Shown here: one piece after another, positions 1-64,000 of the stretch
How the letters are laid out: each line of letters begins with the position of its first letter
Numbering within the stretch: the first letter of the stretch is position 1
NCBI GenBank assembly: GCA_040285745.1
Contig: JAUFOR010000005.1
Coordinates: 372,001-436,000, forward strand
Direction: 5' to 3'
From: Barthelona sp. PCE
Taxonomy: Eukaryota
Length of the DNA: 64,000 nt
Program-made: the position numbers and the translations under genes
The notes under the pieces: model-generated
What the model was told of the DNA's origin: nothing
The model's input: only the letters and a program-made list of their open reading frames with translations
Databases searched by the model: none

Positions 1-16
1 CTTCTTTATCTCCATC

Positions 17-733
17 ATGTCCACCAAATATAAAAACACTGTTTTCCAAAAAATCAACTTCTTCATGCATCTCTCAGCCTTTTTATTGCTTTCACTCTTC
101 ATTGTAGTCCATACCTGTGAAAATCTTGGTGCCCAAAACACCACCACAAATATAAATGGCGATTCTGAATGTATTTCTGTGCGCTCTGGGCTTAATAAGA
201 ATTCAATGTATGTGTTTAACTTCCAAGAGCCCAACACAACCCACTCAGTTATCGTTGAAATGACCCAATTTGTTCTTCACAAAAGGAAAAACGTTTATGT
301 TTTTGATGGTGATGAATGTGGCACCGACAGCGACTATTTGAAATGGGACTCTTCCAACCGCCTTTGTGGTGATGTTGGATCTTTTAATATCCTGATAACT
401 AACAATTTTTCAACACTAAAGTACTATACCTCAAACTACGCAACTTCCTCCTTTACAATGTCATTTGAAACAGTTGAAAACACGGCAGTAACTCAGTGTA
501 CAACTGGAAAAGGTGTGTGCTATAATGATGAGCGTGTGTATGAACACAGTGAGTTTAATGCATTCATTGCTGAAATTACTGTTCATTCTTGGGGATTCAT
601 TCTTGCCGTAATCGGTGTTACTTTCTTCTTTATTGCACTACTTGGTGTCATGGTTTGGTGGTATGCCGGTAAAAAGAAGACAAACAGAACTATTGTTCCA
701 AGTGATAGCAGATACAATAACAACAAAGTTTAA
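17..733 (+). CDS. Type I single-pass membrane protein with possible CUB-like ectodomain
   Basis: 238-aa ORF. Hydrophobic signal-like stretch after the second ATG (65), Cys-containing beta-rich ectodomain (VYVFDGD..LCG..F.MSF pattern is CUB-like), TM helix WGFILAVIGVTFFFIALLGVMVWWY followed by KKK. Confidence 0.55.
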   Translation: MSTKYKNTVFQKINFFMHLSAFLLLSLFIVVHTCENLGAQNTTTNINGDSECISVRSGLNKNSMYVFNFQEPNTTHSVIVEMTQFVLHKRKNVYVFDGDECGTDSDYLKWDSSNRLCGDVGSFNILITNNFSTLKYYTSNYATSSFTMSFETVENTAVTQCTTGKGVCYNDERVYEHSEFNAFIAEITVHSWGFILAVIGVTFFFIALLGVMVWWYAGKKKTNRTIVPSDSRYNNNKV

Positions 734-749
734 TCATATTTATTTTTAA

Positions 750-3700
750 TCATATAAAGGGCATCCAGCCTTCAAACATGTGGGATAAGTTCTCAGTTGA
801 AGATGCTTCTTGTATAAGTATCTCCACTCGATGCCCGACAACATCCATATCAGGAAGTGAAAGGTAATCGAAGAATAGCTTCTTTCTCAGATTTGATAGA
901 GCAATACGTGCTGCATGTACACCGCTTACAGATCGCCACATTGATGTTTTGATGTCAAGCACTTCGTTAAAGAGGAATAAGAACAATTGACGATGGTTCA
1001 AAAGCTTTGTAAAGAGATTACACATCAAATTACTGAACTCTGAGTGTTCATCAGCAGTGCAGTTCAGCGCATGGAAGATATTTTGCGTCAGCCTGAAGGG
1101 TACCTTTTCTGGAACTGGCAACAACATGCCTTGATCGAAAACAAGTTCCAGGTCAATGTGAACAACCTGACCTGACTTTGAAACTAGCACATTGTCAAGA
1201 TGGCGGTCTCCAAGGCCAAACATATGACCCACAATACAGTAGGCCGAGTAGCTGCGCATGAAAAGCTTGCGCATATTCATGAGTTCCTCCACTGATCCGC
1301 TTTCCTCGAGGAAGTAGTATCCCAGCGTTGGAGTGTGGTTGTCGAGAATAACGTTAAAGCGTTCGAGGTGCTGCTGTCCTAAATCCTCTATCGCAAACGA
1401 CTGTGACGAAGCGTTGCTCCTTCTGCTCTTCTTCATGCTCTTCACTTCAGTCACATACTTGTTCCTGATACTCTTGAAGCGAGTGCGGAGTTCATCCAAT
1501 CCTGGTTCATCAGGGAAATATCTGCTGTGCAACCCCAGCATGTTCGAGTGTGTGCGGGCGCATCGCTGCACAATACTTGTAGATTTATGCTCCTTCATGA
1601 GTCGTTTCTCCTTCTTTTCACGCGAATGCCTTGATTCCTTTGGTTCACTGCCTCCGATCAAATCACGTAAGGAGCGCAGTCCATCCACAAATTGAATCAC
1701 ACCGACTGCGAGCTGCAAACCAACACACTTGATAGCATACGGTTTGAGGTAGTTGGGGATGATCGCGTTGACATTATCCATAAAACGGGAAACAATACTT
1801 GATATTTGCAAGTCTGCACGTTTCACGATCTGAGAGACAACCGTCGACCTGCTGTTGTTGACCGTAACAGGCGTGCTTAGATCCATTGATATGAGAATCG
1901 GGCTTGTGATTCCACTTAACGCTGTCACACTCGTTGAGAATCGACGGATGGAGACATCCACCGTAATCGACCGTGAATCAGGAACATACTGCTGCAGAAA
2001 CGGGTGCTTGTTGCGCGTGCGTGCGAGAGAGTCGAGCACAGAGTTAACAAAACTCTTAGCAAAACCTTTTCCGCCGACCGATACAGGTAATGTAACCACG
2101 GGAAAGTCATACATTTGGACTGCCTCGTTGAAGCTGTGTATGAGCTCTCCGCACCTCTTCTTGATGGCTTCGCCTCTATGTTTGCGTTGATTTTTAAATT
2201 CATAGACAATGTTAACCAATGCCTCATAGAATCTGTTTAGCGCTTTCACAGACTTATAAGCGCTTTCTGTTGCCGTGGATGAGCGCATAAGCTGCTTGAT
2301 CGCCTTTAAAACCGTCTGGTAATCTGTCACAGCGCTATTTTTGTTCTGCTGCTGCTCGAACCCGCTCACAAGTAGCTTAAGGTTGATATTAAACAATGCC
2401 ATGTGTGGGAACGTCGCGCACACTCTCGACACTAGCATGAAAACAACACTGTTGAAGAATGGAGCAACCATATAAGATGAAAGGATATCGGTGAAAGAAA
2501 GGGCGAGATCATTGATGGTAACAGGCATCAAATTCACAAATAATTTCTCCACGATTGGCAGCAGGAACCCGGCATTAAGAATTACATAGTTCTGAAAGTT
2601 ATTAGATTCTTCTATAAAGATAGAATTGCGAAGATGCGTACGTAAAATGGTTGTATTAGTGCAGTCGTTCAACATGATCGGCTGACTTGCATATGCGCTT
2701 CGCAGAAAAAAGACATCAAAAAGACGGCACACGAGCAAACACACCTGTCTTTCATAAATAACGACGGGTTGAAAATCTGCAGTAAAATTACCGAAATCAA
2801 TAGGTGAGTTGACCCTGTTGTAGCACTCAAACCACAGAGAGGCTGCGTTGATCACACACGTCTCGATATCGCGCTTATCTGATGCAAAGATTGTTGCCAA
2901 GAAGAAATTCTCAACAGCACGATAAAGATGGGTGAGCATACTAAACAATTCAGTTTTCAACTGGTTGATCTCCATATCGATGCGGCGTACGTCCATAATG
3001 GCCTCACCAGAGGTCCTTTGAAGGCTAGATAGACTCTGGATCGTCTCCACCTTCGAGTCAGAATAACTGGTGACATACTGATGGTATTGGTTCTGATGAT
3101 ATTTTGCAACCTGTAAACAGCACGTGTAAGACGCTCCCTCCTTCTCTGGTGGGCTGTTACAGCGTTTGATCTCTGCAACAAAGTGGTCGTGTCGAGTTAG
3201 AGCGAGGTGACGTGTATCGTACTTCAGAATGGAGGTACCAATGAGTAACGGGTCCATCACTTCGCGCTCCTCTATATCGAAGAAGCGTAATGACGAATCC
3301 TTGCAGGCATACACTTCTATCACAAACTTAGCTGCATCAGTTGAACTAATTGACACCATTGCGTTAACGAACGACGTCAGGAACTGTTTACGAGCCGCAA
3401 TAGACGGCAGGTTAACTTGGAAAGTGTCGAATCGCTTCAAAAGCTTCAGCAAATTAACAAGCCTCTTACTTGAAGACGTCTTCCTCTCTGTGCCTTTCAT
3501 ATATCGTTCGTTCAGCTTGTCGAGGACTGTGCTTCCTGCGAAGAAGAATTCCTCAAATTGGCTACATGCCAGGTGCCGTGAATGATCAGGAATTGTTGAT
3601 AGAAGCGTGTTGTGCTTCAAATCATCGATGTTGGCAACATCCTCGGCGACGAAACGCAAAAGACGCTGAGACTTAACAACTTCACTGTTTATGCCCTGTG

Positions 3701-6700
3701 ATACCACACGATAATGCGGTTCCCAGTCACAAATAGCAATAGCCTCCTTTGTAATTGCGTCCAAATCCCTGGAGTAACTTCTCAACTCCTGCTCCACAAT
3801 GACACGATTACTCACCATCTTGCCTTTCTTCTCCGGTTTGAACACCTGTATAGAGTCGCTTGGTATGAATAGCTCGACGAATCCAAAGACATCGGGTGGA
3901 AAAAACCCGTCAGAGTACTGATCAACAACGACACGCAAGTCACTCAACAGTCGACTGTGCACGCTATGCATCCTTTCAAAATCTGGGGTTAGATAGTATT
4001 GCCGAAGACTGTGGAGTGCGATCTGGAGACATTTTGAGAAAACTCCTATGAACTGGTTAAAAATGGAGGGCATGTTTGTTTTTGCAATTCGGAAATCCAA
4101 AGCACTACACATGAACTCTACTGCAACGTTATGGAAGCCCTTTGCATATCCAAATACACACACGGTTACCTGAAGCGCACGATACAGTGCAGACTTCATT
4201 TTTAATGATGCGGCGTATTTTGCAATAAAGCGTGACAGTTCAACTACACCCTTAACATCTTCAGGAGACGCCATAGCGATTTCATCCTCTCCAAAATGCG
4301 CCTCTAGCTGCTTAAAGATGCTATCACTCTGAACGGAGTTAACAGCACTGACAAACTCAGGCGGAAGTGTATCCTGACACGGTCGCAAGATGATGTGGAC
4401 GATTGAAAACGCAAACAGACCCTTAAGAGCGAGCAATGGGCGGTCGTTACGGAACTGAGCATATGCCGTGTATAAAATGGCACTGTCCAAGTTAGGCATC
4501 AATGCAAGTTGGATTAGACTTGCGTACATGAGCTGATAGCTAACTAACTCCATTATATTACAGTTCGTACTAACTTTGATGGTTGTTGGAACGTCAAATG
4601 CAATAGATGGAAGCGAAACATCAAAAGTAATATGTTCTTCATAGGCTGATTGCAAATCTGCCGTTGGACGATATAATTGAAACGAGCTATCCCTGAAGGC
4701 ATCCAAGACTGCAGCTGACGAATCACTGTGTTGCTGCAACATCGGAACAGTGATACTGAGTACGATATCCCGTATGAAGACGAGTCCTTGGCTTGCACTA
4801 TATGTATCTGCTATTACTGTGTTACTCACAAAAAACCTGACAATCGACTCAATGGCTTCAATACCGGCAGACCTCGTGACGAGAGACAGTTCGTTCCCCG
4901 AAAAAAGAGAGCGGTAGAGAATGGAAACCAATGGACAAACTACAAATGGGTTCCAAACACATAGAGAAATGAATCGCTCAAACAGCTTAAATGCAGCGAT
5001 ACAGAGACCAATACGCTCAGCAGGTGAGCTGGAAACGGCAGCAATAAAGTTGACGGGATAGCAAAAGAAGGACGGAAGATTCTTCAACAAAGTTAGCATA
5101 GAATTTAGCTTTTGCTGTTCACTTCCATCTTCAACCTTAGAGGACCACTCAATGTAGCAGCTCTCAAACTGGTGGTAAAATATGATGTAAAACAGCTTCT
5201 GAACCACTGAACACAGCTCGACGTTAATCACACCAACAATACGACGTGCACACAACACGATAATCTCCTCACAAGCCAAAAATACAGCATTGTGGTGTGC
5301 TGTTATCTGTGCTGTGATTGATGCATCGGTAGCTGTGCGCCCAGGAGCATCACCAAGCTTACTTCTGATCAAATTCATTTTGGAGTTGATTGTGCTATCA
5401 CCGTGATGAAAAAGTTTTAATAATGAGCTGAGAACGGTGCATGTCTCTCCCTCTGCTGAGCACAGGGGATACAACCCGTGTTCCTTAAGGAAATGTAGGA
5501 GCTGCCTTGTATGATCGTGACCTGGTTGTGTTGGTTTGAGCGCGATGTTACCAATAATATGAAGTACTTGGAATGCAGCATACATAGAAACATCATCAAG
5601 TCGATCGAGAATTGCACTGGTCTCGTCGATAGAACCGTTGAAAAGGAGAAATCTAAAGAGATAAACCCTCATTCTTTTTGACTCGGACAAGCCGCAAATG
5701 TCATCCAAGAAATCAAGCTCACTTATCAACTCTATGGAGAAATTCTGAATTAGTCTGGTGTACCGTGTTAAATATTGACTGCGTTTATCACTAAATAACA
5801 AACTATTACCAAAATCAATATATTTGTAAAGCACCGACAAGATTAATCTAAATACAGTGCCGAATGCATAACTTCCGATCTCCTTCTCATGATAGACGAC
5901 ATTTATCTTAAACGCAGAAGCTGACCAATTCTCAATCGAATCTATAAATAAGAGAATGTTATTAACACGCTGCTTAAATATGTTCTTTGTTGACTGTACG
6001 TTGGTTTTAATCCCCATTGTCACAAGGTCGTGGAGAAAAAGTGTGTGAGTTCTGAAGTCATATACTCCAACGTTTATACTCAAAAAAAAACGCAAAAATG
6101 ACATTATACCTGTGATCTTACGGCATGAGATTTTGGTTATAACTGGTGCCATTAATAAATTATGAGAAAAATGGGTTCGGAAATCTACCTTAGACAGCGA
6201 TGAAAAAATTGGGCCACTCGGAACACCCTCCTTATAAAAAGGCGCTGCGATGTCTGCGATGCTACGTAGCACCGACGGAGGAAAGATGGTGCGATGTTGA
6301 AGGAAGAATAAAAAAATTGAATTTTCACAATCTTTTGGAATCTTCATAACGTCACTGTTAAGTTCAGGGAGACGCTTATACGTTTGCATGACCCTCGTTA
6401 AAACGTCTCCAGCTGCGCTGAGCAAGCATTCATGCAGAATTTTAATCATCTCTGTGACGCGAGCAACTGTTTCTGATACACACCGTTTGAACATGAATGC
6501 ATGAATAAGAACAGCAAAGATCTCAATTCCTGCGTTGTCAAAGTCTGTTTCATCGTAAAAGCGGAATACAGACGCTTCACATAATGTGAGGGGTAGATCT
6601 AATTTTTTAAAGACACCAATCACAATATCGACGGTACATAAGCTTATGAAAGGCGACACGCTGCTGATGCTGTCGAGGAACGTGTCAAAAGCCTGTGCAG

Positions 6701-8450
6701 TTGGCTCCAACAATAACAAAACTGCTTTCTTCAATAATGTGGAGACGAGCAGTTCTTTTTTCTCCTCTTCTTTCACGTCTTGCATGCTGAAATCCAGACG
6801 CAGGCTATACAGGATGTCGGCCCTGCAAAGCACAGACTTGAATTTATCAACTGCGAGAAAGAAATGGGCGTCTCTTATTGCGTGATGTACAACGCACTTG
6901 ACCAGATGGATGACTGTCTTTAAATACAAAGCAGACGACTGGATAAGATCCAATGCCCCTACAAAGAACTCTATGAGGTCAGGAGAAACAGGGAGGTTAA
7001 TAACAAAACTAACGCATGATTCCAATAACTGAATATCGAATATCATTAATGGATTAGATAACATTGCTGCTGCAGGCTGTAGAAACTGTCGGAACACGAG
7101 CACGTCGAGTTTAAAATGAGAAAGCGTACTTGATTTTTTGAAGAGCCTTGTCAGCGCCTGTTGAGTATAAGGTGTAACATTTGTGATCATCCTCCTGAAC
7201 AGATAGTCAGCCTCGATGATGTCCTGCCAGTCATTCTCTTGCGCTTGTGTTACCAGCATGAATAGAATAGCAAGACGGTCATCATTGACTAACTGATAAT
7301 CAAAAATTTGATTTCGCTGAGTTTTTGTCTGTGGTTCACCAGTTTTTGTGTGGTAATCTGAGAAGGACAGATGTCTGGCGAGCACAAAGTACGGAAATAG
7401 AAGGTCATTACTGTGACATAGAGGCACGTTTACCCAATTAGAAAGGTTCCAAACTTTGGCAGAACTTGGCAAAGGTGCATTGTTAATAGCATGTAATAAC
7501 TCCTTTGCGATGACACCGCTTGGTGAAAGCCCAGCACAGAACAAGAAGAAAGGAAAACGAGGCGCTGATCTAATGGATTGAGGAACACTAATCAATAAAA
7601 AGTTTGATACTGTTTGAGCAAAATCTTTAGAAATTGGAGTTAATGCCTCTAACACATATGCAGAGATAAAGGCCATGTCATTGCAGTTAGCTGTGGGTAG
7701 TAAAACGATGTTAATTAATTCTAAAAGCAAAGAAGTACTTAATTCACTGTTTGAATGAAAAAATTCATTATTGAAGAAATACTTATTAAAATCTATTTTG
7801 TTGTTATCAAAAAACTGTTTAAAATCTCTTCTTTTTAATAAAAAAGTGAAAAAACGTTGATAAATTGACTTATTATTCACTTTAAATAAACAAAAACAGC
7901 TTATATCAAAAGGAAAATCTCTGACAAGCCCCTTCAACACAGTTAAAAGACGACTGTGCTCAAGAATACCAAGACAAAAAGAGTAACGCATCATTAAAAC
8001 GCTAGCGACAATTGCATTATATCCGACCCCTAAAAGAATGGATGTGGATGATAAAAGAGTTTGGAAGATCTTGCTGAGGATGCGAATAAGCTCTGTGTTG
8101 TCAGAATCACAATTGATAAATCGAAACGCAAGATTAACAAAAAGTATCCGAAAACGATCAAATGAGAAACGTTTAGGGTTAGAAAACAGGGTAGCAGTGA
8201 ATATTGAGAGAAACTGCGACAGTATATGGTCAAAACGCTGATCTTCAGAATGAGAACTGAGAAAATCGTTAATAACTCCCCAAATACGTCGCCAATCGAT
8301 GGAAGAAACCCGGTTATCGATTTGTGTGAGCAGCTCTGGATCCTTAATGTGATCAAGGAGACGACGAAATGAGCTTTTCATCTTGCTAGCCCCTGATTGA
8401 CGTCCAAGACCGGTCAATACGGTGTTTAATGACTGTAGAGTGTATCCCAT
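750..8450 (-). CDS. ATM: PIKK-family Ser/Thr kinase, ATM/Tel1-like
   Basis: 2566 aa. C-terminal PI3K-like domain with GLGDRHLDN and HIDLELVFDQGMLLPVPEKVPFRLT (closer to ATM [25 protein letters not shown] than to ATR or TOR). FATC end LSHMFEGWMPFI. Long helical N-terminus. Confidence 0.8.
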   Translation of the reverse strand: MGYTLQSLNTVLTGLGRQSGASKMKSSFRRLLDHIKDPELLTQIDNRVSSIDWRRIWGVINDFLSSHSEDQRFDHILSQFLSIFTATLFSNPKRFSFDRFRILFVNLAFRFINCDSDNTELIRILSKIFQTLLSSTSILLGVGYNAIVASVLMMRYSFCLGILEHSRLLTVLKGLVRDFPFDISCFCLFKVNNKSIYQRFFTFLLKRRDFKQFFDNNKIDFNKYFFNNEFFHSNSELSTSLLLELINIVLLPTANCNDMAFISAYVLEALTPISKDFAQTVSNFLLISVPQSIRSAPRFPFFLFCAGLSPSGVIAKELLHAINNAPLPSSAKVWNLSNWVNVPLCHSNDLLFPYFVLARHLSFSDYHTKTGEPQTKTQRNQIFDYQLVNDDRLAILFMLVTQAQENDWQDIIEADYLFRRMITNVTPYTQQALTRLFKKSSTLSHFKLDVLVFRQFLQPAAAMLSNPLMIFDIQLLESCVSFVINLPVSPDLIEFFVGALDLIQSSALYLKTVIHLVKCVVHHAIRDAHFFLAVDKFKSVLCRADILYSLRLDFSMQDVKEEEKKELLVSTLLKKAVLLLLEPTAQAFDTFLDSISSVSPFISLCTVDIVIGVFKKLDLPLTLCEASVFRFYDETDFDNAGIEIFAVLIHAFMFKRCVSETVARVTEMIKILHECLLSAAGDVLTRVMQTYKRLPELNSDVMKIPKDCENSIFLFFLQHRTIFPPSVLRSIADIAAPFYKEGVPSGPIFSSLSKVDFRTHFSHNLLMAPVITKISCRKITGIMSFLRFFLSINVGVYDFRTHTLFLHDLVTMGIKTNVQSTKNIFKQRVNNILLFIDSIENWSASAFKINVVYHEKEIGSYAFGTVFRLILSVLYKYIDFGNSLLFSDKRSQYLTRYTRLIQNFSIELISELDFLDDICGLSESKRMRVYLFRFLLFNGSIDETSAILDRLDDVSMYAAFQVLHIIGNIALKPTQPGHDHTRQLLHFLKEHGLYPLCSAEGETCTVLSSLLKLFHHGDSTINSKMNLIRSKLGDAPGRTATDASITAQITAHHNAVFLACEEIIVLCARRIVGVINVELCSVVQKLFYIIFYHQFESCYIEWSSKVEDGSEQQKLNSMLTLLKNLPSFFCYPVNFIAAVSSSPAERIGLCIAAFKLFERFISLCVWNPFVVCPLVSILYRSLFSGNELSLVTRSAGIEAIESIVRFFVSNTVIADTYSASQGLVFIRDIVLSITVPMLQQHSDSSAAVLDAFRDSSFQLYRPTADLQSAYEEHITFDVSLPSIAFDVPTTIKVSTNCNIMELVSYQLMYASLIQLALMPNLDSAILYTAYAQFRNDRPLLALKGLFAFSIVHIILRPCQDTLPPEFVSAVNSVQSDSIFKQLEAHFGEDEIAMASPEDVKGVVELSRFIAKYAASLKMKSALYRALQVTVCVFGYAKGFHNVAVEFMCSALDFRIAKTNMPSIFNQFIGVFSKCLQIALHSLRQYYLTPDFERMHSVHSRLLSDLRVVVDQYSDGFFPPDVFGFVELFIPSDSIQVFKPEKKGKMVSNRVIVEQELRSYSRDLDAITKEAIAICDWEPHYRVVSQGINSEVVKSQRLLRFVAEDVANIDDLKHNTLLSTIPDHSRHLACSQFEEFFFAGSTVLDKLNERYMKGTERKTSSSKRLVNLLKLLKRFDTFQVNLPSIAARKQFLTSFVNAMVSISSTDAAKFVIEVYACKDSSLRFFDIEEREVMDPLLIGTSILKYDTRHLALTRHDHFVAEIKRCNSPPEKEGASYTCCLQVAKYHQNQYHQYVTSYSDSKVETIQSLSSLQRTSGEAIMDVRRIDMEINQLKTELFSMLTHLYRAVENFFLATIFASDKRDIETCVINAASLWFECYNRVNSPIDFGNFTADFQPVVIYERQVCLLVCRLFDVFFLRSAYASQPIMLNDCTNTTILRTHLRNSIFIEESNNFQNYVILNAGFLLPIVEKLFVNLMPVTINDLALSFTDILSSYMVAPFFNSVVFMLVSRVCATFPHMALFNINLKLLVSGFEQQQNKNSAVTDYQTVLKAIKQLMRSSTATESAYKSVKALNRFYEALVNIVYEFKNQRKHRGEAIKKRCGELIHSFNEAVQMYDFPVVTLPVSVGGKGFAKSFVNSVLDSLARTRNKHPFLQQYVPDSRSITVDVSIRRFSTSVTALSGITSPILISMDLSTPVTVNNSRSTVVSQIVKRADLQISSIVSRFMDNVNAIIPNYLKPYAIKCVGLQLAVGVIQFVDGLRSLRDLIGGSEPKESRHSREKKEKRLMKEHKSTSIVQRCARTHSNMLGLHSRYFPDEPGLDELRTRFKSIRNKYVTEVKSMKKSRRSNASSQSFAIEDLGQQHLERFNVILDNHTPTLGYYFLEESGSVEELMNMRKLFMRSYSAYCIVGHMFGLGDRHLDNVLVSKSGQVVHIDLELVFDQGMLLPVPEKVPFRLTQNIFHALNCTADEHSEFSNLMCNLFTKLLNHRQLFLFLFNEVLDIKTSMWRSVSGVHAARIALSNLRKKLFFDYLSLPDMDVVGHRVEILIQEASSTENLSHMFEGWMPFI

Positions 8451-8886
8451 TATACCATTATGAAAAGGATTAAGTATGAGAAAACAGCTTTCGATTTACA
8501 GTGCTTCATTTTCTGTCGTTCAATGCAGCTTAAAGGCATCCAGTTGTGAACTTAAACCCCGTACAAAAGACACAGCTACTTAAATCTCATGAAACAGCTG
8601 AGCTATTATGAAATCTCCTTACAATTATTATAGAGGAAGTGTAAAATCACTGTGTTCCCAAATCGGGGTACCAAACTCTCCTGCACAGTTAATCAACCGA
8701 TGATGTTACAAAGAAAAATGGACCAAAATTTTGCTTGAATACACATTTTTTCCCTCTATCATTATCTAAACTTGATTTTTTGTGCATATCTGGCCTATTT
8801 ACATGTTTTTTCCCAAAAACAGCACGCAAAAAGACAGTTTAACCACATTCTCGGTTACTGATCTTGTCTTACTTTTTAAGGACAAT

Positions 8887-11800
8887 ATGGATGTCTCAAA
8901 CATCATGAGTCCTTTCGTCTCTCGGCTTCTTGCTTCTCTCCGTCGCTTGGATGGTTTTCGAGCACTGATAGGTTTAGCGGAAGAGGAGAGTTGTCGACCA
9001 ACTTCCTCTTACGTGACACCTATTGTGACACCTTCGTCACCCCACTTCTCACGTTCGATGAGTTATGATGATGTATTCACGTATTCATCTAGCTTATCGT
9101 CTTCAAGAGAATTTTTTTTTGAATTCCTTTTTACATGGAAGCATAACATCCTTTCCAAGGATCAATTCCATGAGCATTGTTGTGTAGATGATACACATGC
9201 ACGGTTCGTCTTTCCAGCCAAGATTTTCTACTACGTTGACGATCACACCTTCCTGAGTAGGTTGTTTCTCGACGCGATGACTTACACGTTGATGTCTCAG
9301 TACGTTCCTGAGCTTAAATTGGTGAAATACGATCTTTTACACCAGTTTGATCTTCAGGCACTGACCTCATCGCTTGTCCGGCTCTTTTCTTACGTCTCCT
9401 GTGCGGACTTCAATACCCGCATGGCTGAATTTATTGAAAGTGGTGAAATCATGGATGACTCAACTTTTGAAAAAATTTTGCTCTTTCTAGCTCTTACTGG
9501 TATTGAGAATGAACGTTTTAATGACTATGTTTCGGTTATATCAACACGAGACAACGCCTTTCCAGTCAAAATCATGGCTTTTTTCGATGGTTGTCCGTGG
9601 GTTTCATTTTTGAATAGTGAAAATTATGAACACTACCGTATCTTAAATGCAACACCATTTTCGATTAACCGCTTTGACTACCCTGTATCCTTTGATAAAG
9701 ATAAGCTGTGGGTGGCTATCCAAACGAATTTTGGAGAAACAAAGCTCGAATACGTTACTTATGACACTTTTGCCAGACGAAACGAGTTTGAACCATCACC
9801 TGTCGATGGATACATCAACGCAGCACTGTTTAAGTTCTCCCAGAATGGAGATTTTGTTGTTTTAAAGCATTGTCGATATCAAGTTGTCGCCTCCATAAGG
9901 AGTCCCTTCTTAATCCATGAGCAACTCCCTTGTTTTGTTGACCAGCTCGCGCTGCGTGAGAACGACATGCCCACGTGTGTGCCTTACGTTGCATCTTATC
10001 CCGAGAAAATTGAACTCTCTCCAACTGTGGAGGTGTACATCAACATACCGGTGATTAAGTTCCCCAGATTCATCATGCCAGACGTCAGCCGCTACGCAAC
10101 GTGGACTGCCCTGTCTTCTGCGGTCAAGACTGAGCTACAAAGTAAGTCATGTTTGGTGTTGCCCGATCTCGACTTCTTTTGCACTCGATCTCGCGAAAAT
10201 GACAACATACCTGTCTTTATGGAGGGGGAGATCTCCCCACTGCTGAACAGCGTGCTAAACGCAACGCCTGGCACTTTCTGCAGTTCCGTTTTGCTCCACA
10301 TCGACGACGTTTCACTTTTGAAGGTTGTTATCAATTCTGGTATCATCCCGGTTGCACGGTTCGTTACCACTGGGTTCCTGGACTTTGTTGAATGCGATCA
10401 AACATCAGCAGCCTCGTTCATCAACTGGCTTCATTCACTTTCTGATATCGTTGGTCCCCAGAACATCGTTGCTGATTTTACCAGCACGTTTGGTGACCAT
10501 GTGTTCCATTCACTTGCAATTGAGCTTGCAATGTGTGCTCCTGGAATTGTTCCCTTAATATCAGAAGACAATGCGGTACAAACAAGGGCCATAGCCAACG
10601 ATATCATCAAGTGCACTCCAGGGTCGGGGTGGGCTGTCGAGTTCAAGCATCTGTGCGGTCAGGCGACAAAGGTTATTGGCTTCCTCAGACAGAGTTATGG
10701 TAACTTCAAGCTTTTTGTTTTCAACGCTTCACCACATGCTAGCATTATCTACCCGGTATTCCAGGACGCTATCAAGAACGTCATGATCTCTGATAACTAT
10801 GAGCCGTACCCTTTCGAGTTTTACGTCTCTTTCAACGGTCAATGGTATGAACTGTGTGAGTTCTTCAGCACTTTTGTTTTCATGGAGCTTACCCAATTCG
10901 AGTCGACATGCTACACCCTCAAGGTCATTCACAAGAATGATGTTTCACCCAAGCAGCTGAAGGCAATCTACGAGGATGCCTTTGATCGATTAGTTGAGTT
11001 TCTCGACCATGGTCACCCCATAGACACCAATATGTTGTGTGCCAAATTCCTCACATGCGTTCACAGGAAGAACGGGATCGAGTATCTCAATCAAGGCCAA
11101 GTTGTTGCTTTTTTCCGCAGCATTGAGACACATCTCTCTAAAGCTGATGACTTTGTCAACATCCTCCACCGGATGCTTGCCTCTATCACGCTCCAGCCTG
11201 CTGTTTTGAACACGCTTATGCATTTGGGTGAAAAGACACAGGGTACACTACTCTCTGCAGTTCTTGAAGTTGAGAAGCATAGTAAGGGGCCTATAATCGT
11301 GGTTTTGCCTTCACTTCATGGTCATGATCTGGTTCTAAAGTTATGCAAGGCAATTTCTGAGTACGGAATTTCAATTATTGTCTTTGCACCCCATCACAAT
11401 TCAGCCCCTGTACAACATGTGCAGAACGTCACGACGTTTATTGGTGATGATCGTGTGACATTTGGGCTTCACCGTGGTTCATTTCAGGGTTTTCCTTTGT
11501 TTTGCATTCATTCTTTTGATTATTCTAGCTCTTTTTCTCTTCAAAACAGCGTGTTCTATTGCAAGGCTGTTCTCGAGGCGCTGTTGAAGCTGAATATCGA
11601 TCCTTTGGTCATCTTTTCTGTCAACGCATTCACTGCAATTACGGGCACAATTCTCAAGCAGCATTTTTCTTGCTGTATGAACACCAGCGTCATTTATCTG
11701 TTCTCTGACCACCTCTTTGGTATGTGTAGTGCGTCTGAAACGCTTTTGAACAGCTTCGGGCTCGATTTAAACCATTTGTTATGTGGTTGCAACAATGTTA

Positions 11801-12324
11801 ATTTATCATTGAGCCTGATCGATTCAACCTTCTGTTTCATGACGGAGAATGTCGCGTTTCCACACTCTCTCGCTCATTTAACTTCTAAGTTTGACATTTT
11901 GCTAAAAAGAAATGATATTTTGGACTCTCCCGAATTCATATCTTTGTTTTTGCAACGTCTCGCGCACATCATTGGTGTCCTCACCCTCTTGCCGTCCACA
12001 GACAATCTTTTTATGCTCTCAAGAACATTCGCCCCAACACCTTCACCATCTCCAGTAATTGGTCTCACACCAGTGCATCAGAACCCTTCTGAGTACAGTA
12101 CCGTGGCCATCAAGTCCGATATGATCAGTCCCTCCTTCTCCCCGTTCACAAACATGTCAGTTTTAACTGAGAATGCAATTTTTGAGTTTGATCACTTTAC
12201 AGCAACAGACGACTTAATCCAGCCTGACAAGTTCCGCACCATCAGTGTTTCTCCTTTTGCTGGTTCTGTCGATAATTACGTCCCTATACAACAATATTGT
12301 GTCCATAATAAGCGTTCCAATTAA
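8887..12324 (+). CDS. Large protein with a degenerate C-terminal GT5 (glycogen/starch synthase-like) N-lobe
   Basis: Long ORF (track start 8782 is GTG; ATG 8887 chosen as likely start). Residues encoded from ~11287 (LCKAISEYGISIIVFAPHH..VTFGLHRGSFQGFPLFCIHS..FYCKAVLEALLKLNIDPLVI) resemble the GT5 N-terminal domain but lack the KxGGL-type motif. Confidence 0.5.
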   Translation: MDVSNIMSPFVSRLLASLRRLDGFRALIGLAEEESCRPTSSYVTPIVTPSSPHFSRSMSYDDVFTYSSSLSSSREFFFEFLFTWKHNILSKDQFHEHCCVDDTHARFVFPAKIFYYVDDHTFLSRLFLDAMTYTLMSQYVPELKLVKYDLLHQFDLQALTSSLVRLFSYVSCADFNTRMAEFIESGEIMDDSTFEKILLFLALTGIENERFNDYVSVISTRDNAFPVKIMAFFDGCPWVSFLNSENYEHYRILNATPFSINRFDYPVSFDKDKLWVAIQTNFGETKLEYVTYDTFARRNEFEPSPVDGYINAALFKFSQNGDFVVLKHCRYQVVASIRSPFLIHEQLPCFVDQLALRENDMPTCVPYVASYPEKIELSPTVEVYINIPVIKFPRFIMPDVSRYATWTALSSAVKTELQSKSCLVLPDLDFFCTRSRENDNIPVFMEGEISPLLNSVLNATPGTFCSSVLLHIDDVSLLKVVINSGIIPVARFVTTGFLDFVECDQTSAASFINWLHSLSDIVGPQNIVADFTSTFGDHVFHSLAIELAMCAPGIVPLISEDNAVQTRAIANDIIKCTPGSGWAVEFKHLCGQATKVIGFLRQSYGNFKLFVFNASPHASIIYPVFQDAIKNVMISDNYEPYPFEFYVSFNGQWYELCEFFSTFVFMELTQFESTCYTLKVIHKNDVSPKQLKAIYEDAFDRLVEFLDHGHPIDTNMLCAKFLTCVHRKNGIEYLNQGQVVAFFRSIETHLSKADDFVNILHRMLASITLQPAVLNTLMHLGEKTQGTLLSAVLEVEKHSKGPIIVVLPSLHGHDLVLKLCKAISEYGISIIVFAPHHNSAPVQHVQNVTTFIGDDRVTFGLHRGSFQGFPLFCIHSFDYSSSFSLQNSVFYCKAVLEALLKLNIDPLVIFSVNAFTAITGTILKQHFSCCMNTSVIYLFSDHLFGMCSASETLLNSFGLDLNHLLCGCNNVNLSLSLIDSTFCFMTENVAFPHSLAHLTSKFDILLKRNDILDSPEFISLFLQRLAHIIGVLTLLPSTDNLFMLSRTFAPTPSPSPVIGLTPVHQNPSEYSTVAIKSDMISPSFSPFTNMSVLTENAIFEFDHFTATDDLIQPDKFRTISVSPFAGSVDNYVPIQQYCVHNKRSN

Positions 12325-12352
12325 TAATAAAAAATTGATTTTTTATTTCCAA

Positions 12353-13432
12353 TTATAGACATTTGATTGTCTTTGAACGTGTAGACTGCATCTTGATATC
12401 AATTTGGTTACCCTGGCTGCCTGCAATATCTTTAATAACATACTCTCCAGAAGTAAGAGAAGTTCCTTCACGGGAGTCACAATCATTAAGAGTAACAGCA
12501 CCAAACCAACCCTCGGGAGCAGTGATGCGGGCAGATGTGTCTGAAGCAAGACCTATTTCGAGGACACCAATGCTGGAAATCATATCAATATGAGAAGAAG
12601 CAACGTCCGGCTCTTCAACGTTGTTGATTTTGATGAAACCACTCTTGGTGTTGAACTCAGCACCGACAATGACATCATCACCAACTGTGTTTGTGGCGTT
12701 GAAGTATCGAGACAACGTGAGAGTCTCAATACGAGAAGTGGAGATAGGTGACTTAATGAAATTGGTTGTGATGTTACCCCAGTGGACAGTACCAGTATCG
12801 AGATCCATGTACGAGAAGGCTACCTTTGTCTCGTCACCGACAAATACAATTGGAGCGTTGACATCAGTATCATTGCTGAACACGAAACCTGAAGTGGAAC
12901 CAACGTGGATTCCGTGCCACTGTTTGCCAGCTGGATAACGGACAGTAAAGAGAACAACGTGGCACTCGCTTGCAAGCTGACCACTTGTTTGCTTCAGATG
13001 GAAGACAACAGCGTTATCGATTGTGGAGTTGTCGTGGGGGTTATCAATGATGACAACATCAGATTTTCGAGCTGCGAACAGATTGTCTTTCATGTTCTTG
13101 TGCTGCTCTGTGACAGTGATATCCGTAGCAGTGGAGTCCTCGATCATGTGCAGGCCCATCAACGTGACGTTAAAAGTCAGAGAATTGACGTTAGATGGGA
13201 GTGTATGCTCATAGGTTGTTGTAAATTTTAGATTGGTACACAGAAGGGTTTTGCCCAAGATAACAACAGTAAGTGCAATAAGACCGAGAAGAATGAGTGT
13301 TCCTATGCAACCACAACACGTACATTCTTTTGTTTCCTTGCTCATGCCTTTCAGGCGCATATACAAGGAACTTTGTTTGGATATTCTGGCTCTTCTACCG
13401 TCAGGGAGGCGAACTATTTCACTATTTGACAT
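12353..13432 (-). CDS. Type II membrane protein with beta-rich (adhesin/DUF4097-like) ectodomain
   Basis: 359 aa. Basic cytosolic N-terminus, Cys cluster CTCCGC, TM LILLGLIALTVVILG, then repeated Thr/Gly beta-strand motifs (STSGFV, DTGTV, TKSGFI, SSIGVL). Confidence 0.5.
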   Translation of the reverse strand: MSNSEIVRLPDGRRARISKQSSLYMRLKGMSKETKECTCCGCIGTLILLGLIALTVVILGKTLLCTNLKFTTTYEHTLPSNVNSLTFNVTLMGLHMIEDSTATDITVTEQHKNMKDNLFAARKSDVVIIDNPHDNSTIDNAVVFHLKQTSGQLASECHVVLFTVRYPAGKQWHGIHVGSTSGFVFSNDTDVNAPIVFVGDETKVAFSYMDLDTGTVHWGNITTNFIKSPISTSRIETLTLSRYFNATNTVGDDVIVGAEFNTKSGFIKINNVEEPDVASSHIDMISSIGVLEIGLASDTSARITAPEGWFGAVTLNDCDSREGTSLTSGEYVIKDIAGSQGNQIDIKMQSTRSKTIKCL

Positions 13433-14078
13433 TTGTAAAAGCTAAATAGCTGTGAAAAGGAAAAAAAAACTAAAAACAAACTCACTGATGAAATCTCTTC
13501 TATTGATGGTTGGTTTCACCTTAGATATTCATAATTGCCTTTGACTTCCAGCATTAAAGCACCATAACAGTGAAGTAAACCCAAAACGTTTTGGGAATTC
13601 CTATTCAAATCATAATTTGAGTCAATAATAAGGGTAAACTAATGTAATTCATCGGTATTACCACAATACTCAACTTTATGGGCAAAAATCAGAAACTTTT
13701 CTACCAAACAGGCAACATACTGTAATTGTGGATATTCATCTTGAGTATATCGACTTTTCCCAGTTAATGCGTTAGTTTTTTTTAATGTGAATCCCATAAT
13801 GTTGAAAGAAGGCACGCTTTTTATACGATTTATAGGAGCAAATTTGCTTTAGGATAGTGCACACGATCTTCCTCGAATGCTCTATGAGCACTCTCATTCA
13901 ACTTTTCTTCTCTTTTGATCATAATAAAAAAAGAGCAATTGAACATTCTCAACGCAAGCTCAGCACTTTGATGCTAGCCTCCCAAGTAAGTACACAACTC
14001 TGAAATAAACTTCCAATAAGATGTGCTAGTTCTTTTTTCACTTCACAGAGTTTTTTGAAAACTCATTAAATCACGTTT

Positions 14079-16163
14079 ATGCCTCGAAGATTAAATCATG
14101 GAGCACAGTTTAATGTCGAAGGAAAGTCATTCCAGTTTAAATGGTCTGATGATTCTCTTACCATATTGAGCAGTGAATCTAGTTCAAAGGAAGAAGAATT
14201 CATCGCCCAGGGGACTATTTTCAGCACCGCTCATGCCCAAAATGTCCCTGAATTTACTGAAGGAACTCTTTTAAAATGTTATAACTGTAATGATCTTTTT
14301 TATACATTTGGTCGTGTTAAATCGGTTGATTTCTTCCGATACTCCCATGAAACTAAAGAATTCACCCATGATTCACGTGTGAACAATTTAATCTCAAACG
14401 ACTACACCCATTGTTATTTCATCGACAGAAATACTTTTATGCATAAAAGGTCAGCAAATAGGAGCACTTTAAACATACTTGATGATACAGATAACGTGGC
14501 AGAGACTTTAGATTCTCCATTCATTTATTTAGGCTCACTCGGTCAATTTTTATTTATGAAGAATACATCATACATTGCACCGTTCAGGGTTGTTACCCAG
14601 GACAATGGAGAGAAGCAGTTTGTTGAGCTAGACCCCGTTGCTCCTAACAATGCGCATTACTATTTCGCAAATGGCGCGTCATACATGATTCTTTCTGCTT
14701 ATGTGGAGGACTTTGGTTATGAAAACTTTGTACTTACTTATTTAAAAGGTGATGAGTTCAAACCCCTTTATTTTTTGCAGTTATTTGAGTGTCTACGAAA
14801 ATGCCCTCATAACATCAAGAATATTGAACTTTTTATGCTATCTGTGGAAAGAAAAGAAGCTGTTTTCATTGGTATTATTGAAGGTAGTTATTGTATTTGC
14901 ACGATATTTAATGGTGTACTTTCATGTCATCCACTTTTAACGAACGGAAAAAAATTATTTATTCCTCAACATACCCCTGAGTTTGCTTTTGAATTTAACG
15001 CACTGCAACACATTTTAGATCAATTTTTCACAGAAAATAACAACATTTACAAATTTTCTTTTAAGGATTCATTACCATTAGAAAACTGTCTGTTTAATTT
15101 AAATTCTTTTGAAAACAATATCATTGGCGTCATCAACGATGCATTATTTTATAGATCAAAGGATTATTTTGTGATTTTTGACTTTAACAAAAATATTGTT
15201 TGGAAACAGGATTTTTTTAATGATTTCAGCAAGAAATGGAAAGAATACATCCCCTCGGTGCACCCTTTTAGCCATAATGGACTGTTTCATGTGAGAAACC
15301 GAGAGAATAATGGGTTTTTAACAAAACTACATGAATATTATTATGATTTTAATACTTTTTATTCAAAACATCCTGTTATTGCACATAAAATCACCAGTTC
15401 CCTTAATTTTTTTATTAATTGGGTGACTCCTGATGGTTTTATTCAAATCCCTCAATCAGAAAATTCGGTCTACTTCTACAAGTGGGGTGAGGTGGCACCA
15501 ACGCTGTTATGTCAACTTGAGGATGCCACAATAGTATCCAATGTACACTATTATGATAACCAGACACTTATTATTTCACAAGGTGGAGCAAAAAAAAAAC
15601 ATACTATTTTCAAGAAGATTGATAACGCCTTTATCATTACTGAGTCGTTATCGAATGATATTCGCGTTAATGCCTACAATACTGATATTCGAATCGTCTC
15701 AAAGAATGAAGGCACCGAGAAGTGGTTGTTTAACTCTGGTGACGATAGTGAATTCTTATTACCAAAGTTTGAATTTTCAACATTTATTGGTCCCCAGCTC
15801 ATGTTATGTGACGACGGAATCTACTCTATAAATGCAGATTGTTCGATTGAGAAAATAATTATTTTTAATTTTGTTGTAACTGCATGTAACTATAGTTTCT
15901 ATTTGGGTATTTTAAATGTCATCGTTCCTGATATTAGTACACGTCAGTTCCATCACATACGGTGTGAAATTGACGGTAATATTATCGTAAAGAATGAAGA
16001 TTTATCCATTGACATAGAAGATTTCTTTTTCAGTTCAGATATCCATTCTCTTGATGATATAACCGTTGTTTCTGGTAATGATGGAGCTCCATTATCTACC
16101 TACATTAGATACAATAGAAAAATTGAACAAAATGTTCATAGAGGATATCTTGTGATACAGTAA
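14079..16163 (+). CDS. Uncharacterised ~690-aa AT-rich protein, 'MPR' family member 1
   Basis: 694-aa ORF rich in F/I/N beta-strand-like segments. Start (MPRR), length and C-terminal pattern (SIDIEDFF) resemble the ORFs at 32969 and 41175. Confidence 0.7.
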   Translation: MPRRLNHGAQFNVEGKSFQFKWSDDSLTILSSESSSKEEEFIAQGTIFSTAHAQNVPEFTEGTLLKCYNCNDLFYTFGRVKSVDFFRYSHETKEFTHDSRVNNLISNDYTHCYFIDRNTFMHKRSANRSTLNILDDTDNVAETLDSPFIYLGSLGQFLFMKNTSYIAPFRVVTQDNGEKQFVELDPVAPNNAHYYFANGASYMILSAYVEDFGYENFVLTYLKGDEFKPLYFLQLFECLRKCPHNIKNIELFMLSVERKEAVFIGIIEGSYCICTIFNGVLSCHPLLTNGKKLFIPQHTPEFAFEFNALQHILDQFFTENNNIYKFSFKDSLPLENCLFNLNSFENNIIGVINDALFYRSKDYFVIFDFNKNIVWKQDFFNDFSKKWKEYIPSVHPFSHNGLFHVRNRENNGFLTKLHEYYYDFNTFYSKHPVIAHKITSSLNFFINWVTPDGFIQIPQSENSVYFYKWGEVAPTLLCQLEDATIVSNVHYYDNQTLIISQGGAKKKHTIFKKIDNAFIITESLSNDIRVNAYNTDIRIVSKNEGTEKWLFNSGDDSEFLLPKFEFSTFIGPQLMLCDDGIYSINADCSIEKIIIFNFVVTACNYSFYLGILNVIVPDISTRQFHHIRCEIDGNIIVKNEDLSIDIEDFFFSSDIHSLDDITVVSGNDGAPLSTYIRYNRKIEQNVHRGYLVIQ

Positions 16164-16730
16164 ATTTTTTTTTTTTCCCACGCATTTTTCTTAACATACT
16201 TGGATGTAAGCCATCCTTAAATAAACACACTCTAATATAAATAGTTCTATTTAGTATTTAGCAGTATAAACAGGTCACACTAGCGTTGGGTACTCGGATT
16301 CTCAGCCATTCAAGAGCATGACGTAAGACCCTGTGGGTGGTCAATGTGATCAACGGCACACCTCGTCGGCTAAAACGGCATTTCAGCCATGCACTACACA
16401 GGAGGGATTGCCGGTATGCAATATTCAGTAGCATTTATTTTCAAGCAGTGCTTTTGAGTTATATATAGTACAGTAACTGTGTGTGCGTATATGATTAAGC
16501 TGTATAAGTTAATTTAGGGGTTGTAAAATTCATTGAAAAAAAAAAAAGTTTAATTAGTAATTTTTAACTAACTGTGGGTCTCTACCGTTTGATTATACCA
16601 CTATTTTCGATATACTTAACCTCTAATTACGTGAGATGGGGGAGAAAACTGACCGGAAATTGTGAATAACCAATACGGTACTTGACACTTTGGCTTGAAC
16701 TTTTCCGTCAAACTAACAATTTGGAGTTTG

Positions 16731-16751
16731 GAGTGTGTAGCTCAGTGGTAG
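16731..16751 (+). pseudogene. tRNA-Ala 5' fragment (nt 1-21); identical copies at 18118, 19507, 20905, 22300, 23702, 25098
   Basis: GAGTGTGTAGCTCAGTGGTAG is identical to 32235-32255 but is followed by ACTCTACCTTTT instead of the tRNA body. It contains the A box only. Confidence 0.9.
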
Positions 16752-19700
16752 ACTCTACCTTTTGAAAAGTTTTGGTGGAGGCAATTTGCTACTATATGTA
16801 ATGCCCATAGAAAACTATGAACGATTATAAAGGATAGTAGGGAGATTCTTTACAGAGGTCATGGTACCGCATACGGGCTACCATCTTCAGTTTGAAAGTC
16901 ATACATCTCGTATTTCAATTACTAAGCAGTACAACTAGAATAAATAGGAAAACTGGTTATAACACCAGCATATGTTCTATTCCATTCTCTGTTCAAAATC
17001 AACTGCAAGATCTTCCTAACAGGGATACGATTGTAATGTCATGCTTGTTTATCGTATTGTTATTGGATTACAGAATGTTTTCTGAAATATTTTTTTCCTA
17101 ATCCAAATCTTCCACCAACCTCAATATGAAGTGTAACCCATTGTATAAGGCCTGTCTCCTCATTTATAAAAAAGAAAATCAAAAATGATTAATTGCCTAC
17201 TTCCAAAAAAAGTATAAATATTAGTAATTCCTGTATGAAACATTGGAAAGTTCAATTAAAAAATCTAAAACTTCAATTACGTGCGCAGTATGCCCGTGTC
17301 ACGAAAACCCGTGCTCGTCCACACTGAAACAGCCGATTTATATGCTTCAACAGCCACTGAGTTGTAGTCAAACAAGGTTGCACTGAATAAAAAATAACAG
17401 CCCAATGCCGTCCAAACTGTTGCCCTCTTCGCCAAAGTGCCCGTCCTCGCTGCTGTGATGCCCGTGGGAATTTTGAGTGATCCGTGAAAACGGTGATAAA
17501 ACAAAATGCGAAATGTTCATGCTGTGCCACTACGATGTGAGGCCCTGTTGTTGTCTTAAGGTCCGACCAGCTTGCTTAGTGCGTTTTGAGCGGGTAAATT
17601 GGTTTTCAGTACAACATGTCGATACAACGCTTTATCTATCTGTTGTTAATGTGTACTCGGATTTCCTGTTATTAATGTGTACTCAGATTTCCTGCATTCA
17701 AGAGCATGACGTAAGACCCTGTGGGTGGTCAATGTGATCAACGGCACACCTCGTCGGCTAAAACGGCATTTCAGCCATGCACTACACAGGAGGGATTGCC
17801 GGTATGCAATATTCAGTAGCATTTATTTTCAAGCAGTGCTTTTGAGTTATATATAGTACAGTAACTGTGTGTGCGTATATGATTAAGCTATATAAGTTAA
17901 TTTAGGGGTTGAAAAATTTATTGAAAAAAAAAAATGTTAATTAGTAATTTTTAACTGATTTTGGGTCTCTGCCGTTTGATTATACCACTATTTTCGATAT
18001 ACTTAACCTCTAATTACGTGAGATGGGGGAGAAAACTGACCGGAAATTGTGAATAACCAATACGGTACTTGACACTTTGGCTTGAACTTTTCCGTCAAAC
18101 TAACAATTTGGAGTTTGGAGTGTGTAGCTCAGTGGTAGACTCTACCTTTTCAAAAGTTTTGGTGGAGTTGCTACTGTTTGTAATGCCCATAGAAAACTAT
18201 GAACGATTATAAAGGATAGTAGGAGATTCTTTACAGAGATTATGGTGCCGCATATGGGCTACCATCTTCAGTTTGAAAGTCCGTACATCTCGTATTTCAA
18301 TTACTAAGCAGTACAACTAGAATAAATAGGAAAACTAGTGATAACACCAGTATATGTTCAATTCCATTCTCTGTTCAAAATCAACTGCAAGATCTTCCTA
18401 ACAGGGATACGATTGTAATGTCATGCTTGTTTATCGTATTGTTATTGGATTACAGAATGTTTTCTGAAATATTTTTTTCCTAATCCAAATCTTCCACCAA
18501 CCTCAATATGAAGTGTAACCCATTGTATAAGGCCTGTCTCCTCATTTATAAAAAAGAAAATCAAAAATGATTAATTGCCTACTTCCAAAAAAAGTATAAA
18601 TATTAGTAATTCCTGTATGAAACATTGGAAAGTTCAATTAAAAAATCTAAAACTTCAATTACGTGCGCAGTATGCCCGTGTCACGAAAACCCGTGCTCGT
18701 CCACACTGAAACAGCCGATTTATATGCTTCAACAGCCACTGAGTTGTAGTCAAACAAGGTTGCACTGAATAAAAAATAACAGCCCAATGCCGTCCAAACT
18801 GTTGCCCTCTTCGCCAAAGTGCCCGTCCTCGCTGCTGTGATGCCCGTGGGAATTTTGAGTGATCCGTGAAAACGGTGATAAAACAAAATGCGAAATGTTC
18901 ATGCTGTGCCACTACGATGTGAGGCCCTGTTGTTGTCTTAAGGTCCGACCAGCTTGCTTAGTGCGTTTTGAGCGGGTAAATTGGTTTTCAGTACAACATG
19001 TCGATACAACGCTTTATCTATCTGTTGTTAATGTGTACTCGGATTTCCTGTTATTAATGTGTACTCAGATTTCCTGCATTCAAGAGCATGACGTAAGACC
19101 CTGTGGGTGGTCAATGTGATCAACGGCACACCTCGTCGGCTAAAACGGCATTTCAGCCATGCACTACACAGGAGGGATTGCCGGTATGCAATATTCAGTA
19201 GCATTTATTTTCAAGCAGTGCTTTTGAGTTATATATAGTACAGTAACTGTGTGTGCGTATATGATTAAGCTATATAAGTTAATTTAGGGGTTGAAAAATT
19301 TATTGAAAAAAAAAATGTTAATTAGTAATTTTTAACTGATTTTGGGTCTCTGCCGTTTGATTATACCACTATTTTCGATATACTTAACCTCTAATTACGT
19401 GAGATGGGGGAGAAAACTGACCGGAAATTGTGAATAACCAATACGGTACTTGACACTTTGGCTTGAACTTTTCCGTCAAATGACCATTTTAGAGATGGTA
19501 CAGTTGGAGTGTGTAGCTCAGTGGTAGACTCTACCTTTTGAAAAGTTTTGGTGGAGGCAATTTGCTACTATATGTAATGCCCATAGAAAACTATGAACGA
19601 TTATAAAGGATAGTAGGAGATTCTTTACAGAGATCATGGTGCCGCATACGGGCTACCATCTTCAGTTTGAAAGTCCGTACATCTCGTATTTCAATTACTA

Positions 19701-22700
19701 AGCAGTACAACTAGAATAAATAGGAAAACTAGTGATAACACCAGTATATGTTCAATTCCATTCTCTGTTCAAAATCAACTGCAAGATCTTCCCTAACAGG
19801 GATACGATTGTAATGTCATGCTTGTTTATCGTATTGTTATTGGATTACAGAATGTTTTCTGAAAACATTTTTTCCAATCCAAATCTTCCACCAACCTCAA
19901 TATGAAGTGTAACCCATTGTATAAGGCCTGTCTCCTCATTTATAAAAAAGAAAATCAAAAATGATTAATTGCCTACTTCCAAAAAAAAAGTATAAATATT
20001 AGTAATTCCTGTATGAAACATTGGAAAGTTCAATTAAAAAAATCTAAAACTTCAATTACGTGCGCAGTATGCCCGTGTCACGAAAACCCGTGCTCGTCCA
20101 CACTGAAACAGCCGATTTATATGCTTCAACAGCCACTGAGTTGTAGTCAAACAAGGTTGCACTGAATAAAAAATAACAGCCCAATGCCGTCCAAACTGTT
20201 GCCCTCTTCGCCAAAGTGCCCGTCCTCGCTGCTGTGATGCCCGTGGGAATTTTGAGTGATCCGTGAAAACGGTGATAAAACAAAATGCGAAATGTTCATG
20301 CTGTGCCACTACGATGTGAGGCCCTGTTGTTGTCTTAAGGTCCGACCAGCTTGCTTAGTGCGTTTTGAGCGGGTAAATTGGTTTTCAGTACAACATGTCG
20401 ATACAACGCTTTATCTATCTGTTGTTAATGTGTACTCGGATTTCCTGTTATTAATGTGTACTCAGATTTCCTGCATTCAAGAGCATGACGTAAGACCCTG
20501 TGGGTGGTCAATGTGATCAACGGCACACCTCGTCGGCTAAAACGGCATTTCAGCCATGCACTACACAGGAGGGATTGCCGGTATGCAATATTCAGTAGCA
20601 TTTATTTTCAAGCAGTGCTTTTGAGTTATATATAGTACAGTAACTGTGTGTGCGTATATGATTAAGCTATATAAGTTAATTTAGGGGTTGAAAAATTTAT
20701 TGAAAAAAAAAAATGTTAATTAGTAATTTTTAACTGATTTTGGGTCTCTGCCGTTTGATTATACCACTATTTTCGATATACTTAACCTCTAATTACGTGA
20801 GATGGGGGAGAAAACTGACCGGAAATTGTGAATAACCAATACGGTACTTGACACTTTGGCTTGAACTTTTCCGTCAAATGACCATTTTAGAGATGGTACA
20901 GTTGGAGTGTGTAGCTCAGTGGTAGACTCTACCTTTTGAAAAGTTTTGGTGGAGGCAATTTGCTACTATATGTAATGCCCATAGAAAACTATGAACGATT
21001 ATAAAGGATAGTAGGAGATTCTTTACAGAGATCATGGTGCCGCATACGGGCTACCATCTTCAGTTTGAAAGTCCGTACATCTCGTATTTCAATTACTAAG
21101 CAGTACAACTAGAATAAATAGGAAAACTAGTGATAACACCAGTATATGTTCAATTCCATTCTCTGTTCAAAATCAACTGCAAGATCTTCCTAACAGGGAT
21201 ACGATTGTAATGTCATGCTTGTTTATCGTATTGTTATTGGATTACAGAATGTTTTCTGAAAACATTTTTTCCAATCCAAATCTTCCACCAACCTCAATAT
21301 GAAGTGTAACCCATTGTATAAGGCCTGTCTCCTCATTTATAAAAAAGAAAATCAAAAATGATTAATTGCCTACTTCCAAAAAAAGTATAAATATTAGTAA
21401 TTCCTGTATGAAACATTGGAAAGTTCAATTAAAAAATCTAAAACTTCAATTACGTGCGCAGTATGCCCGTGTCACGAAAACCCGTGCTCGTCCACACTGA
21501 AACAGCCGATTTATATGCTTCAACAGCCACTGAGTTGTAGTCAAACAAGGTTGCACTGAATAAAAAATAACAGCCCAATGCCGTCCAAACTGTTGCCCTC
21601 TTCGCCAAAGTGCCCGTCCTCGCTGCTGTGATGCCCGTGGGAATTTTGAGTGATCCGTGAAAACGGTGATAAAACAAAATGCGAAATGTTCATGCTGTGC
21701 CACTACGATGTGAGGCCCTGTTGTTGTCTTAAGGTCCGACCAGCTTGCTTAGTGCGTTTTGAGCGGGTAAATTGGTTTTCAGTACAACATGTCGATACAA
21801 CGCTTTATCTATCTGTTGTTAATGTGTACTCGGATTTCCTGTTATTAATGTGTACTCAGATTTCCTGCATTCAAGAGCATGACGTAAGACCCTGTGGGTG
21901 GTCAATGTGATCAACGGCACACCTCGTCGGCTAAAACGGCATTTCAGCCATGCACTACACAGGAGGGATTGCCGGTATGCAATATTCAGTAGCATTTATT
22001 TTCAAGCAGTGCTTTTGAGTTATATATAGTACAGTAACTGTGTGTGCGTATATGATTAAGCTATATAAGTTAATTTAGGGGTTGAAAAATTTATTGAAAA
22101 AAAAAAATGTTAATTAGTAATTTTTAACTGATTTTTGGGTCTCTGCCGTTTGATTATACCACTATTTTCGATATACTTAACCTCTAATTACGTGAGATGG
22201 GGGAGAAAACTGACCGGAAATTGTGAATAACCAATACGGTACTTGACACTTTGGCTTGAACTTTTCCGTCAAATGACCATTTTAGAGATGGTACAGTTGG
22301 AGTGTGTAGCTCAGTGGTAGACTCTACCTTTTGAAAAGTTTTGGTGGAGGCAATTTGCTACTATATGTAATGCCCATAGAAAACTATGAACGATTATAAA
22401 GGATAGTAGGAGATTCTTTACAGAGATCATGGTGCCGCATACGGGCTACCATCTTCAGTTTGAAAGTCCGTACATCTCGTATTTCAATTACTAAGCAGTA
22501 CAACTAGAATAAATAGGAAAACTAGTGATAACACCAGTATATGTTCAATTCCATTCTCTGTTCAAAATCAACTGCAAGATCTTCCTAACAGGGATACGAT
22601 TGTAATGTCATGCTTGTTTATCGTATTGTTATTGGATTACAGAATGTTTTCTGAAAACATTTTTTCCAATCCAAATCTTCCACCAACCTCAATATGAAGT

Positions 22701-25118
22701 GTAACCCATTGTATAAGGCCTGTCTCCTCATTTATAAAAAAAAGAAAAAAAATAAAAAATGATTAATTGCCTACTTCCAAAAAAAAAGTATAAATATTAG
22801 TAATTCCTGTATGAAACATTGGAAAGTTCAATTAAAAAAATCTAAAACTTCAATTACGTGCGCAGTATGCCCGTGTCACGAAAACCCGTGCTCGTCCACA
22901 CTGAAACAGCCGATTTATATGCTTCAACAGCCACTGAGTTGTAGTCAAACAAGGTTGCACTGAATAAAAAATAACAGCCCAATGCCGTCCAAACTGTTGC
23001 CCTCTTCGCCAAAGTGCCCGTCCTCGCTGCTGTGATGCCCGTGGGAATTTTGAGTGATCCGTGAAAACGGTGATAAAACAAAATGCGAAATGTTCATGCT
23101 GTGCCACTACGATGTGAGGCCCTGTTGTTGTCTTAAGGTCCGACCAGCTTGCTTAGTGCGTTTTGAGCGGGTAAATTGGTTTTCAGTACAACATGTCGAT
23201 ACAACGCTTTATCTATCTGTTGTTAATGTGTACTCGGATTTCCTGTTATTAATGTGTACTCAGATTTCCTGCATTCAAGAGCATGACGTAAGACCCTGTG
23301 GGTGGTCAATGTGATCAACGGCACACCTCGTCGGCTAAAACGGCATTTCAGCCATGCACTACACAGGAGGGATTGCCGGTATGCAATATTCAGTAGCATT
23401 TATTTTCAAGCAGTGCTTTTGAGTTATATATAGTACAGTAACTGTGTGTGCGTATATGATTAAGCTATATAAGTTAATTTAGGGGTTGAAAAATTTATTG
23501 AAAAAAAAAATGTTAATTAGTAATTTTTAACTGATTTTGGGTCTCTGCCGTTTGATTATACCACTATTTTCGATATACTTAACCTCTAATTACGTGAGAT
23601 GGGGGAGAAAACTGACCGGAAATTGTGAATAACCAATACGGTACTTGACACTTTGGCTTGAACTTTTCCGTCAAATGACCATTTTAGAGATGGTACAGTT
23701 GGAGTGTGTAGCTCAGTGGTAGACTCTACCTTTTGAAAAGTTTTGGTGGAGGCAATTTGCTACTATATGTAATGCCCATAGAAAACTATGAACGATTATA
23801 AAGGATAGTAGGAGATTCTTTACAGAGATCATGGTGCCGCATACGGGCTACCATCTTCAGTTTGAAAGTCCGTACATCTCGTATTTCAATTACTAAGCAG
23901 TACAACTAGAATAAATAGGAAAACTAGTGATAACACCAGTATATGTTCAATTCCATTCTCTGTTCAAAATCAACTGCAAGATCTTCCTAACAGGGATACG
24001 ATTGTAATGTCATGCTTGTTTATCGTATTGTTATTGGATTACAGAATGTTTTCTGAAAACATTTTTTCCAATCCAAATCTTCCACCAACCTCAATATGAA
24101 GTGTAACCCATTGTATAAGGCCTGTCTCCTCATTTATAAAAAAAAAAAAATCAAAAATGATTAATTGCCTACTTCCAAAAAAAGTATAAATATTAGTAAT
24201 TCCTGTATGAAACATTGGAAAGTTCAATTAAAAAATCTAAAACTTCAATTACGTGCGCAGTATGCCCGTGTCACGAAAACCCGTGCTCGTCCACACTGAA
24301 ACAGCCGATTTATATGCTTCAACAGCCACTGAGTTGTAGTCAAACAAGGTTGCACTGAATAAAAAATAACAGCCCAATGCCGTCCAAACTGTTGCCCTCT
24401 TCGCCAAAGTGCCCGTCCTCGCTGCTGTGATGCCCGTGGGAATTTTGAGTGATCCGTGAAAACGGTGATAAAACAAAATGCGAAATGTTCATGCTGTGCC
24501 ACTACGATGTGAGGCCCTGTTGTTGTCTTAAGGTCCGACCAGCTTGCTTAGTGCGTTTTGAGCGGGTAAATTGGTTTTCAGTACAACATGTCGATACAAC
24601 GCTTTATCTATCTGTTGTTAATGTGTACTCGGATTTCCTGTTATTAATGTGTACTCAGATTTCCTGCATTCAAGAGCATGACGTAAGACCCTGTGGGTGG
24701 TCAATGTGATCAACGGCACACCTCGTCGGCTAAAACGGCATTTCAGCCATGCACTACACAGGAGGGATTGCCGGTATGCAATATTCAGTAGCATTTATTT
24801 TCAAGCAGTGCTTTTGAGTTATATATAGTACAGTAACTGTGTGTGCGTATATGATTAAGCTATATAAGTTAATTTAGGGGTTGAAAAATTTATTGAAAAA
24901 AAAAAATGTTAATTAGTAATTTTTAACTGATTTTGGGTCTCTGCCGTTTGATTATACCACTATTTTCGATATACTTAACCTCTAATTACGTGAGATGGAC
25001 GAGAAAACTGACCGGAAATTGTGAATAACCAATACGGTACTTGACACTTTGGCTTGAACTTTTCCGTCAAATGACCATTTTAGAGATGGTACAGTTGGAG
25101 TGTGTAGCTCAGTGGTAG
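16752..25118. mobile_element. Six head-to-tail non-autonomous derivatives of the 7.1-kb element (16752-18138, 18139-19527, 19528-20925, 20926-22320, 22321-23722, 23723-25118)
   Basis: Each unit shares its left ~770 bp almost identically with 25119-25888, a further ~100 bp in diverged form with ~26000-26100, and its right ~200 bp in diverged form with 32056-32255. No long ORF. Confidence 0.72.
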
Positions 25119-26168
25119 ACTCTACCTTTTGAAAAGTTTTGGTGGAGGCAATTTGCTACTATATGTAATGCCCATAGAAAACTATGAACGATTATAAAGG
25201 ATAGTAGGGAGATTCTTTACAGAGGTCATGGTACCGCATACGGGCTACCATCTTCAGTTTGAAAGTCATACATCTCGTATTTCAATTACTAAGCAGTACA
25301 ACTAGAATAAATAGGAAAACTGGTTATAACACCAGCATATGTTCTATTCCATTCTCTGTTCAAAATCAACTGCAAGATCTTCCTAACAGGGATACGATTG
25401 TAATGTCATGCTTGTTTATCGTATTGTTATTGGATTACAGAATGTTTTCTGAAATATTTTTTTCCTAATCCAAATCTTCCACCAACCTCAATATGAAGTG
25501 TAACCCATTGTATAAGGCCTGTCTCCTCATTTATAAAAAAGAAAATCAAAAATGATTAATTGCCTACTTCCAAAAAAAGTATAAATATTAGTAATTCCTG
25601 TATGAAACATTGGAAAGTTCAATTAAAAAATCTAAAACTTCAATTACGTGCGCAGTATGCCCGTGTCACGAAAACCCGTGCTCGTCCACACTGAAACAGC
25701 CGATTTATATGCTTCAACAGCCACTGAGTTGTAGTCAAACAAGGTTGCACTGAATAAAAAATAACAGCCCAATGCCGTCCAAACTGTTGCCCTCTTCGCC
25801 AAAGTGCCCGTCCTCGCTGCTGTGATGCCCGTGGGAATTTTGAGTGATCCGTGAAAACGGTGATAAAACAAAATGCGAAATGTTCATGTTATTTCTTTGT
25901 TCTCCTGTAATGACTGCTGTACTGTTGTTTAAGCTACTAATTTGACGGTTCCGACTGTATGTTTATGGTACGAAACATCCTTTTTCGAAGTGAATACTGT
26001 AACACTACGATATGATGCTTTGTGGGTGGCTTAAAGGTTTTGAAGGTCCGACTAACTTGATTAGTGTGTTTACAGCGGGGTAAATTGGTTTTCATTACAA
26101 AAACCTGTCTTCATATTTTCTTACTCTATTCCATTTTTGGTCTAGTTCTGATAGTTTATTCTGATAGC

Positions 26169-27557
26169 ATGACTGAAATGCGTGAACAAAACACTATGGA
26201 ATCGTCTATAAATGAAGATAGAAAAAATTCTGTATCAAATAGTTACTCGAGAATGGCTTCTAACCATGATTCTCCAGGTTACGGAATACGTAAGAAACTT
26301 TCTGCCTCTGTTGTTGATCAACGTCTTGAGTTAGGTGACTTGGTTCGGCAAACTTGCGAGAAGGAGAATGAGGAGTTATTTGATTCACTACCTTCTGATC
26401 GTTTTGATGAAAGTCTTGATCTTGAACGCATCCACGTGCGCATACGTAGGCATCATTCGGTGACAGGTAAGTATCTTAGTACTGCTCTTATTTCTGAACC
26501 CACTGATACTGAAATCCGCGAACGTTTTCTCCAACGTTTCATAACTCCTTCTGCCAATCCCTTTGTCATTCACACTGCTGAACTTGCCATGTGTTACGAC
26601 GAGTTTCCTGTGGGTACCACGTGCAGTGATGGTGAGTTTCATCCAGTTGCTGAAGCTGAGCATCCAGCTCTCACCGTCATCCGTGATATTGTCGGCGATG
26701 TAAGATATGGGGATGTCACTCCTGCTATGTGCTATACGATGTTACATTCGTATTTGTCTTCCGATGAAGTGAAGCAGGTGTTGAAGATTACGTTGCTCAG
26801 AAAATCAAAAGGATTCAGGGTTAGTCTCAGAAATTCTAACGATTCGACTAATCTGTGTTTCGTGGACTTCAAGCATGACAAGGAATCTGATCACTTGGAA
26901 ATGGCCCTTCGTTTTGGTAAGCTTACTGTAGACTTTGACATCATCAAGCGTAAACTTGAAGACCATGTCAATATGCGTACACTCTCTGGCAGTTACACGT
27001 TTGAATATTTATGTCAGACAATTGCTGTCATGCGTCTTCTGGCTCCTGACAAGGCTAAGTACAAAAAGAACAGTTTCCATGAGCTTTTTATGAAGCCATG
27101 TGGACATTACAGTTCTGCGTTTGATTGTACTGGTGATGATGTCGATCGTCACAAGTACATTGGGTTTTTATTACTTATGCTAACTGGTTTGGAGAAGTTC
27201 TGCATCAACAGCGGTATTGTTCACTGTGATGTTGAGACGAATTCTGTTTGTCCTAGTACTGGAGGACAATTTTTTGTCACAACAACCTCTTCTAAGAATG
27301 AAGATGATGTTCGTGTTCTCACCATCAAGACTAGAAGTGCTCTTATTGCTATCCGTACAGGGAATTTACTGTATTTGTTTGATAAGAGCAAACCATTGAG
27401 ATCATGTTTTAAAGATTGCCATGGTCATAACCCGGAGTATCCACATCCTATGATTTGTGGAACATGCTGCAATTTCTATCCTACTATTGATGGTTACGGG
27501 GCGTCGTCTACTTCTGGTATGATGGTGCCTACGTTTATGGTTACCCAAAGTAAATGA
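26169..27557 (+). CDS. Transposon accessory/cargo protein of unknown function, with a kinase-like catalytic-loop remnant
   Basis: 462 aa from ATG 26169 (track start 26064 is GTG). Contains LLLMLTGLEKFCINSGIVHCDVETN, reminiscent of kinase alphaE-HxD, and a Cys/His-rich C-terminus (CFKDCHGH..CGTCC). Confidence 0.65.
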   Translation: MTEMREQNTMESSINEDRKNSVSNSYSRMASNHDSPGYGIRKKLSASVVDQRLELGDLVRQTCEKENEELFDSLPSDRFDESLDLERIHVRIRRHHSVTGKYLSTALISEPTDTEIRERFLQRFITPSANPFVIHTAELAMCYDEFPVGTTCSDGEFHPVAEAEHPALTVIRDIVGDVRYGDVTPAMCYTMLHSYLSSDEVKQVLKITLLRKSKGFRVSLRNSNDSTNLCFVDFKHDKESDHLEMALRFGKLTVDFDIIKRKLEDHVNMRTLSGSYTFEYLCQTIAVMRLLAPDKAKYKKNSFHELFMKPCGHYSSAFDCTGDDVDRHKYIGFLLLMLTGLEKFCINSGIVHCDVETNSVCPSTGGQFFVTTTSSKNEDDVRVLTIKTRSALIAIRTGNLLYLFDKSKPLRSCFKDCHGHNPEYPHPMICGTCCNFYPTIDGYGASSTSGMMVPTFMVTQSK

Positions 27558-27630
27558 TTCTGCAATAATGTGTATTCACTACTCTTACCACAAAGCTAAG
27601 ATAAAATAGGTTTTTATTATTGTTTGTTAA

Positions 27631-30600
27631 TCAACTATCGGTTCTCTGAATCTTAAAACCGCTGCGTTCCCCTATAGTGCGTTTAACGGGGATTCCATTT
27701 ATGCACAAAAAGATGTACTGCTTAAGGGAAAAAGTAAATCCTCCAAAATCAAGCATTGTTCTGATTACGTTGTCTACGATTCCAGTTTTGGTCAACATAC
27801 CGGGAACGGTCACATTGTCGATTGTAAAGAATTCATAACCAATGGCAGTTAGCTTGAAATAATATGCAATATCTCTCAATCGCGTTAGCTTCGATGTTTC
27901 TTTGCACGTGTACTGCATAATACTATGCGCAATAACAACTTGAGGTGCCATACGAGAGAAATCCTTAATTCCTAGTGTCTGTGGACGATTAATCAATCTG
28001 GAAACTTCTGCAGAGCGCAATCCAATAGGAAAAATGGGATCGGCATTCATAAGATCAATAAATTCTTGGTGCCTGAGCGGATCGAATCGTAACCCACGAC
28101 AGGCCATAACAGCTGCAGCATCCGGCTGAAAATCGGAATCATGTTGAAGTAGCCATGCAACACGTTGTTGGATATCACTTAGTGAACGATTTCCACAGTT
28201 GAGGTTAGTCCAGCACTTGTGAATGTGGCTGGGAAAGGCATCATCTGACGCATCTGGATGTTTAACCTGAAGAAAATCCAAAGCCATAGCAACAAAACGA
28301 TTGAGCAACAAATCATCAGTATAGCTACTATCGACGTTACTGTAGACATCAGTATCAGAAGCAAAAGTTTCGGCGAGAGGTTTGTGCAACTGAATCAGGT
28401 TTTCAAAAGAAACAGACGTGATGTTAACTCTTTCACCCTTTCGAACAAGTTTGTTCCACTGCTCTGTCTTCTTCTTAAACAATCCATCACCCGAAGCATC
28501 GAAATTGTCCTTAGCTTGCTTCAGTGTCATGATTTCATTCCATTTACGTGTAAAATGTTCAAAGGAGCAAATCTTACCAGAGGACATTCTTGAAGAGATG
28601 AGATCTGTTAAGTGAAAGGCCATGTGCAAATTAGTATTCTTACCAAGAAACTTCATTATGTTAGCTGCTATTGAAGGAACAAGGACGGTATTATATTCGA
28701 TGGAGTAACTGATCTGGCCTAAATATGGTTTGGATACTGAGTAAGGCTTCAGCAGTGTGTGGAGAACTTTATCTACTGCTACAAAACGAATATCAAGATT
28801 GGCTAGAGTTCCGTGCACACGGTTCTTTCTTGTGAATATCAACTTGAATTCAATTGGAGATGGTAATAAATGAGAACCTAAAAAGGGGAGAGTAATCTCG
28901 CAGCCAGAACCAACCTTAAACATAAATTCCTTACTGGCACCAATAACGTTTAGACGACAAACGTCAACAGCAACATCACCCTCGTCAATAAAAACGGTAG
29001 AAACAACCTCAGATCTAGTATTATCAACAGCAACATTGAAAACCGTATACTCAGTGTCATCCAACAAAAAAGAGCCATTCAACTGTAAAATATGCATATC
29101 GTGACATATGGAAACAGAGTTTAAAGTCTTACTAAGAACTTTGGAAACCCCATTGTCGCGTAATCTTTTTCTGGATGCTATAACTCGATCAAAATTACAC
29201 ATCAAACCTTGTTTTTTAAAAACTGAAAGCATACTGTCAATCATCGCCTTTCTCAAATACTCTTTAGCGTAATCGTCAACTTCTAAGACAGAAGCTTCAA
29301 AACGAGTTGTATTAAGAAGAAAATTACCATTAATAAAGCTAAAGACAGTCTCTTGAGGATCGGAAGTGATCATAACATCGTCATTGATGTCGTAATTTGT
29401 GAGAAATATCGTGGCTCTACCAACTTTAAAAGCTAGAAAAGGAATATGAGAATAATGCAGCTTGAACAAAACATCTTCTGTCAAACAATGAGTACAATTA
29501 CCAAAGAAGCGGTCAACGGGATAACCAGATGCAATGAGATCCTTTGAAGTAGGGAAGATATCAGGAAGAGCAGGGAGAATACGAATAAGATTGGTACTAT
29601 CAAAGAACTCTTGAGCTTTGTCTAAAGCACGAAATGCAACATGTCTGGGAATATCCTTCCATTTTGTATCGTACCTAAGCAAGCAATCAACAACAGAAAA
29701 ACGAAACAACTTGAGAAGATCAGAAAACCAACCCATTGCAGTCTTAATGACTGAATCAGTCACTGAACATGAAATACTAGATTTAACAATCCTGTTCCTG
29801 TTTCTGGTCTCAAAAACAAAGCCCTGTCTATTTCCATCAACGAAAAGTGGTTCATAGTTCTTATCAAAAAGTTCACTCAACTGTGTGAATGCAGTATTAC
29901 GATCTGTACTGTCCTTGATGACATTATAATGAAAAGTAAGCAAAGAATGGAAGAACTGGGAGATTAAATTCAAGAATGCATATTGTTCTCCACTTAATGA
30001 CATCTCTTCAATAAACCTACCACAGTTAGCTAGATACTTAAAGTGGACAATGTTTTGCGTTTGTGAACTCTTGACTTCTGTGCTACCACCAAAAACTATC
30101 TTGGATGCAAAACCTTTCTTTAGCACATCAGTCATTGTATCTAAAGCTTTGGAAGGCTTGAGACTCCGGAAACGAGTAATTAGTAGCTCCTCAAATGATT
30201 GAAAACGAGCTAGGATTTCCTGAGTCAAAGGAGAATTCATATCAGCTGCTCTTGGATTAAAATCCTTAGAAATTTCGCCTGAAGGCTTCATCAAATCAAA
30301 TAGATCAGCACCGGTAAACTCGCTATGTATTGATATGAATGAAAAAATATCTCTTAATAAACGATAAAATAACCTCTTGTCAAAAAGAAACAAAAGAATG
30401 GACTGGATTGAATGTAAACGTATCATAGTGGTGAGAAAAGCCTCATTAAAGTGATCATTCGAGGTGATATCGGCATAACTAACATCCTTAAACAGTGTGA
30501 GAAAGTCAGTTTCATTGAGAACATAATCTTTAATACTATCTTCATCTTCCTTTACCTCGACGTTTCTGCTGACGAAATGATCCAGTTCATTTATCTTAAG

Positions 30601-31493
30601 TTTGCCAATTAAATCGACTGTCCATGAAAGAAGACTGACAACAACATGCATCAATGATTGTTTGGCATCACTTAACCCGGATAAGGAAGCAAACAGTGTT
30701 CTGAGGTCTATCTGTTTGTCTAAACGCTCAATCAACTGCGTAGATGTTAAAGAACTCAGATCACTCTGTGAATAAAAAATACCTGAATTCAAAAACGCAT
30801 GACTGATACACGCATGTGGATAAACGTTCGCTTTAAGTGGTTCTGTCATGATATCGGGGACGTCTTTACCTTCGAATAACAAAGGAAAAACTAAACTGTA
30901 ACGACGACAGATGAGCTTAATATTCTCGATAAATCCATCTTTAAAGCTGTTCATTTGGGTTAAAAACAAAATGTTTGCAGCACAACCGTCCAAAGAGACA
31001 GTAATCTTGGCATTAACTTTGTTAAAATGAAAAAAATCAAGCATAAAACGAAAAGCAACCCATAAGTGGTCAGCAGAGGTAGTTTCTATTGGGAAAAACC
31101 AGATAGGATATGAAAAAACTGTATCCTCATCGGCGTCTTCTCTTGGCCGCCAATCCGCAATTGAAAAATCAGGATATCTCTGATTAAAAGCAACCAATAA
31201 AGACTTTTTGACCATAATTGTAGCACCTACGTAATGATTAAAGCCTTTAGAAGTGCCATCAAACGTTAAGCTAATGTCCTTGTTTTCGGATATGAGGTAC
31301 TCTGACAATTTGCGAATACCATGAGCGGGTGTGCGTAAGAACTTCGCTATGTCGGCGTATCTCCGGTCCTCTATGCACTGCTTGAGATCAAAACGCTGGA
31401 AATCTACTGAGTGTTAGTTAAAAAAAAGGGTATGAAAATTTAAATACCTTGTTCCCCGTTAAGATACCTGGGAACTGTTTCACGTTGTTGCAT
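27631..31493 (-). CDS. DDE-type transposase-like protein (hAT/Dada/MULE/P/Kolobok CxxH clade), probably spliced, ~1273 aa
   Basis: RNase H-like motifs in the expected order: DISLTFDGTS..YVGATI (D at 31258-60), TTSADHL..KITVSLDGCAANI (D at 30988-90), HACISHAFLN (CxxH at 30799-30810). The track ORF starts at TTG 31308. The frame stays open to 31406, and a 41-nt GT-AG intron joins it in frame to ATG 31493. The third catalytic E was not identified. Confidence 0.72.
31407..31447 (-). other. Spliceosomal intron (41 nt) in the transposase gene
   Basis: Minus strand reads CAAG|GTATTT...TTTTTA ACTAACACTCAG|TAGATT. Removing it eliminates the in-frame TAA at 31414-16 and restores frame to ATG 31493. 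Confidence 0.75.
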
Positions 31494-32234
31494 AAGAGCT
31501 TTTCCAAAGAAGAATATATAAAAAACTAAGGGAAAGAAGATGAAAAAACTGAAAACAGGGTTCTTACCTGTTGTGACTAACGCATCTTTCCTCTGTTATT
31601 TTGTGTAAAACGTGCACATCGGTGACCCCCGAACAACAGAATAGCTTGAAATACATAACCATACATTCAGAAATGTTCTATGCCCACATGACAGTAAAAG
31701 TGTCCTTTCGCAAGCATTTAGTGTGTAACCCGAGACATGATACCCGATAAAGGTGTGTAAAAATATAAAAATACGTTCTTAGTAGTAAGTTTTTTGAAAA
31801 AGATTTACGTGCGTGCGGTGCTCGTTTACACCCGTAGACATTTGAAAAACTAGTACCATTCTAATCCCTAAATGGTTCTTATAAACTAATCATGAAACCA
31901 TTAAACGTGAAAAATTAAAATACACACACATACGTTCTATTCCCCTAAATTATCTCACAATCTATTTATGTATGAATGTACATTAGTGGTATGGCCCAAA
32001 TCAAGTTTATTTTAAACTAAGAACAATTATTAAATTTCTTTAAAAATATGAAAACTAATTAGTAATTTTTAATCGATTGTGAGTCTTTATCGTTTGATTG
32101 TACCACTATTTTCAACATACTTAACCTTTAATTACGTTAAATGGGGGAGAAAACTAACCATTAATTGTGAATAACCAATACGATACTTGACATTTTCGTT
32201 AACGCTTTTCCGTCAAAGAACCATTTTAGGGTTT

Positions 32235-32307
32235 GAGTGTGTAGCTCAGTGGTAGTAGCGCGTCGTTAGCATCGACGAGGCCGGGAGTTCGATTCTTCTC
32301 ACATTCA
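32235..32307 (+). tRNA. tRNA-Ala(AGC)
   Basis: Acceptor stem GAGTGTG/CACATTC with G3:U70 (Ala identity), anticodon arm CGTCG-TTAGCAT-CGACG, T arm GGGAG-TTCGATT-CTTCT, discriminator A. The D arm has an atypical extra T (GGTAGTAGC). Confidence 0.93.
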
Positions 32308-32312
32308 TTTTT
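32308..32312 (+). terminator. RNA polymerase III terminator (T5)
   Basis: TTTTT immediately follows the tRNA discriminator base. Confidence 0.75.
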
Positions 32313-32600
32313 GCATAGTTTTTCTATCACTTAAAATGTTGATGCATAAAATAATATTATAAGCATGTGTTTCTATATTGTTAAAATTGTTTTTATCATT
32401 TTTGACACTTTTTGTATTTGTAACTCTAAGGTTGAGAGTTCAATTTTTAATAAAGTCAACTTTTCCAAATGTTTTGCTAATATCAGTTTTTTGGAATTCA
32501 AGTCAATTTCAAAAAATTCCCTAAAATTTTATTAATAAAATTTTCCAATTGGCATCGATTTCAGCAATTTTTGTTATTGAATGATGGAAGCATGGAACTC

Positions 32601-32666
32601 ATGGGGTGGGAACTCAATTACCCGACCTCGAGCTTAGGAACTTATTCACGCCATCCAACTAGATAT
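32601..32666 (-). pseudogene. Possible degenerate tRNA-Arg(CCT) relic
   Basis: Minus strand CTAGTTGGATGGCG..TTCCTAAG..GAGGTCGGGTAATTGAGTTCCCACC shows D-loop-, CCT-anticodon- and T-arm-like words in order, but the stems do not pair properly. Confidence 0.3.
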
Positions 32667-32968
32667 CTGTCAGTAAACATGCATGTATCCGAGAGAACTC
32701 AGCCCCTGTGAAGTCACATATATTTAACTCAAAAATTGTATGAATTTCGCAAAAAATACCATACTGCATACTTTTTATAATAATAATACGTTTTTAGCTG
32801 CTTTTTGAATCATATTAATTAAGCTTTGAATGAAAACAAGATTTTAATCTAGATCTGTCTTATATACGCATTTGTTGTTCATGTTTTGAGCATGTAAAGT
32901 TAAATATATAACTGGACACATGCTGTCACAACCATTGATACATCGCAAGTTTTTTTTTCACTCTAATC

Positions 32969-35071
32969 ATGCCTCGAATTCGTAGATATGAGGATGATTT
33001 GATTGTTAACTCACACCCCGAGGGCAGGATAATATTTGAAGGTCAAGGTGTTACATTGCTGAGTTCAGAGCCGGAAATTTTTGATATCAGTCGCATTGAA
33101 ACTTTTGAAGGGAAAGAATTTATTGGGTTTGTAGGTGACATACAAAAGGAGCCTCTCAAGTACATTTCAAAGCAGAAAGTGGAAACGGGTTTCATAATCG
33201 TTAAGAAGATTGGTGCTGAATTTGAAATTTTATTCTTTGATAGCATCACCAGTGACGAGTACACGAGCAAAAGAGTCCCATTCCCTTTGGAGTTGAATGG
33301 ACGTATCTCCAAGAAATTCATTCCACTTGATGCGAACCACTTTTTATTTACAATGCTTAGTAATCACAGTAAGCATTGTTATCTTTTCAGCACACTAACC
33401 GAGCAGCATAGATACCTTGGAGAGTTTGACTTTTCAGTTACAGCTGATTATTCTTTTGTTTTGTTGAAGAAGCTTGAGGATGATAGCATTTGGCACTACA
33501 ACTTTACAGTGGATGACATGGATGAACTCCGTGAACTTGATATCAAACAATTAGATGGAGTGAATGAGCACACCATATGTAGTTGTGCAAATTCTGATTG
33601 TGTTCTATATGTTTCCTTTGGAAGTGGTATTGAGCAAATGATAATTATCGACAGACAAAGAAACCGTGTTGACCTGATTGAACGATTCTGTGAACAGTTA
33701 AAGAATGTTAAAATAGATTACTTCACTAATTTTGTTTTGTTTACCTTAACGGAGAATGTTTTTACTGCAATGTTCAGTAGTTCGTTATTTTGTACTCTAA
33801 TTCACATAGAAAACGGTGAGTTAAAGATGTCGTGTGGAGAAATGAAATATTGTGTTAGCTGTATTCACTCTATTCACTTAAATTTGACGAATGATTTTTG
33901 TGATAGAGATTGTGTTATATATGGAGCATCTAAGAGAACAGGAGTTTGTGGTTCCATCAAGTTTAGAAGTTCACATAACGAAGTTTTGCGATTGAACAAA
34001 CTTTGCCCTCTGAATATTTATTTTAATGGAATAGTACATTATTCTGATGATGATAGTAGACATTATTTCTTTTTTTTTAAAGAGAAGAAAATCATAATTG
34101 TTAAGGATGTGAAAAAAAAAAATTTATTACCAATTTTTCATAAAGTAATTTCATATCATGTATCTAAAGATTGTCATTTTTACGTAATGCTTGAAAGTTC
34201 TGGTAAAGAACAAGGCACTAATTATACAAAAATACAATGGAAGGATTGTGATATCAGACCAATTGTTGAAGACATACCTAGTATAAGAGGTTCAGAATTT
34301 TTTTGCTTCATACTTGGATTACCAATTAATACTATATATGATGACGATGAAAATTGTCTTATATATTTGGGAGACACATTGATTTTAGAGCTGGATGAAG
34401 ATAATTTGATTTATAATGTTTTTGGTACCATTACTGGTGATTCTGTTTGCATTTATTGCACTGAATCAATTCATTTTTTCCGATTTTTGATAGAAAACAA
34501 TAACGTAAAGGTTGAAAAACATATTATAATTGATCATGATTATAACATTTCGCAAATTCATTTTTTTCCACATCCAATGGATACTATAAATCATCAGCTC
34601 TTTGTTGTTGATGAATACGGTGATGACTTTGAAATGAAGTACTTGTACTGTTTAGATTGGTCAACAGAAAGTGTATTAGAACCTTTCACTCTTTTTAAGC
34701 AGTCATTAGATGGGGAGGAATTGGTTAATTTAAATTTTAAAGGCTTTGTGAGCAATTCCCATATAAGATTGGATTCAGGTGTAGCTAGAGTATCGATTTT
34801 TGAGGGTGCAATAACATTGGACGTTTTTAATAATAGTATTTTACCACATGTAGAAAACATATATACAGATCTAAATCAACCTAATGGCGTTATACAGACA
34901 GCAACATATGAAGCATATACTAAATCAGTTGTGTTGAATACGTACAACATTGAGGAGGATCCGGAATCAACAAATACAGAAATCGATACATTCCATCTTC
35001 CATCTTTTCTATCTGAGACGTTTATTGTTGAGTATTGTATGCCGTATTATCATAGTTTAATAGCAGATTAA
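32969..35071 (+). CDS. Uncharacterised ~700-aa protein, 'MPR' family member 2
   Basis: 700-aa ORF starting MPRI. Beta-rich composition and C-terminal TFHLPSFL pattern are similar to members 1 and 3. Confidence 0.7.
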   Translation: MPRIRRYEDDLIVNSHPEGRIIFEGQGVTLLSSEPEIFDISRIETFEGKEFIGFVGDIQKEPLKYISKQKVETGFIIVKKIGAEFEILFFDSITSDEYTSKRVPFPLELNGRISKKFIPLDANHFLFTMLSNHSKHCYLFSTLTEQHRYLGEFDFSVTADYSFVLLKKLEDDSIWHYNFTVDDMDELRELDIKQLDGVNEHTICSCANSDCVLYVSFGSGIEQMIIIDRQRNRVDLIERFCEQLKNVKIDYFTNFVLFTLTENVFTAMFSSSLFCTLIHIENGELKMSCGEMKYCVSCIHSIHLNLTNDFCDRDCVIYGASKRTGVCGSIKFRSSHNEVLRLNKLCPLNIYFNGIVHYSDDDSRHYFFFFKEKKIIIVKDVKKKNLLPIFHKVISYHVSKDCHFYVMLESSGKEQGTNYTKIQWKDCDIRPIVEDIPSIRGSEFFCFILGLPINTIYDDDENCLIYLGDTLILELDEDNLIYNVFGTITGDSVCIYCTESIHFFRFLIENNNVKVEKHIIIDHDYNISQIHFFPHPMDTINHQLFVVDEYGDDFEMKYLYCLDWSTESVLEPFTLFKQSLDGEELVNLNFKGFVSNSHIRLDSGVARVSIFEGAITLDVFNNSILPHVENIYTDLNQPNGVIQTATYEAYTKSVVLNTYNIEEDPESTNTEIDTFHLPSFLSETFIVEYCMPYYHSLIAD

Positions 35072-35114
35072 AAATTTCTTATTTATTTAAATTGATTGTG
35101 CTGGTTAAAATCGA

Positions 35115-38100
35115 TCACTGGAATTGACTCATTCTCTCATTCACTTCATTAAGAGTCAGCTCCTGCACCGCTGCAACGTCGCACTGGCCATAATGTCCGC
35201 AGTCAGGCGCCAAACACGAGAAGCAGAATTCGCGAGTACACGTGAAGCACTTCATGCTCTTGCACGCACCACCATGTTCGATGGGTGTCAGGCAGCTCGG
35301 GCATACACGGACAGATGGAACGTCATCGATCTCATTGAAATCAATTCTTTTCAATGGCGCATTCTTCAGACGATTGTTGAGCTCGTCAACATCCTTCTGC
35401 GTCCACTGCGAGAGGCGTTGCATGATTAAAAGCTTGAACTCGTTCGGGAGAATGCCGCGGATGGCGAGCGGCAATCCCTCTCGCACACGCAAAACACTGT
35501 TCGGTAACCTCAAAGTTCGGTCACAAAGAGCTACTGAGGGTAGCATGGTGTCGTCAGGCTGAAGAATGACGGTGAACGAGTTTAGTTCAGGCGAGCCGTT
35601 CATCCAATAGACGAATTGCAGCATATCAAGTGAGTTGAAACCTTCCAACACCTCCTTTAGAGCATCATGTATTTCAGAGGGTACTTCATCGCTGAAGGCA
35701 AAAGTAACAAGTACCTGCTCAGCCGTGAAGCGTGGAGGACCGCAAATAAGGTTCTTCACTTCATTAAATGTGAGTGTAACGTCCAATTGTACATTGAGCT
35801 CAAACGAATTGAACTTCGTGTTCACCTTTTTTGACAGTTCAGCCCACGGTTCGGATGCCGATTCGCGTGCAAATTTCAAAAACTCATTAATGTTATCTGA
35901 AGTTACGGGTATGTCTTCACCACCGATGAAGTTGAAGTTCAGGCCTTCGTGCTTCAGCATGTTGCTGATGTACGCCGACTCGGTCGGGAACACCCTGTTG
36001 AAGACAATTGCATCGGAAAGCTTGTTGTAATCTGCGCTGAGCGCATTCAGTAAGAACTGACCGACTTGTATGTCATCAACGGGCGATTGGAGCACAAAGC
36101 AGCAGTACAGGAAGCCGCACACGGCCTCGATGAGATCATCTGATGCATTGGTATCGAAGTGGAGAAAGGAGCGATACTCAAAAACGTGATCAGCAAACTG
36201 AGCAATTGAGAGCTTCTCCATGCCATGCATCGTAATCGAAGCGCCGAAATATTCAGCGCCGCTCATGAACGTGCTGGTATCGGTGAACACATTCACGAAC
36301 AGCTCATCGAAGGACTCAGTGGTTTGCTCGAACTCCATTGTGCTTCCATCATGTTCGTTGTCGCGCAGCAGTGCCTGTTTAGCAACGATAAACTGGTTGA
36401 TCTGGGTACGTATGAGTGTGAGGCGTTCCTGTGTAGCTGGTACACTTTTATGCCAATTATATAAGCTGAGTTTGTGAGCTGAAGGTCTCAACTGAGTATC
36501 TTGGGCTCGGCAAAGCTGTAGAATTTCAGTATGAGCGCAGTCATCGCGTAATGCAAGAGCGTTGGCGTCTTGTGCAAAAATGTATGAAATTGTCTCTCCC
36601 AAAGCATAAATGTCGCTCAAGAAATTATCAGCAGATTCATGTTCAAAGTTACCAGTTTCAGTAATGTAGTCTCTAGAAATACTGGATTTGAAGTTCCCTA
36701 GTTTTAGTATTGGATTTGTTCCGCCACCACCACAATATATAAAAACATTTTCAGGATTGAGTTCGCATAAAACAATATTATTGGAATGCATAATGGAAAC
36801 AGCTATCACAAGCTGATGGGCCAAATAATTTCTTTCTTCAGCATTAATGTTCGGAAATGCACTTAAATACTGCACAAGATCGTAATTTGCGCGTTCAAGC
36901 TCAATACAGACGAAATTAATAGGAGAGGTAGGATCCCTCATTGTTTTAGGAACTAGAACTACATTCTTGAGTGTTACAGTACTCGGATACAGTTTCGATA
37001 AAACATGAAGCTCTCTTCGTAATGTTCTAAGGTTTATATCCATATTACCTTCGAACTCATCAGATACACATATGCATTTGATAAGACGGTCATCTTTCAC
37101 CACTCTTTGATTTTTTGAGCAGTTTTCGAGTTGACCATTCATGTAACTATCAAGACCAATGATTTTTGGATTCAGTGGGAATCTAATAGAAGACAGATGT
37201 AGCATGTTTAGCGTTCTTCTGAGGTTAACAAAAACGGAAAGTTCATTGATTGTTAAGTTTAGAAGGTTTAGTTTTTCCTCTATTCTTTTTTTTAATTTAA
37301 AAATTTCCCCCTCAAAATGCACACATTCACACGCTATTAAACGTGAATAGTGTTGATCTAACTGTTTTCGAAGCTCGTTGAGTTGATCTAATGTGAATGG
37401 AATTTCTTCTTCTCGAGTTATTGCACTTCTCACACTGTTACACATTTGTATTGTTTGTTCATTTTGTTTTTCTAAATCACTATGAGTGTTGATGAGTAAT
37501 TTCACTGTTTGCTGAATATAATCTGCTTCTTTCCCTCTAAAACTTTGAAGGCATTTCTTGAATGTTTCAAAGTAAATGTCTAACTCTTTGAATTCTTCAA
37601 GTTTTTTAGCATAAGATTTCTCATTTGCTATTTTAGCAATGGGTGACTGATTGGTAATCTCTGTAAAACGTGATTCAAATGTTGAACTTAACGTATCCTT
37701 CAAATTAAAAGCTCTTGATATTCTAGTAATTTCCTTGACATAGTTTGTGACCATAACCAGTTCATTCATGTTCATATTCATTGTCTGAATGGTTGGCTTG
37801 GACAAAAACCACTCAAAAAAGCTGTCAGTTGGAATTTCAAGATTGAGTATTGCCCTTGCACATTGGGTAGCTTGTGAGATCAATGCACAGTACTTTTGCT
37901 TACCTGTATTGGGTGCAATTTTAAGCAGTTCATCATATACAATCCGGAACTTCTCATTCATAACTAAATTTTCTTCAACGAGTTTAATATTCTTTTTTTC
38001 AAGAATACTGAATTTGGATTTGTATTCAATTCGTTGATCGTCCATACTTTTTTCTTTCTTTTTCTGTTCCTTCAACATGTTATTAATGATTTTTTTGAAT

Positions 38101-39032
38101 TTTTTCTGAAGATCATTTATAGAATTTTCATATTTTTTTTTCTGTTCCGATAATAATTCTTCGGCACTAAGTGATTGGTTTTGGGATTCTTGGATACATA
38201 CATCACGATCTTCACAAACATTATGATATTTGCGCATTCTATTTGTAACGAGAAAATAAACAACGAATGAGCAAAAAGTGAGGAAAATTTTCCCTGTTCG
38301 TTGATCACCTAACGGAAGATAGGACTCAAAAAATCCGGAAAGAACTCTAAAGATAGAATTTATAGAGGCTGCAGGTATAATAGCACGAAAAAAATTTGAT
38401 TTAGTGTTATCACATGACGGAAAACGTACACTGAATAATTCTAGATCCATTCTATACGCGGTTAAAGAACCAAGGCACCTCTGCATGACTATCTCAACTA
38501 CAAATTTTGCAGTGATTATAAGAAAGAATTGAAAGGAAGATTCAGTAAAGGTTGCAATTTTTGAAAAGTACATAAAAGCAGGAAGTATATATGCACTTGC
38601 ATTGGTAATGGAACCTATCGTTAAAGCGTCAGTGGATGAATAGAACTGTTGGCGATTGAGGGTGATGATTGTGATAGCAGGTATCGATTCTATTAGAAAA
38701 CCATAGAATATTGACGTGAAAACGATTGTAAAGATAGAGTAAGTTTTGGGGTTATCAAACCATACGCTTGAATCAGACACTGTGTGATCAACAAGTTTTC
38801 CAAGCCAAAAAGCAAAGAAACTGAGGATAACTCCTGCGATGATACTGTAACTGATTGCATGTTGGTTGTTTACCTTATGGAGACGATACGTTTCACTTAA
38901 GGGAACTGCATAAACTAACAACAAGACAATTCCAAACATAATAGATTTAAAATCCTCAACTTGCGGTCCAAATATAAAAAATTCAACAAACAGACTGACA
39001 GGAAGTCCAACGGCGAACAAATGGGACCACAT
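35115..39032 (-). CDS. Multi-TM / coiled-coil / pseudokinase / HECT-like / RBR-RING2 (Rcat)-like fusion protein
   Basis: N-terminal hydrophobic helices and a K/E coiled coil. Kinase fold HSNNIVLCELNPENV..LKLGNF..SDIYALG..RPSA. HECT C-lobe LQFVYWMNGS..LPSVALCDRTLRLP. C-terminal CPSCLTPIEHGGACKSMKCFTCTREFCFSCL. Confidence 0.72.
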   Translation of the reverse strand: MWSHLFAVGLPVSLFVEFFIFGPQVEDFKSIMFGIVLLLVYAVPLSETYRLHKVNNQHAISYSIIAGVILSFFAFWLGKLVDHTVSDSSVWFDNPKTYSIFTIVFTSIFYGFLIESIPAITIITLNRQQFYSSTDALTIGSITNASAYILPAFMYFSKIATFTESSFQFFLIITAKFVVEIVMQRCLGSLTAYRMDLELFSVRFPSCDNTKSNFFRAIIPAASINSIFRVLSGFFESYLPLGDQRTGKIFLTFCSFVVYFLVTNRMRKYHNVCEDRDVCIQESQNQSLSAEELLSEQKKKYENSINDLQKKFKKIINNMLKEQKKKEKSMDDQRIEYKSKFSILEKKNIKLVEENLVMNEKFRIVYDELLKIAPNTGKQKYCALISQATQCARAILNLEIPTDSFFEWFLSKPTIQTMNMNMNELVMVTNYVKEITRISRAFNLKDTLSSTFESRFTEITNQSPIAKIANEKSYAKKLEEFKELDIYFETFKKCLQSFRGKEADYIQQTVKLLINTHSDLEKQNEQTIQMCNSVRSAITREEEIPFTLDQLNELRKQLDQHYSRLIACECVHFEGEIFKLKKRIEEKLNLLNLTINELSVFVNLRRTLNMLHLSSIRFPLNPKIIGLDSYMNGQLENCSKNQRVVKDDRLIKCICVSDEFEGNMDINLRTLRRELHVLSKLYPSTVTLKNVVLVPKTMRDPTSPINFVCIELERANYDLVQYLSAFPNINAEERNYLAHQLVIAVSIMHSNNIVLCELNPENVFIYCGGGGTNPILKLGNFKSSISRDYITETGNFEHESADNFLSDIYALGETISYIFAQDANALALRDDCAHTEILQLCRAQDTQLRPSAHKLSLYNWHKSVPATQERLTLIRTQINQFIVAKQALLRDNEHDGSTMEFEQTTESFDELFVNVFTDTSTFMSGAEYFGASITMHGMEKLSIAQFADHVFEYRSFLHFDTNASDDLIEAVCGFLYCCFVLQSPVDDIQVGQFLLNALSADYNKLSDAIVFNRVFPTESAYISNMLKHEGLNFNFIGGEDIPVTSDNINEFLKFARESASEPWAELSKKVNTKFNSFELNVQLDVTLTFNEVKNLICGPPRFTAEQVLVTFAFSDEVPSEIHDALKEVLEGFNSLDMLQFVYWMNGSPELNSFTVILQPDDTMLPSVALCDRTLRLPNSVLRVREGLPLAIRGILPNEFKLLIMQRLSQWTQKDVDELNNRLKNAPLKRIDFNEIDDVPSVRVCPSCLTPIEHGGACKSMKCFTCTREFCFSCLAPDCGHYGQCDVAAVQELTLNEVNERMSQFQ

Positions 39033-39303
39033 TTATCTTGTTGAATAGAAAGAACGGGAAAAAAATATTGTTGGTTCTATATATACCATTTTGTACTAAT
39101 TTTGAAGTGTCAGAACATGTTTGAAGATATTTGGGCCGTGAGTACATAAAAAAATACTTTTTATGCTCTTTGCAAGAACACCCTGCATTAAGATCAAAAA
39201 AGATTGAAATCAAAAAACATCAATTAAAAAAATTTTTACATTGTATTAACAATCTAACATCTGAGCGCCTGTGTTCGTTACTGCTCAATTATTGTAAAAG
39301 GAA

Positions 39304-41175
39304 TCAAAGTACTTTATCCGTGAATGCTCCAAAACATGAAATAGTTGATGCCATATTGCACGTGGAAATAAACTCAATAACATTAATCTGTCTCTGTTCA
39401 ACAATAATCTCGTCATCAGGGCAGGCCAAAATATATACTGGTAATGAAAAGTTATCCCACTTGCCAGCATGCATCATTAAGAATCCAATTTCAGGAGAAT
39501 ATTTGAACCAATTACTTGAATAAATGGGTAAATCCCAGAAGTTTTCAATACCAGATTTGTTCAACTTAAATAATCTTGTATTGTACAATAAAAGGTTTTT
39601 ATCAATAAAAATTGCTTCACCGCACCATCTGTCAGCTTCGACGGGCAAGTCCTCTAAAATACTTAGTTCATTAGATTCTTCATCGTACCTTACACAAAAA
39701 CGCCCTCTACGACTTAATCCTACAAAAATTATGCTTGGACAATAAGGATTTTTAACAATAACTTCAATTTTTCTGTTGAATGTATGGGAGCTTGATGTTT
39801 TCACTTCACTTGTTTTCTGATCCAAGCAGACAATCGTTAGCGTCCTATTTTTATAAATCCATAGATAGTTACCTACTAGATGAATTGATTCTCCACTAAA
39901 TTGCACATTGTTAATATGCACTTCATTGTTATTAAGTAATGAAGCACAGTGATGATTGTTGCAAGAAAATTCATAACGAGAATCATTCCTGCTAAAGGTG
40001 TGCGCTTTGGTATTGTTGATGAATACATGACACTGGTGATTATTTTCGACTAAGCAATACATTTGCCACTTTTCATTGCATAAATCATAGAACATGCCAC
40101 GATTGCATAACGTGAGATTATATTGATCTTCAACAGGGTTAAAAAAAGTGAGTAAATTATTGAAAAAATCAAAATAAATTGGTAAACTCTTAAGATGATT
40201 TGTACTAATAAAATTGCTCGGATTATCTGAAAAACAAAATCTTGACGACCGATCCAAAAAGAACAAACAGCTCATGTTACTTATATACATAGGGAAAAAC
40301 ATTGTAGAACCGGTTGAATTGTTATACACACTGCAATGCATTTCATCATCAAGAATAACAAAGTTACTCAACTCGCATTCAACATTTGGGGTCTCAGCAA
40401 GACGATCTAATGCTAATACAGCACCACTGATCCTTAAAAATTCATTTTTCTCTAAGCAAGGTATCACAAACCGTATAGGGGTTGTTACAACTTTTCCGTC
40501 ATCCACAATGAATGTGCACTGCTGTCCATGTTGTTCAACGATGAAGTGACTGTCACCAGGCGTGTTGTCTATAGCAAAGACATTTATACTGAGAATATCA
40601 CTATCAACACGAGGAATTCCTTCTTCATCAAACATTATTCTTCTAATTACGGTTGTTCCTGGCTCACTGAAGTGATACATGAACGGAATGCCGTTCTGTA
40701 CGATGAATTTCATTCTAAGGACATTATTATATAACTTAAAGTCATCTATTTCAACTGAATTCTCCAAATCAAACACTATCAATGAGCTGCGTTCAATCCA
40801 AAACCTTGCTGTCAACAATCTGATATACTCCCACTCTCTCTTTAAGGGGAAATCATGGTTTGCAACAAACTCAAACAATTTATCTATATATTTGAAGATA
40901 TCTATCCTAAACATATCATTTCCGATCTCATAGCTGCGGTAGAAGATGTCTGGATCCAATAAAGAGGGTTTTAAGATTTGTAAATCATCGTCAAAATTGT
41001 TTGACAAGTAACCTGCTTCAATGGCAGCAGAATTAATGCCCCTATCCTCGTACTTATCGATGAATTTAAAGGATGTGGTGTTAAATACATGGTTATCCGT
41101 TCCATTAACTGCAAAGCGCCCTGAAATATCTGTGAAAGTGAATCTATCTGTAATTTGAGTAACTTTCCTTGGCAT
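39304..41175 (-). CDS. Uncharacterised ~620-aa protein, 'MPR' family member 3
   Basis: ATG at 41175 (track start 41178 is TTG), begins MPRK. C-terminal QINVIEFI pattern and composition match members 1 and 2. Confidence 0.7.
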   Translation of the reverse strand: MPRKVTQITDRFTFTDISGRFAVNGTDNHVFNTTSFKFIDKYEDRGINSAAIEAGYLSNNFDDDLQILKPSLLDPDIFYRSYEIGNDMFRIDIFKYIDKLFEFVANHDFPLKREWEYIRLLTARFWIERSSLIVFDLENSVEIDDFKLYNNVLRMKFIVQNGIPFMYHFSEPGTTVIRRIMFDEEGIPRVDSDILSINVFAIDNTPGDSHFIVEQHGQQCTFIVDDGKVVTTPIRFVIPCLEKNEFLRISGAVLALDRLAETPNVECELSNFVILDDEMHCSVYNNSTGSTMFFPMYISNMSCLFFLDRSSRFCFSDNPSNFISTNHLKSLPIYFDFFNNLLTFFNPVEDQYNLTLCNRGMFYDLCNEKWQMYCLVENNHQCHVFINNTKAHTFSRNDSRYEFSCNNHHCASLLNNNEVHINNVQFSGESIHLVGNYLWIYKNRTLTIVCLDQKTSEVKTSSSHTFNRKIEVIVKNPYCPSIIFVGLSRRGRFCVRYDEESNELSILEDLPVEADRWCGEAIFIDKNLLLYNTRLFKLNKSGIENFWDLPIYSSNWFKYSPEIGFLMMHAGKWDNFSLPVYILACPDDEIIVEQRQINVIEFISTCNMASTISCFGAFTDKVL

Positions 41176-41331
41176 CAATAAAAAAATATGCCCTATCTGC
41201 TAAAGAAAAGCGAAAAGTAAGGTTTTATAAAGCAAGCTTCTTTTTTTCGTGATCATTCACACGGATGCACTATCCATATTCAAACCATATGGAAATGTAA
41301 ACAAGGTTTGGAGTGATGTTTTATCTTTTTC

Positions 41332-44300
41332 ATGCCTTTTCGCCTGTTTGCACCATTTTTGCTGGTGCTGAGCTTGATTGCATGTGCAAAGGGGCTGGAT
41401 GCATGTTATGAACATCATTTAGCATTATCTAGCGGTGCTAATGTGGTGAGTGATTTAGAAGACTGTGTACTTACAGTTGTGTGCAAAGAAGGGGTAAAGG
41501 ACATTGAGCTACTACTCGAAAACAGCAGAATCACGCTTCAAATAGAACAAGAAGAGCATTCTTTCATTTCAAAATTCAGTATAGATCATTCCAATGTTAC
41601 TTTTGTTGCTGTGCTGAATACGCCCAACCTCATTGTTGCAAATTCGACCTTGAACAAGCTTATACTGAATAGTGATGTATCCGCAAATGTTGAGCTGGAG
41701 TCATCTATTTTGAATGACGTTGTGACCGAAGGTCCCACCATATCACTATTTTCTATTCGTAATTGCACCATTATTGAACGTTTGTACATACATTCTTCCA
41801 CAGAAATTTTTGTGAAAGGATTAGATAACAGTGCGAATTTTCCACTGCGTTTAGGCTGTGATGAATGTAATCTGAGGAATTTATCCAGTCATTTTTTAAC
41901 TCTTGTAACTGCTTCATCGACTATAACCGACTCAGTTATCCTTAAAGTAAGTTTGTTTGTAACTAGTGGTTTGTCAGATAACAGCAGAATAGTGATACAA
42001 AATTCAGTTATTTATGATTTGGATATGAAGAAGAAAGATGTTCAAGTCTCCAATTTGCAGTTGATTATAACTTCAGAGATTTATTACATTAGTTTACATG
42101 ATTTATCCTTTACGAGTGTAATATTATTTGATACAGAAATTTCAAGAGAAAAATATATATTTTATATGTTTAGCACTACAATCGATGGTTTCCAATGGAG
42201 TGATACATACTTTGATGTTGATATTGAGATGAAGTATTTAGATGACGTATCTAGTATCAAGAAAATGCTATTCAAGAACGTTACTTTTGATGGAGTAGGA
42301 ACACTTTTTCCTAAAACAAAAGATTCGTTTAAGTTTGAAAATGTTACTGTGTTAGATATGAGTGTTGGTAGTAGTTTATTCAGTACACCATTGTTTTATA
42401 TCGATAACCTCGTATTAAAGCGCTCTAGTTGGCCGTATGAAGCAAAAGCAACAATCATACGGAATAGCATATTTGAGGATCTTGTTATTGAATCAGTTGT
42501 ATACGTTCGTGAGCTCACGGACGTTATGTTCAATAATGTCGTATTGAAGGCATCAACTTCAATGATTGGCGTAGAAAGTTCGTTTGAAGCAAGGAATTGT
42601 GTTTTCTCCAATATTTCCAGTTTTGAAAGGATTTTTACTGTGTTATCTGCTGGGAATGTAGTAATTGACGTATCACATTTAACATTCAACAATATAACTG
42701 CTCTTTCTATTTTTGGTATAGATTCTAATTCTGCAAGCAGTATTAGAATGTCACACATCACACTAAACACAGTTGAAGCCATGTATTTTGTTAAAGAAGA
42801 AACAAACAGGTGTGATTATTTTTATGCTAGGGAATTTAACCTTTTTAACACAACATTCAACACAGTGTTCGATCTCTCTTCAGTGGAAAGGGGTGTTGAA
42901 AACAAAGAAATTGGAATATATAGCATAGCTTCAGAAAAAGAACGATTTAAGCTTCTAGTGAATATATTTTCCAATTGGAAGGTAAATCTCCGTCTGGAGA
43001 ATTTAACATTATCCTTAAGAGACGAATCTCACGTTCTTGTAACTAAAACTGGTTATAGAAGTTCTCTATACATTGTTAACTCCAGTATAGTATTAGGTAA
43101 AATGTCTACGTTCGTTATATTAGGAACTGTGGAAATAGAGCACAATTGTGAAATTACCAATGTTACAATAGATGCCCCACATGTAGAAGAAGGGTTTCCA
43201 AAGGCAGCAATTTATGGTTTTGATTTCAATATGCGTTATATTAATTACGAAGTAACAGGAAGAAGGACAAGAGCCAACACTAAGTTGGGATCATTTTATT
43301 CCGGGGTGGCACCCATAAATTCCATATTTGATTCAAAGTTTGTTTTATATATTAAGCATGACTATAAACAAGATTTATTCTACTATACGGTCTCACCTTT
43401 TAAATTAAAGCGCATACCAAGTGATTATATAATTGAAGAAGCCGAAGGTGAGGAGTATAAATCGATGATTGGTGCTATTAATGATGACATAGAGATTCCC
43501 CAAAGCAGAGCCTATCTGAAAGCATGTATGAAAGGATATTATTTCTCGGAATATGAGTGCAAAACATGCTCTGTAGGATATCATGTTAACGATGATCAAA
43601 CCAGATGTGTTGTTGATGAACCACAACGTATAGATTTTGACAGAGCTCATCCAGATCTATTTCCCCCTCTTTATCATGTCCCTCCTGGATACTTTGTTGT
43701 AGATGACACGCCGAGGAGATACCTGATCGACTGCTTCAGCAGTTTTTGCGAGGGTGGCCGGGTTCGTGCAGGATTGATGGGAAAGACTAATAGGGATATT
43801 AGTTTTGAAGAAAGTATCGTGTATTCACTTAACGGATTTGATCTATCTAAAAAGAAGAGCCCTGGATGCACGGTCGGTCACTACGGTGTGGGTTGCGCTC
43901 GGTGTCTGGACGTAGCTGATATTTTCACATATGGGTGCATAACCTTTCCCGTAGATAGTGATATGGGTGACTACAGAACAGCCACGGCCTTCATTTTCAT
44001 CGTGCACTGTACATTGCTGGTTCTCCTTTTTAGATATAAGAACATTTTTTTGAAAATTCCATGGACTAAGCTATTAGGTGATGATAATAACATTAATTTA
44101 CTTGATGTAGAGGTGGGTAATATTCTTATCATGATTCGAGACTTCCTCTTTATTGTATGGCCTATTTTGTTTTCTTCATCAGTAGATACTGACTTGCGTA
44201 ATGTTAGTGATAGTTCCGTGTATGCAAGGCTTGTTTTTAACCCTTTACTTAACATAAACGTTCTTTTTGGGGAGGATCAGCGGCTTTTCTTCGTCCAGGC

Positions 44301-45195
44301 TTATCCTCTAGTATTGTTGATGTGCTTCTGGAAGTGGTCTTACAAGTTGTTGTACGTGTTCATCGCATATATTGTTGATACTGAGCTCCGAGGCATGGTT
44401 AGTGCTGCACAGGTGTGGTTGTTCCGCGCTTTGATTCTTTCAATATTTTTAATTGAAGTTTTGATCAAAAAGAAGCCAAAATGGTTAGTTGCTGTAATGT
44501 TCCCAGTTTTGAGCATTTGGGTACACCCATTCATCCTCCATTCAGGACAGCCATCGTTGTATATAGTTTTTCCTGTTGTTCTATGGGGATCGATGTTTGA
44601 TAAACCATCAAATTCAAACATCCTTACCATCAATTATTTCCTTCTACCATATGTTACCACTGGTCTTTTACTGTACGGCATCCCCATTCCGTTCAAATCA
44701 ATTTATGGCGAAAATTGGGGTCAAGGTTTTCATTCGTTGATGCGATATGAACAATTTCACCCTATTATGTTTGTAGTTTTTGTTTTTTATATTGCTTTTT
44801 ATATTTTTTGTTTTTGGTTTTCTGGGAAACAAAAGCAAAAGGATATGCAGTTTTATTCTCGAATGTTCTTCTTAATAGCTATGGTTGGACGATCAGTATT
44901 CACCTTCATTTCATTTATAAGTCATTATTTCCTTGCTAATCAACTTTATTTATTGGTACTGATGTTGTATATCAAGAATTTCAAACCTTTCCATCGTTTA
45001 AACAATCAAATGCTTCAATTTATGTATTTATTTTTCTATATAAGTATTGTTTCTTTGTTGTACAAAAAAATCACCTTTCTTGAATTTTTTGTGGTGTTTT
45101 CATCCAGTTTAGTGGTGGTGATTAAGTGTATGTTGTTCCGTAAATCGAAAAACAAAGTTGATGCAACTGAATTAGAGCAGCTGCTCATTTTATAG
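41332..45195 (+). CDS. Large surface protein: signal peptide, beta-helix-like ectodomain, Cys-rich linker, multi-pass TM C-terminus
   Basis: Signal MPFRLFAPFLLVLSLIACA, repeated NxTF/NSxF motifs, CMKGYY..CKTCSVGY and CTVGHYGVGCARC, then many hydrophobic helices. Confidence 0.7.
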   Translation: MPFRLFAPFLLVLSLIACAKGLDACYEHHLALSSGANVVSDLEDCVLTVVCKEGVKDIELLLENSRITLQIEQEEHSFISKFSIDHSNVTFVAVLNTPNLIVANSTLNKLILNSDVSANVELESSILNDVVTEGPTISLFSIRNCTIIERLYIHSSTEIFVKGLDNSANFPLRLGCDECNLRNLSSHFLTLVTASSTITDSVILKVSLFVTSGLSDNSRIVIQNSVIYDLDMKKKDVQVSNLQLIITSEIYYISLHDLSFTSVILFDTEISREKYIFYMFSTTIDGFQWSDTYFDVDIEMKYLDDVSSIKKMLFKNVTFDGVGTLFPKTKDSFKFENVTVLDMSVGSSLFSTPLFYIDNLVLKRSSWPYEAKATIIRNSIFEDLVIESVVYVRELTDVMFNNVVLKASTSMIGVESSFEARNCVFSNISSFERIFTVLSAGNVVIDVSHLTFNNITALSIFGIDSNSASSIRMSHITLNTVEAMYFVKEETNRCDYFYAREFNLFNTTFNTVFDLSSVERGVENKEIGIYSIASEKERFKLLVNIFSNWKVNLRLENLTLSLRDESHVLVTKTGYRSSLYIVNSSIVLGKMSTFVILGTVEIEHNCEITNVTIDAPHVEEGFPKAAIYGFDFNMRYINYEVTGRRTRANTKLGSFYSGVAPINSIFDSKFVLYIKHDYKQDLFYYTVSPFKLKRIPSDYIIEEAEGEEYKSMIGAINDDIEIPQSRAYLKACMKGYYFSEYECKTCSVGYHVNDDQTRCVVDEPQRIDFDRAHPDLFPPLYHVPPGYFVVDDTPRRYLIDCFSSFCEGGRVRAGLMGKTNRDISFEESIVYSLNGFDLSKKKSPGCTVGHYGVGCARCLDVADIFTYGCITFPVDSDMGDYRTATAFIFIVHCTLLVLLFRYKNIFLKIPWTKLLGDDNNINLLDVEVGNILIMIRDFLFIVWPILFSSSVDTDLRNVSDSSVYARLVFNPLLNINVLFGEDQRLFFVQAYPLVLLMCFWKWSYKLLYVFIAYIVDTELRGMVSAAQVWLFRALILSIFLIEVLIKKKPKWLVAVMFPVLSIWVHPFILHSGQPSLYIVFPVVLWGSMFDKPSNSNILTINYFLLPYVTTGLLLYGIPIPFKSIYGENWGQGFHSLMRYEQFHPIMFVVFVFYIAFYIFCFWFSGKQKQKDMQFYSRMFFLIAMVGRSVFTFISFISHYFLANQLYLLVLMLYIKNFKPFHRLNNQMLQFMYLFFYISIVSLLYKKITFLEFFVVFSSSLVVVIKCMLFRKSKNKVDATELEQLLIL

Positions 45196-45204
45196 ACTTC
45201 TTTA

Positions 45205-45954
45205 TCAAGTAAGAAGTTTTGGACCTTCAGCAGCAGGCAATGATGGTTGCAATCCGTCGAAATTAAGTGTAATGGTTGAGTTTTGGGGTTTATGCTCAGT
45301 AGATCTATTTTGAAATTGCACTCCACAACATCCACTGCATTTAGTAATCAAAATAGTTAATATCAGTAATATACCACAGTAAGCAAGTGTACGAACAGAT
45401 AAGCTGTCGACGAATCCTTCAACGATATCAGCAAATAGTTGAATTGTACTGAGGCTTGTGACAACATTATTCGGATTTTGATGCATACACTGTTCCCATT
45501 CAAGACATTTCTCAATCATGAAAGGAACAGGAGCAACGCAATTGTTCTCGTTGAAATTTATACGGCATGCTTCCATTTTCGTTGATAATTCTTCTTTAGC
45601 CATATTTTTACGTATGTTGATATCTTTTATAAACGTAAAGATAAGAAAACTCACAATAAATAGTATTATTATGACGGAAAACGTTTGTGCAAGCACTTGA
45701 AAGAAGGTAAGAAGATTTCCAAAGGTGAAAATATTCTTCCTATTTGTTCTTGAAGGTGAGCCTTTTTTCAGTGGCACAATGTCCCCCGGCTCACTACCTG
45801 TATCGCTCATTTGATCCAATGACTTGGCCCTTGGTCGTGTTGTGAGAATAGGTTTAGATTTTCTTGTGAGGAGAGGTTTCACATTCTTTTTCAGTCGTTC
45901 CACGTCTCTATCTGTGAATTCATCCTCAATATAGCGGTTGTACTTGAACATCAT
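45205..45954 (-). CDS. Brr6/Brl1-family nuclear envelope protein
   Basis: Two TM helices enclose the four-Cys luminal motif CRINFNENNC..PVPFMIEKCLEWEQCM, followed by LFADIVEGFVDSLSVRTL. Confidence 0.85.
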   Translation of the reverse strand: MMFKYNRYIEDEFTDRDVERLKKNVKPLLTRKSKPILTTRPRAKSLDQMSDTGSEPGDIVPLKKGSPSRTNRKNIFTFGNLLTFFQVLAQTFSVIIILFIVSFLIFTFIKDINIRKNMAKEELSTKMEACRINFNENNCVAPVPFMIEKCLEWEQCMHQNPNNVVTSLSTIQLFADIVEGFVDSLSVRTLAYCGILLILTILITKCSGCCGVQFQNRSTEHKPQNSTITLNFDGLQPSLPAAEGPKLLT

Positions 45955-46019
45955 GACGAGAAAGAGGTATAGTCTTTAACAGCTTGCATTACGGTTTTAA
46001 TCTCTTTCTGCAAGGGCGA

Positions 46020-47336
46020 ATGGCAAATTATGTCATTGGAAGCGTCTTCATCGTTCTGATATTTCTTTCAAGGGGTTTTGGATCCAAAAATGTTTTGGAT
46101 GTAAACGTAGGGCCACATACTGATGAAAACATTATGTTTCACTCGAACTCAGCTCTTCTTGAATTCTATTTTTACCAGGCGGAATATTTTTTGCGCCTTT
46201 CTGATACAAGTTCCTATTTTACAGATATTAACTTTCACACCGTGGATTATTTTGACAACAACCACACATCTCCTGTACGTAACAGCGCGAAGAACATCTT
46301 TGCAGGAACAAGGATATCTGTTTTGAAGAGCAAAATGCCAAACCAGGTTGTTTCGGATTCCACTCTTGCCAAATATATAAGTACATCAAAGAAAAGAATT
46401 TCAGGTGGAGTAGCAACGAACTTTGAGTCGAATTTGCTCGGGTTACCTGTTGTTGGTTACCCAGAATTGCTTTTACAAAGTTTTTTCCCGTCATTCGATT
46501 GCATGGATTTAAAAGAAGCTGGTTTAGATATAAAAGGGCTTGTAGCTGTAGTTTCTATGCGTAATTACGAGTTTAACGAACTTCTAGAACTGTTATATCG
46601 CCTGATTGTGAGTAATTTTGATATTTTTATATTTGACGTAAATACTAGTGAATTCACACAATTATCCCGTAAGATTCAAGAGAAACTTACCAATGAAGGT
46701 AAGACAACTGAAATGGTGCAGCAACTTCACTATTTAGATATAAGGAAGACAACACTGGAACTGTTATCAACAGTATACGCATGTAGTCAGGTTACCATAT
46801 CAAACAATGTACAATCTCTGCTCTTTGCAATGGCCCATCATAAACCAATTGTTGCCATAACGGATGACACTTACGACGTTGAGAACATGATAGGATTGGT
46901 GGACGCCCCATGGCTAATGATCAGGAAAGAGCTTGCTGAGGTCGAATCCATCATTGAAAAGATGCATAGCGTGCTTTCAAGCCTACCGCATATCAAACAA
47001 ATGTGTGAGAACCTGGTTCTGATGGTTTCTGACCTAAATCACTGTATGTATTTGCGTGCAGTGTATCTAGACAATGTGGAGGGGTATGGTAGATGCAAGA
47101 ATGTCTCTTTCGACAAGGAAATGCTAACTTCAGGATATAATATTGTGTTTCCGGATGTATACAACAGCAGAAACTTTATGCCCCTTTATTATTCATCGAG
47201 CACTGCACCCATGACCCTAGTTTATGTGCCCACACTTGTGGTGACAACGATTATTGTATTTATCTTTACTTTTTTGGTTGGCAGCGTGTATCGAAAATTC
47301 ACAGTTTTATTCAGGCGGAGAAAACGATCCATATGA
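46020..47336 (+). CDS. Membrane-anchored secretory protein, divergent polysaccharide pyruvyltransferase-like (GT-B fold)
   Basis: ATG 46020 gives a signal peptide. GYPELLL and ACSQVTISNNVQSLLFAMAHHKPIVAI resemble the DPALLL and 'ADLVIGMRLHALIFAAALGVPFIAI' patterns. C-terminal TM followed by RRRKR. Confidence 0.45.
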   Translation: MANYVIGSVFIVLIFLSRGFGSKNVLDVNVGPHTDENIMFHSNSALLEFYFYQAEYFLRLSDTSSYFTDINFHTVDYFDNNHTSPVRNSAKNIFAGTRISVLKSKMPNQVVSDSTLAKYISTSKKRISGGVATNFESNLLGLPVVGYPELLLQSFFPSFDCMDLKEAGLDIKGLVAVVSMRNYEFNELLELLYRLIVSNFDIFIFDVNTSEFTQLSRKIQEKLTNEGKTTEMVQQLHYLDIRKTTLELLSTVYACSQVTISNNVQSLLFAMAHHKPIVAITDDTYDVENMIGLVDAPWLMIRKELAEVESIIEKMHSVLSSLPHIKQMCENLVLMVSDLNHCMYLRAVYLDNVEGYGRCKNVSFDKEMLTSGYNIVFPDVYNSRNFMPLYYSSSTAPMTLVYVPTLVVTTIIVFIFTFLVGSVYRKFTVLFRRRKRSI

Positions 47337-50300
47337 TTGAGACGTGTTATTATCAAAGCTTGCAAATGGTGGTAGGGCAGGGGACTTGTTCAAGAAGTCT
47401 GGTGAATGACCAACAGATACGCTGTGAGAGTTCCCAAAGGGTATGTTGAGCAAACTTCCATCATCCTCGCTGCCCATTGTTCGAGAATCAATAGGAGTGT
47501 TGACCATGGATGGAAGCAAGCTGCTTTGTCTCATCAATTCATCAATGGCTGTTATGAGGTTTGCACTAAGATATGGTTTCCTTAGAATCTTTGCATTCGG
47601 AAGAGTGATCATGTAATCCGATTGAAGTAAATCTTGGCTATATCCCGAGCAAAACAGTACTGGAAGAGGCCTTATCTTGCGACAATGGTCGTATACCTCT
47701 CTACCGTTCATACCTGGCATGATAACATCCAGGATAATCAAATCCAGTTCCATGTGGCGATCCCTGTAGACATTGCAAGCTGTCGGGCCATCGCAGGCAG
47801 GTATGACGGTATGGCCAAGGCGCCGCAGAGATATCATAGTTTGCCTTCGAACAAGTTTATCATCTTCAACAAGCATTATTGTATACTCTTTCTTTTGAAT
47901 AGGTGTGGCTGGTAGATCTTCTGTGAGAGAAAACTCCAGAGCTGCATTTTCGAGGCTCTCAGTTACAATATCCTCGTATGGAGGTTCGCAAGAGACAACA
48001 GGAAGGAAGATGTGAAAAGCAGTACCCTCATCTTTCTTGCTCTCAATACCAAGCCCACCCTTATGGTGGGATATTACTGAGAAAACTGCAACCAGTCCGA
48101 GTCCTGTACCCTTACCAACCGGCTTAGTGGTAAAGAATGGCTCAAACACTTTTTTCAGGAGAGCCTCAGGGATTCCGCATCCTGTATCTCTGAACTCGAT
48201 ATGGAAATACGTGCCTTTCTTTGCGTTGAGAACCCATCGGAAGTAATCAAATGACCTGTTCATTGATACACCGGCTGGTCGTCCAACACAGTCTTCAGGT
48301 ATACTCACGTAGTCCATGCGAACAAAAAGCTCACCTTGGCCATGCATAGCGTCTCTAGCGTTGACTGCAATGTTTACGAAAAGCTGCTGGATCTGGCTGA
48401 GATCAACCATACATGTGGCAATATCTGCACCCCAGCAGCGATCTTCCACGGTCATGCTAATCGAAACGGTCTCTCCGACGGCTTTCTGCAGCATGCTGAA
48501 CATGTTTGTCATGAGCTCAGGGAGATTAACACATTCAGGCATCGAATCTTGACGTCGGGATAAAGTCATAAGTTGTGAGACTAAACGCTTGCTGCGCATA
48601 GCCGCCTCCGTCATAGACTGTAACATGGACTTGTGGAATTCATTACCCACTTCATTGATGAGCTGCTCTGAGTAGCCCAATATTACCTGAAGCGTGTTAC
48701 CAAAATCATGAGCGAGAGAACCAGCGAATTGACCGGCTGTTTCGATCTTCTGCGCCTGCTTGAGGTGGTCATGGAAACGCAAACGGTCGGTGATGTCCTG
48801 TGCTATGATGAGGTATTCTTTATCACTGAATTGAGAGTGTACATCGGAAACAGTGATCTCTAGTGTCAATGTCTTCCGGTCTTCGTCCTCTTCGCTGGGC
48901 TGCGCCGGCACGCTGTACCACACCGGCTCGCCACGGATACCTGCTGTCAGACTGTGCAGAAACCGCTGACGATCCGATGGAGCCAAATTATTAAGAAAAT
49001 CTCCCCCTAATGAATTGATCCATCGGGTGTTCTGCAGCAGGATGTGCCCCTCTTCGTTGCACACTGCTGTCGCGAAGGGAGCGAAGTGGAACAATTTATC
49101 GAACTTTGCTTGATATATCTCCTTATCAATGTTGAACATCCTACGGAACCCTGCAATGATGAGCGGCTTGTTATCGTCGTCCTTTTCCACAATGCGAGAC
49201 ACCTGGTGCACTGAAATAAGTTTTTTGGATCGTGTAAAAACTCTGAAAATCGATTCTAGTATTTCCGCTTCACCCCGAATCTGACCCTCGTAAAGGTCCT
49301 TGATCCTGCTCTTGTCCTCAGGGTGGATGTTGTGCTTCCACCAACAGTCATCGATCACATCCAGCTCATGGATATCGTACTCCATCATATCACAAAAAGG
49401 TTTCGATAAAGTTTGCATGTTTTTATCTAAATATTTAACGAAATATCCAAGAGATCCGGCGCTTGTTGCCATTTCCAGCTCTGCATGTCTTCTCTGAAGC
49501 TCCAACTCTACTTTTCGCAGTTCTGTGATGTCTTGAAGAACGCCCCATATTTGTCCTCCAGTAAACACTGGAGACGAATTAGTCGATGAAAACTCGTCTC
49601 TGCCATGCCGCACAGGCTCAAGATAACCTATGAAGAATCTTTCGTTAAATTTAAACTCAACTCCAACACTTGTCATAGACATCCTTGCGTTTTCAATAGC
49701 ACCAAAGAACTTGTCACGGTCAGCAACATCAATCATTGCAACAAAGTCATCCAGAGAGATATGGGGCTCTAACGTCGATGACGTGGCGCTTTCTGTTTCC
49801 GGTATCGTGGATAACATAGGTAATGCAATCCCACACATTGTCAAAAACTCATCATTTCCATTGATAAGATCGGAGTCGAGGTCTAGCACCCAGCATCCCA
49901 TCTTACCGAGGCGCAGGGCAGATCGCAGACGCTGTTCTGTCAACACAAATCTTCTTTTCTCGTAGATTGTTGATGTAACATCTTGGATTGTACCAAGGAC
50001 GATGCGTTTATCCGGGGAGGAGCATGACACAATCACTTTCACACTCAATTTAAGGAACTTTCCATCATTTGTTGTTAAATTGCAAACATACTTGTTTGTC
50101 TTTGGACTTCCAAAAAAAATTCTTTCAATCTCTTCACGTGATTGATCAATGAGTTCATGTGTGAACTCTGGATATGAGCATGACTTAAAACCGCGTTCCA
50201 TAGAGTTATTGGTGAACTCAACAAATTCAGTGTCATAGTTATATATAAACACGCCAACCTTTGCATCATGCGTTGGGTTACCCGTCGCTGCGAGGATATA

Positions 50301-51968
50301 CTGGTCCGTAACGTCCCGGACAACAATATGCAAATATAAATCTTTCAACAGTGTTATGCGACTCACTGTTAACTCTCCAATAAAGATGCTTTTATCCATG
50401 CGTCGATAAAGCCAGTACACACACATTGTAGTGTCGCTGCTCTTATCTAATTCACGAAGTATTTTCATTCGTGTTGGGTGTGTATCACTTCCTTGTAACT
50501 GGAATTCACAACACACGTCTAGATAATAATGTGACTTAAGCGACTTCCGAGCCCTGAACAGCCTCCGAGCCTCCTCATTCAAGGTCTCTATATAATGATT
50601 CCGTGTTAAAAAAATTGCAGATGTACTACTATCGAAAAGATCTTTGTAAAAATTTGCATTACGATGTAAAGAAGCCATACTTTGCGCGTGGCGATCAATG
50701 ATCTCAAGACATCCTCCTACAACAATATTATCCGTTACACGTTGTGCTATAAGTTTCATTTTTTTTCTCTTATCATTGCATATAAAAGTTACCTCTGTCT
50801 CCTCAACACTACTGCCGCCAATGAGCACATTCTGTTTGAAAACATCGAGCCTGTTTCGTTCATCAGAATCAATGTATTTCAATGAATCTAGCTCTTCGTA
50901 TGATCTACTACCGCTCATCTTATACCTGTCATGCTCTATGTCATATGTCCATATCATACCACCATTCAACCGCTTCATTAAAGATAGTTGCTTCTCGGTT
51001 CTCCGGAAATTTTGATAAAGTTGCGTTTTTGATAAATCCTGTATTATAAGACCATAGCAGTGCTGTGAGTTGTTTATCTGATCAATGTCGTTATATAAAT
51101 CTGATGTGTTGTTTCTATTTGGTTGTGTACCACCACTTACATTGATTTTTGGACTTGACTGCATAGAACTATGTGATGGGGACATTGGAGTTTCGCACGA
51201 ACTGGGTAGTACATAGTTTTGTGAAGGTAGAGTAACAATATGCATTATAACTAACAGGTTTTCTGTACTGGAATCATCTGGACTAGCATGAAAATAAGTT
51301 AAGAGATCGCATACGTTTTCCCCGTTCGCAATGATTTGGTCTATCGTGTAAGCAAATGATCCAGCAATTCTGCTACTTAGTAAAAACTTTCGAAACCTTA
51401 TTTGTTCAACTGTTAGCTTCTCAGTCATATCATAGTACTTTGAAAAAGATTTGGAACAGTAAACTATGTGATTATTACGGATTATTGCACTTGCCAGATG
51501 ACTCTGAGTTGGTAAGTTATCACTGATTAAAGATGATAAAGAACCTGATTTTTTATCCATAAAAGATGTGTTTTGCAAACGGAGGAGGTTGACACTGGTT
51601 GTTAAAGTAGAAGAAAAGCATATATCACTGGGAAAATCAGGTATTGCTATAAAATTCTCAAATCTTTGCTGTATGTATGTACCTAAGTTGCCGTACAGCG
51701 ACTCAGCAATGATAACCACACACGATTTGGCAGATTCTTCAGGAAATTTGAGAGTGTGCAAAAATGCAGCATCAAAAATAACAAAAACTGAGGGAATCTG
51801 CTCCTTAAGTAGCGTGGAAATGAATATCTGGATGAGTGTGGGTTCCGTAATAACTTTTACGACACCAGATGTAAAAAATCGTGCTTTTTCGCTTAACTCA
51901 AATACCGTAGGTAATGTTCCCGATGTATTTATGGAGCTGCATAAAAAAACTGTTGGTTGTAGCGTCAT
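47307..51968 (-). CDS. Multi-PAS hybrid sensor histidine kinase (HisKA-HATPase-REC)
   Basis: H box [19 protein letters not shown] box [15 protein letters not shown]1/F/G2 [26 protein letters not shown], receiver [23 protein letters not shown], several PAS/PAC ends (RDVT, QDVT, QDIT, IHPED). Confidence 0.93.
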
Positions 51969-52164
51969 AAAGATTGTTTTCTATGCATTGAAATGGGATT
52001 AAAAGTGAATTATGTTTTCTTTCTAATATCAATGCTTTCATTTGTTTAATGTGTAATTAATTGTATTATGTCATTGGTATTTGGGATAAAAATATCTAAA
52101 TTAAGAGAAGAAGATGTAAAAAAATCAGAATAGATTCATCTCAACAACCTGTTAATTCTACTAT

Positions 52165-53700
52165 TTATTCAGTTAAGAAACGTGCACTCGTTCTCTTAAA
52201 TGACTCTGTTTGATCATCTGGTCTTAATAAGTTCAAGTTCAGCTTGGGTATTTTTGATGTGTGTACATTTCTATTTCTAGGAACGCTACGTGGCGTCGAT
52301 ATGACTTTTTCACGATGCTCATAGCTGGAGGCACATACGTACACCCCAGGAATAAGTTCCTCGTTGTACCCAATATTTGAATTGAACCTTGCATATGTCC
52401 CTTCGTTCTCTTTGTGTACTTTGTGGAGCGCCCTGAGCCTCTCGGCATATTTAAACCTTATTTCCCGAGAACTGGTTGGTCGTTCAGCTATATCCAAGTC
52501 CTGATCTCTTACCGGCTGCGTCTGACTGAATATTGTCTGTCTGGCAGTCATAGGTCGACCAGAATGTCGCTTCCTCCTTCTTTTCATAGTTTTCACAGCA
52601 TTTGTGTAAATACTTTCCGTTCTTCTCAACTTTTTCGTTTCTCTACTTGACATTGGCCTTCTTCTCTTTTTTCTCCTTCTCTTCCTTTGATGTACATAAG
52701 CGTCATGTATACGACTATCAATCATCTCTAACAAAGGCATATCACGTATATGTTGTGATACTATAGCTTTAGCATTATTAAGATGTTCTTTTGCCTGTTC
52801 CCGGTCACCAATGTGTTCAAACTGAGTAGCTATATTTAAATGGATCGCAGTAAGCGTTTTGTAAAATGCTTGTCTATTTCGGGTTGCCTGATCTTCTAAC
52901 TCCTTATTGATGCTCTGTTGCAATAAAATCGACCCTCTACGGCTGTTTGCCGGCGATATAAATGACTGATCAACCGTTAATGATGTTTGTAACTGAGGTA
53001 ATTCAAGAATCTCAAGCGCAGAGAACAAACACTCTAATGCATTCTCATGGTCCTTCAGAGCTCCTAAAATAGCACTCTTATTAAGATAATTCTCCGCATT
53101 TCTTCTCATCCCCACCGCATCTCTACTCATATTCTGTTCTTCCAATAAAATTGCTTGTTCGATCACCTTTAATGCCTTTTTATACTTCCCCTGATGGTAC
53201 AATAATGAGGATGTATTTGAAGAAAGAATAGATTTCCATCGATTTAATTCATTATCAATTAAAACTCTTCCATGTGCTTCAACAAGTTCATTTGCTAGTC
53301 GGAGAGCCTCCTTTGCCTCTGGAAACTGTTCGGAATCCATATAACTGGAACTAATATCATTTAATATCCATAATGAAGCGGTAAGTACATCAATTTCACA
53401 TATATCCGAATCAATTATGTTGTTAATCATGTTGCTTATGGCGTCAAAGTTCATTTGATACCGTAATTGCATCATTATATCACGAAAATTGGTATTGTCT
53501 GTGTAATCCATTTCTAGATCGCTCATATTAATGGCAGACAGGACAGATACGGTGGATTCACGTCTGCTATTGCGCCTTCCCGTGCTGTTTGAGATAGGTG
53601 AGCCTAAAATATCGATTTCATGGGCAACAGAGTCACTGAAGAGATTATCTTCATCACTGATATTCACGTCTCTCACCTCGCTTATATATTCAAGTGACAT
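52165..53700 (-). CDS. TPR-repeat protein with basic C-terminal region
   Basis: TPR-like units such as SNTSSLLYHQGKYKKALKVIEQAI, YLNKSAILGALKDHENALECLFSAL and HLNIATQFEHIGDREQAKEHLNNA. Basic RKRRRKKRRR stretch. Confidence 0.75.
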   Translation of the reverse strand: MSLEYISEVRDVNISDEDNLFSDSVAHEIDILGSPISNSTGRRNSRRESTVSVLSAINMSDLEMDYTDNTNFRDIMMQLRYQMNFDAISNMINNIIDSDICEIDVLTASLWILNDISSSYMDSEQFPEAKEALRLANELVEAHGRVLIDNELNRWKSILSSNTSSLLYHQGKYKKALKVIEQAILLEEQNMSRDAVGMRRNAENYLNKSAILGALKDHENALECLFSALEILELPQLQTSLTVDQSFISPANSRRGSILLQQSINKELEDQATRNRQAFYKTLTAIHLNIATQFEHIGDREQAKEHLNNAKAIVSQHIRDMPLLEMIDSRIHDAYVHQRKRRRKKRRRPMSSRETKKLRRTESIYTNAVKTMKRRRKRHSGRPMTARQTIFSQTQPVRDQDLDIAERPTSSREIRFKYAERLRALHKVHKENEGTYARFNSNIGYNEELIPGVYVCASSYEHREKVISTPRSVPRNRNVHTSKIPKLNLNLLRPDDQTESFKRTSARFLTE

Positions 53701-54011
53701 TGCATTATTGAGCCCTTTTGGATTGATTAATGTGTGAAAAGCGAAAACAGCAAATCTTTTTCCAATTCATAAGTTTTATTTGCTTTAACGTGCTACATAG
53801 GATCCATATCTCGGGTAAAAGCACAGATAATACTGTGCAACCTCTTTTGTGTAAACCTGCATGTCTTTTTTCTCATAAAGTTCTTTTTTTGTTGTTCAGT
53901 GCTTCGAAATATACGTACATACATATATTTAATCCAATAAAGATGATATAAACAATACTAACTTTTTGCTTTTTGAGTTTAGTTGTCTTTGATTGTATTT
54001 CACCTTACATA

Positions 54012-54308
54012 ATGTCGAAGTGTCTCCTGCTTCCACTACAAAACGTTACTAGATGTACACGTGGTGCTGTTCCTGAGAACCCCATTCTTTTACCCGGAAC
54101 AAGCGAGATAATTCAAGAAATGGCCACAGAATTTGTTCACTTCATCACCATTGAAGCCAATGAAACGGCAAAAACACATGGGCGAAAGACAATCACCGGA
54201 CACGATTGTATAGCGGCTTTACAACATTTCGGTTACAATTATTATGGTTTGCCAAAGCTTTTAGGACGTCACCAAAGCAAAAAAAGGTCTAAAAGAAAGA
54301 GAAAATAA
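54012..54308 (+). CDS. NF-YB/HAP3-like histone-fold protein
   Basis: LPLQNVTRCTRGAVP..EIIQEMATEFVHFITIEANE..RKTITGHDCIAALQHFGY matches the CBF-A/NF-YB fold. First ATG is at 54012. Confidence 0.85.
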   Translation: MSKCLLLPLQNVTRCTRGAVPENPILLPGTSEIIQEMATEFVHFITIEANETAKTHGRKTITGHDCIAALQHFGYNYYGLPKLLGRHQSKKRSKRKRK

Positions 54309-54321
54309 AATAATACTTTTC

Positions 54322-56709
54322 CTATGAAGTTAAATGTGGAGGAACTTCATAACTAATTGCAAAACCTCGGTCTTCAAGTGATTGGGTCGAGGCAGAACTG
54401 AATGTCGACAATCTGCTCATGCTACTTGTTATACTAGTTGCACTTGATAAAGAAGCAGTATCAAAATCAGACTCATCAGAATTACTGTTTGGTTTTCTCT
54501 CCATTTCAGCAATTGCGCTCATCTGTGAGGAAAACTCGGTCGTACAGCTCCTCATGAGGTTCAGAGCAGTTTCTGGATTACCCTCTGCAATACTAGAAGC
54601 AGCCATCTTTAAAGTTCTATTAATATGTTTCAGTAATTTCTTCTTTGACTTCTTCTTCTTCTTTTTCTTCTTCAAGGAGTTCTGCGATGCGTGTCTCTGT
54701 AATGTATTCTTTAAGGCAGGTAAAGTCTCACTGTCATTTCTAATACTGCTAATTAGTTCGGTCGTTTTCTCATTCAATAAACGTTTAACAGCCTTTGTGA
54801 TCTTCTCTTGCGTCTCTGCAGTCTCAGGTGCGCCAGTTTCTTCGTCCTTGACCTCTATATCGTTCAAATCATCACAGATTTGATTAACAAGTCTATCTCT
54901 GAAAGAATCAACGTTATTTCTTTGAGAATTCACTTTGATATCAAGTTGCTTCACTAAATCAGAATTGATTCTTTCCAATTTATATACTTTATCATTAAGT
55001 CGACGTATATTATCTTGTAGTTCAAGTTGTTCTTCTAAAAATTTTGTTTTAATATTTATCAATTCATTACTCTTTGACTCAATCTCGTTCTCAAAAAAAG
55101 CTATTTTTTGCATGATTTTCATACCAGTTTTTTGTGTTTTAAACATTACTGAACTATGATCACTGTCTAACATAAAGTTGGAGTGGTTCTCACGTTGCTC
55201 CACAAAGTTGCTGAAGTTTAATGGAGTCCACTGCTGTGTCTTATTGTTAAAAACAACCAAATCACATTGGTTTAAAAATTCACTATACTCTTTTAATTGT
55301 GTTTGAAATAGATTCAATTCAGCCTCTTTTCGGTTCATTTCGATCTTCTCATCCTTCAAGAACGTGCCCATACCCCCCTCATCCGTCGTGGGGAGCTTGG
55401 AAGATGAACCTTTCTCCAATTGTTGAACGATTTGAAACAGATAAAGTTTATCCTTCTGCTCTTTCAATAATCTCTTATTTAAGATTTTGACTTTCTTCTG
55501 TAGCTTCATCACGTAGTCGTTATTCACTGGATTCCTCTGTAAATCAGCGTTAATCCTCCGAAGGTTCTTAATTTCCTCAGCCTGAAGTTTAAGTGTTACT
55601 TCCATATCTAACTCTGCGTTACGGACAACCTTTGACTTGATGTGCTTGACTCGTTGTCCAAAACTAAGTGAACTGACTGTCTCACTCGAATTCAATGAGC
55701 TAGGACTGATACAAATGAAAAACATCGTCTTTGTGTTTCCACCCAAAGAATCCTTCAGTAGACGTGTTAACTTACTGTCTCTCCACGGGATATATACTCT
55801 GTTGTGATCAAGAAGTGCTGAAATACAATGCGAGAGGACACTCAACGAGGAGTTGATACTTGTCAGCTCCTTGACACGCTTGTTCTGCTGTTTGACTTGC
55901 TGCTGGTTATACGTGGTAGCCATGGCAGTCTTGTAACGCTCAGAACCTGCCAGGTCCACGAGATTCAATTTTGATTTATAGATTTCACCGTCTATATTGA
56001 GAATAAGATGAAAAGTAAAAATAGAGTGACTTCGACTTGAAACAAGATTAAGAAGCGTCGTTCCGATCTCAAGCTGCTCACTACCCAACTCTAATAGTTT
56101 ATAGACATCACTAGCTGCTTCGACTACAACATCTGTACTGTTTAAAACGATAATTTCACCCTTGGAATTCTCCCTGACGCTTAATCCCTTCTCTCCGTAA
56201 CTTTTTTGTGACAAGAGGTCATAAATCTTCTCACGATATAACTCCAAAAACGAACAGCTCAATTCCCATTCGCAGTCAAGCCCGTTGAGACGTTCAAAGA
56301 TGTACTCCACCGCGCGAGGTGTCAGGCCACGCCTGTCTGAGTCCGGAGGAGGTGAATCGATCTTGAGATCACTGGTAGAATTTGTTTCTTCGTTTAGGTT
56401 AGGCCCAAACATTGTATAGGACTTACCTGCAGCAGTCTGTCCGTAGCAGAAGACCGTGGCGTTGTATCCGTCTAAGAAATTGTCAATCAATGGAGTTACT
56501 AACGAAAAAATTGATTTTTGTGTTGTTTGTTCGTTTAAAATATGGTCAAACGCAAAGTCGCGTAGGTTGTCGTTGTTTTCTACTGTTATAGAATTGTTTG
56601 TTGACTCTATAGCGCCTGGAAATTGCATCTCACGTCGAGTGGGAGGCCTTACCCTGACAGCTACATTGATGCTGACCTCTTCTTCAGAATCCCGGTGCCC
56701 TTGATGCAT
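54322..56709 (-). CDS. N-terminal-motor kinesin with coiled-coil tail
   Basis: INVAVRVRP, P-loop GQTAAGKS, switch I SSRSHSIF, switch II LVDLAGSE, IPWRDSKLTRLL. Start taken at ATG 56709; upstream in-frame ATG 56793 is possible. Confidence 0.93.
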   Translation of the reverse strand: MHQGHRDSEEEVSINVAVRVRPPTRREMQFPGAIESTNNSITVENNDNLRDFAFDHILNEQTTQKSIFSLVTPLIDNFLDGYNATVFCYGQTAAGKSYTMFGPNLNEETNSTSDLKIDSPPPDSDRRGLTPRAVEYIFERLNGLDCEWELSCSFLELYREKIYDLLSQKSYGEKGLSVRENSKGEIIVLNSTDVVVEAASDVYKLLELGSEQLEIGTTLLNLVSSRSHSIFTFHLILNIDGEIYKSKLNLVDLAGSERYKTAMATTYNQQQVKQQNKRVKELTSINSSLSVLSHCISALLDHNRVYIPWRDSKLTRLLKDSLGGNTKTMFFICISPSSLNSSETVSSLSFGQRVKHIKSKVVRNAELDMEVTLKLQAEEIKNLRRINADLQRNPVNNDYVMKLQKKVKILNKRLLKEQKDKLYLFQIVQQLEKGSSSKLPTTDEGGMGTFLKDEKIEMNRKEAELNLFQTQLKEYSEFLNQCDLVVFNNKTQQWTPLNFSNFVEQRENHSNFMLDSDHSSVMFKTQKTGMKIMQKIAFFENEIESKSNELINIKTKFLEEQLELQDNIRRLNDKVYKLERINSDLVKQLDIKVNSQRNNVDSFRDRLVNQICDDLNDIEVKDEETGAPETAETQEKITKAVKRLLNEKTTELISSIRNDSETLPALKNTLQRHASQNSLKKKKKKKKSKKKLLKHINRTLKMAASSIAEGNPETALNLMRSCTTEFSSQMSAIAEMERKPNSNSDESDFDTASLSSATSITSSMSRLSTFSSASTQSLEDRGFAISYEVPPHLTS

Positions 56710-57012
56710 TCTTAGTGCAAGTAATGAGTGGAAAACGAATTTACATATTGCGATTCTGTTTTTCAGAAGTTTAGAAAATGTTTTGGAGAGCATTGAATGC
56801 CAATAAAAACGTCTAAAACAGAATAAAATACGGAAGACTGCAATTAGAAATTATATCAGGCAATCTAAGTTTGGTCCACTCTCAGATTGCTAGTATTCAA
56901 GCTACACAGGAAAGTATACAAAAATATAAGGAGTATGGAACCCAAAGGACCTCACAAAAATGTACCCCAAGTTGTATATTTTTTTTTTCACTTCATCCAA
57001 AAGCTTCATTTC

Positions 57013-57828
57013 ATGTATAGACCGGAGAGAGTATCGGCACCAGGTGACAAACCACAAGTTGTCAAGTTAGGTAAGCATTTCGAGATTCTGTGCAATAGAG
57101 GTATGGTTCGAGCTTATAGAACCTATATTCACGCTGAAGAAGATGAACACCTTCGGGGAACCGTTGCCCCCGTGTCAATCGAGGACGTTGTTATGACGGA
57201 AGACATTTATAGGCAGAATTCTGATTTAGAGCATGTTAGTGAGGATAACTTGTCATTAGTGATGCCTGACATCGCCCCCTCAGACCGCATACACCACATC
57301 CTTATGCACGGTGAATTTTCCTTAACTACTGCAGAACGCCGTGAAGTGATCAAGGTTGTACGTAGTGATATAGAGCGCTTTCTCCATCGTTACTATGTAA
57401 GTACCGATAACAGGCGCCCCATCCCCATAATCCGTATTCAGAATGCACTTGATGAAATGCGTTTTAAGCCAGATTTGCATAGATCTATTCCCAGACAGGT
57501 TACTGACTTATTGGATGATTTTATTCAGAAGGTACATGTCCAAAGAATGAACATGGACATTGCTGTACGTGTTCCCACGACTAAAATGGGGCAGGTACCG
57601 AGGGTTTTTTCAGATTTCTCTTGTGAAGTTCAAAAAGAAAATTGGGGTTCTAAACATTACACAGCTGTTCTTTCCATCGTTCCTGGTGTTTTTGAGGAAT
57701 TTAGTGCTGCTATGGAGCGTGCAACCGAACACAACTTTGATATTCTTGTTAATGGTGATGGTAATCCACAAGAAGAAGAAGAACAAGGCGGCAGGCGTAA
57801 CGGTAAGAAACGTAGACGTAAAAGATAA
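57013..57828 (+). CDS. SBDS: SBDS/Sdo1-family ribosome maturation protein
   Basis: KHFEILC, IEDVV..DIY, ILMHGEFSLTTAERR, RPIPIIRIQNALDE and QRMNMDIAVRVP follow the three SBDS domains. Start at ATG 57013 is chosen by homology. Confidence 0.85.
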   Translation: MYRPERVSAPGDKPQVVKLGKHFEILCNRGMVRAYRTYIHAEEDEHLRGTVAPVSIEDVVMTEDIYRQNSDLEHVSEDNLSLVMPDIAPSDRIHHILMHGEFSLTTAERREVIKVVRSDIERFLHRYYVSTDNRRPIPIIRIQNALDEMRFKPDLHRSIPRQVTDLLDDFIQKVHVQRMNMDIAVRVPTTKMGQVPRVFSDFSCEVQKENWGSKHYTAVLSIVPGVFEEFSAAMERATEHNFDILVNGDGNPQEEEEQGGRRNGKKRRRKR

Positions 57829-57858
57829 TGTTGTATAAGTCAAAGAAATAAAGAAAAT

Positions 57859-59571
57859 CTAATCACTATCATCATCACTATCAACAACAATAGGTTCCTG
57901 ATGAGATTTCACACTCCGTGCCCTCATCTCATCCTGCTTCTTCTCCATATAAACCCTGTATTGGTTGGCTAGATCATGGTCTTCATCAAACAACTCCTGC
58001 GTGTAGTCAATGAGATACCGTGGAATAGAGACAGCACGGTCTTCAGGTTGCTCACTCTCAAATAGACTGAAGCGTGCGCGATGTTGTTCTCTGAGATTTG
58101 ACATATCAATCATCTCATCAATGCACATTCTTGAAAGCTTCTCATTACGCTTCAATTCTTCCACTTTAATATGTTTAAATAACAGCTCAGGATCCTTCTT
58201 GGCCATACGTTGAAACCTTGAACGAATTTGTCGATGATTACGTGAAAAGATATTTGAAATAACAACTGTTTCTTCAGGAACTATTAAAACACGCTCAACA
58301 CCCTGATCCTCTCGGATACCAATCCTATGCTCAGGAACACGAACATCCCTTGCCTCAGCTTCATTATCAACAGATCCATTCCCCTTTCCGTTTTGAAAAA
58401 ATGACTGCTCAATAAGCCCAAAGTTCATCCCAAATATCCGTAGACCAAGAATTATTGCTGCGTCCTCCTCAGGTGTAAACCTTTTATATGATTTGCGTTT
58501 CGTATGTGATCGATACCCATGGTTCCAAGCTGTTTCGTTTTTATCAAACTCTTCTTCATCTTCATTCTTCTTTGGCACAGGGACGATCTGCTGCTCGCGG
58601 GGATTGGAATACTTTATCTGAGCTGTCTGTGTGAATCTAGCTTCTTCTAGTTCATCTTCATCCTGACTTTCCTCATCAGAATCTGAATATTCTGACTCTT
58701 CCTCTGAACTATACATTTTCTCTTCCTCCTCGATTTCCTCTTCCTCATCGTCTTCATCATCTATAATACCTATCTGAGTCTTCTGACTGAAAGGTTTCGA
58801 AAATTCAATCTTTGAAAATTCTTTCTTTATCTTGGCAAATGCTATCTCCTTAAGAGTTTTGTCCATTAAATTATCCGCACCTGTCTCAATTCGTTGTGCT
58901 TTCTTCTGAACTCCATACGGATCATTTGATATATTTTCTTTCCTCAATAAACTACTATATTTTGATCTATTAACAGCTGATCTTGCCTTTTTCCTGGTCA
59001 AACCCTTCTCTATAAGAACATGCGGTGCAATGGCTTCTCCAGGAACCTGATCTTTTTCTAATTTCTCATACTTTCTTTGCAATAACTCAGCTTGTCTTTT
59101 TCTTCTTTCTATATTCTTTTCACTTTGTCGCTCACGGTCCTTGACGTAACGAATGAACTGGTGCTGCATTGTCTCATCTGTTTCATTTCGAATTCGTCTA
59201 GGTACTTTTCCACCTTCTCTTAATTGTTCAGAAATGGGGTCTATTTCTGCTGCAACAAGTGTTCCAGGAAGTCTAATATCGGGTTTTCTCTGGCCACTGA
59301 TCTCATATCGTGCTTGTAACGTTGAAGCATCAGATAGCAATAATTCTCTCATGAAATTTTGTGATAGTGGCTCTTGACGTTGGCTCAACATATCAATCTC
59401 GGTGAAACGCTCATCCTCTTCAGCAATTTCCTGTGTGTTGAATGGTGCTGCGCTGATCCCCTCTTGAATGACAGCAATGTTCTGTTGTTCATGTTGCTCT
59501 TCTTCAAAGTCGCTTTCAACTTCACTGTCAATCTCATACGTGAGACGGGTTGTGGTGCCGCGATTGGACAT
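57859..59571 (-). CDS. SANT/Myb protein, Bdp1 (TFIIIB B'')-like
   Basis: Acidic tract, then YRSHTKRKSYKRFTPEEDAAIILGLRIFGMNFGLIEQSF..RNHRQIRSRFQRMAKKDPELL, matching the Bdp1 SANT pattern (W..EE...F..L..FGTDF.LI..RQIK.KF..EEK..P) with an insertion. Confidence 0.6.
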   Translation of the reverse strand: MSNRGTTTRLTYEIDSEVESDFEEEQHEQQNIAVIQEGISAAPFNTQEIAEEDERFTEIDMLSQRQEPLSQNFMRELLLSDASTLQARYEISGQRKPDIRLPGTLVAAEIDPISEQLREGGKVPRRIRNETDETMQHQFIRYVKDRERQSEKNIERRKRQAELLQRKYEKLEKDQVPGEAIAPHVLIEKGLTRKKARSAVNRSKYSSLLRKENISNDPYGVQKKAQRIETGADNLMDKTLKEIAFAKIKKEFSKIEFSKPFSQKTQIGIIDDEDDEEEEIEEEEKMYSSEEESEYSDSDEESQDEDELEEARFTQTAQIKYSNPREQQIVPVPKKNEDEEEFDKNETAWNHGYRSHTKRKSYKRFTPEEDAAIILGLRIFGMNFGLIEQSFFQNGKGNGSVDNEAEARDVRVPEHRIGIREDQGVERVLIVPEETVVISNIFSRNHRQIRSRFQRMAKKDPELLFKHIKVEELKRNEKLSRMCIDEMIDMSNLREQHRARFSLFESEQPEDRAVSIPRYLIDYTQELFDEDHDLANQYRVYMEKKQDEMRARSVKSHQEPIVVDSDDDSD

Positions 59572-59752
59572 CCAGAAATATGCCCTTTATGCAGTTTTGG
59601 AAAAGGAAAAATGTTCGAAAACAAGATTTTTCCCTTTTCTCTTTTGCATATGTTACATTCTACCATGGGTGAGCACATGTTTTTAATTTGAAGTGCCAAA
59701 AATTGTAAATACGTTGTTTTAACATTCTACCTCCTTTTCAACGATTGTTCAA

Positions 59753-62700
59753 ATGGACGAAATTTTGCACAGCGATGCAGAATCATCGGTAGGTGCCCAG
59801 GATGCAAATATGTCCTCTATTATTGATAGGGAAGAGGTTGAAAAGCTTGTATTGCGTTTTCATGAAGGGTATGAGGGAACCAGTGTTCTGGACCGCAAGC
59901 TCGCTATTGAAACAGTACGCGAGCACGAACCCGAGTTCGTTATTGATACATTCCACACTCTTTTTTCTCTTATCCTCTCAAGCTCTGAGTTGCAGAGGTT
60001 TGCACCAGGGTTCAGCTCCGCCATGTGTGAGCTCCTCACATGTATGTATTCACTTTACGTAAATGCAAGCAAACACTGTCCAGAAGGTTTATTTAAGGAA
60101 GCCAAGAGAAGAGTAATAGTTGTCGCCACAGGCTTAATTCAGAAGGAAATCGTCGAGATATCCGATATGTACGCAATTGCATCGGAACAGCTGTTATTTG
60201 CAATGTTCCCAGAACACGCAAAGGCACAAGAAGAGGAGTTGACACAAACTTTCTTCACCTGTCCGTTAAACTCTTGTTATATTGAAAGCTATGCCCAGTT
60301 CTTCACGTTCGATGAGCTCATCTCATTTCCAGACAAGAATGTGGACGAATTTGTCAAAAAATATGTATTATGTGTTGTTAAATTCAGGTTACACCCTGTA
60401 ATTGCATTGGCACATTTATTCGCTGCTCGCATCGAGAACTGCAACATCCCAGACGAGGCTATTATGCGCGTATGCGTTCGCAGTGGTAATTCTGTCGTGC
60501 TGCACGCAATCAGCATCATTATTAACCTTTGCGTGCCATCCAAGTGCATCTTCCTCCTTGAGCTGCTACAGTCCCACGGTATGCTCAGCATGGACGCCAT
60601 CCCTCCGGCACTGCTCGGTAAGCCATGTGACGAATTGGTGTTAGAATCGGTTGAGAGGAACAAAAGCAGAGGTAGAAAGTACGGTAATGTCAATGATGGA
60701 TTCGGGTCTACTGCATTTTATAAGCTCGGGAAGGATAATCAGCCGGAGATGAATGTGTCTCCCGGTCTGTTGTGTACAGGTGAGTATATTTCACCTTCTC
60801 TCGGTATGCTCCTTGTCGATCGTCTATCGTCAGATATGAAGGATCTATACACCCCATCGCCGTTTGTGACTCCACTCTTTGCAAAACAGACGGAGGAACA
60901 TTTTGGAAAACTCGACCAGTTGCTATCACAGCTCAATTTCAACCCAACAACTCAAGACGTTATCAATTGTAATATCGATCAATTATATGACATGCTCCCT
61001 GCATTGGTGGACGAATTGAGCTTCATCCAGTACCGTATTGGTTCCGACAGGAAGAGGTTTACCCGTGTCTGTAAGATATTAGGATTATATCTTTCAACAT
61101 CAGATGGAAATCCCAATTTCGACAGAAGTGCAGACTTTATCAGATGTATTGTTATTCGTAGTGTTATGCCAGCACTCACGTTCTATAACACTTATTGGCC
61201 AGGTATCTCGTTTGAAAAATTGGATAGTGTCGTTTTGAATAGATGGCTTGTTGATTACCTGAATTACGTGAGTCATCTCAGCTCATACCACGTCCCAATC
61301 ATCCTATGCCGTAAACTGATGCGAAATGCACTTAAGAAGATATTCAAGACACTTACGAGCGGTTTTGATACAAAATCTGTAATGGCCACTGTAATGAAGG
61401 AGATTGTGTTTAGAAATCCAGTCGATGCAATGGATGTTTTCATGGAATTCATTGGCAGAGATCGTGCAGGCGTTTCTGTTGTAGCTCCATTCGCAAAGAC
61501 TCTTTTTACCAATTGCAAACCTTCTTTGTCCACGTGTTTATTTGCAAACGTTGTTTTGGATCATGTTTGTCAGCTGGACTATGGTGAGTTCTCACACGGA
61601 GAGCTCATCAGACCGTTTGTAACAAAGTTCTTACTTGAGTTCCTTAAAATGGCAGAACAACTATCTCCTAAGTACACGTTAGACATTGTATTTTATTCCA
61701 TTCGCCGTATTGATAAGATCCTGGTGTCCCAGGAGGAGGACGCAAAACGGAACGCGCTTCTATTATCAGAATCTTGCTTTTGGCTTTCATTTTTAAGCAA
61801 TTTCATTGAGATTATTACTGGAATTCCAAATATGCGTTATATAACAATTTATGACTTTATTAAGAATATTATTGTTATTCCCAAGAGAAACAGCAATAAC
61901 GTCAATTATTTTATGCGAACGTTTTATTTCAAGTTATTGGTTCTGGTTGAGGAAGGATTACTTAAGAAGGCACGCTGTGTTTGGGTCGGCACTGATGAAC
62001 CTGCTCGTTCATATCTGGTTGACGAGTGTCTTTCCATTATTGAGCAAATATCCACAATAGTACGTCACTTTAATATCCAATTGCCCAAGTTACACAACCA
62101 TTTGCCTCAGAAATGTGCGTTGCAGCCCTTCTGCGGGTGGGATATCCAGCTCAACACCGACCATCGTAAGCTTTTCATGCGTTACAAGGCAATCATCACG
62201 AAATCATCACCGCGTTTCATGGGGGTGTTCACAGATGATTTGTTCTCGTATTTCAACACCTACAACGGGTTCAGTGATCTCGACGTCATCAAGAGCATCA
62301 AGCTCATTAATGATGAAGACGCTCTTACCGGGTATCATGCCAAGGTGATTGAGAATCCAAGTTATATAGCCAATGTTTTCACCTCATTACTGCTAATGGA
62401 GAAGTGCTACAGGGGGTTCTACGACTCCAGTGTGGCTTTTAAGTTCTTCCACTATATTATTGAGAACGACGTAATACCCTTCCTCCCAGTTCGTGAAATT
62501 TTCTTCTTTATTGCAAAGATCGTCCCGTTGCATTGTTTGAAACGCAGTTTGCGCGAGTGTGAGTCCTTGGGTTACTTCCTACGCGAGATCTTGTGCTTGT
62601 TTGTTTATTATTTAAATAATTTCGACGAGATTCCAAACTGTTTCTTTACAGATTTAGACGCTAATGAACGTGATAAGAAGATGGAGTTCGTTTCTTTCTT

Positions 62701-63388
62701 CTCGGAGTTCTCCCATTACCTGTACAATTCGTTTGAGATTGGTTTGATGGAGAGCAGTCAATCATTGGATATGATCCCCATTCATCGTAGATTTCTTTCT
62801 ATGATTAATCTCATTAGTGGTGTGTTCACGCATCAGTTCTACGGTGAGTTCAGTGAGGAACTTGTTAAGTTGGTTAAGGAGTCTTTTACTGATGTTGATG
62901 AAACCCTTGTAGGTAAAGCAAGAACTGTCATTAAAAATATTCAAATTGCTTCACAAAGAGTGTATCAGCCACCGTCAACAATCAACATCCCTGAGAAACT
63001 TCTGAAAGATATTGCTGAAGATGCTGCGGCTGCTGCTGAAAAAGCAAAACCTGTTTCTGAGAAATCAAAACCGTTTGCAACTGATGAAGAAGATCGTATA
63101 AAGTCTAGGAAGAGAAGCGGTGGTCCGAAGAGGCACAAACACAGGGAGAAGCAAGAGCATAGACCAAAACAGGGGCGATATCAGCACCATCAACCTCAGA
63201 AGGGTGGTCGTCGTCGTGGAAGAAATGAACTGTCCCATGATCGTATGATGCCTCCACCTCCAATGCCAATGCAGGCGCCTCCCCACCATGTTCCCCAACG
63301 ACAACGCCCTCATTCAAATCGTAATCATCCCGAACGTAATCATCCTGATAGACCAAAACAGCATGGTCGTCGTCAATTCCGTCAATAA
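59753..63388 (+). CDS. THOC2: THO complex subunit 2 (Tho2/THOC2)-like
   Basis: Ordered motifs SVMPALT, LKKIFKTLT..RNP, WLSFLSNF, EKCYRGFYDS..FKF and ECESLGYFLREIL resemble THOC2 blocks. Low-complexity R/H/P-rich C-terminal tail. Confidence 0.65.
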   Translation: MDEILHSDAESSVGAQDANMSSIIDREEVEKLVLRFHEGYEGTSVLDRKLAIETVREHEPEFVIDTFHTLFSLILSSSELQRFAPGFSSAMCELLTCMYSLYVNASKHCPEGLFKEAKRRVIVVATGLIQKEIVEISDMYAIASEQLLFAMFPEHAKAQEEELTQTFFTCPLNSCYIESYAQFFTFDELISFPDKNVDEFVKKYVLCVVKFRLHPVIALAHLFAARIENCNIPDEAIMRVCVRSGNSVVLHAISIIINLCVPSKCIFLLELLQSHGMLSMDAIPPALLGKPCDELVLESVERNKSRGRKYGNVNDGFGSTAFYKLGKDNQPEMNVSPGLLCTGEYISPSLGMLLVDRLSSDMKDLYTPSPFVTPLFAKQTEEHFGKLDQLLSQLNFNPTTQDVINCNIDQLYDMLPALVDELSFIQYRIGSDRKRFTRVCKILGLYLSTSDGNPNFDRSADFIRCIVIRSVMPALTFYNTYWPGISFEKLDSVVLNRWLVDYLNYVSHLSSYHVPIILCRKLMRNALKKIFKTLTSGFDTKSVMATVMKEIVFRNPVDAMDVFMEFIGRDRAGVSVVAPFAKTLFTNCKPSLSTCLFANVVLDHVCQLDYGEFSHGELIRPFVTKFLLEFLKMAEQLSPKYTLDIVFYSIRRIDKILVSQEEDAKRNALLLSESCFWLSFLSNFIEIITGIPNMRYITIYDFIKNIIVIPKRNSNNVNYFMRTFYFKLLVLVEEGLLKKARCVWVGTDEPARSYLVDECLSIIEQISTIVRHFNIQLPKLHNHLPQKCALQPFCGWDIQLNTDHRKLFMRYKAIITKSSPRFMGVFTDDLFSYFNTYNGFSDLDVIKSIKLINDEDALTGYHAKVIENPSYIANVFTSLLLMEKCYRGFYDSSVAFKFFHYIIENDVIPFLPVREIFFFIAKIVPLHCLKRSLRECESLGYFLREILCLFVYYLNNFDEIPNCFFTDLDANERDKKMEFVSFFSEFSHYLYNSFEIGLMESSQSLDMIPIHRRFLSMINLISGVFTHQFYGEFSEELVKLVKESFTDVDETLVGKARTVIKNIQIASQRVYQPPSTINIPEKLLKDIAEDAAAAAEKAKPVSEKSKPFATDEEDRIKSRKRSGGPKRHKHREKQEHRPKQGRYQHHQPQKGGRRRGRNELSHDRMMPPPPMPMQAPPHHVPQRQRPHSNRNHPERNHPDRPKQHGRRQFRQ

Positions 63389-63504
63389 AAATAAATAAAT
63401 CATGTTCTTGTGGGTGATCACCTGCTTTACTGTGATGGAGAATTCTTTTTAAGTAACTGTTTTTTGTAGTCAATTTTCACATCCATTTCTACGCTAAATC
63501 CACA

Positions 63505-64000
63505 ATGAATGATTGGGGATCTTTCAGGGCTGCACTAGGCGAAGCCAAGAGAGGCATGGGAGATGCGCAAGTTGCTATACAGTTTGCATCCACAGGTTCA
63601 ACCTCCACAATAGCTCAAAGAGTGATGCGGAACACATCAGAGGAACATCTGGAGACGATAAAAGAGGCTGTCGACAAACTTTGCAGTTCTTTTGTTAGTG
63701 AGCAAGAAGCTGCAGTTCGTGAGTTGCTTAAACACGCTAAGAAGGCAAAGCATCTGGACGCCGTCGTACACCACTTTCTGGGTAATCGCAAAGCTGCAAT
63801 AACACTTGCTGAAATGTGTTTAACACCCAGTGCAGACAGTAATGGGAATATGGTTGACAAACTCGGGTATTTAGCATGTTGGTTGCTGACCAACATCGTA
63901 AGCAGCTCGCATACAAAGTGTTTCATGCGTGAAATAATCATCTTAGATAGTATAGTAATGCCTGAGAATAGCGAGCGTTATGCTAATAAGCACGTGGCAC
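63505..64000 (+). CDS. Partial ORF running off the window, ARM-repeat (importin-alpha-like) candidate
   Basis: Manual translation from ATG 63505 (MNDWGSFRAALGEAK...) is open to the window end. ACWLLTNIVSS resembles the ARM motif AAWALTNIAS. Confidence 0.55.
   Translation, partial: MNDWGSFRAALGEAKRGMGDAQVAIQFASTGSTSTIAQRVMRNTSEEHLETIKEAVDKLCSSFVSEQEAAVRELLKHAKKAKHLDAVVHHFLGNRKAAITLAEMCLTPSADSNGNMVDKLGYLACWLLTNIVSSSHTKCFMREIIILDSIVMPENSERYANKHVA

Follow-up and report, generated by a model that had tools for sequence, protein, structure and literature searches.

How does a tRNA gene come to stand at the end of a row of broken copies of itself? The question is raised by a locus of Barthelona sp. 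PCE, a metamonad and free-living anaerobic protist whose gene-dense genome measures 10.2 Mb and, according to its published description (PMC11316075), was put together from Nanopore reads, with Illumina data used for polishing. We analyzed this one locus, which lies inside a 767-kb contig, in a window of 64,000 nucleotides (the whole stretch of DNA under analysis; all coordinates below count from its first base). Intergenic gaps around the locus run from tens to a few hundred base pairs, and the insert occupies 15.5 kb, with homology to the array beginning 123 bp past the stop codon of an upstream ORF (14079-16163). The two ORFs flanking the array (14079-16163 and 32969-35071) show no paralogy to one another, and six of the seven neighboring genes tested in the window lack a Pfam family.

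Array of truncated tRNA-Ala copies

ARAGORN finds a single tRNA gene in the window, a tRNA-Ala(AGC) to which Rfam gives 52.1 bits at 32235-32307 (gathering score 29). The gene features the G3:U70 pair and a T5 terminator 3′ of it, and its sole non-standard pair is C13-U22, where nt 22 is the first base past the junction described here. Its first 21 nucleotides (TAGCTCAGTGGTAG) occur eight times, all on the forward strand: seven copies break at one and the same base and are followed by ACTCTACC, whereas the eighth, at 32235, runs on into the intact tRNA. The junction ACTCTACCTTTTGAAAAG, searched with up to two mismatches, is found at 16752, 18139, 19528, 20926, 22321, 23723, and 25119 (seven occurrences, with none expected from 100 shuffles), and the resulting units measure 1387, 1389, 1398, 1395, 1402, 1396, and 7137 bp, i.e., six short and one long. 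Motif search, ARAGORN, and Rfam thus confirm the eight copies, seven cut at one base and one whole, that the first-pass annotation had read from the same DNA, and lengths and alignments bear out its six units of ~1.39 kb plus one of 7.1 kb sharing both ends; its starting point, 16290, agrees with the left edge of homology at 16287.

16287-16751, + strand: left-flank partial unit by alignment, 444 bp of sequence of the tRNA-Ala upstream type (U, type A) plus tRNA nt 1-21 (16731-16751)
16752-25118, + strand: short units U1-U6, head-to-tail, non-coding, starting at the first six junction positions above
25119-32255, + strand: long unit of 7137 bp, with leader, ORF1, ORF2, a 538-bp spacer, U′, and tRNA nt 1-21
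32235-32307, + strand: intact tRNA-Ala(AGC) by ARAGORN and Rfam

Each short unit opens with ~925 bp of element leader, continues with two copies of a 26-bp repeat and 444 bp of U, and closes with tRNA nt 1-21; none contains an ATG-started ORF or a stop-to-stop frame above 100 aa, and one unit plus leader gives no Rfam match at E ≤ 1. At the end of every unit, short or long, stand 224-465 bp of sequence from upstream of the tRNA and then nt 1-21, with no remnant of nt 22-73 in any of them (best local alignment scores of 16-20, vs. 17-22 for 30 shuffled queries). Since upstream sequence closes every unit and the 3′ half is missing throughout, the flanking repeat is a long direct repeat of 224-465 bp that includes the gene’s upstream region, rather than a 6-7 bp target duplication, and any short hidden duplication would be masked by it.

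Differences between the units are ordered. Pairwise substitutions number 0-3 among U3-U6, 9-12 for U2, and 17-20 for U1, so that neighboring units are the most alike, and they are accompanied by 5-bp and 8-bp indels and by many differences in homopolymer length. The array begins mid-unit, at 16287: homology in the left flank sets in at GTACTCGGATT, the flank aligning at 94% identity with a short unit’s positions 926-1396, and the match to the unit’s 3′ part is exactly 465 bp long, i.e., its whole non-leader part. Together, this left edge and the gradient of similarity are more readily explained by tandem amplification on the spot than by a series of insertions. The earlier reading of the array as repeated targeting of the tRNA A box is not supported by the same observations, as each unit carries upstream sequence plus nt 1-21 and no 3′ half; the break itself lies just 3′ of the A box, not inside it.

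Leader and ends of the long unit

25119-26168, + strand: 5′ non-coding leader, starting with ACTCTACC
25625-25888, + strand: G+C-richer segment of 264 bp, identical in 7/7 copies (alignment columns 520-783)
26169-27557, + strand: ORF1, 462 aa, orphan
27631-31493, − strand: ORF2, annotated protein PCE1_002635, 1272 aa; exon 1 at 31493-31448, a 44-nt GT..AG intron at ~31447-31404, then exon 2 to the stop at 27631
32032-32234, + strand: U′, upstream region of the intact tRNA, by alignment

Compared with the short units, the long unit is 97-100% identical over its first 770 bp, 86% over a 58-bp piece, and 81-85% over its last ~224 bp, and U1 and the long unit, which stand at the two edges of the array, have 770-bp leaders that are 100% identical. 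Where the element meets the tRNA, ACTCTACC and the preceding tRNA nucleotides form a 6-1-6 palindrome, GGTAGA-C-TCTACC, and a second, 5-1-5 palindrome, CTTTTGAAAAG, follows the junction. TCTACC, nt 3-8 of the element, is the inverse of the junction-spanning GGTAGA and links the element’s start to the tRNA D-loop. Further into the leader, the invariant 264-bp segment holds four GCCCGT motifs on the same strand, a frequency of 4 per 1050 bp leader vs. 0.08 per kb elsewhere in the window, and these are candidate protein-binding repeats. RNA folding of the segment is not in excess of that of shuffles (z of +1.2 on both strands).

At the other end, U′ is homologous to the final ~203 bp of the U found in the short units and the left flank, with 81-85% identity when tRNA nt 1-21 are included. 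Homology between U and U′ is confined to this last stretch of ~224 bp (nt 1-21 included) and stops abruptly at TAATTAGTAATTTTTAA. Inverted repeats of at least 30 nt were not found, nor was a terminal repeat of 8-9 nt at the element ends, and the ten 9-mers shared by the leader and the 3′ region are no excess over shuffled sequence (mean 5.3, maximum 12). The description of the locus as a TIR-less feature in a tRNA-Ala gene, with a long two-gene unit and short non-coding relatives, is thereby supported.

Two orphan genes and a putative RNase H-like enzyme

ORF1 and ORF2 are convergent, on the plus and minus strands, respectively. ORF1 belongs to no family in Pfam, NCBIfam, or PHROGs; a protein on another contig matches its last 175 aa at 100% identity, and a word-indexed protein search returned only ORF1 itself. 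Its C-terminal Cys/His cluster (C413...C434) invites the speculation, from sequence alone, that it may act as a DNA-binding helper. ORF2 has host-like G+C content and a spliceosomal intron after codon 15. A second copy, PCE1_004586, lies on a 1.33-Mb contig and is identical at 1213/1275 positions (95%), with three indels, all in frame, and no stop; as this is the very contig that carries the last 175 aa of ORF1, the gene pair recurs.

Sequence searches with ORF2 were uniformly negative: no family in Pfam (E ≤ 1; E ≤ 10 for residues 1-302), NCBIfam, or PHROGs; nothing in a sequence search of the PDB at E ≤ 10; only itself in a word-indexed protein search with the whole protein or residues 40-300 (E ≤ 10); and nothing in metagenome scans with ORF2 and the 22-nt junction or in viral-contig scans with both ORFs. 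A phmmer search of 1.84 billion representatives returned ORF2 itself and one spurious repeat protein. The latter (P0003), a bacterial-type Ig-repeat protein, was rejected, its E-value being inflated by six identical repeats.

The N-terminus nevertheless holds residues D64, D154, and C214-I-S-H217 where an RNase H-like transposase would have them, all conserved in both genomic copies; the last of these is the sole CxxH in 1272 aa and lies 60 residues past D154, and no third acidic catalytic residue was identified. An AlphaFold model of 231 aa, computed with no alignment, has a mean pLDDT of 45 (50-78 over the first 110 residues), and an equivalent model of 520 aa, with a pLDDT of 37, was unusable. 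In the shorter, low-confidence model the order of elements is b1-b2-b3-a1-b4-a2, with D64 inside strand 1 and D154 immediately past strand 4. Foldseek and VIA structure searches with this model gave no significant match, although 35 of 46 weak Foldseek rows were to folds that we take to be RNase H-like (among them RNase H, Hermes, retroviral integrases, Mos1, and IS110-type recombinases), and a language-model feature search with ORF2 returned P-element RNaseH_N, ZBED1 RNase-like, and DUF659 clusters at 0.80-0.87. From these weak leads we infer that the ORF2 N-terminus is most likely a catalytic core of the RNase H-like DDE type with CxxH, the kind shared by hAT, P, Kolobok, MULE, and Dada, and to this extent its earlier description as a D..D..CxxH transposase-like protein is compatible with the motif, the model, and the feature leads.

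The order of D in strand 1, D after strand 4, and CxxH is that of hAT, P-element/THAP9, and Kolobok enzymes, and Hermes, among the weak fold matches, is a further likeness to hAT. The hallmarks of hAT elements are a dimerization domain or BED finger, an 8-bp duplication, and short TIRs, and the gap between their second D and CxxH is shorter than the 60 residues of ORF2. P-element/THAP9 transposases are marked by a TNP-like RNaseH_N domain, a GTP-binding insertion domain, and a THAP finger. Pfam detects no hAT, P, or Kolobok domain in ORF2, and neither a BED or THAP finger, a hAT dimerization domain, a P-loop motif, TIRs, nor an 8-bp duplication was seen in the protein or the element.

A proposed mobile element that would rebuild its target

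In light of these results, we propose, with a probability of about one half, that a low-copy mobile element is lodged in the tRNA-Ala gene and rebuilds that gene, and that the short units are an amplified local derivative of it. The element, ~7.1 kb long with two convergent orphan genes, would sit at the D-loop/D-stem boundary, between nt 21 and 22, and at its 3′ end it would carry a copy of its own of nt 1-21 together with the ~200 bp that precede tRNA-Ala. To judge from this anatomy, insertion would reduce the left side to a dead 5′ stub and give a complete, rebuilt tRNA gene on the right. At this single locus, U′ appears to travel with the element. The six 1.39-kb units would then represent one non-coding derivative born at the locus, not six transpositions, in which the element leader became joined to the local tRNA upstream region and nt 1-21, and which may have multiplied in tandem, whether through unequal recombination or because excised circles re-entered the locus. 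The claim that the short units are deletion derivatives accordingly divides in two: they are short non-coding relatives of the long unit, but their leader is fused to the local tRNA upstream region, and amplification is a simpler account than six insertions.

Dada elements are the only DNA transposons reported to strictly target small-RNA genes, and their tolerance has been ascribed to the fact that fish genomes hold such targets by the hundreds (PMC3706591, PMC8869645). Breaking a tRNA gene should cost more in the gene-dense, 10.2-Mb genome of Barthelona sp. PCE. If the proposed reading is true, the carried tRNA front end and upstream region would be a second eukaryotic solution to target damage, a natural case of site-specific, gene-sparing insertion, and a mirrored version of what bacterial islands do at the tRNA genes that they target. 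Such islands usually carry the gene’s 3′ part. A keyword search of the literature, which is no proof of absence, found no eukaryotic element that restores its tRNA target. Having no detectable relatives, ORF2 may furthermore broaden what is known of the variety among RNase H-like transposases or recombinases. Only tentatively do we suggest that the locus represents a new superfamily of eukaryotic DNA elements, which would combine tRNA-gene homing, a carried 5′ segment with its control region, a target rebuilt at each insertion, and an orphan RNase H-like enzyme. If like anatomy is not found at a second locus, the finding amounts to no more than a duplication at one locus, centered on a pair of orphan genes.

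Alternative explanations

Prokaryotic integrative elements that target tRNA genes or the 5′ end of dusA (for dusA integrases, PMC4482086) carry a replacement piece of the target. They lie between direct repeats whose end falls within the gene, leave the gene whole on one side, and can form tandem arrays. The same direct-repeat feature is present in Barthelona sp. PCE, where nt 1-21 and upstream sequence bracket the long unit and the intact tRNA stands to its right; here, however, the host is a eukaryote and the carried piece is the gene’s 5′ part plus ~200 bp upstream. It is conceivable, if unlikely, that ORF2, or ORF1 and ORF2 together, are a new site-specific recombinase acting on a circular element whose U′ and nt 1-21 form the attachment site, with arrays built by repeated integration as in bacterial islands. 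Such a system would account for an anatomy of exactly direct repeat, insert, direct repeat, for the head-to-tail arrangement and the palindromes at the junction, and for the short unit being a circular permutation of left flank plus leader; yet neither ORF shows a tyrosine or serine recombinase signature in Pfam, NCBIfam, or PHROGs, and the weak fold and feature leads favor RNase H-like transposases.

A quite unlikely alternative, and the one adopted in the first-pass annotation, is a Dada-type, TIR-less DDE family in which an autonomous 7.1-kb element and six MITE-like deletion derivatives were each inserted independently, head-to-tail, at the same site. The likeness extends to insertion at one fixed tRNA base (here 7/7 junctions after nt 21, at one locus), to the lack of TIRs, and to the 6-nt inverted repeat shared by the element start and the D-loop, which resembles the sub-terminal repeats of Dada elements that recur in the target. 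Dada elements also encode a protein of more than 1000 aa with a D..D..C/DxxH motif opposite to the target gene, measure 4.7-11 kb, occur in protists (Perkinsus), and have internally deleted relatives and occasional tandem copies (PMC3706591, PMC8869645).

Several observations stand against this kinship, for which no sequence similarity could be shown either, the phmmer search of 1.84 billion representatives having brought up no relative of ORF2. Tandem Dada copies are separated by a 6-bp duplication only (PMC3706591), whereas the units here are parted by 224-465 bp plus 21 nt, and within a direct repeat of at least 224 bp no 6-7 bp duplication is definable. Both zinc fingers reported in all Dada transposases, an N-terminal CCCC and a C-terminal CCHC (PMC3706591), are absent: by regex scan the 63 residues before the first D hold a single Cys, and the sole CxxC of ORF2, C652THC, is mid-protein and lost in the second copy. 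The catalytic motif begins with D64, at the far N-terminal end, whereas that of Dada-U6_DR is mid-protein (D567); the element has a second gene, and the break at nt 21/22 lies outside the two tRNA hot spots of Dada, nt 8-13 and the anticodon region (PMC8869645, section 4.2). Finally, the left-flank boundary and the similarity gradient speak for local amplification instead of independent insertions.

Distinctly improbable is a non-mobile origin by segmental or tandem duplication around a tRNA-Ala cluster that includes two orphan host genes, with the second copy as a segmental duplicate. Neither ORF has a known relative, orphans are common nearby, the composition equals that of the host, and the short units fit unequal crossing-over, all of which such a history would allow. 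It would nevertheless require at least two separate deletions, each cutting away the tRNA 3′ half exactly at nt 21, and it leaves unexplained the palindromic junction and the RNase H-like leads; a 15.5-kb insert in a gene-dense genome and the recurrence of the same gene pair on a second contig also argue against it. An assembly artefact, in the array itself or its copy number, is hardly credible, for although the assembly rests on Illumina-polished Nanopore reads (PMC11316075) and many unit differences are homopolymer lengths, the array lies inside a 767-kb contig, and ordered substitutions and 5-bp and 8-bp indels are not made by collapse or over-expansion.

Two observations on the array’s origin may be added. 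Two neighboring tRNA-Ala genes plus deletions would offer another origin for the same picture. The combination of a leader 97-100% identical between long and short units with 3′ parts only 81-85% identical is odd for simple deletion derivatives.

Organization of the tRNA-Ala repeat array

The locus is real and unusual, most likely representing a novel tRNA-associated DNA element accompanied by a noncoding derivative that was amplified locally. Its features are as follows:

16752-25118, six head-to-tail short units (U1-U6)
25119-32255, long unit, 7137 bp
25119-26168, leader, the long unit's 5′ noncoding part
26169-27557 (+), ORF1, 462 aa
27631-31493 (-), ORF2, PCE1_002635, 1272 aa
32032-32234, U′, sequence upstream of the intact tRNA
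32235-32307, tRNA-Ala(AGC), sole tRNA gene detected in the window (Rfam, 52.1 bits)

The string ACTCTACCTTTTGAAAAG occurs seven times in the window, with none expected by chance, and is directly preceded by tRNA nt 1-21 in all seven cases; an eighth copy of nt 1-21 runs on into the intact tRNA-Ala(AGC). The intervals between junctions, the points after nt 21 where element sequence begins, comprise six units of 1387-1402 bp and one of 7137 bp. String search and unit lengths thereby confirm the basic observation of the first-pass annotation (eight copies of nt 1-21, seven cut at the same base, six short units and a long one), whose junction-to-junction register is one among several equally valid for a tandem array.

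Three stretches of the long unit recur in the short ones: the first 770 bp, at an identity of 97-100% (100% in U1, the leftmost); 58 bp at 86%; and the final ~224 bp at 81-85%. By alignment and raw sequence, the short unit tracks the leader until ~70 bp short of the ORF1 start codon, with a ~115-bp deletion on the way, and then passes via a twofold 26-bp repeat into 444 bp ending in tRNA nt 1-21. In the alignment, the tRNA-Ala upstream-type sequence of these units (U) is almost the same as the DNA preceding the first junction; the similarity begins at 16287, 123 bp past the stop of the upstream ORF. U′ matches U only over the last ~203 bp ahead of the tRNA. No remnant of tRNA nt 22-73 was found in the units (best local scores 16-20 vs. 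17-22 for 30 shuffled queries). Since every unit carries a tRNA upstream region with nt 1-21 and none carries nt 22-73, the insert is bracketed by two direct repeats, and the remainder of the tRNA follows the right-hand one; each repeat consists of a tRNA upstream region and nt 1-21.

The 26-bp motif CTGTTATTAATGTGTACTCAGATTTC (17640-17694 and the same place in every short unit) is tandemly duplicated exactly at the switch from leader to tRNA-upstream-type sequence, and the left-flank homology begins inside it, at GTACTCGGATT; the duplication may be a scar of the short unit's founding event. In U2 alone, the 5-1-5 palindrome CTTTTGAAAAG (18151) has C rather than G at its center, a change that makes the site identical to its reverse complement; 17 nt beyond this palindrome, U2 is also missing 5 bp (GCAAT).

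Proposed insertion mechanism

The long unit would be most simply explained if U′ and nt 1-21 were part of the element and insertion occurred at nt 21/22 of the tRNA-Ala gene. The left side would then keep the native upstream region and a dead 21-nt stub, ending in a hairpin-like palindrome and TTTT, and on the right the element's upstream region and nt 1-21 would be joined to native nt 22-73, giving the intact gene as seen. A keyword search of the literature found no eukaryotic element that rebuilds its tRNA target; one may still be in print. Because of the protein leads, DDE cut-and-paste is favored at this one locus over circle integration as the chemistry. The alternative to an element-borne U′ must begin with two adjacent tRNA-Ala genes, needs a deletion that takes away the 3′ half of a tRNA with its edge precisely at nt 21, and for the short unit demands a second such deletion.

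Long and short units differ in identity along their length (5′ 97-100%, 3′ 81-85%), and reticulate variants (types A, B and U′) align immediately 5′ of the tRNA; both indicate gene conversion among copies as a partial explanation. Target specificity, short-unit mobility, U′ status and array length are all read from the sequence of one assembled locus.

Origin and content of the short units

The first-pass annotation took the six short units for repeated insertions, a view unsupported as stated, and three observations point instead to local amplification. Outside the leader, the short unit consists of precisely those 465 bp that have homology to the native left flank, as expected if the unit was born at this locus from left flank, nt 1-21 and leader. 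Substitutions between units are graded across the array, with 0-3 among U3-U6, 9-12 for U2 and 17-20 for U1. Finally, the leader copies at both edges (U1 and the long unit) are identical, whereas the inner copies have another haplotype in common, with U2 mosaic; arrays homogenized by unequal exchange usually look like this, although re-entry of excised circles would be expected to give the same result.

The short units contain no ATG-started ORF and no Rfam match at E≤1, and their invariant segment shows no excess RNA folding. This G+C-richer segment (25625-25888, 264 bp), itself devoid of ORF, Rfam match or excess folding, is invariant in 7/7 copies; the leader on either side varies. It holds four GCCCGT motifs on the same strand, in two pairs, against 0.08 per kb in the rest of the window, and these may be candidate protein-binding repeats.

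Encoded proteins

ORF1 and ORF2 are convergent, 73 bp separating their stops, and codon 15 of ORF2 is followed by a 44-nt GT..AG intron whose branch site resembles ACTAAC. ORF2 is 100% identical to NCBI protein PCE1_002635 (contig of 766,953 bp). Judged by their sequences both are orphans: neither has relatives in Pfam, NCBIfam, PHROGs, PDB sequences, a word-indexed protein search or phmmer (1.84 billion representatives) beyond the protein itself. One further phmmer match was rejected, its score being inflated by repeats. A contig of 1.33 Mb carries a second ORF2 copy, PCE1_004586 (1213/1275 positions identical, three in-frame indels, no stop), and a protein identical to ORF1's last 175 aa; the genome thus holds the pair at two or more places, with the reading frame kept in both ORF2 copies. 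Annotation of ORF1 on that contig is limited to these 175 aa, 100% identical though the ORF2 copies differ by 5%. A C-terminal Cys/His cluster of ORF1 (residues 413-434, CFKDCHGHNPEYPHPMICGTCC) could bind zinc.

The D..D..CxxH motif noted in the first pass is present and conserved in both ORF2 copies as D64 (TFDGTS), D154 (SLDGCAAN) and C214ISH217, the only CxxH anywhere in the protein; the accompanying identification as a transposase is just suggestive. AlphaFold models are poor (pLDDT 37 for 520 aa, 45 for 231 aa) because there are no relatives to align. In the 231-aa model (mean pLDDT 45; 50-78 over the first 110 residues, in the order β1-β2-β3-α1-β4-α2), D64 lies within strand 1 and D154 right after strand 4, the positions at which RNase H-like enzymes canonically carry their first two catalytic residues. 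Foldseek returned no significant match for the model (best E 0.037); 35 of its 46 rows, none significant, we take from their titles to be RNase H-like folds, including Hermes, integrases, Mos1 and IS110-type recombinases. Both runs of a language-model feature search gave P-element RNaseH_N, ZBED1 RNase-like and DUF659 clusters at 0.80-0.87, scores that the method rates as leads only. We estimate a likelihood of about two in three that ORF2 contains an RNase H-like DDE core.

Relation to Dada transposons

The comparison with Dada, the DNA transposon superfamily proposed earlier as kin of the long unit, rests on PMC3706591 and PMC8869645. Like Dada, the element has a fixed site within a tRNA gene, no TIRs, a short inverted repeat tying element end to target (all junctions are bridged by GGTAGA-C-TCTACC, with the palindrome CTTTT(G/C)AAAAG coming next), a large protein coded opposite to the target gene, a similar size range, deleted relatives and occurrence in protists. 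Unlike Dada, ORF2 lacks both zinc fingers reported for all Dada transposases (PMC3706591) and has its catalytic motif at the extreme N-terminus; the break falls at nt 21/22 and not, as in Dada, at nt 8-13 or in the anticodon region (PMC8869645); and neighboring units are spaced by 21 nt together with 224-465 bp of upstream sequence, whereas tandem Dada copies are parted by a 6-bp duplication alone (PMC3706591). Two Dada-defining features were tested for and both are absent. Given this mix of common and differing features, Dada membership is not established, and the original label is unsupported as stated.

Host and genomic setting

Barthelona sp. PCE, the source of the window, is a free-living metamonad with a 10.2-Mb genome and a Nanopore assembly polished with Illumina reads, according to PMC11316075. 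C13-U22 is the single nonstandard pair in the intact tRNA-Ala(AGC), whose D-loop is one base longer; nt 22 (T at 32256), the first base past the junction, may in this one tRNA-Ala gene be either native sequence or a trace of insertion. Around the element (8803-45195), six of seven scanned ORFs of 359-1305 aa lack a Pfam family at E≤0.001, the one with Pfam matches being 35115-39032 (weak kinase and IBR), and the region is gene-dense with short gaps between genes.

Follow-up and report, generated by a model that had tools for sequence, protein, structure and literature searches.

A 1.39-kb tandem array whose units end inside a tRNA-Ala(AGC) gene of Barthelona sp. PCE

Results and Discussion

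In a 64-kb window of the Barthelona sp. PCE genome (the whole stretch analysed, 64,000 nucleotides of contig JAUFOR010000005.1), seven truncated 5' pieces of a tRNA-Ala(AGC) gene form one regular head-to-tail tandem array with a period of 1.39 kb and are not separate insertions, and the whole gene stands at the end of the last and longest unit. We favour, with moderate confidence, an origin within the locus itself, that is, an old tandem (segmental) duplication with a boundary in the D loop of the tRNA gene, followed by the loss of genes from the upstream copy and by recent amplification and conversion.

Barthelona sp. PCE is an anaerobic, free-living metamonad with a 10.2-Mb genome, which has been called the smallest yet known among free-living eukaryotes; its assembly was made from Nanopore reads with Illumina polishing, and the word "tRNA" is absent from the main text of the genome paper (PMC11316075). 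The window is eukaryotic and gene-dense, nearly without introns, and has a GC content of about 38%. It contains 22 ORFs of at least 150 codons, including those for a PI3K-related kinase, a kinesin, SBDS, a Brr6-like protein and a hybrid histidine kinase, and half of these large ORFs (11 of 22) have no Pfam match at the thresholds used. The genes are tightly packed, with spacers often of 17–300 bp, and some stop-to-stop frames overlap (45205–45975 with 45957–47336, and the latter with 47307–51980); despite this packing, no long ORF lies in the roughly 1050 bp that precede P0002 or in the roughly 800 bp that separate P0001 from the tRNA (P0001 and P0002 being the two ORFs of the longest unit). 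No paralogy was found among 18 ORFs of the window, and the idea that the two ORFs flanking the array (14070–16163 and 32939–35071) are duplicates of each other was rejected, as they share no similarity.

The intact tRNA gene and its truncated copies

The one tRNA gene of the window, tRNA-Ala(AGC) on the + strand, is called by ARAGORN at 32234–32308 and matched by Rfam at 32235–32307 (52.1 bits, E 7.6e-09), and is followed by TTTTT. By sequence reading, its acceptor stem, GAGTGTG/CACATTC, has six Watson-Crick pairs and the alanine identity pair G3:U70, with A73 as the discriminator. The D arm reads GGTAG-T-AGC or, written as stem and loop, GCTC-AGTGGTAG-TAGC, with an 8-nt loop; according to Rfam, pair 13:22 (C:U) is non-standard and the D loop has one additional base. 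A non-canonical D arm placed exactly at the junction was part of the original prediction and is confirmed, given that Rfam flags C13:U22 and that the identity between the intact and the truncated copies stops exactly after GGTAG, which continues with TAGCGCG in the intact gene and with ACTCTACC in the truncated ones.

The further idea that the extra T of this D arm is a scar of the junction did not hold up. The D-arm 21-mer TAGCTCAGTGGTAGTAGCGCG was found at 45 unrelated metagenome loci, and at 32 of them the same D arm, GGTAGTAGC, lies inside intact tRNA genes called by ARAGORN (28 Thr, 2 Met, 1 Lys and 1 Asn); the extra-T D arm is therefore natural and viable, and no scar is needed to account for it. 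At the other 13 loci ARAGORN calls no tRNA over the 21-mer, some of these being cut by contig ends or apparently intron-bearing. None of the 45 loci is a tRNA-Ala or resembles the present locus. Loci L005, L011, L012 and L040, as well as L013, L019, L021 and L029, have the 21-mer, then the start of an anticodon arm and then unrelated sequence, with no ARAGORN tRNA, and are possibly intron-bearing tRNA genes; the latter four adjoin dense tRNA clusters. The truncated copies at the present locus read GGTAGA and agree for one base further with the usual GGTAGAGC, which could equally be chance (1 in 4). We take the intact tRNA-Ala(AGC), the D arm of which is unusual but exists in nature, to be the working gene.

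Positions 1–21 of the tRNA, GAGTGTGTAGCTCAGTGGTAG, have eight exact matches in the window, all on the + strand and with none expected by chance, so the 21-nt block that had been described as common to the intact tRNA and the truncated halves is real. The matches end at 16751, 18138, 19527, 20925, 22320, 23722, 25118 and 32255; the last belongs to the intact gene, and the last of the seven truncated 5' pieces occupies 25098–25118 (+). When two stretches of the 3' two-thirds of the gene were used as probes, with up to three mismatches allowed, only the intact gene matched, that is, no orphan 3' half was found. An Rfam search of 15500–33500 at E<=10 returned the tRNA and two chance-level matches, and thus neither a second tRNA-like match in this region nor an RNA gene within the units or the flank common to them.

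The similarity extends upstream of the gene, as the flank of the intact tRNA (32032–32234, +) aligns with the end of every short unit. The segment 32056–32255 is 84.7% identical to 16551–16751 (202 columns, E 7e-52), and its identity to the other six truncated copies is 80.9–83.3% over 210–236 columns. The claim of an upstream flank that is homologous but diverged is thereby upheld for seven of seven copies, over about 200–235 bp and at 81–85% identity.

Structure of the array

On its left side the array opens with a partial unit (16287–16751, +), which corresponds to the last 465 bp or so of a short unit, ends in the flank and tRNA positions 1–21, and adjoins unique sequence 124 bp past the stop codon of ORF 14070–16163. 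When aligned to the matching part of the next unit it gives 450 matches, 13 mismatches and 2 gap columns (97%), and to 19058–19527 it is 94.1% identical. Six complete short units of 1387–1402 bp follow (16752–25118, +), 97.7–98.9% identical to the reference unit, each of them starting with ACTCTACC and ending with about 235 bp of flank and tRNA positions 1–21. There are 56 variable columns among the short units, all in unit phases 12–518 and 1309–1509 and none between, and the variants fall into two types, with unit E1 a mosaic of both. Units E2–E5 have 0–2 mutual mismatches in their left parts, while E0 and E1 differ from them by 9–13.

The long unit (25119–32255, +; 7.1 kb) is collinear with the short units and runs on into the rest of the tRNA. 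Its first 770 bp are 97–100% identical to the short units, with 100% identity over these 770 bp to the first full unit, which lies at the opposite end of the array. After this come 108 extra bp and then 104 columns at 76% identity (79/104); the middle parts are unrelated, about 300 bp in the short units and 5.9 kb in the long one, and the last 200–235 bp (from 32032/32056) together with the 21 nt are 81–85% identical. Expressed in unit phase, the array starts at about 924 (16287) and the high-identity part ends at 770 (25888). A comparison of the short-unit middle with the genes of the long unit gave a best local score of 74, against 49–73 in 20 shuffles, so remnants of these genes were not found at a significant level. 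No part of the array was found elsewhere in the 64-kb window.

All seven internal junctions carry the perfect 6+6 palindrome GGTAGA-C-TCTACC, one half of which is tRNA and the other half unit start (at the last truncated copy, 25114–25126, +); by motif search it occurs nowhere else in the window, and none is expected. A comparable palindrome is present within 2 nt of 285 of 54179 background positions (0.5%), and the junction palindrome was spotted post hoc. The right end of the unit also reads GGTAG, which gives a 5-nt terminal inverted match, CTACC...GGTAG. No terminal inverted repeats were found at the ends of the long unit, the best pairs being short, internal and 71–93% complementary.

Several smaller features recur with the units. 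A second palindrome, CTTTT-G-AAAAG, stands directly after the junction palindrome (25127–25146 and the equivalent place in each unit), with a 7-bp stem, CTCTACC...GGTGGAG, beside it. Two TTTT runs lie past the junction, the first starting 9 nt after it, and an RNA polymerase III transcript of a truncated copy, if there is any, would be predicted to stop after about 34 nt. Each short unit also contains 2.1 copies of a 26-bp mini tandem repeat, CTGTTATTAATGTGTACTCAGATTTC (17640–17694, and in the same phase at 19022, 20419, 21813, 23217 and 24612). The left edge of the array (16287) falls inside a diverged copy of this mini-repeat motif, which points weakly to exchange at this repeat as the origin of the edge. 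A 100-codon minus-strand ORF present in every short unit (17273–17575) has no Pfam match and no start codon and is broken by a stop in the long unit, and it was treated as non-coding.

The two ORFs of the long unit

The long unit has two convergent ORFs, P0002 (26061–27557, +; 498 codons from stop to stop, with residue 37 as the first Met that matches a database record) and P0001 (27631–31413, -; 1260 codons). P0001 is 100% identical to the hypothetical protein PCE1_002635 of Barthelona sp. PCE at NCBI (P0003, 1272 aa). Neither ORF matches a Pfam family even at E<=10, and PDB sequence searches with both gave nothing relevant. A word search of 5.8 billion proteins with P0001 returned only itself, its protein cluster being on 1 contig, and P0001 has no second detectable copy among recorded proteins, the annotation of this genome included. 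HMMER over 1.84 billion representatives returned P0001 itself and one further protein, P0004 (E 2e-07), which was judged spurious: it is a repeat protein that hits one 97-residue stretch six times over. A word-based protein search with P0002 gave no relatives. Accordingly, no recombinase, transposase, integrase or reverse transcriptase is detectable in the ORFs of the long unit by Pfam (E<=10), word search, HMMER or PDB searches.

The orphan status of P0001 is weak evidence, because a control ORF without Pfam match, 1292 codons long and 9 kb away, likewise finds only itself, and because 11 of the 22 large ORFs are without Pfam matches. In codon usage and GC both ORFs are similar to their neighbours, with codon correlations of 0.88 and 0.76 versus 0.59–0.89 for 16 other ORFs.

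Feature scores in a protein atlas place P0001 at 0.77–0.79 to RNase-H-like transposases (P-element/THAP9-like, DUF659, hAT), which is below the tool's bar for more than a lead. Residues D64, D154 and C214-x-x-H217 follow the order D..D..CxxH, a non-specific pattern that is also the motif order seen in hAT/MuDR/P/Dada-type transposases (PMC3706591). An AlphaFold2 model of the first 420 residues from the single sequence had a mean pLDDT of 38 and was unusable, and the beta-beta-alpha-beta-alpha-beta-alpha pattern that it has around D64/D154/C214xxH217 was not relied on. For P0002 the atlas scores were 0.86–0.90 to protein-kinase-like families (Pkinase, RIO1, Kdo, APH), a weak lead without Pfam or PDB support; P0002 also contains VHCDVETN, which is loosely like a kinase catalytic loop. 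If this weak lead is right, P0002 would be cargo or a host gene and not a recombinase.

Local tandem duplication as the preferred origin

From the anatomy of the array and the identities between its parts, both of which are observed, we infer an order of events and a mechanism. The first step would have been the head-to-tail duplication of an ancestral segment that began at the unit start ACTCTACC, contained two genes and the upstream flank of the tRNA, and stopped at position 21 or 22 of the tRNA. With the right boundary of the duplication inside the tRNA, the upstream copies end in a truncated 5' piece, the last copy alone is whole, and no 3' half is left behind. The two genes would then have been lost from the upstream copy, leaving 1.39 kb, and the copies would have diverged by 15–24%. 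Recently, the short copy may have been amplified to six and a half copies via unequal crossing-over, and recombination within the array would have held the first 770 bp of the long unit 97–100% like the short units, in a tract that ends at the 108-bp indel.

Tandem segmental duplications that grow through unequal crossing-over keep a fixed period and a single orientation; they have incomplete units at their edges, variants distributed in blocks, and central units that are most alike. The present array has all of these: its units are head to tail with a period of 1387–1402 bp, it is bounded by partial units at phases of about 924 and 770, neighbouring units share block-wise variants (the 56 columns of two types and the mosaic E1), the central units are closer to each other than the edge units are, and the presumed conversion tract ends at an indel. 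The near-identity of E2–E5 and the mosaic structure of E1 look like the pattern expected of unequal exchange or conversion. The uneven identity between the short and long forms (97–100%, then 76%, then 81–85%) fits an old duplication with recent conversion better than a pair of autonomous and deleted elements. Duplication is additionally favoured by the absence of a detectable recombinase and of terminal inverted repeats, the host-like codon usage, the single locus in 64 kb and the P0001 cluster on 1 contig, while the lack of relatives of P0001 and P0002 says little in its favour.

Some points count against it. Two traits set the array apart from plain tandem duplications: the position of one boundary exactly within a tRNA gene and the perfect palindrome of its junction. 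Unless tRNA genes act as hot spots of breakage, as is established for yeast, a boundary within a 73-bp gene would have to be put down to chance, and a 6+6 palindrome at the junction has a counterpart at only 0.5% of the background (again post hoc). Duplication also predicts unique sequence before the first unit start; the truncated unit at the left edge therefore calls for an additional deletion. Furthermore, the 100% identity over 770 bp at opposite ends of the array means that the duplication model needs recent conversion.

A target-restoring mobile element as the main alternative

The original prediction held that the right end of an element supplies the tRNA flank, the acceptor strand and the A box and so regenerates the target of insertion. 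What stands of it is the arrangement: every unit, short or long, ends with about 200–235 bp of flank and tRNA positions 1–21, and the last one completes the sole intact tRNA. Less secure is the view of the units as mobile insertions, as no recombinase and no terminal inverted repeats were found, there is a single locus in the window, the left edge is truncated, and duplication gives the same picture. Since a head-to-tail duplication past tRNA position 21 gives an identical topology, topology cannot decide between the two readings.

Stated fully, the alternative is a site-specific element with a right end made of the tRNA flank and positions 1–21 (or 1–15 and a 6-bp target duplication), which enters the D loop of tRNA-Ala(AGC), rebuilds the gene and stacks in tandem; we regard it as possible but doubtful. 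The 7.1-kb unit would then be autonomous and P0001 its strongly diverged transposase of the DDE type, or a recombinase of another kind, and the 1.39-kb units would be deleted, non-autonomous forms. By analogy, the mechanism might be closest to that of the Dada transposons or to attP-type integration.

Such an element would explain why the long and short unit types have common left and right ends at the same tRNA position, why each junction is what a circle or attP junction should be, with the whole tRNA at the last one and no orphan 3' half, and why the boundary lies inside a 73-bp gene. The palindrome, composed of the target GGTAGA and the unit start TCTACC, likewise hints, by its likeness to Dada transposons, at a site-specific mechanism. 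The weak leads on P0001, namely the atlas scores to RNase-H-like transposases and the order of D64, D154 and C214xxH217, point in the same direction. Against this, P0001 has no detectable similarity to a transposase or integrase, its atlas scores are under the tool's bar, and its model is at pLDDT 38; about 60 residues precede its putative first Asp, which leaves no room there for a DNA-binding domain, and it is single-copy among annotated proteins. The two forms are 97–100% identical at the left end and only 81–85% identical at the right end. The left edge of the array is without the host-type flank and tRNA 5' half that simple integration predicts, a target duplication of 6–7 bp is inseparable from the repeat of 21 nt and 200 bp, and all copies within the window are at one locus.

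Several parallels with Dada transposons speak for the mobile reading. Dada elements occupy fixed positions inside tRNA, snRNA and 5S genes; the targets include fish tRNA-Ala and, in the protist Perkinsus, several tRNAs. The elements lack terminal inverted repeats and have sub-terminal ones with one copy also in the target. They are 4.7–11 kb long with transposases of more than 1000 aa, and are accompanied by deleted derivatives at the same site and by tandem insertions (Kojima and Jurka 2013, PMC3706591; Kojima 2022, PMC8869645). Their transposase features are a DDE triad, a C/DxxH motif, and N-terminal CCCC and C-terminal CCHC zinc fingers (PMC3706591). The present array is similar in lying inside a tRNA gene near the A box, in the choice of tRNA-Ala and in its protist host. 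It also has no terminal inverted repeats, and the single short 6+6 motif that spans the target and the unit start, with GGTAG also at the right end, may correspond to the inverted repeat that Dada elements have in common with their target. Its long unit falls in the 4.7–11-kb range and has one very large ORF, internally deleted forms are at the same site, and the arrangement is tandem.

There are differences as well. Dada insertions leave both target halves with target duplications of 6–7 bp, and restoration of the target is unreported in the accounts cited; here the site is also fixed (after position 21 at 7 of 7 junctions), but the repeated sequence is 21 nt and about 200–235 bp, and there is no 3' half. 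Dada targets nucleotides 8–13 or the anticodon, according to the same accounts, whereas the boundary here is at 21/22, with one locus known. A Dada-type DDE transposase is not recognisable in P0001/P0003 by Pfam (E<=10), word search or HMMER, only the D64..D154..C214xxH217 order being present, though the libraries searched should contain Dada-type proteins.

The attP-type elements of prokaryotes (phages, ICEs and genomic islands with tyrosine integrases) carry part of a tRNA gene and so restore the whole gene at one junction. They can integrate repeatedly or in tandem, they encode an integrase, and it is usually the 3' part of the tRNA that they replace. The units described here likewise carry a part of the tRNA, and the gene is rebuilt at one junction, as seen from the 52.1-bit tRNA at the last unit, which tandem duplication would also yield. 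Unlike attP-type elements, they carry the 5' part and the promoter-side flank instead of the 3' part and are in a eukaryotic host. No integrase was detected in either long-unit ORF by Pfam and PDB sequence searches, and the left junction, where such elements should have host flank, is a truncated short unit that is 97% like the next unit.

Retroelements offer a looser comparison. Dictyostelium TRE and DGLT-A and yeast Ty3 insert beside tRNA genes and encode a reverse transcriptase, and the setting is alike, that is, a compact genome in which tRNA genes have been proposed as safe landing sites (PMC5006619). The present array differs in lying inside the tRNA gene and in having no reverse transcriptase or LTR. 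A tRNA-derived SINE was rejected, as the units have positions 1–21 only, with no B box or T arm, the unit is 1.39 kb long, and all copies are in tandem rather than dispersed. Close to its start the unit has TGGTGGAGGC, which is similar to the primer-binding site of a tRNA that ends in GCCTCCACCA; an LTR retrotransposon was nevertheless dropped, there being neither an LTR nor a reverse transcriptase and the local tRNA-Ala having a different end.

Circle integration and assembly artefact

Campbell-type homologous integration of a circle (a plasmid or an extrachromosomal circle from this locus) bearing the truncated flank and tRNA positions 1–21 is, in our view, unlikely. A single crossover in the common segment of flank and tRNA would put a truncated copy to the left and the whole tRNA to the right; the array would come from multimers or from repetition of the event, and no dedicated recombinase would be needed. 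Such a circle would produce the same topology as the mobile element, about 220–255 bp of homology are available for the crossover, and the absence of a recombinase gene is accounted for. The junction palindrome, however, is left unexplained, and on present data this route is indistinguishable from plain unequal crossing-over.

An assembly artefact, in which a long-read assembler over-expanded or mis-joined a repeat beside the tRNA, is very improbable: tandem repeats are error-prone in an assembly from Nanopore and Illumina reads (PMC11316075), but the 56 variable columns form consistent block-wise patterns, unlike a collapsed or stuttered repeat, and the relation between truncated and whole tRNA and the diverged pair of long and short units hold at any copy number.

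Implications

Whichever reading is right, tRNA-Ala(AGC) depends on a flank that is common to the repeats, and a non-coding array of 9.6 kb is unusual in so compact a genome. If local duplication is all that took place, this is a neat but ordinary case, in which a duplication that stops inside a tRNA gene takes on the look of an integrative element, and such arrays should be read with caution.

It is conceivable, though we think it the less probable outcome, that a eukaryotic DNA element driven by an unrecognisably divergent P0001 rebuilds tRNA-Ala(AGC) and regenerates its own target in an organism with the smallest genome known among free-living eukaryotes. Integration that repairs a tRNA gene is so far known from the phages and genomic islands of bacteria and archaea. 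In the literature searched, the coverage of which was limited, we found no report of a eukaryotic element that rebuilds its target tRNA gene. If the array is mobile, it would be without precedent among known eukaryotic elements in repairing the small RNA gene that it enters, and it would illustrate how selfish DNA can survive in a 10-Mb genome that has next to no DNA to spare.
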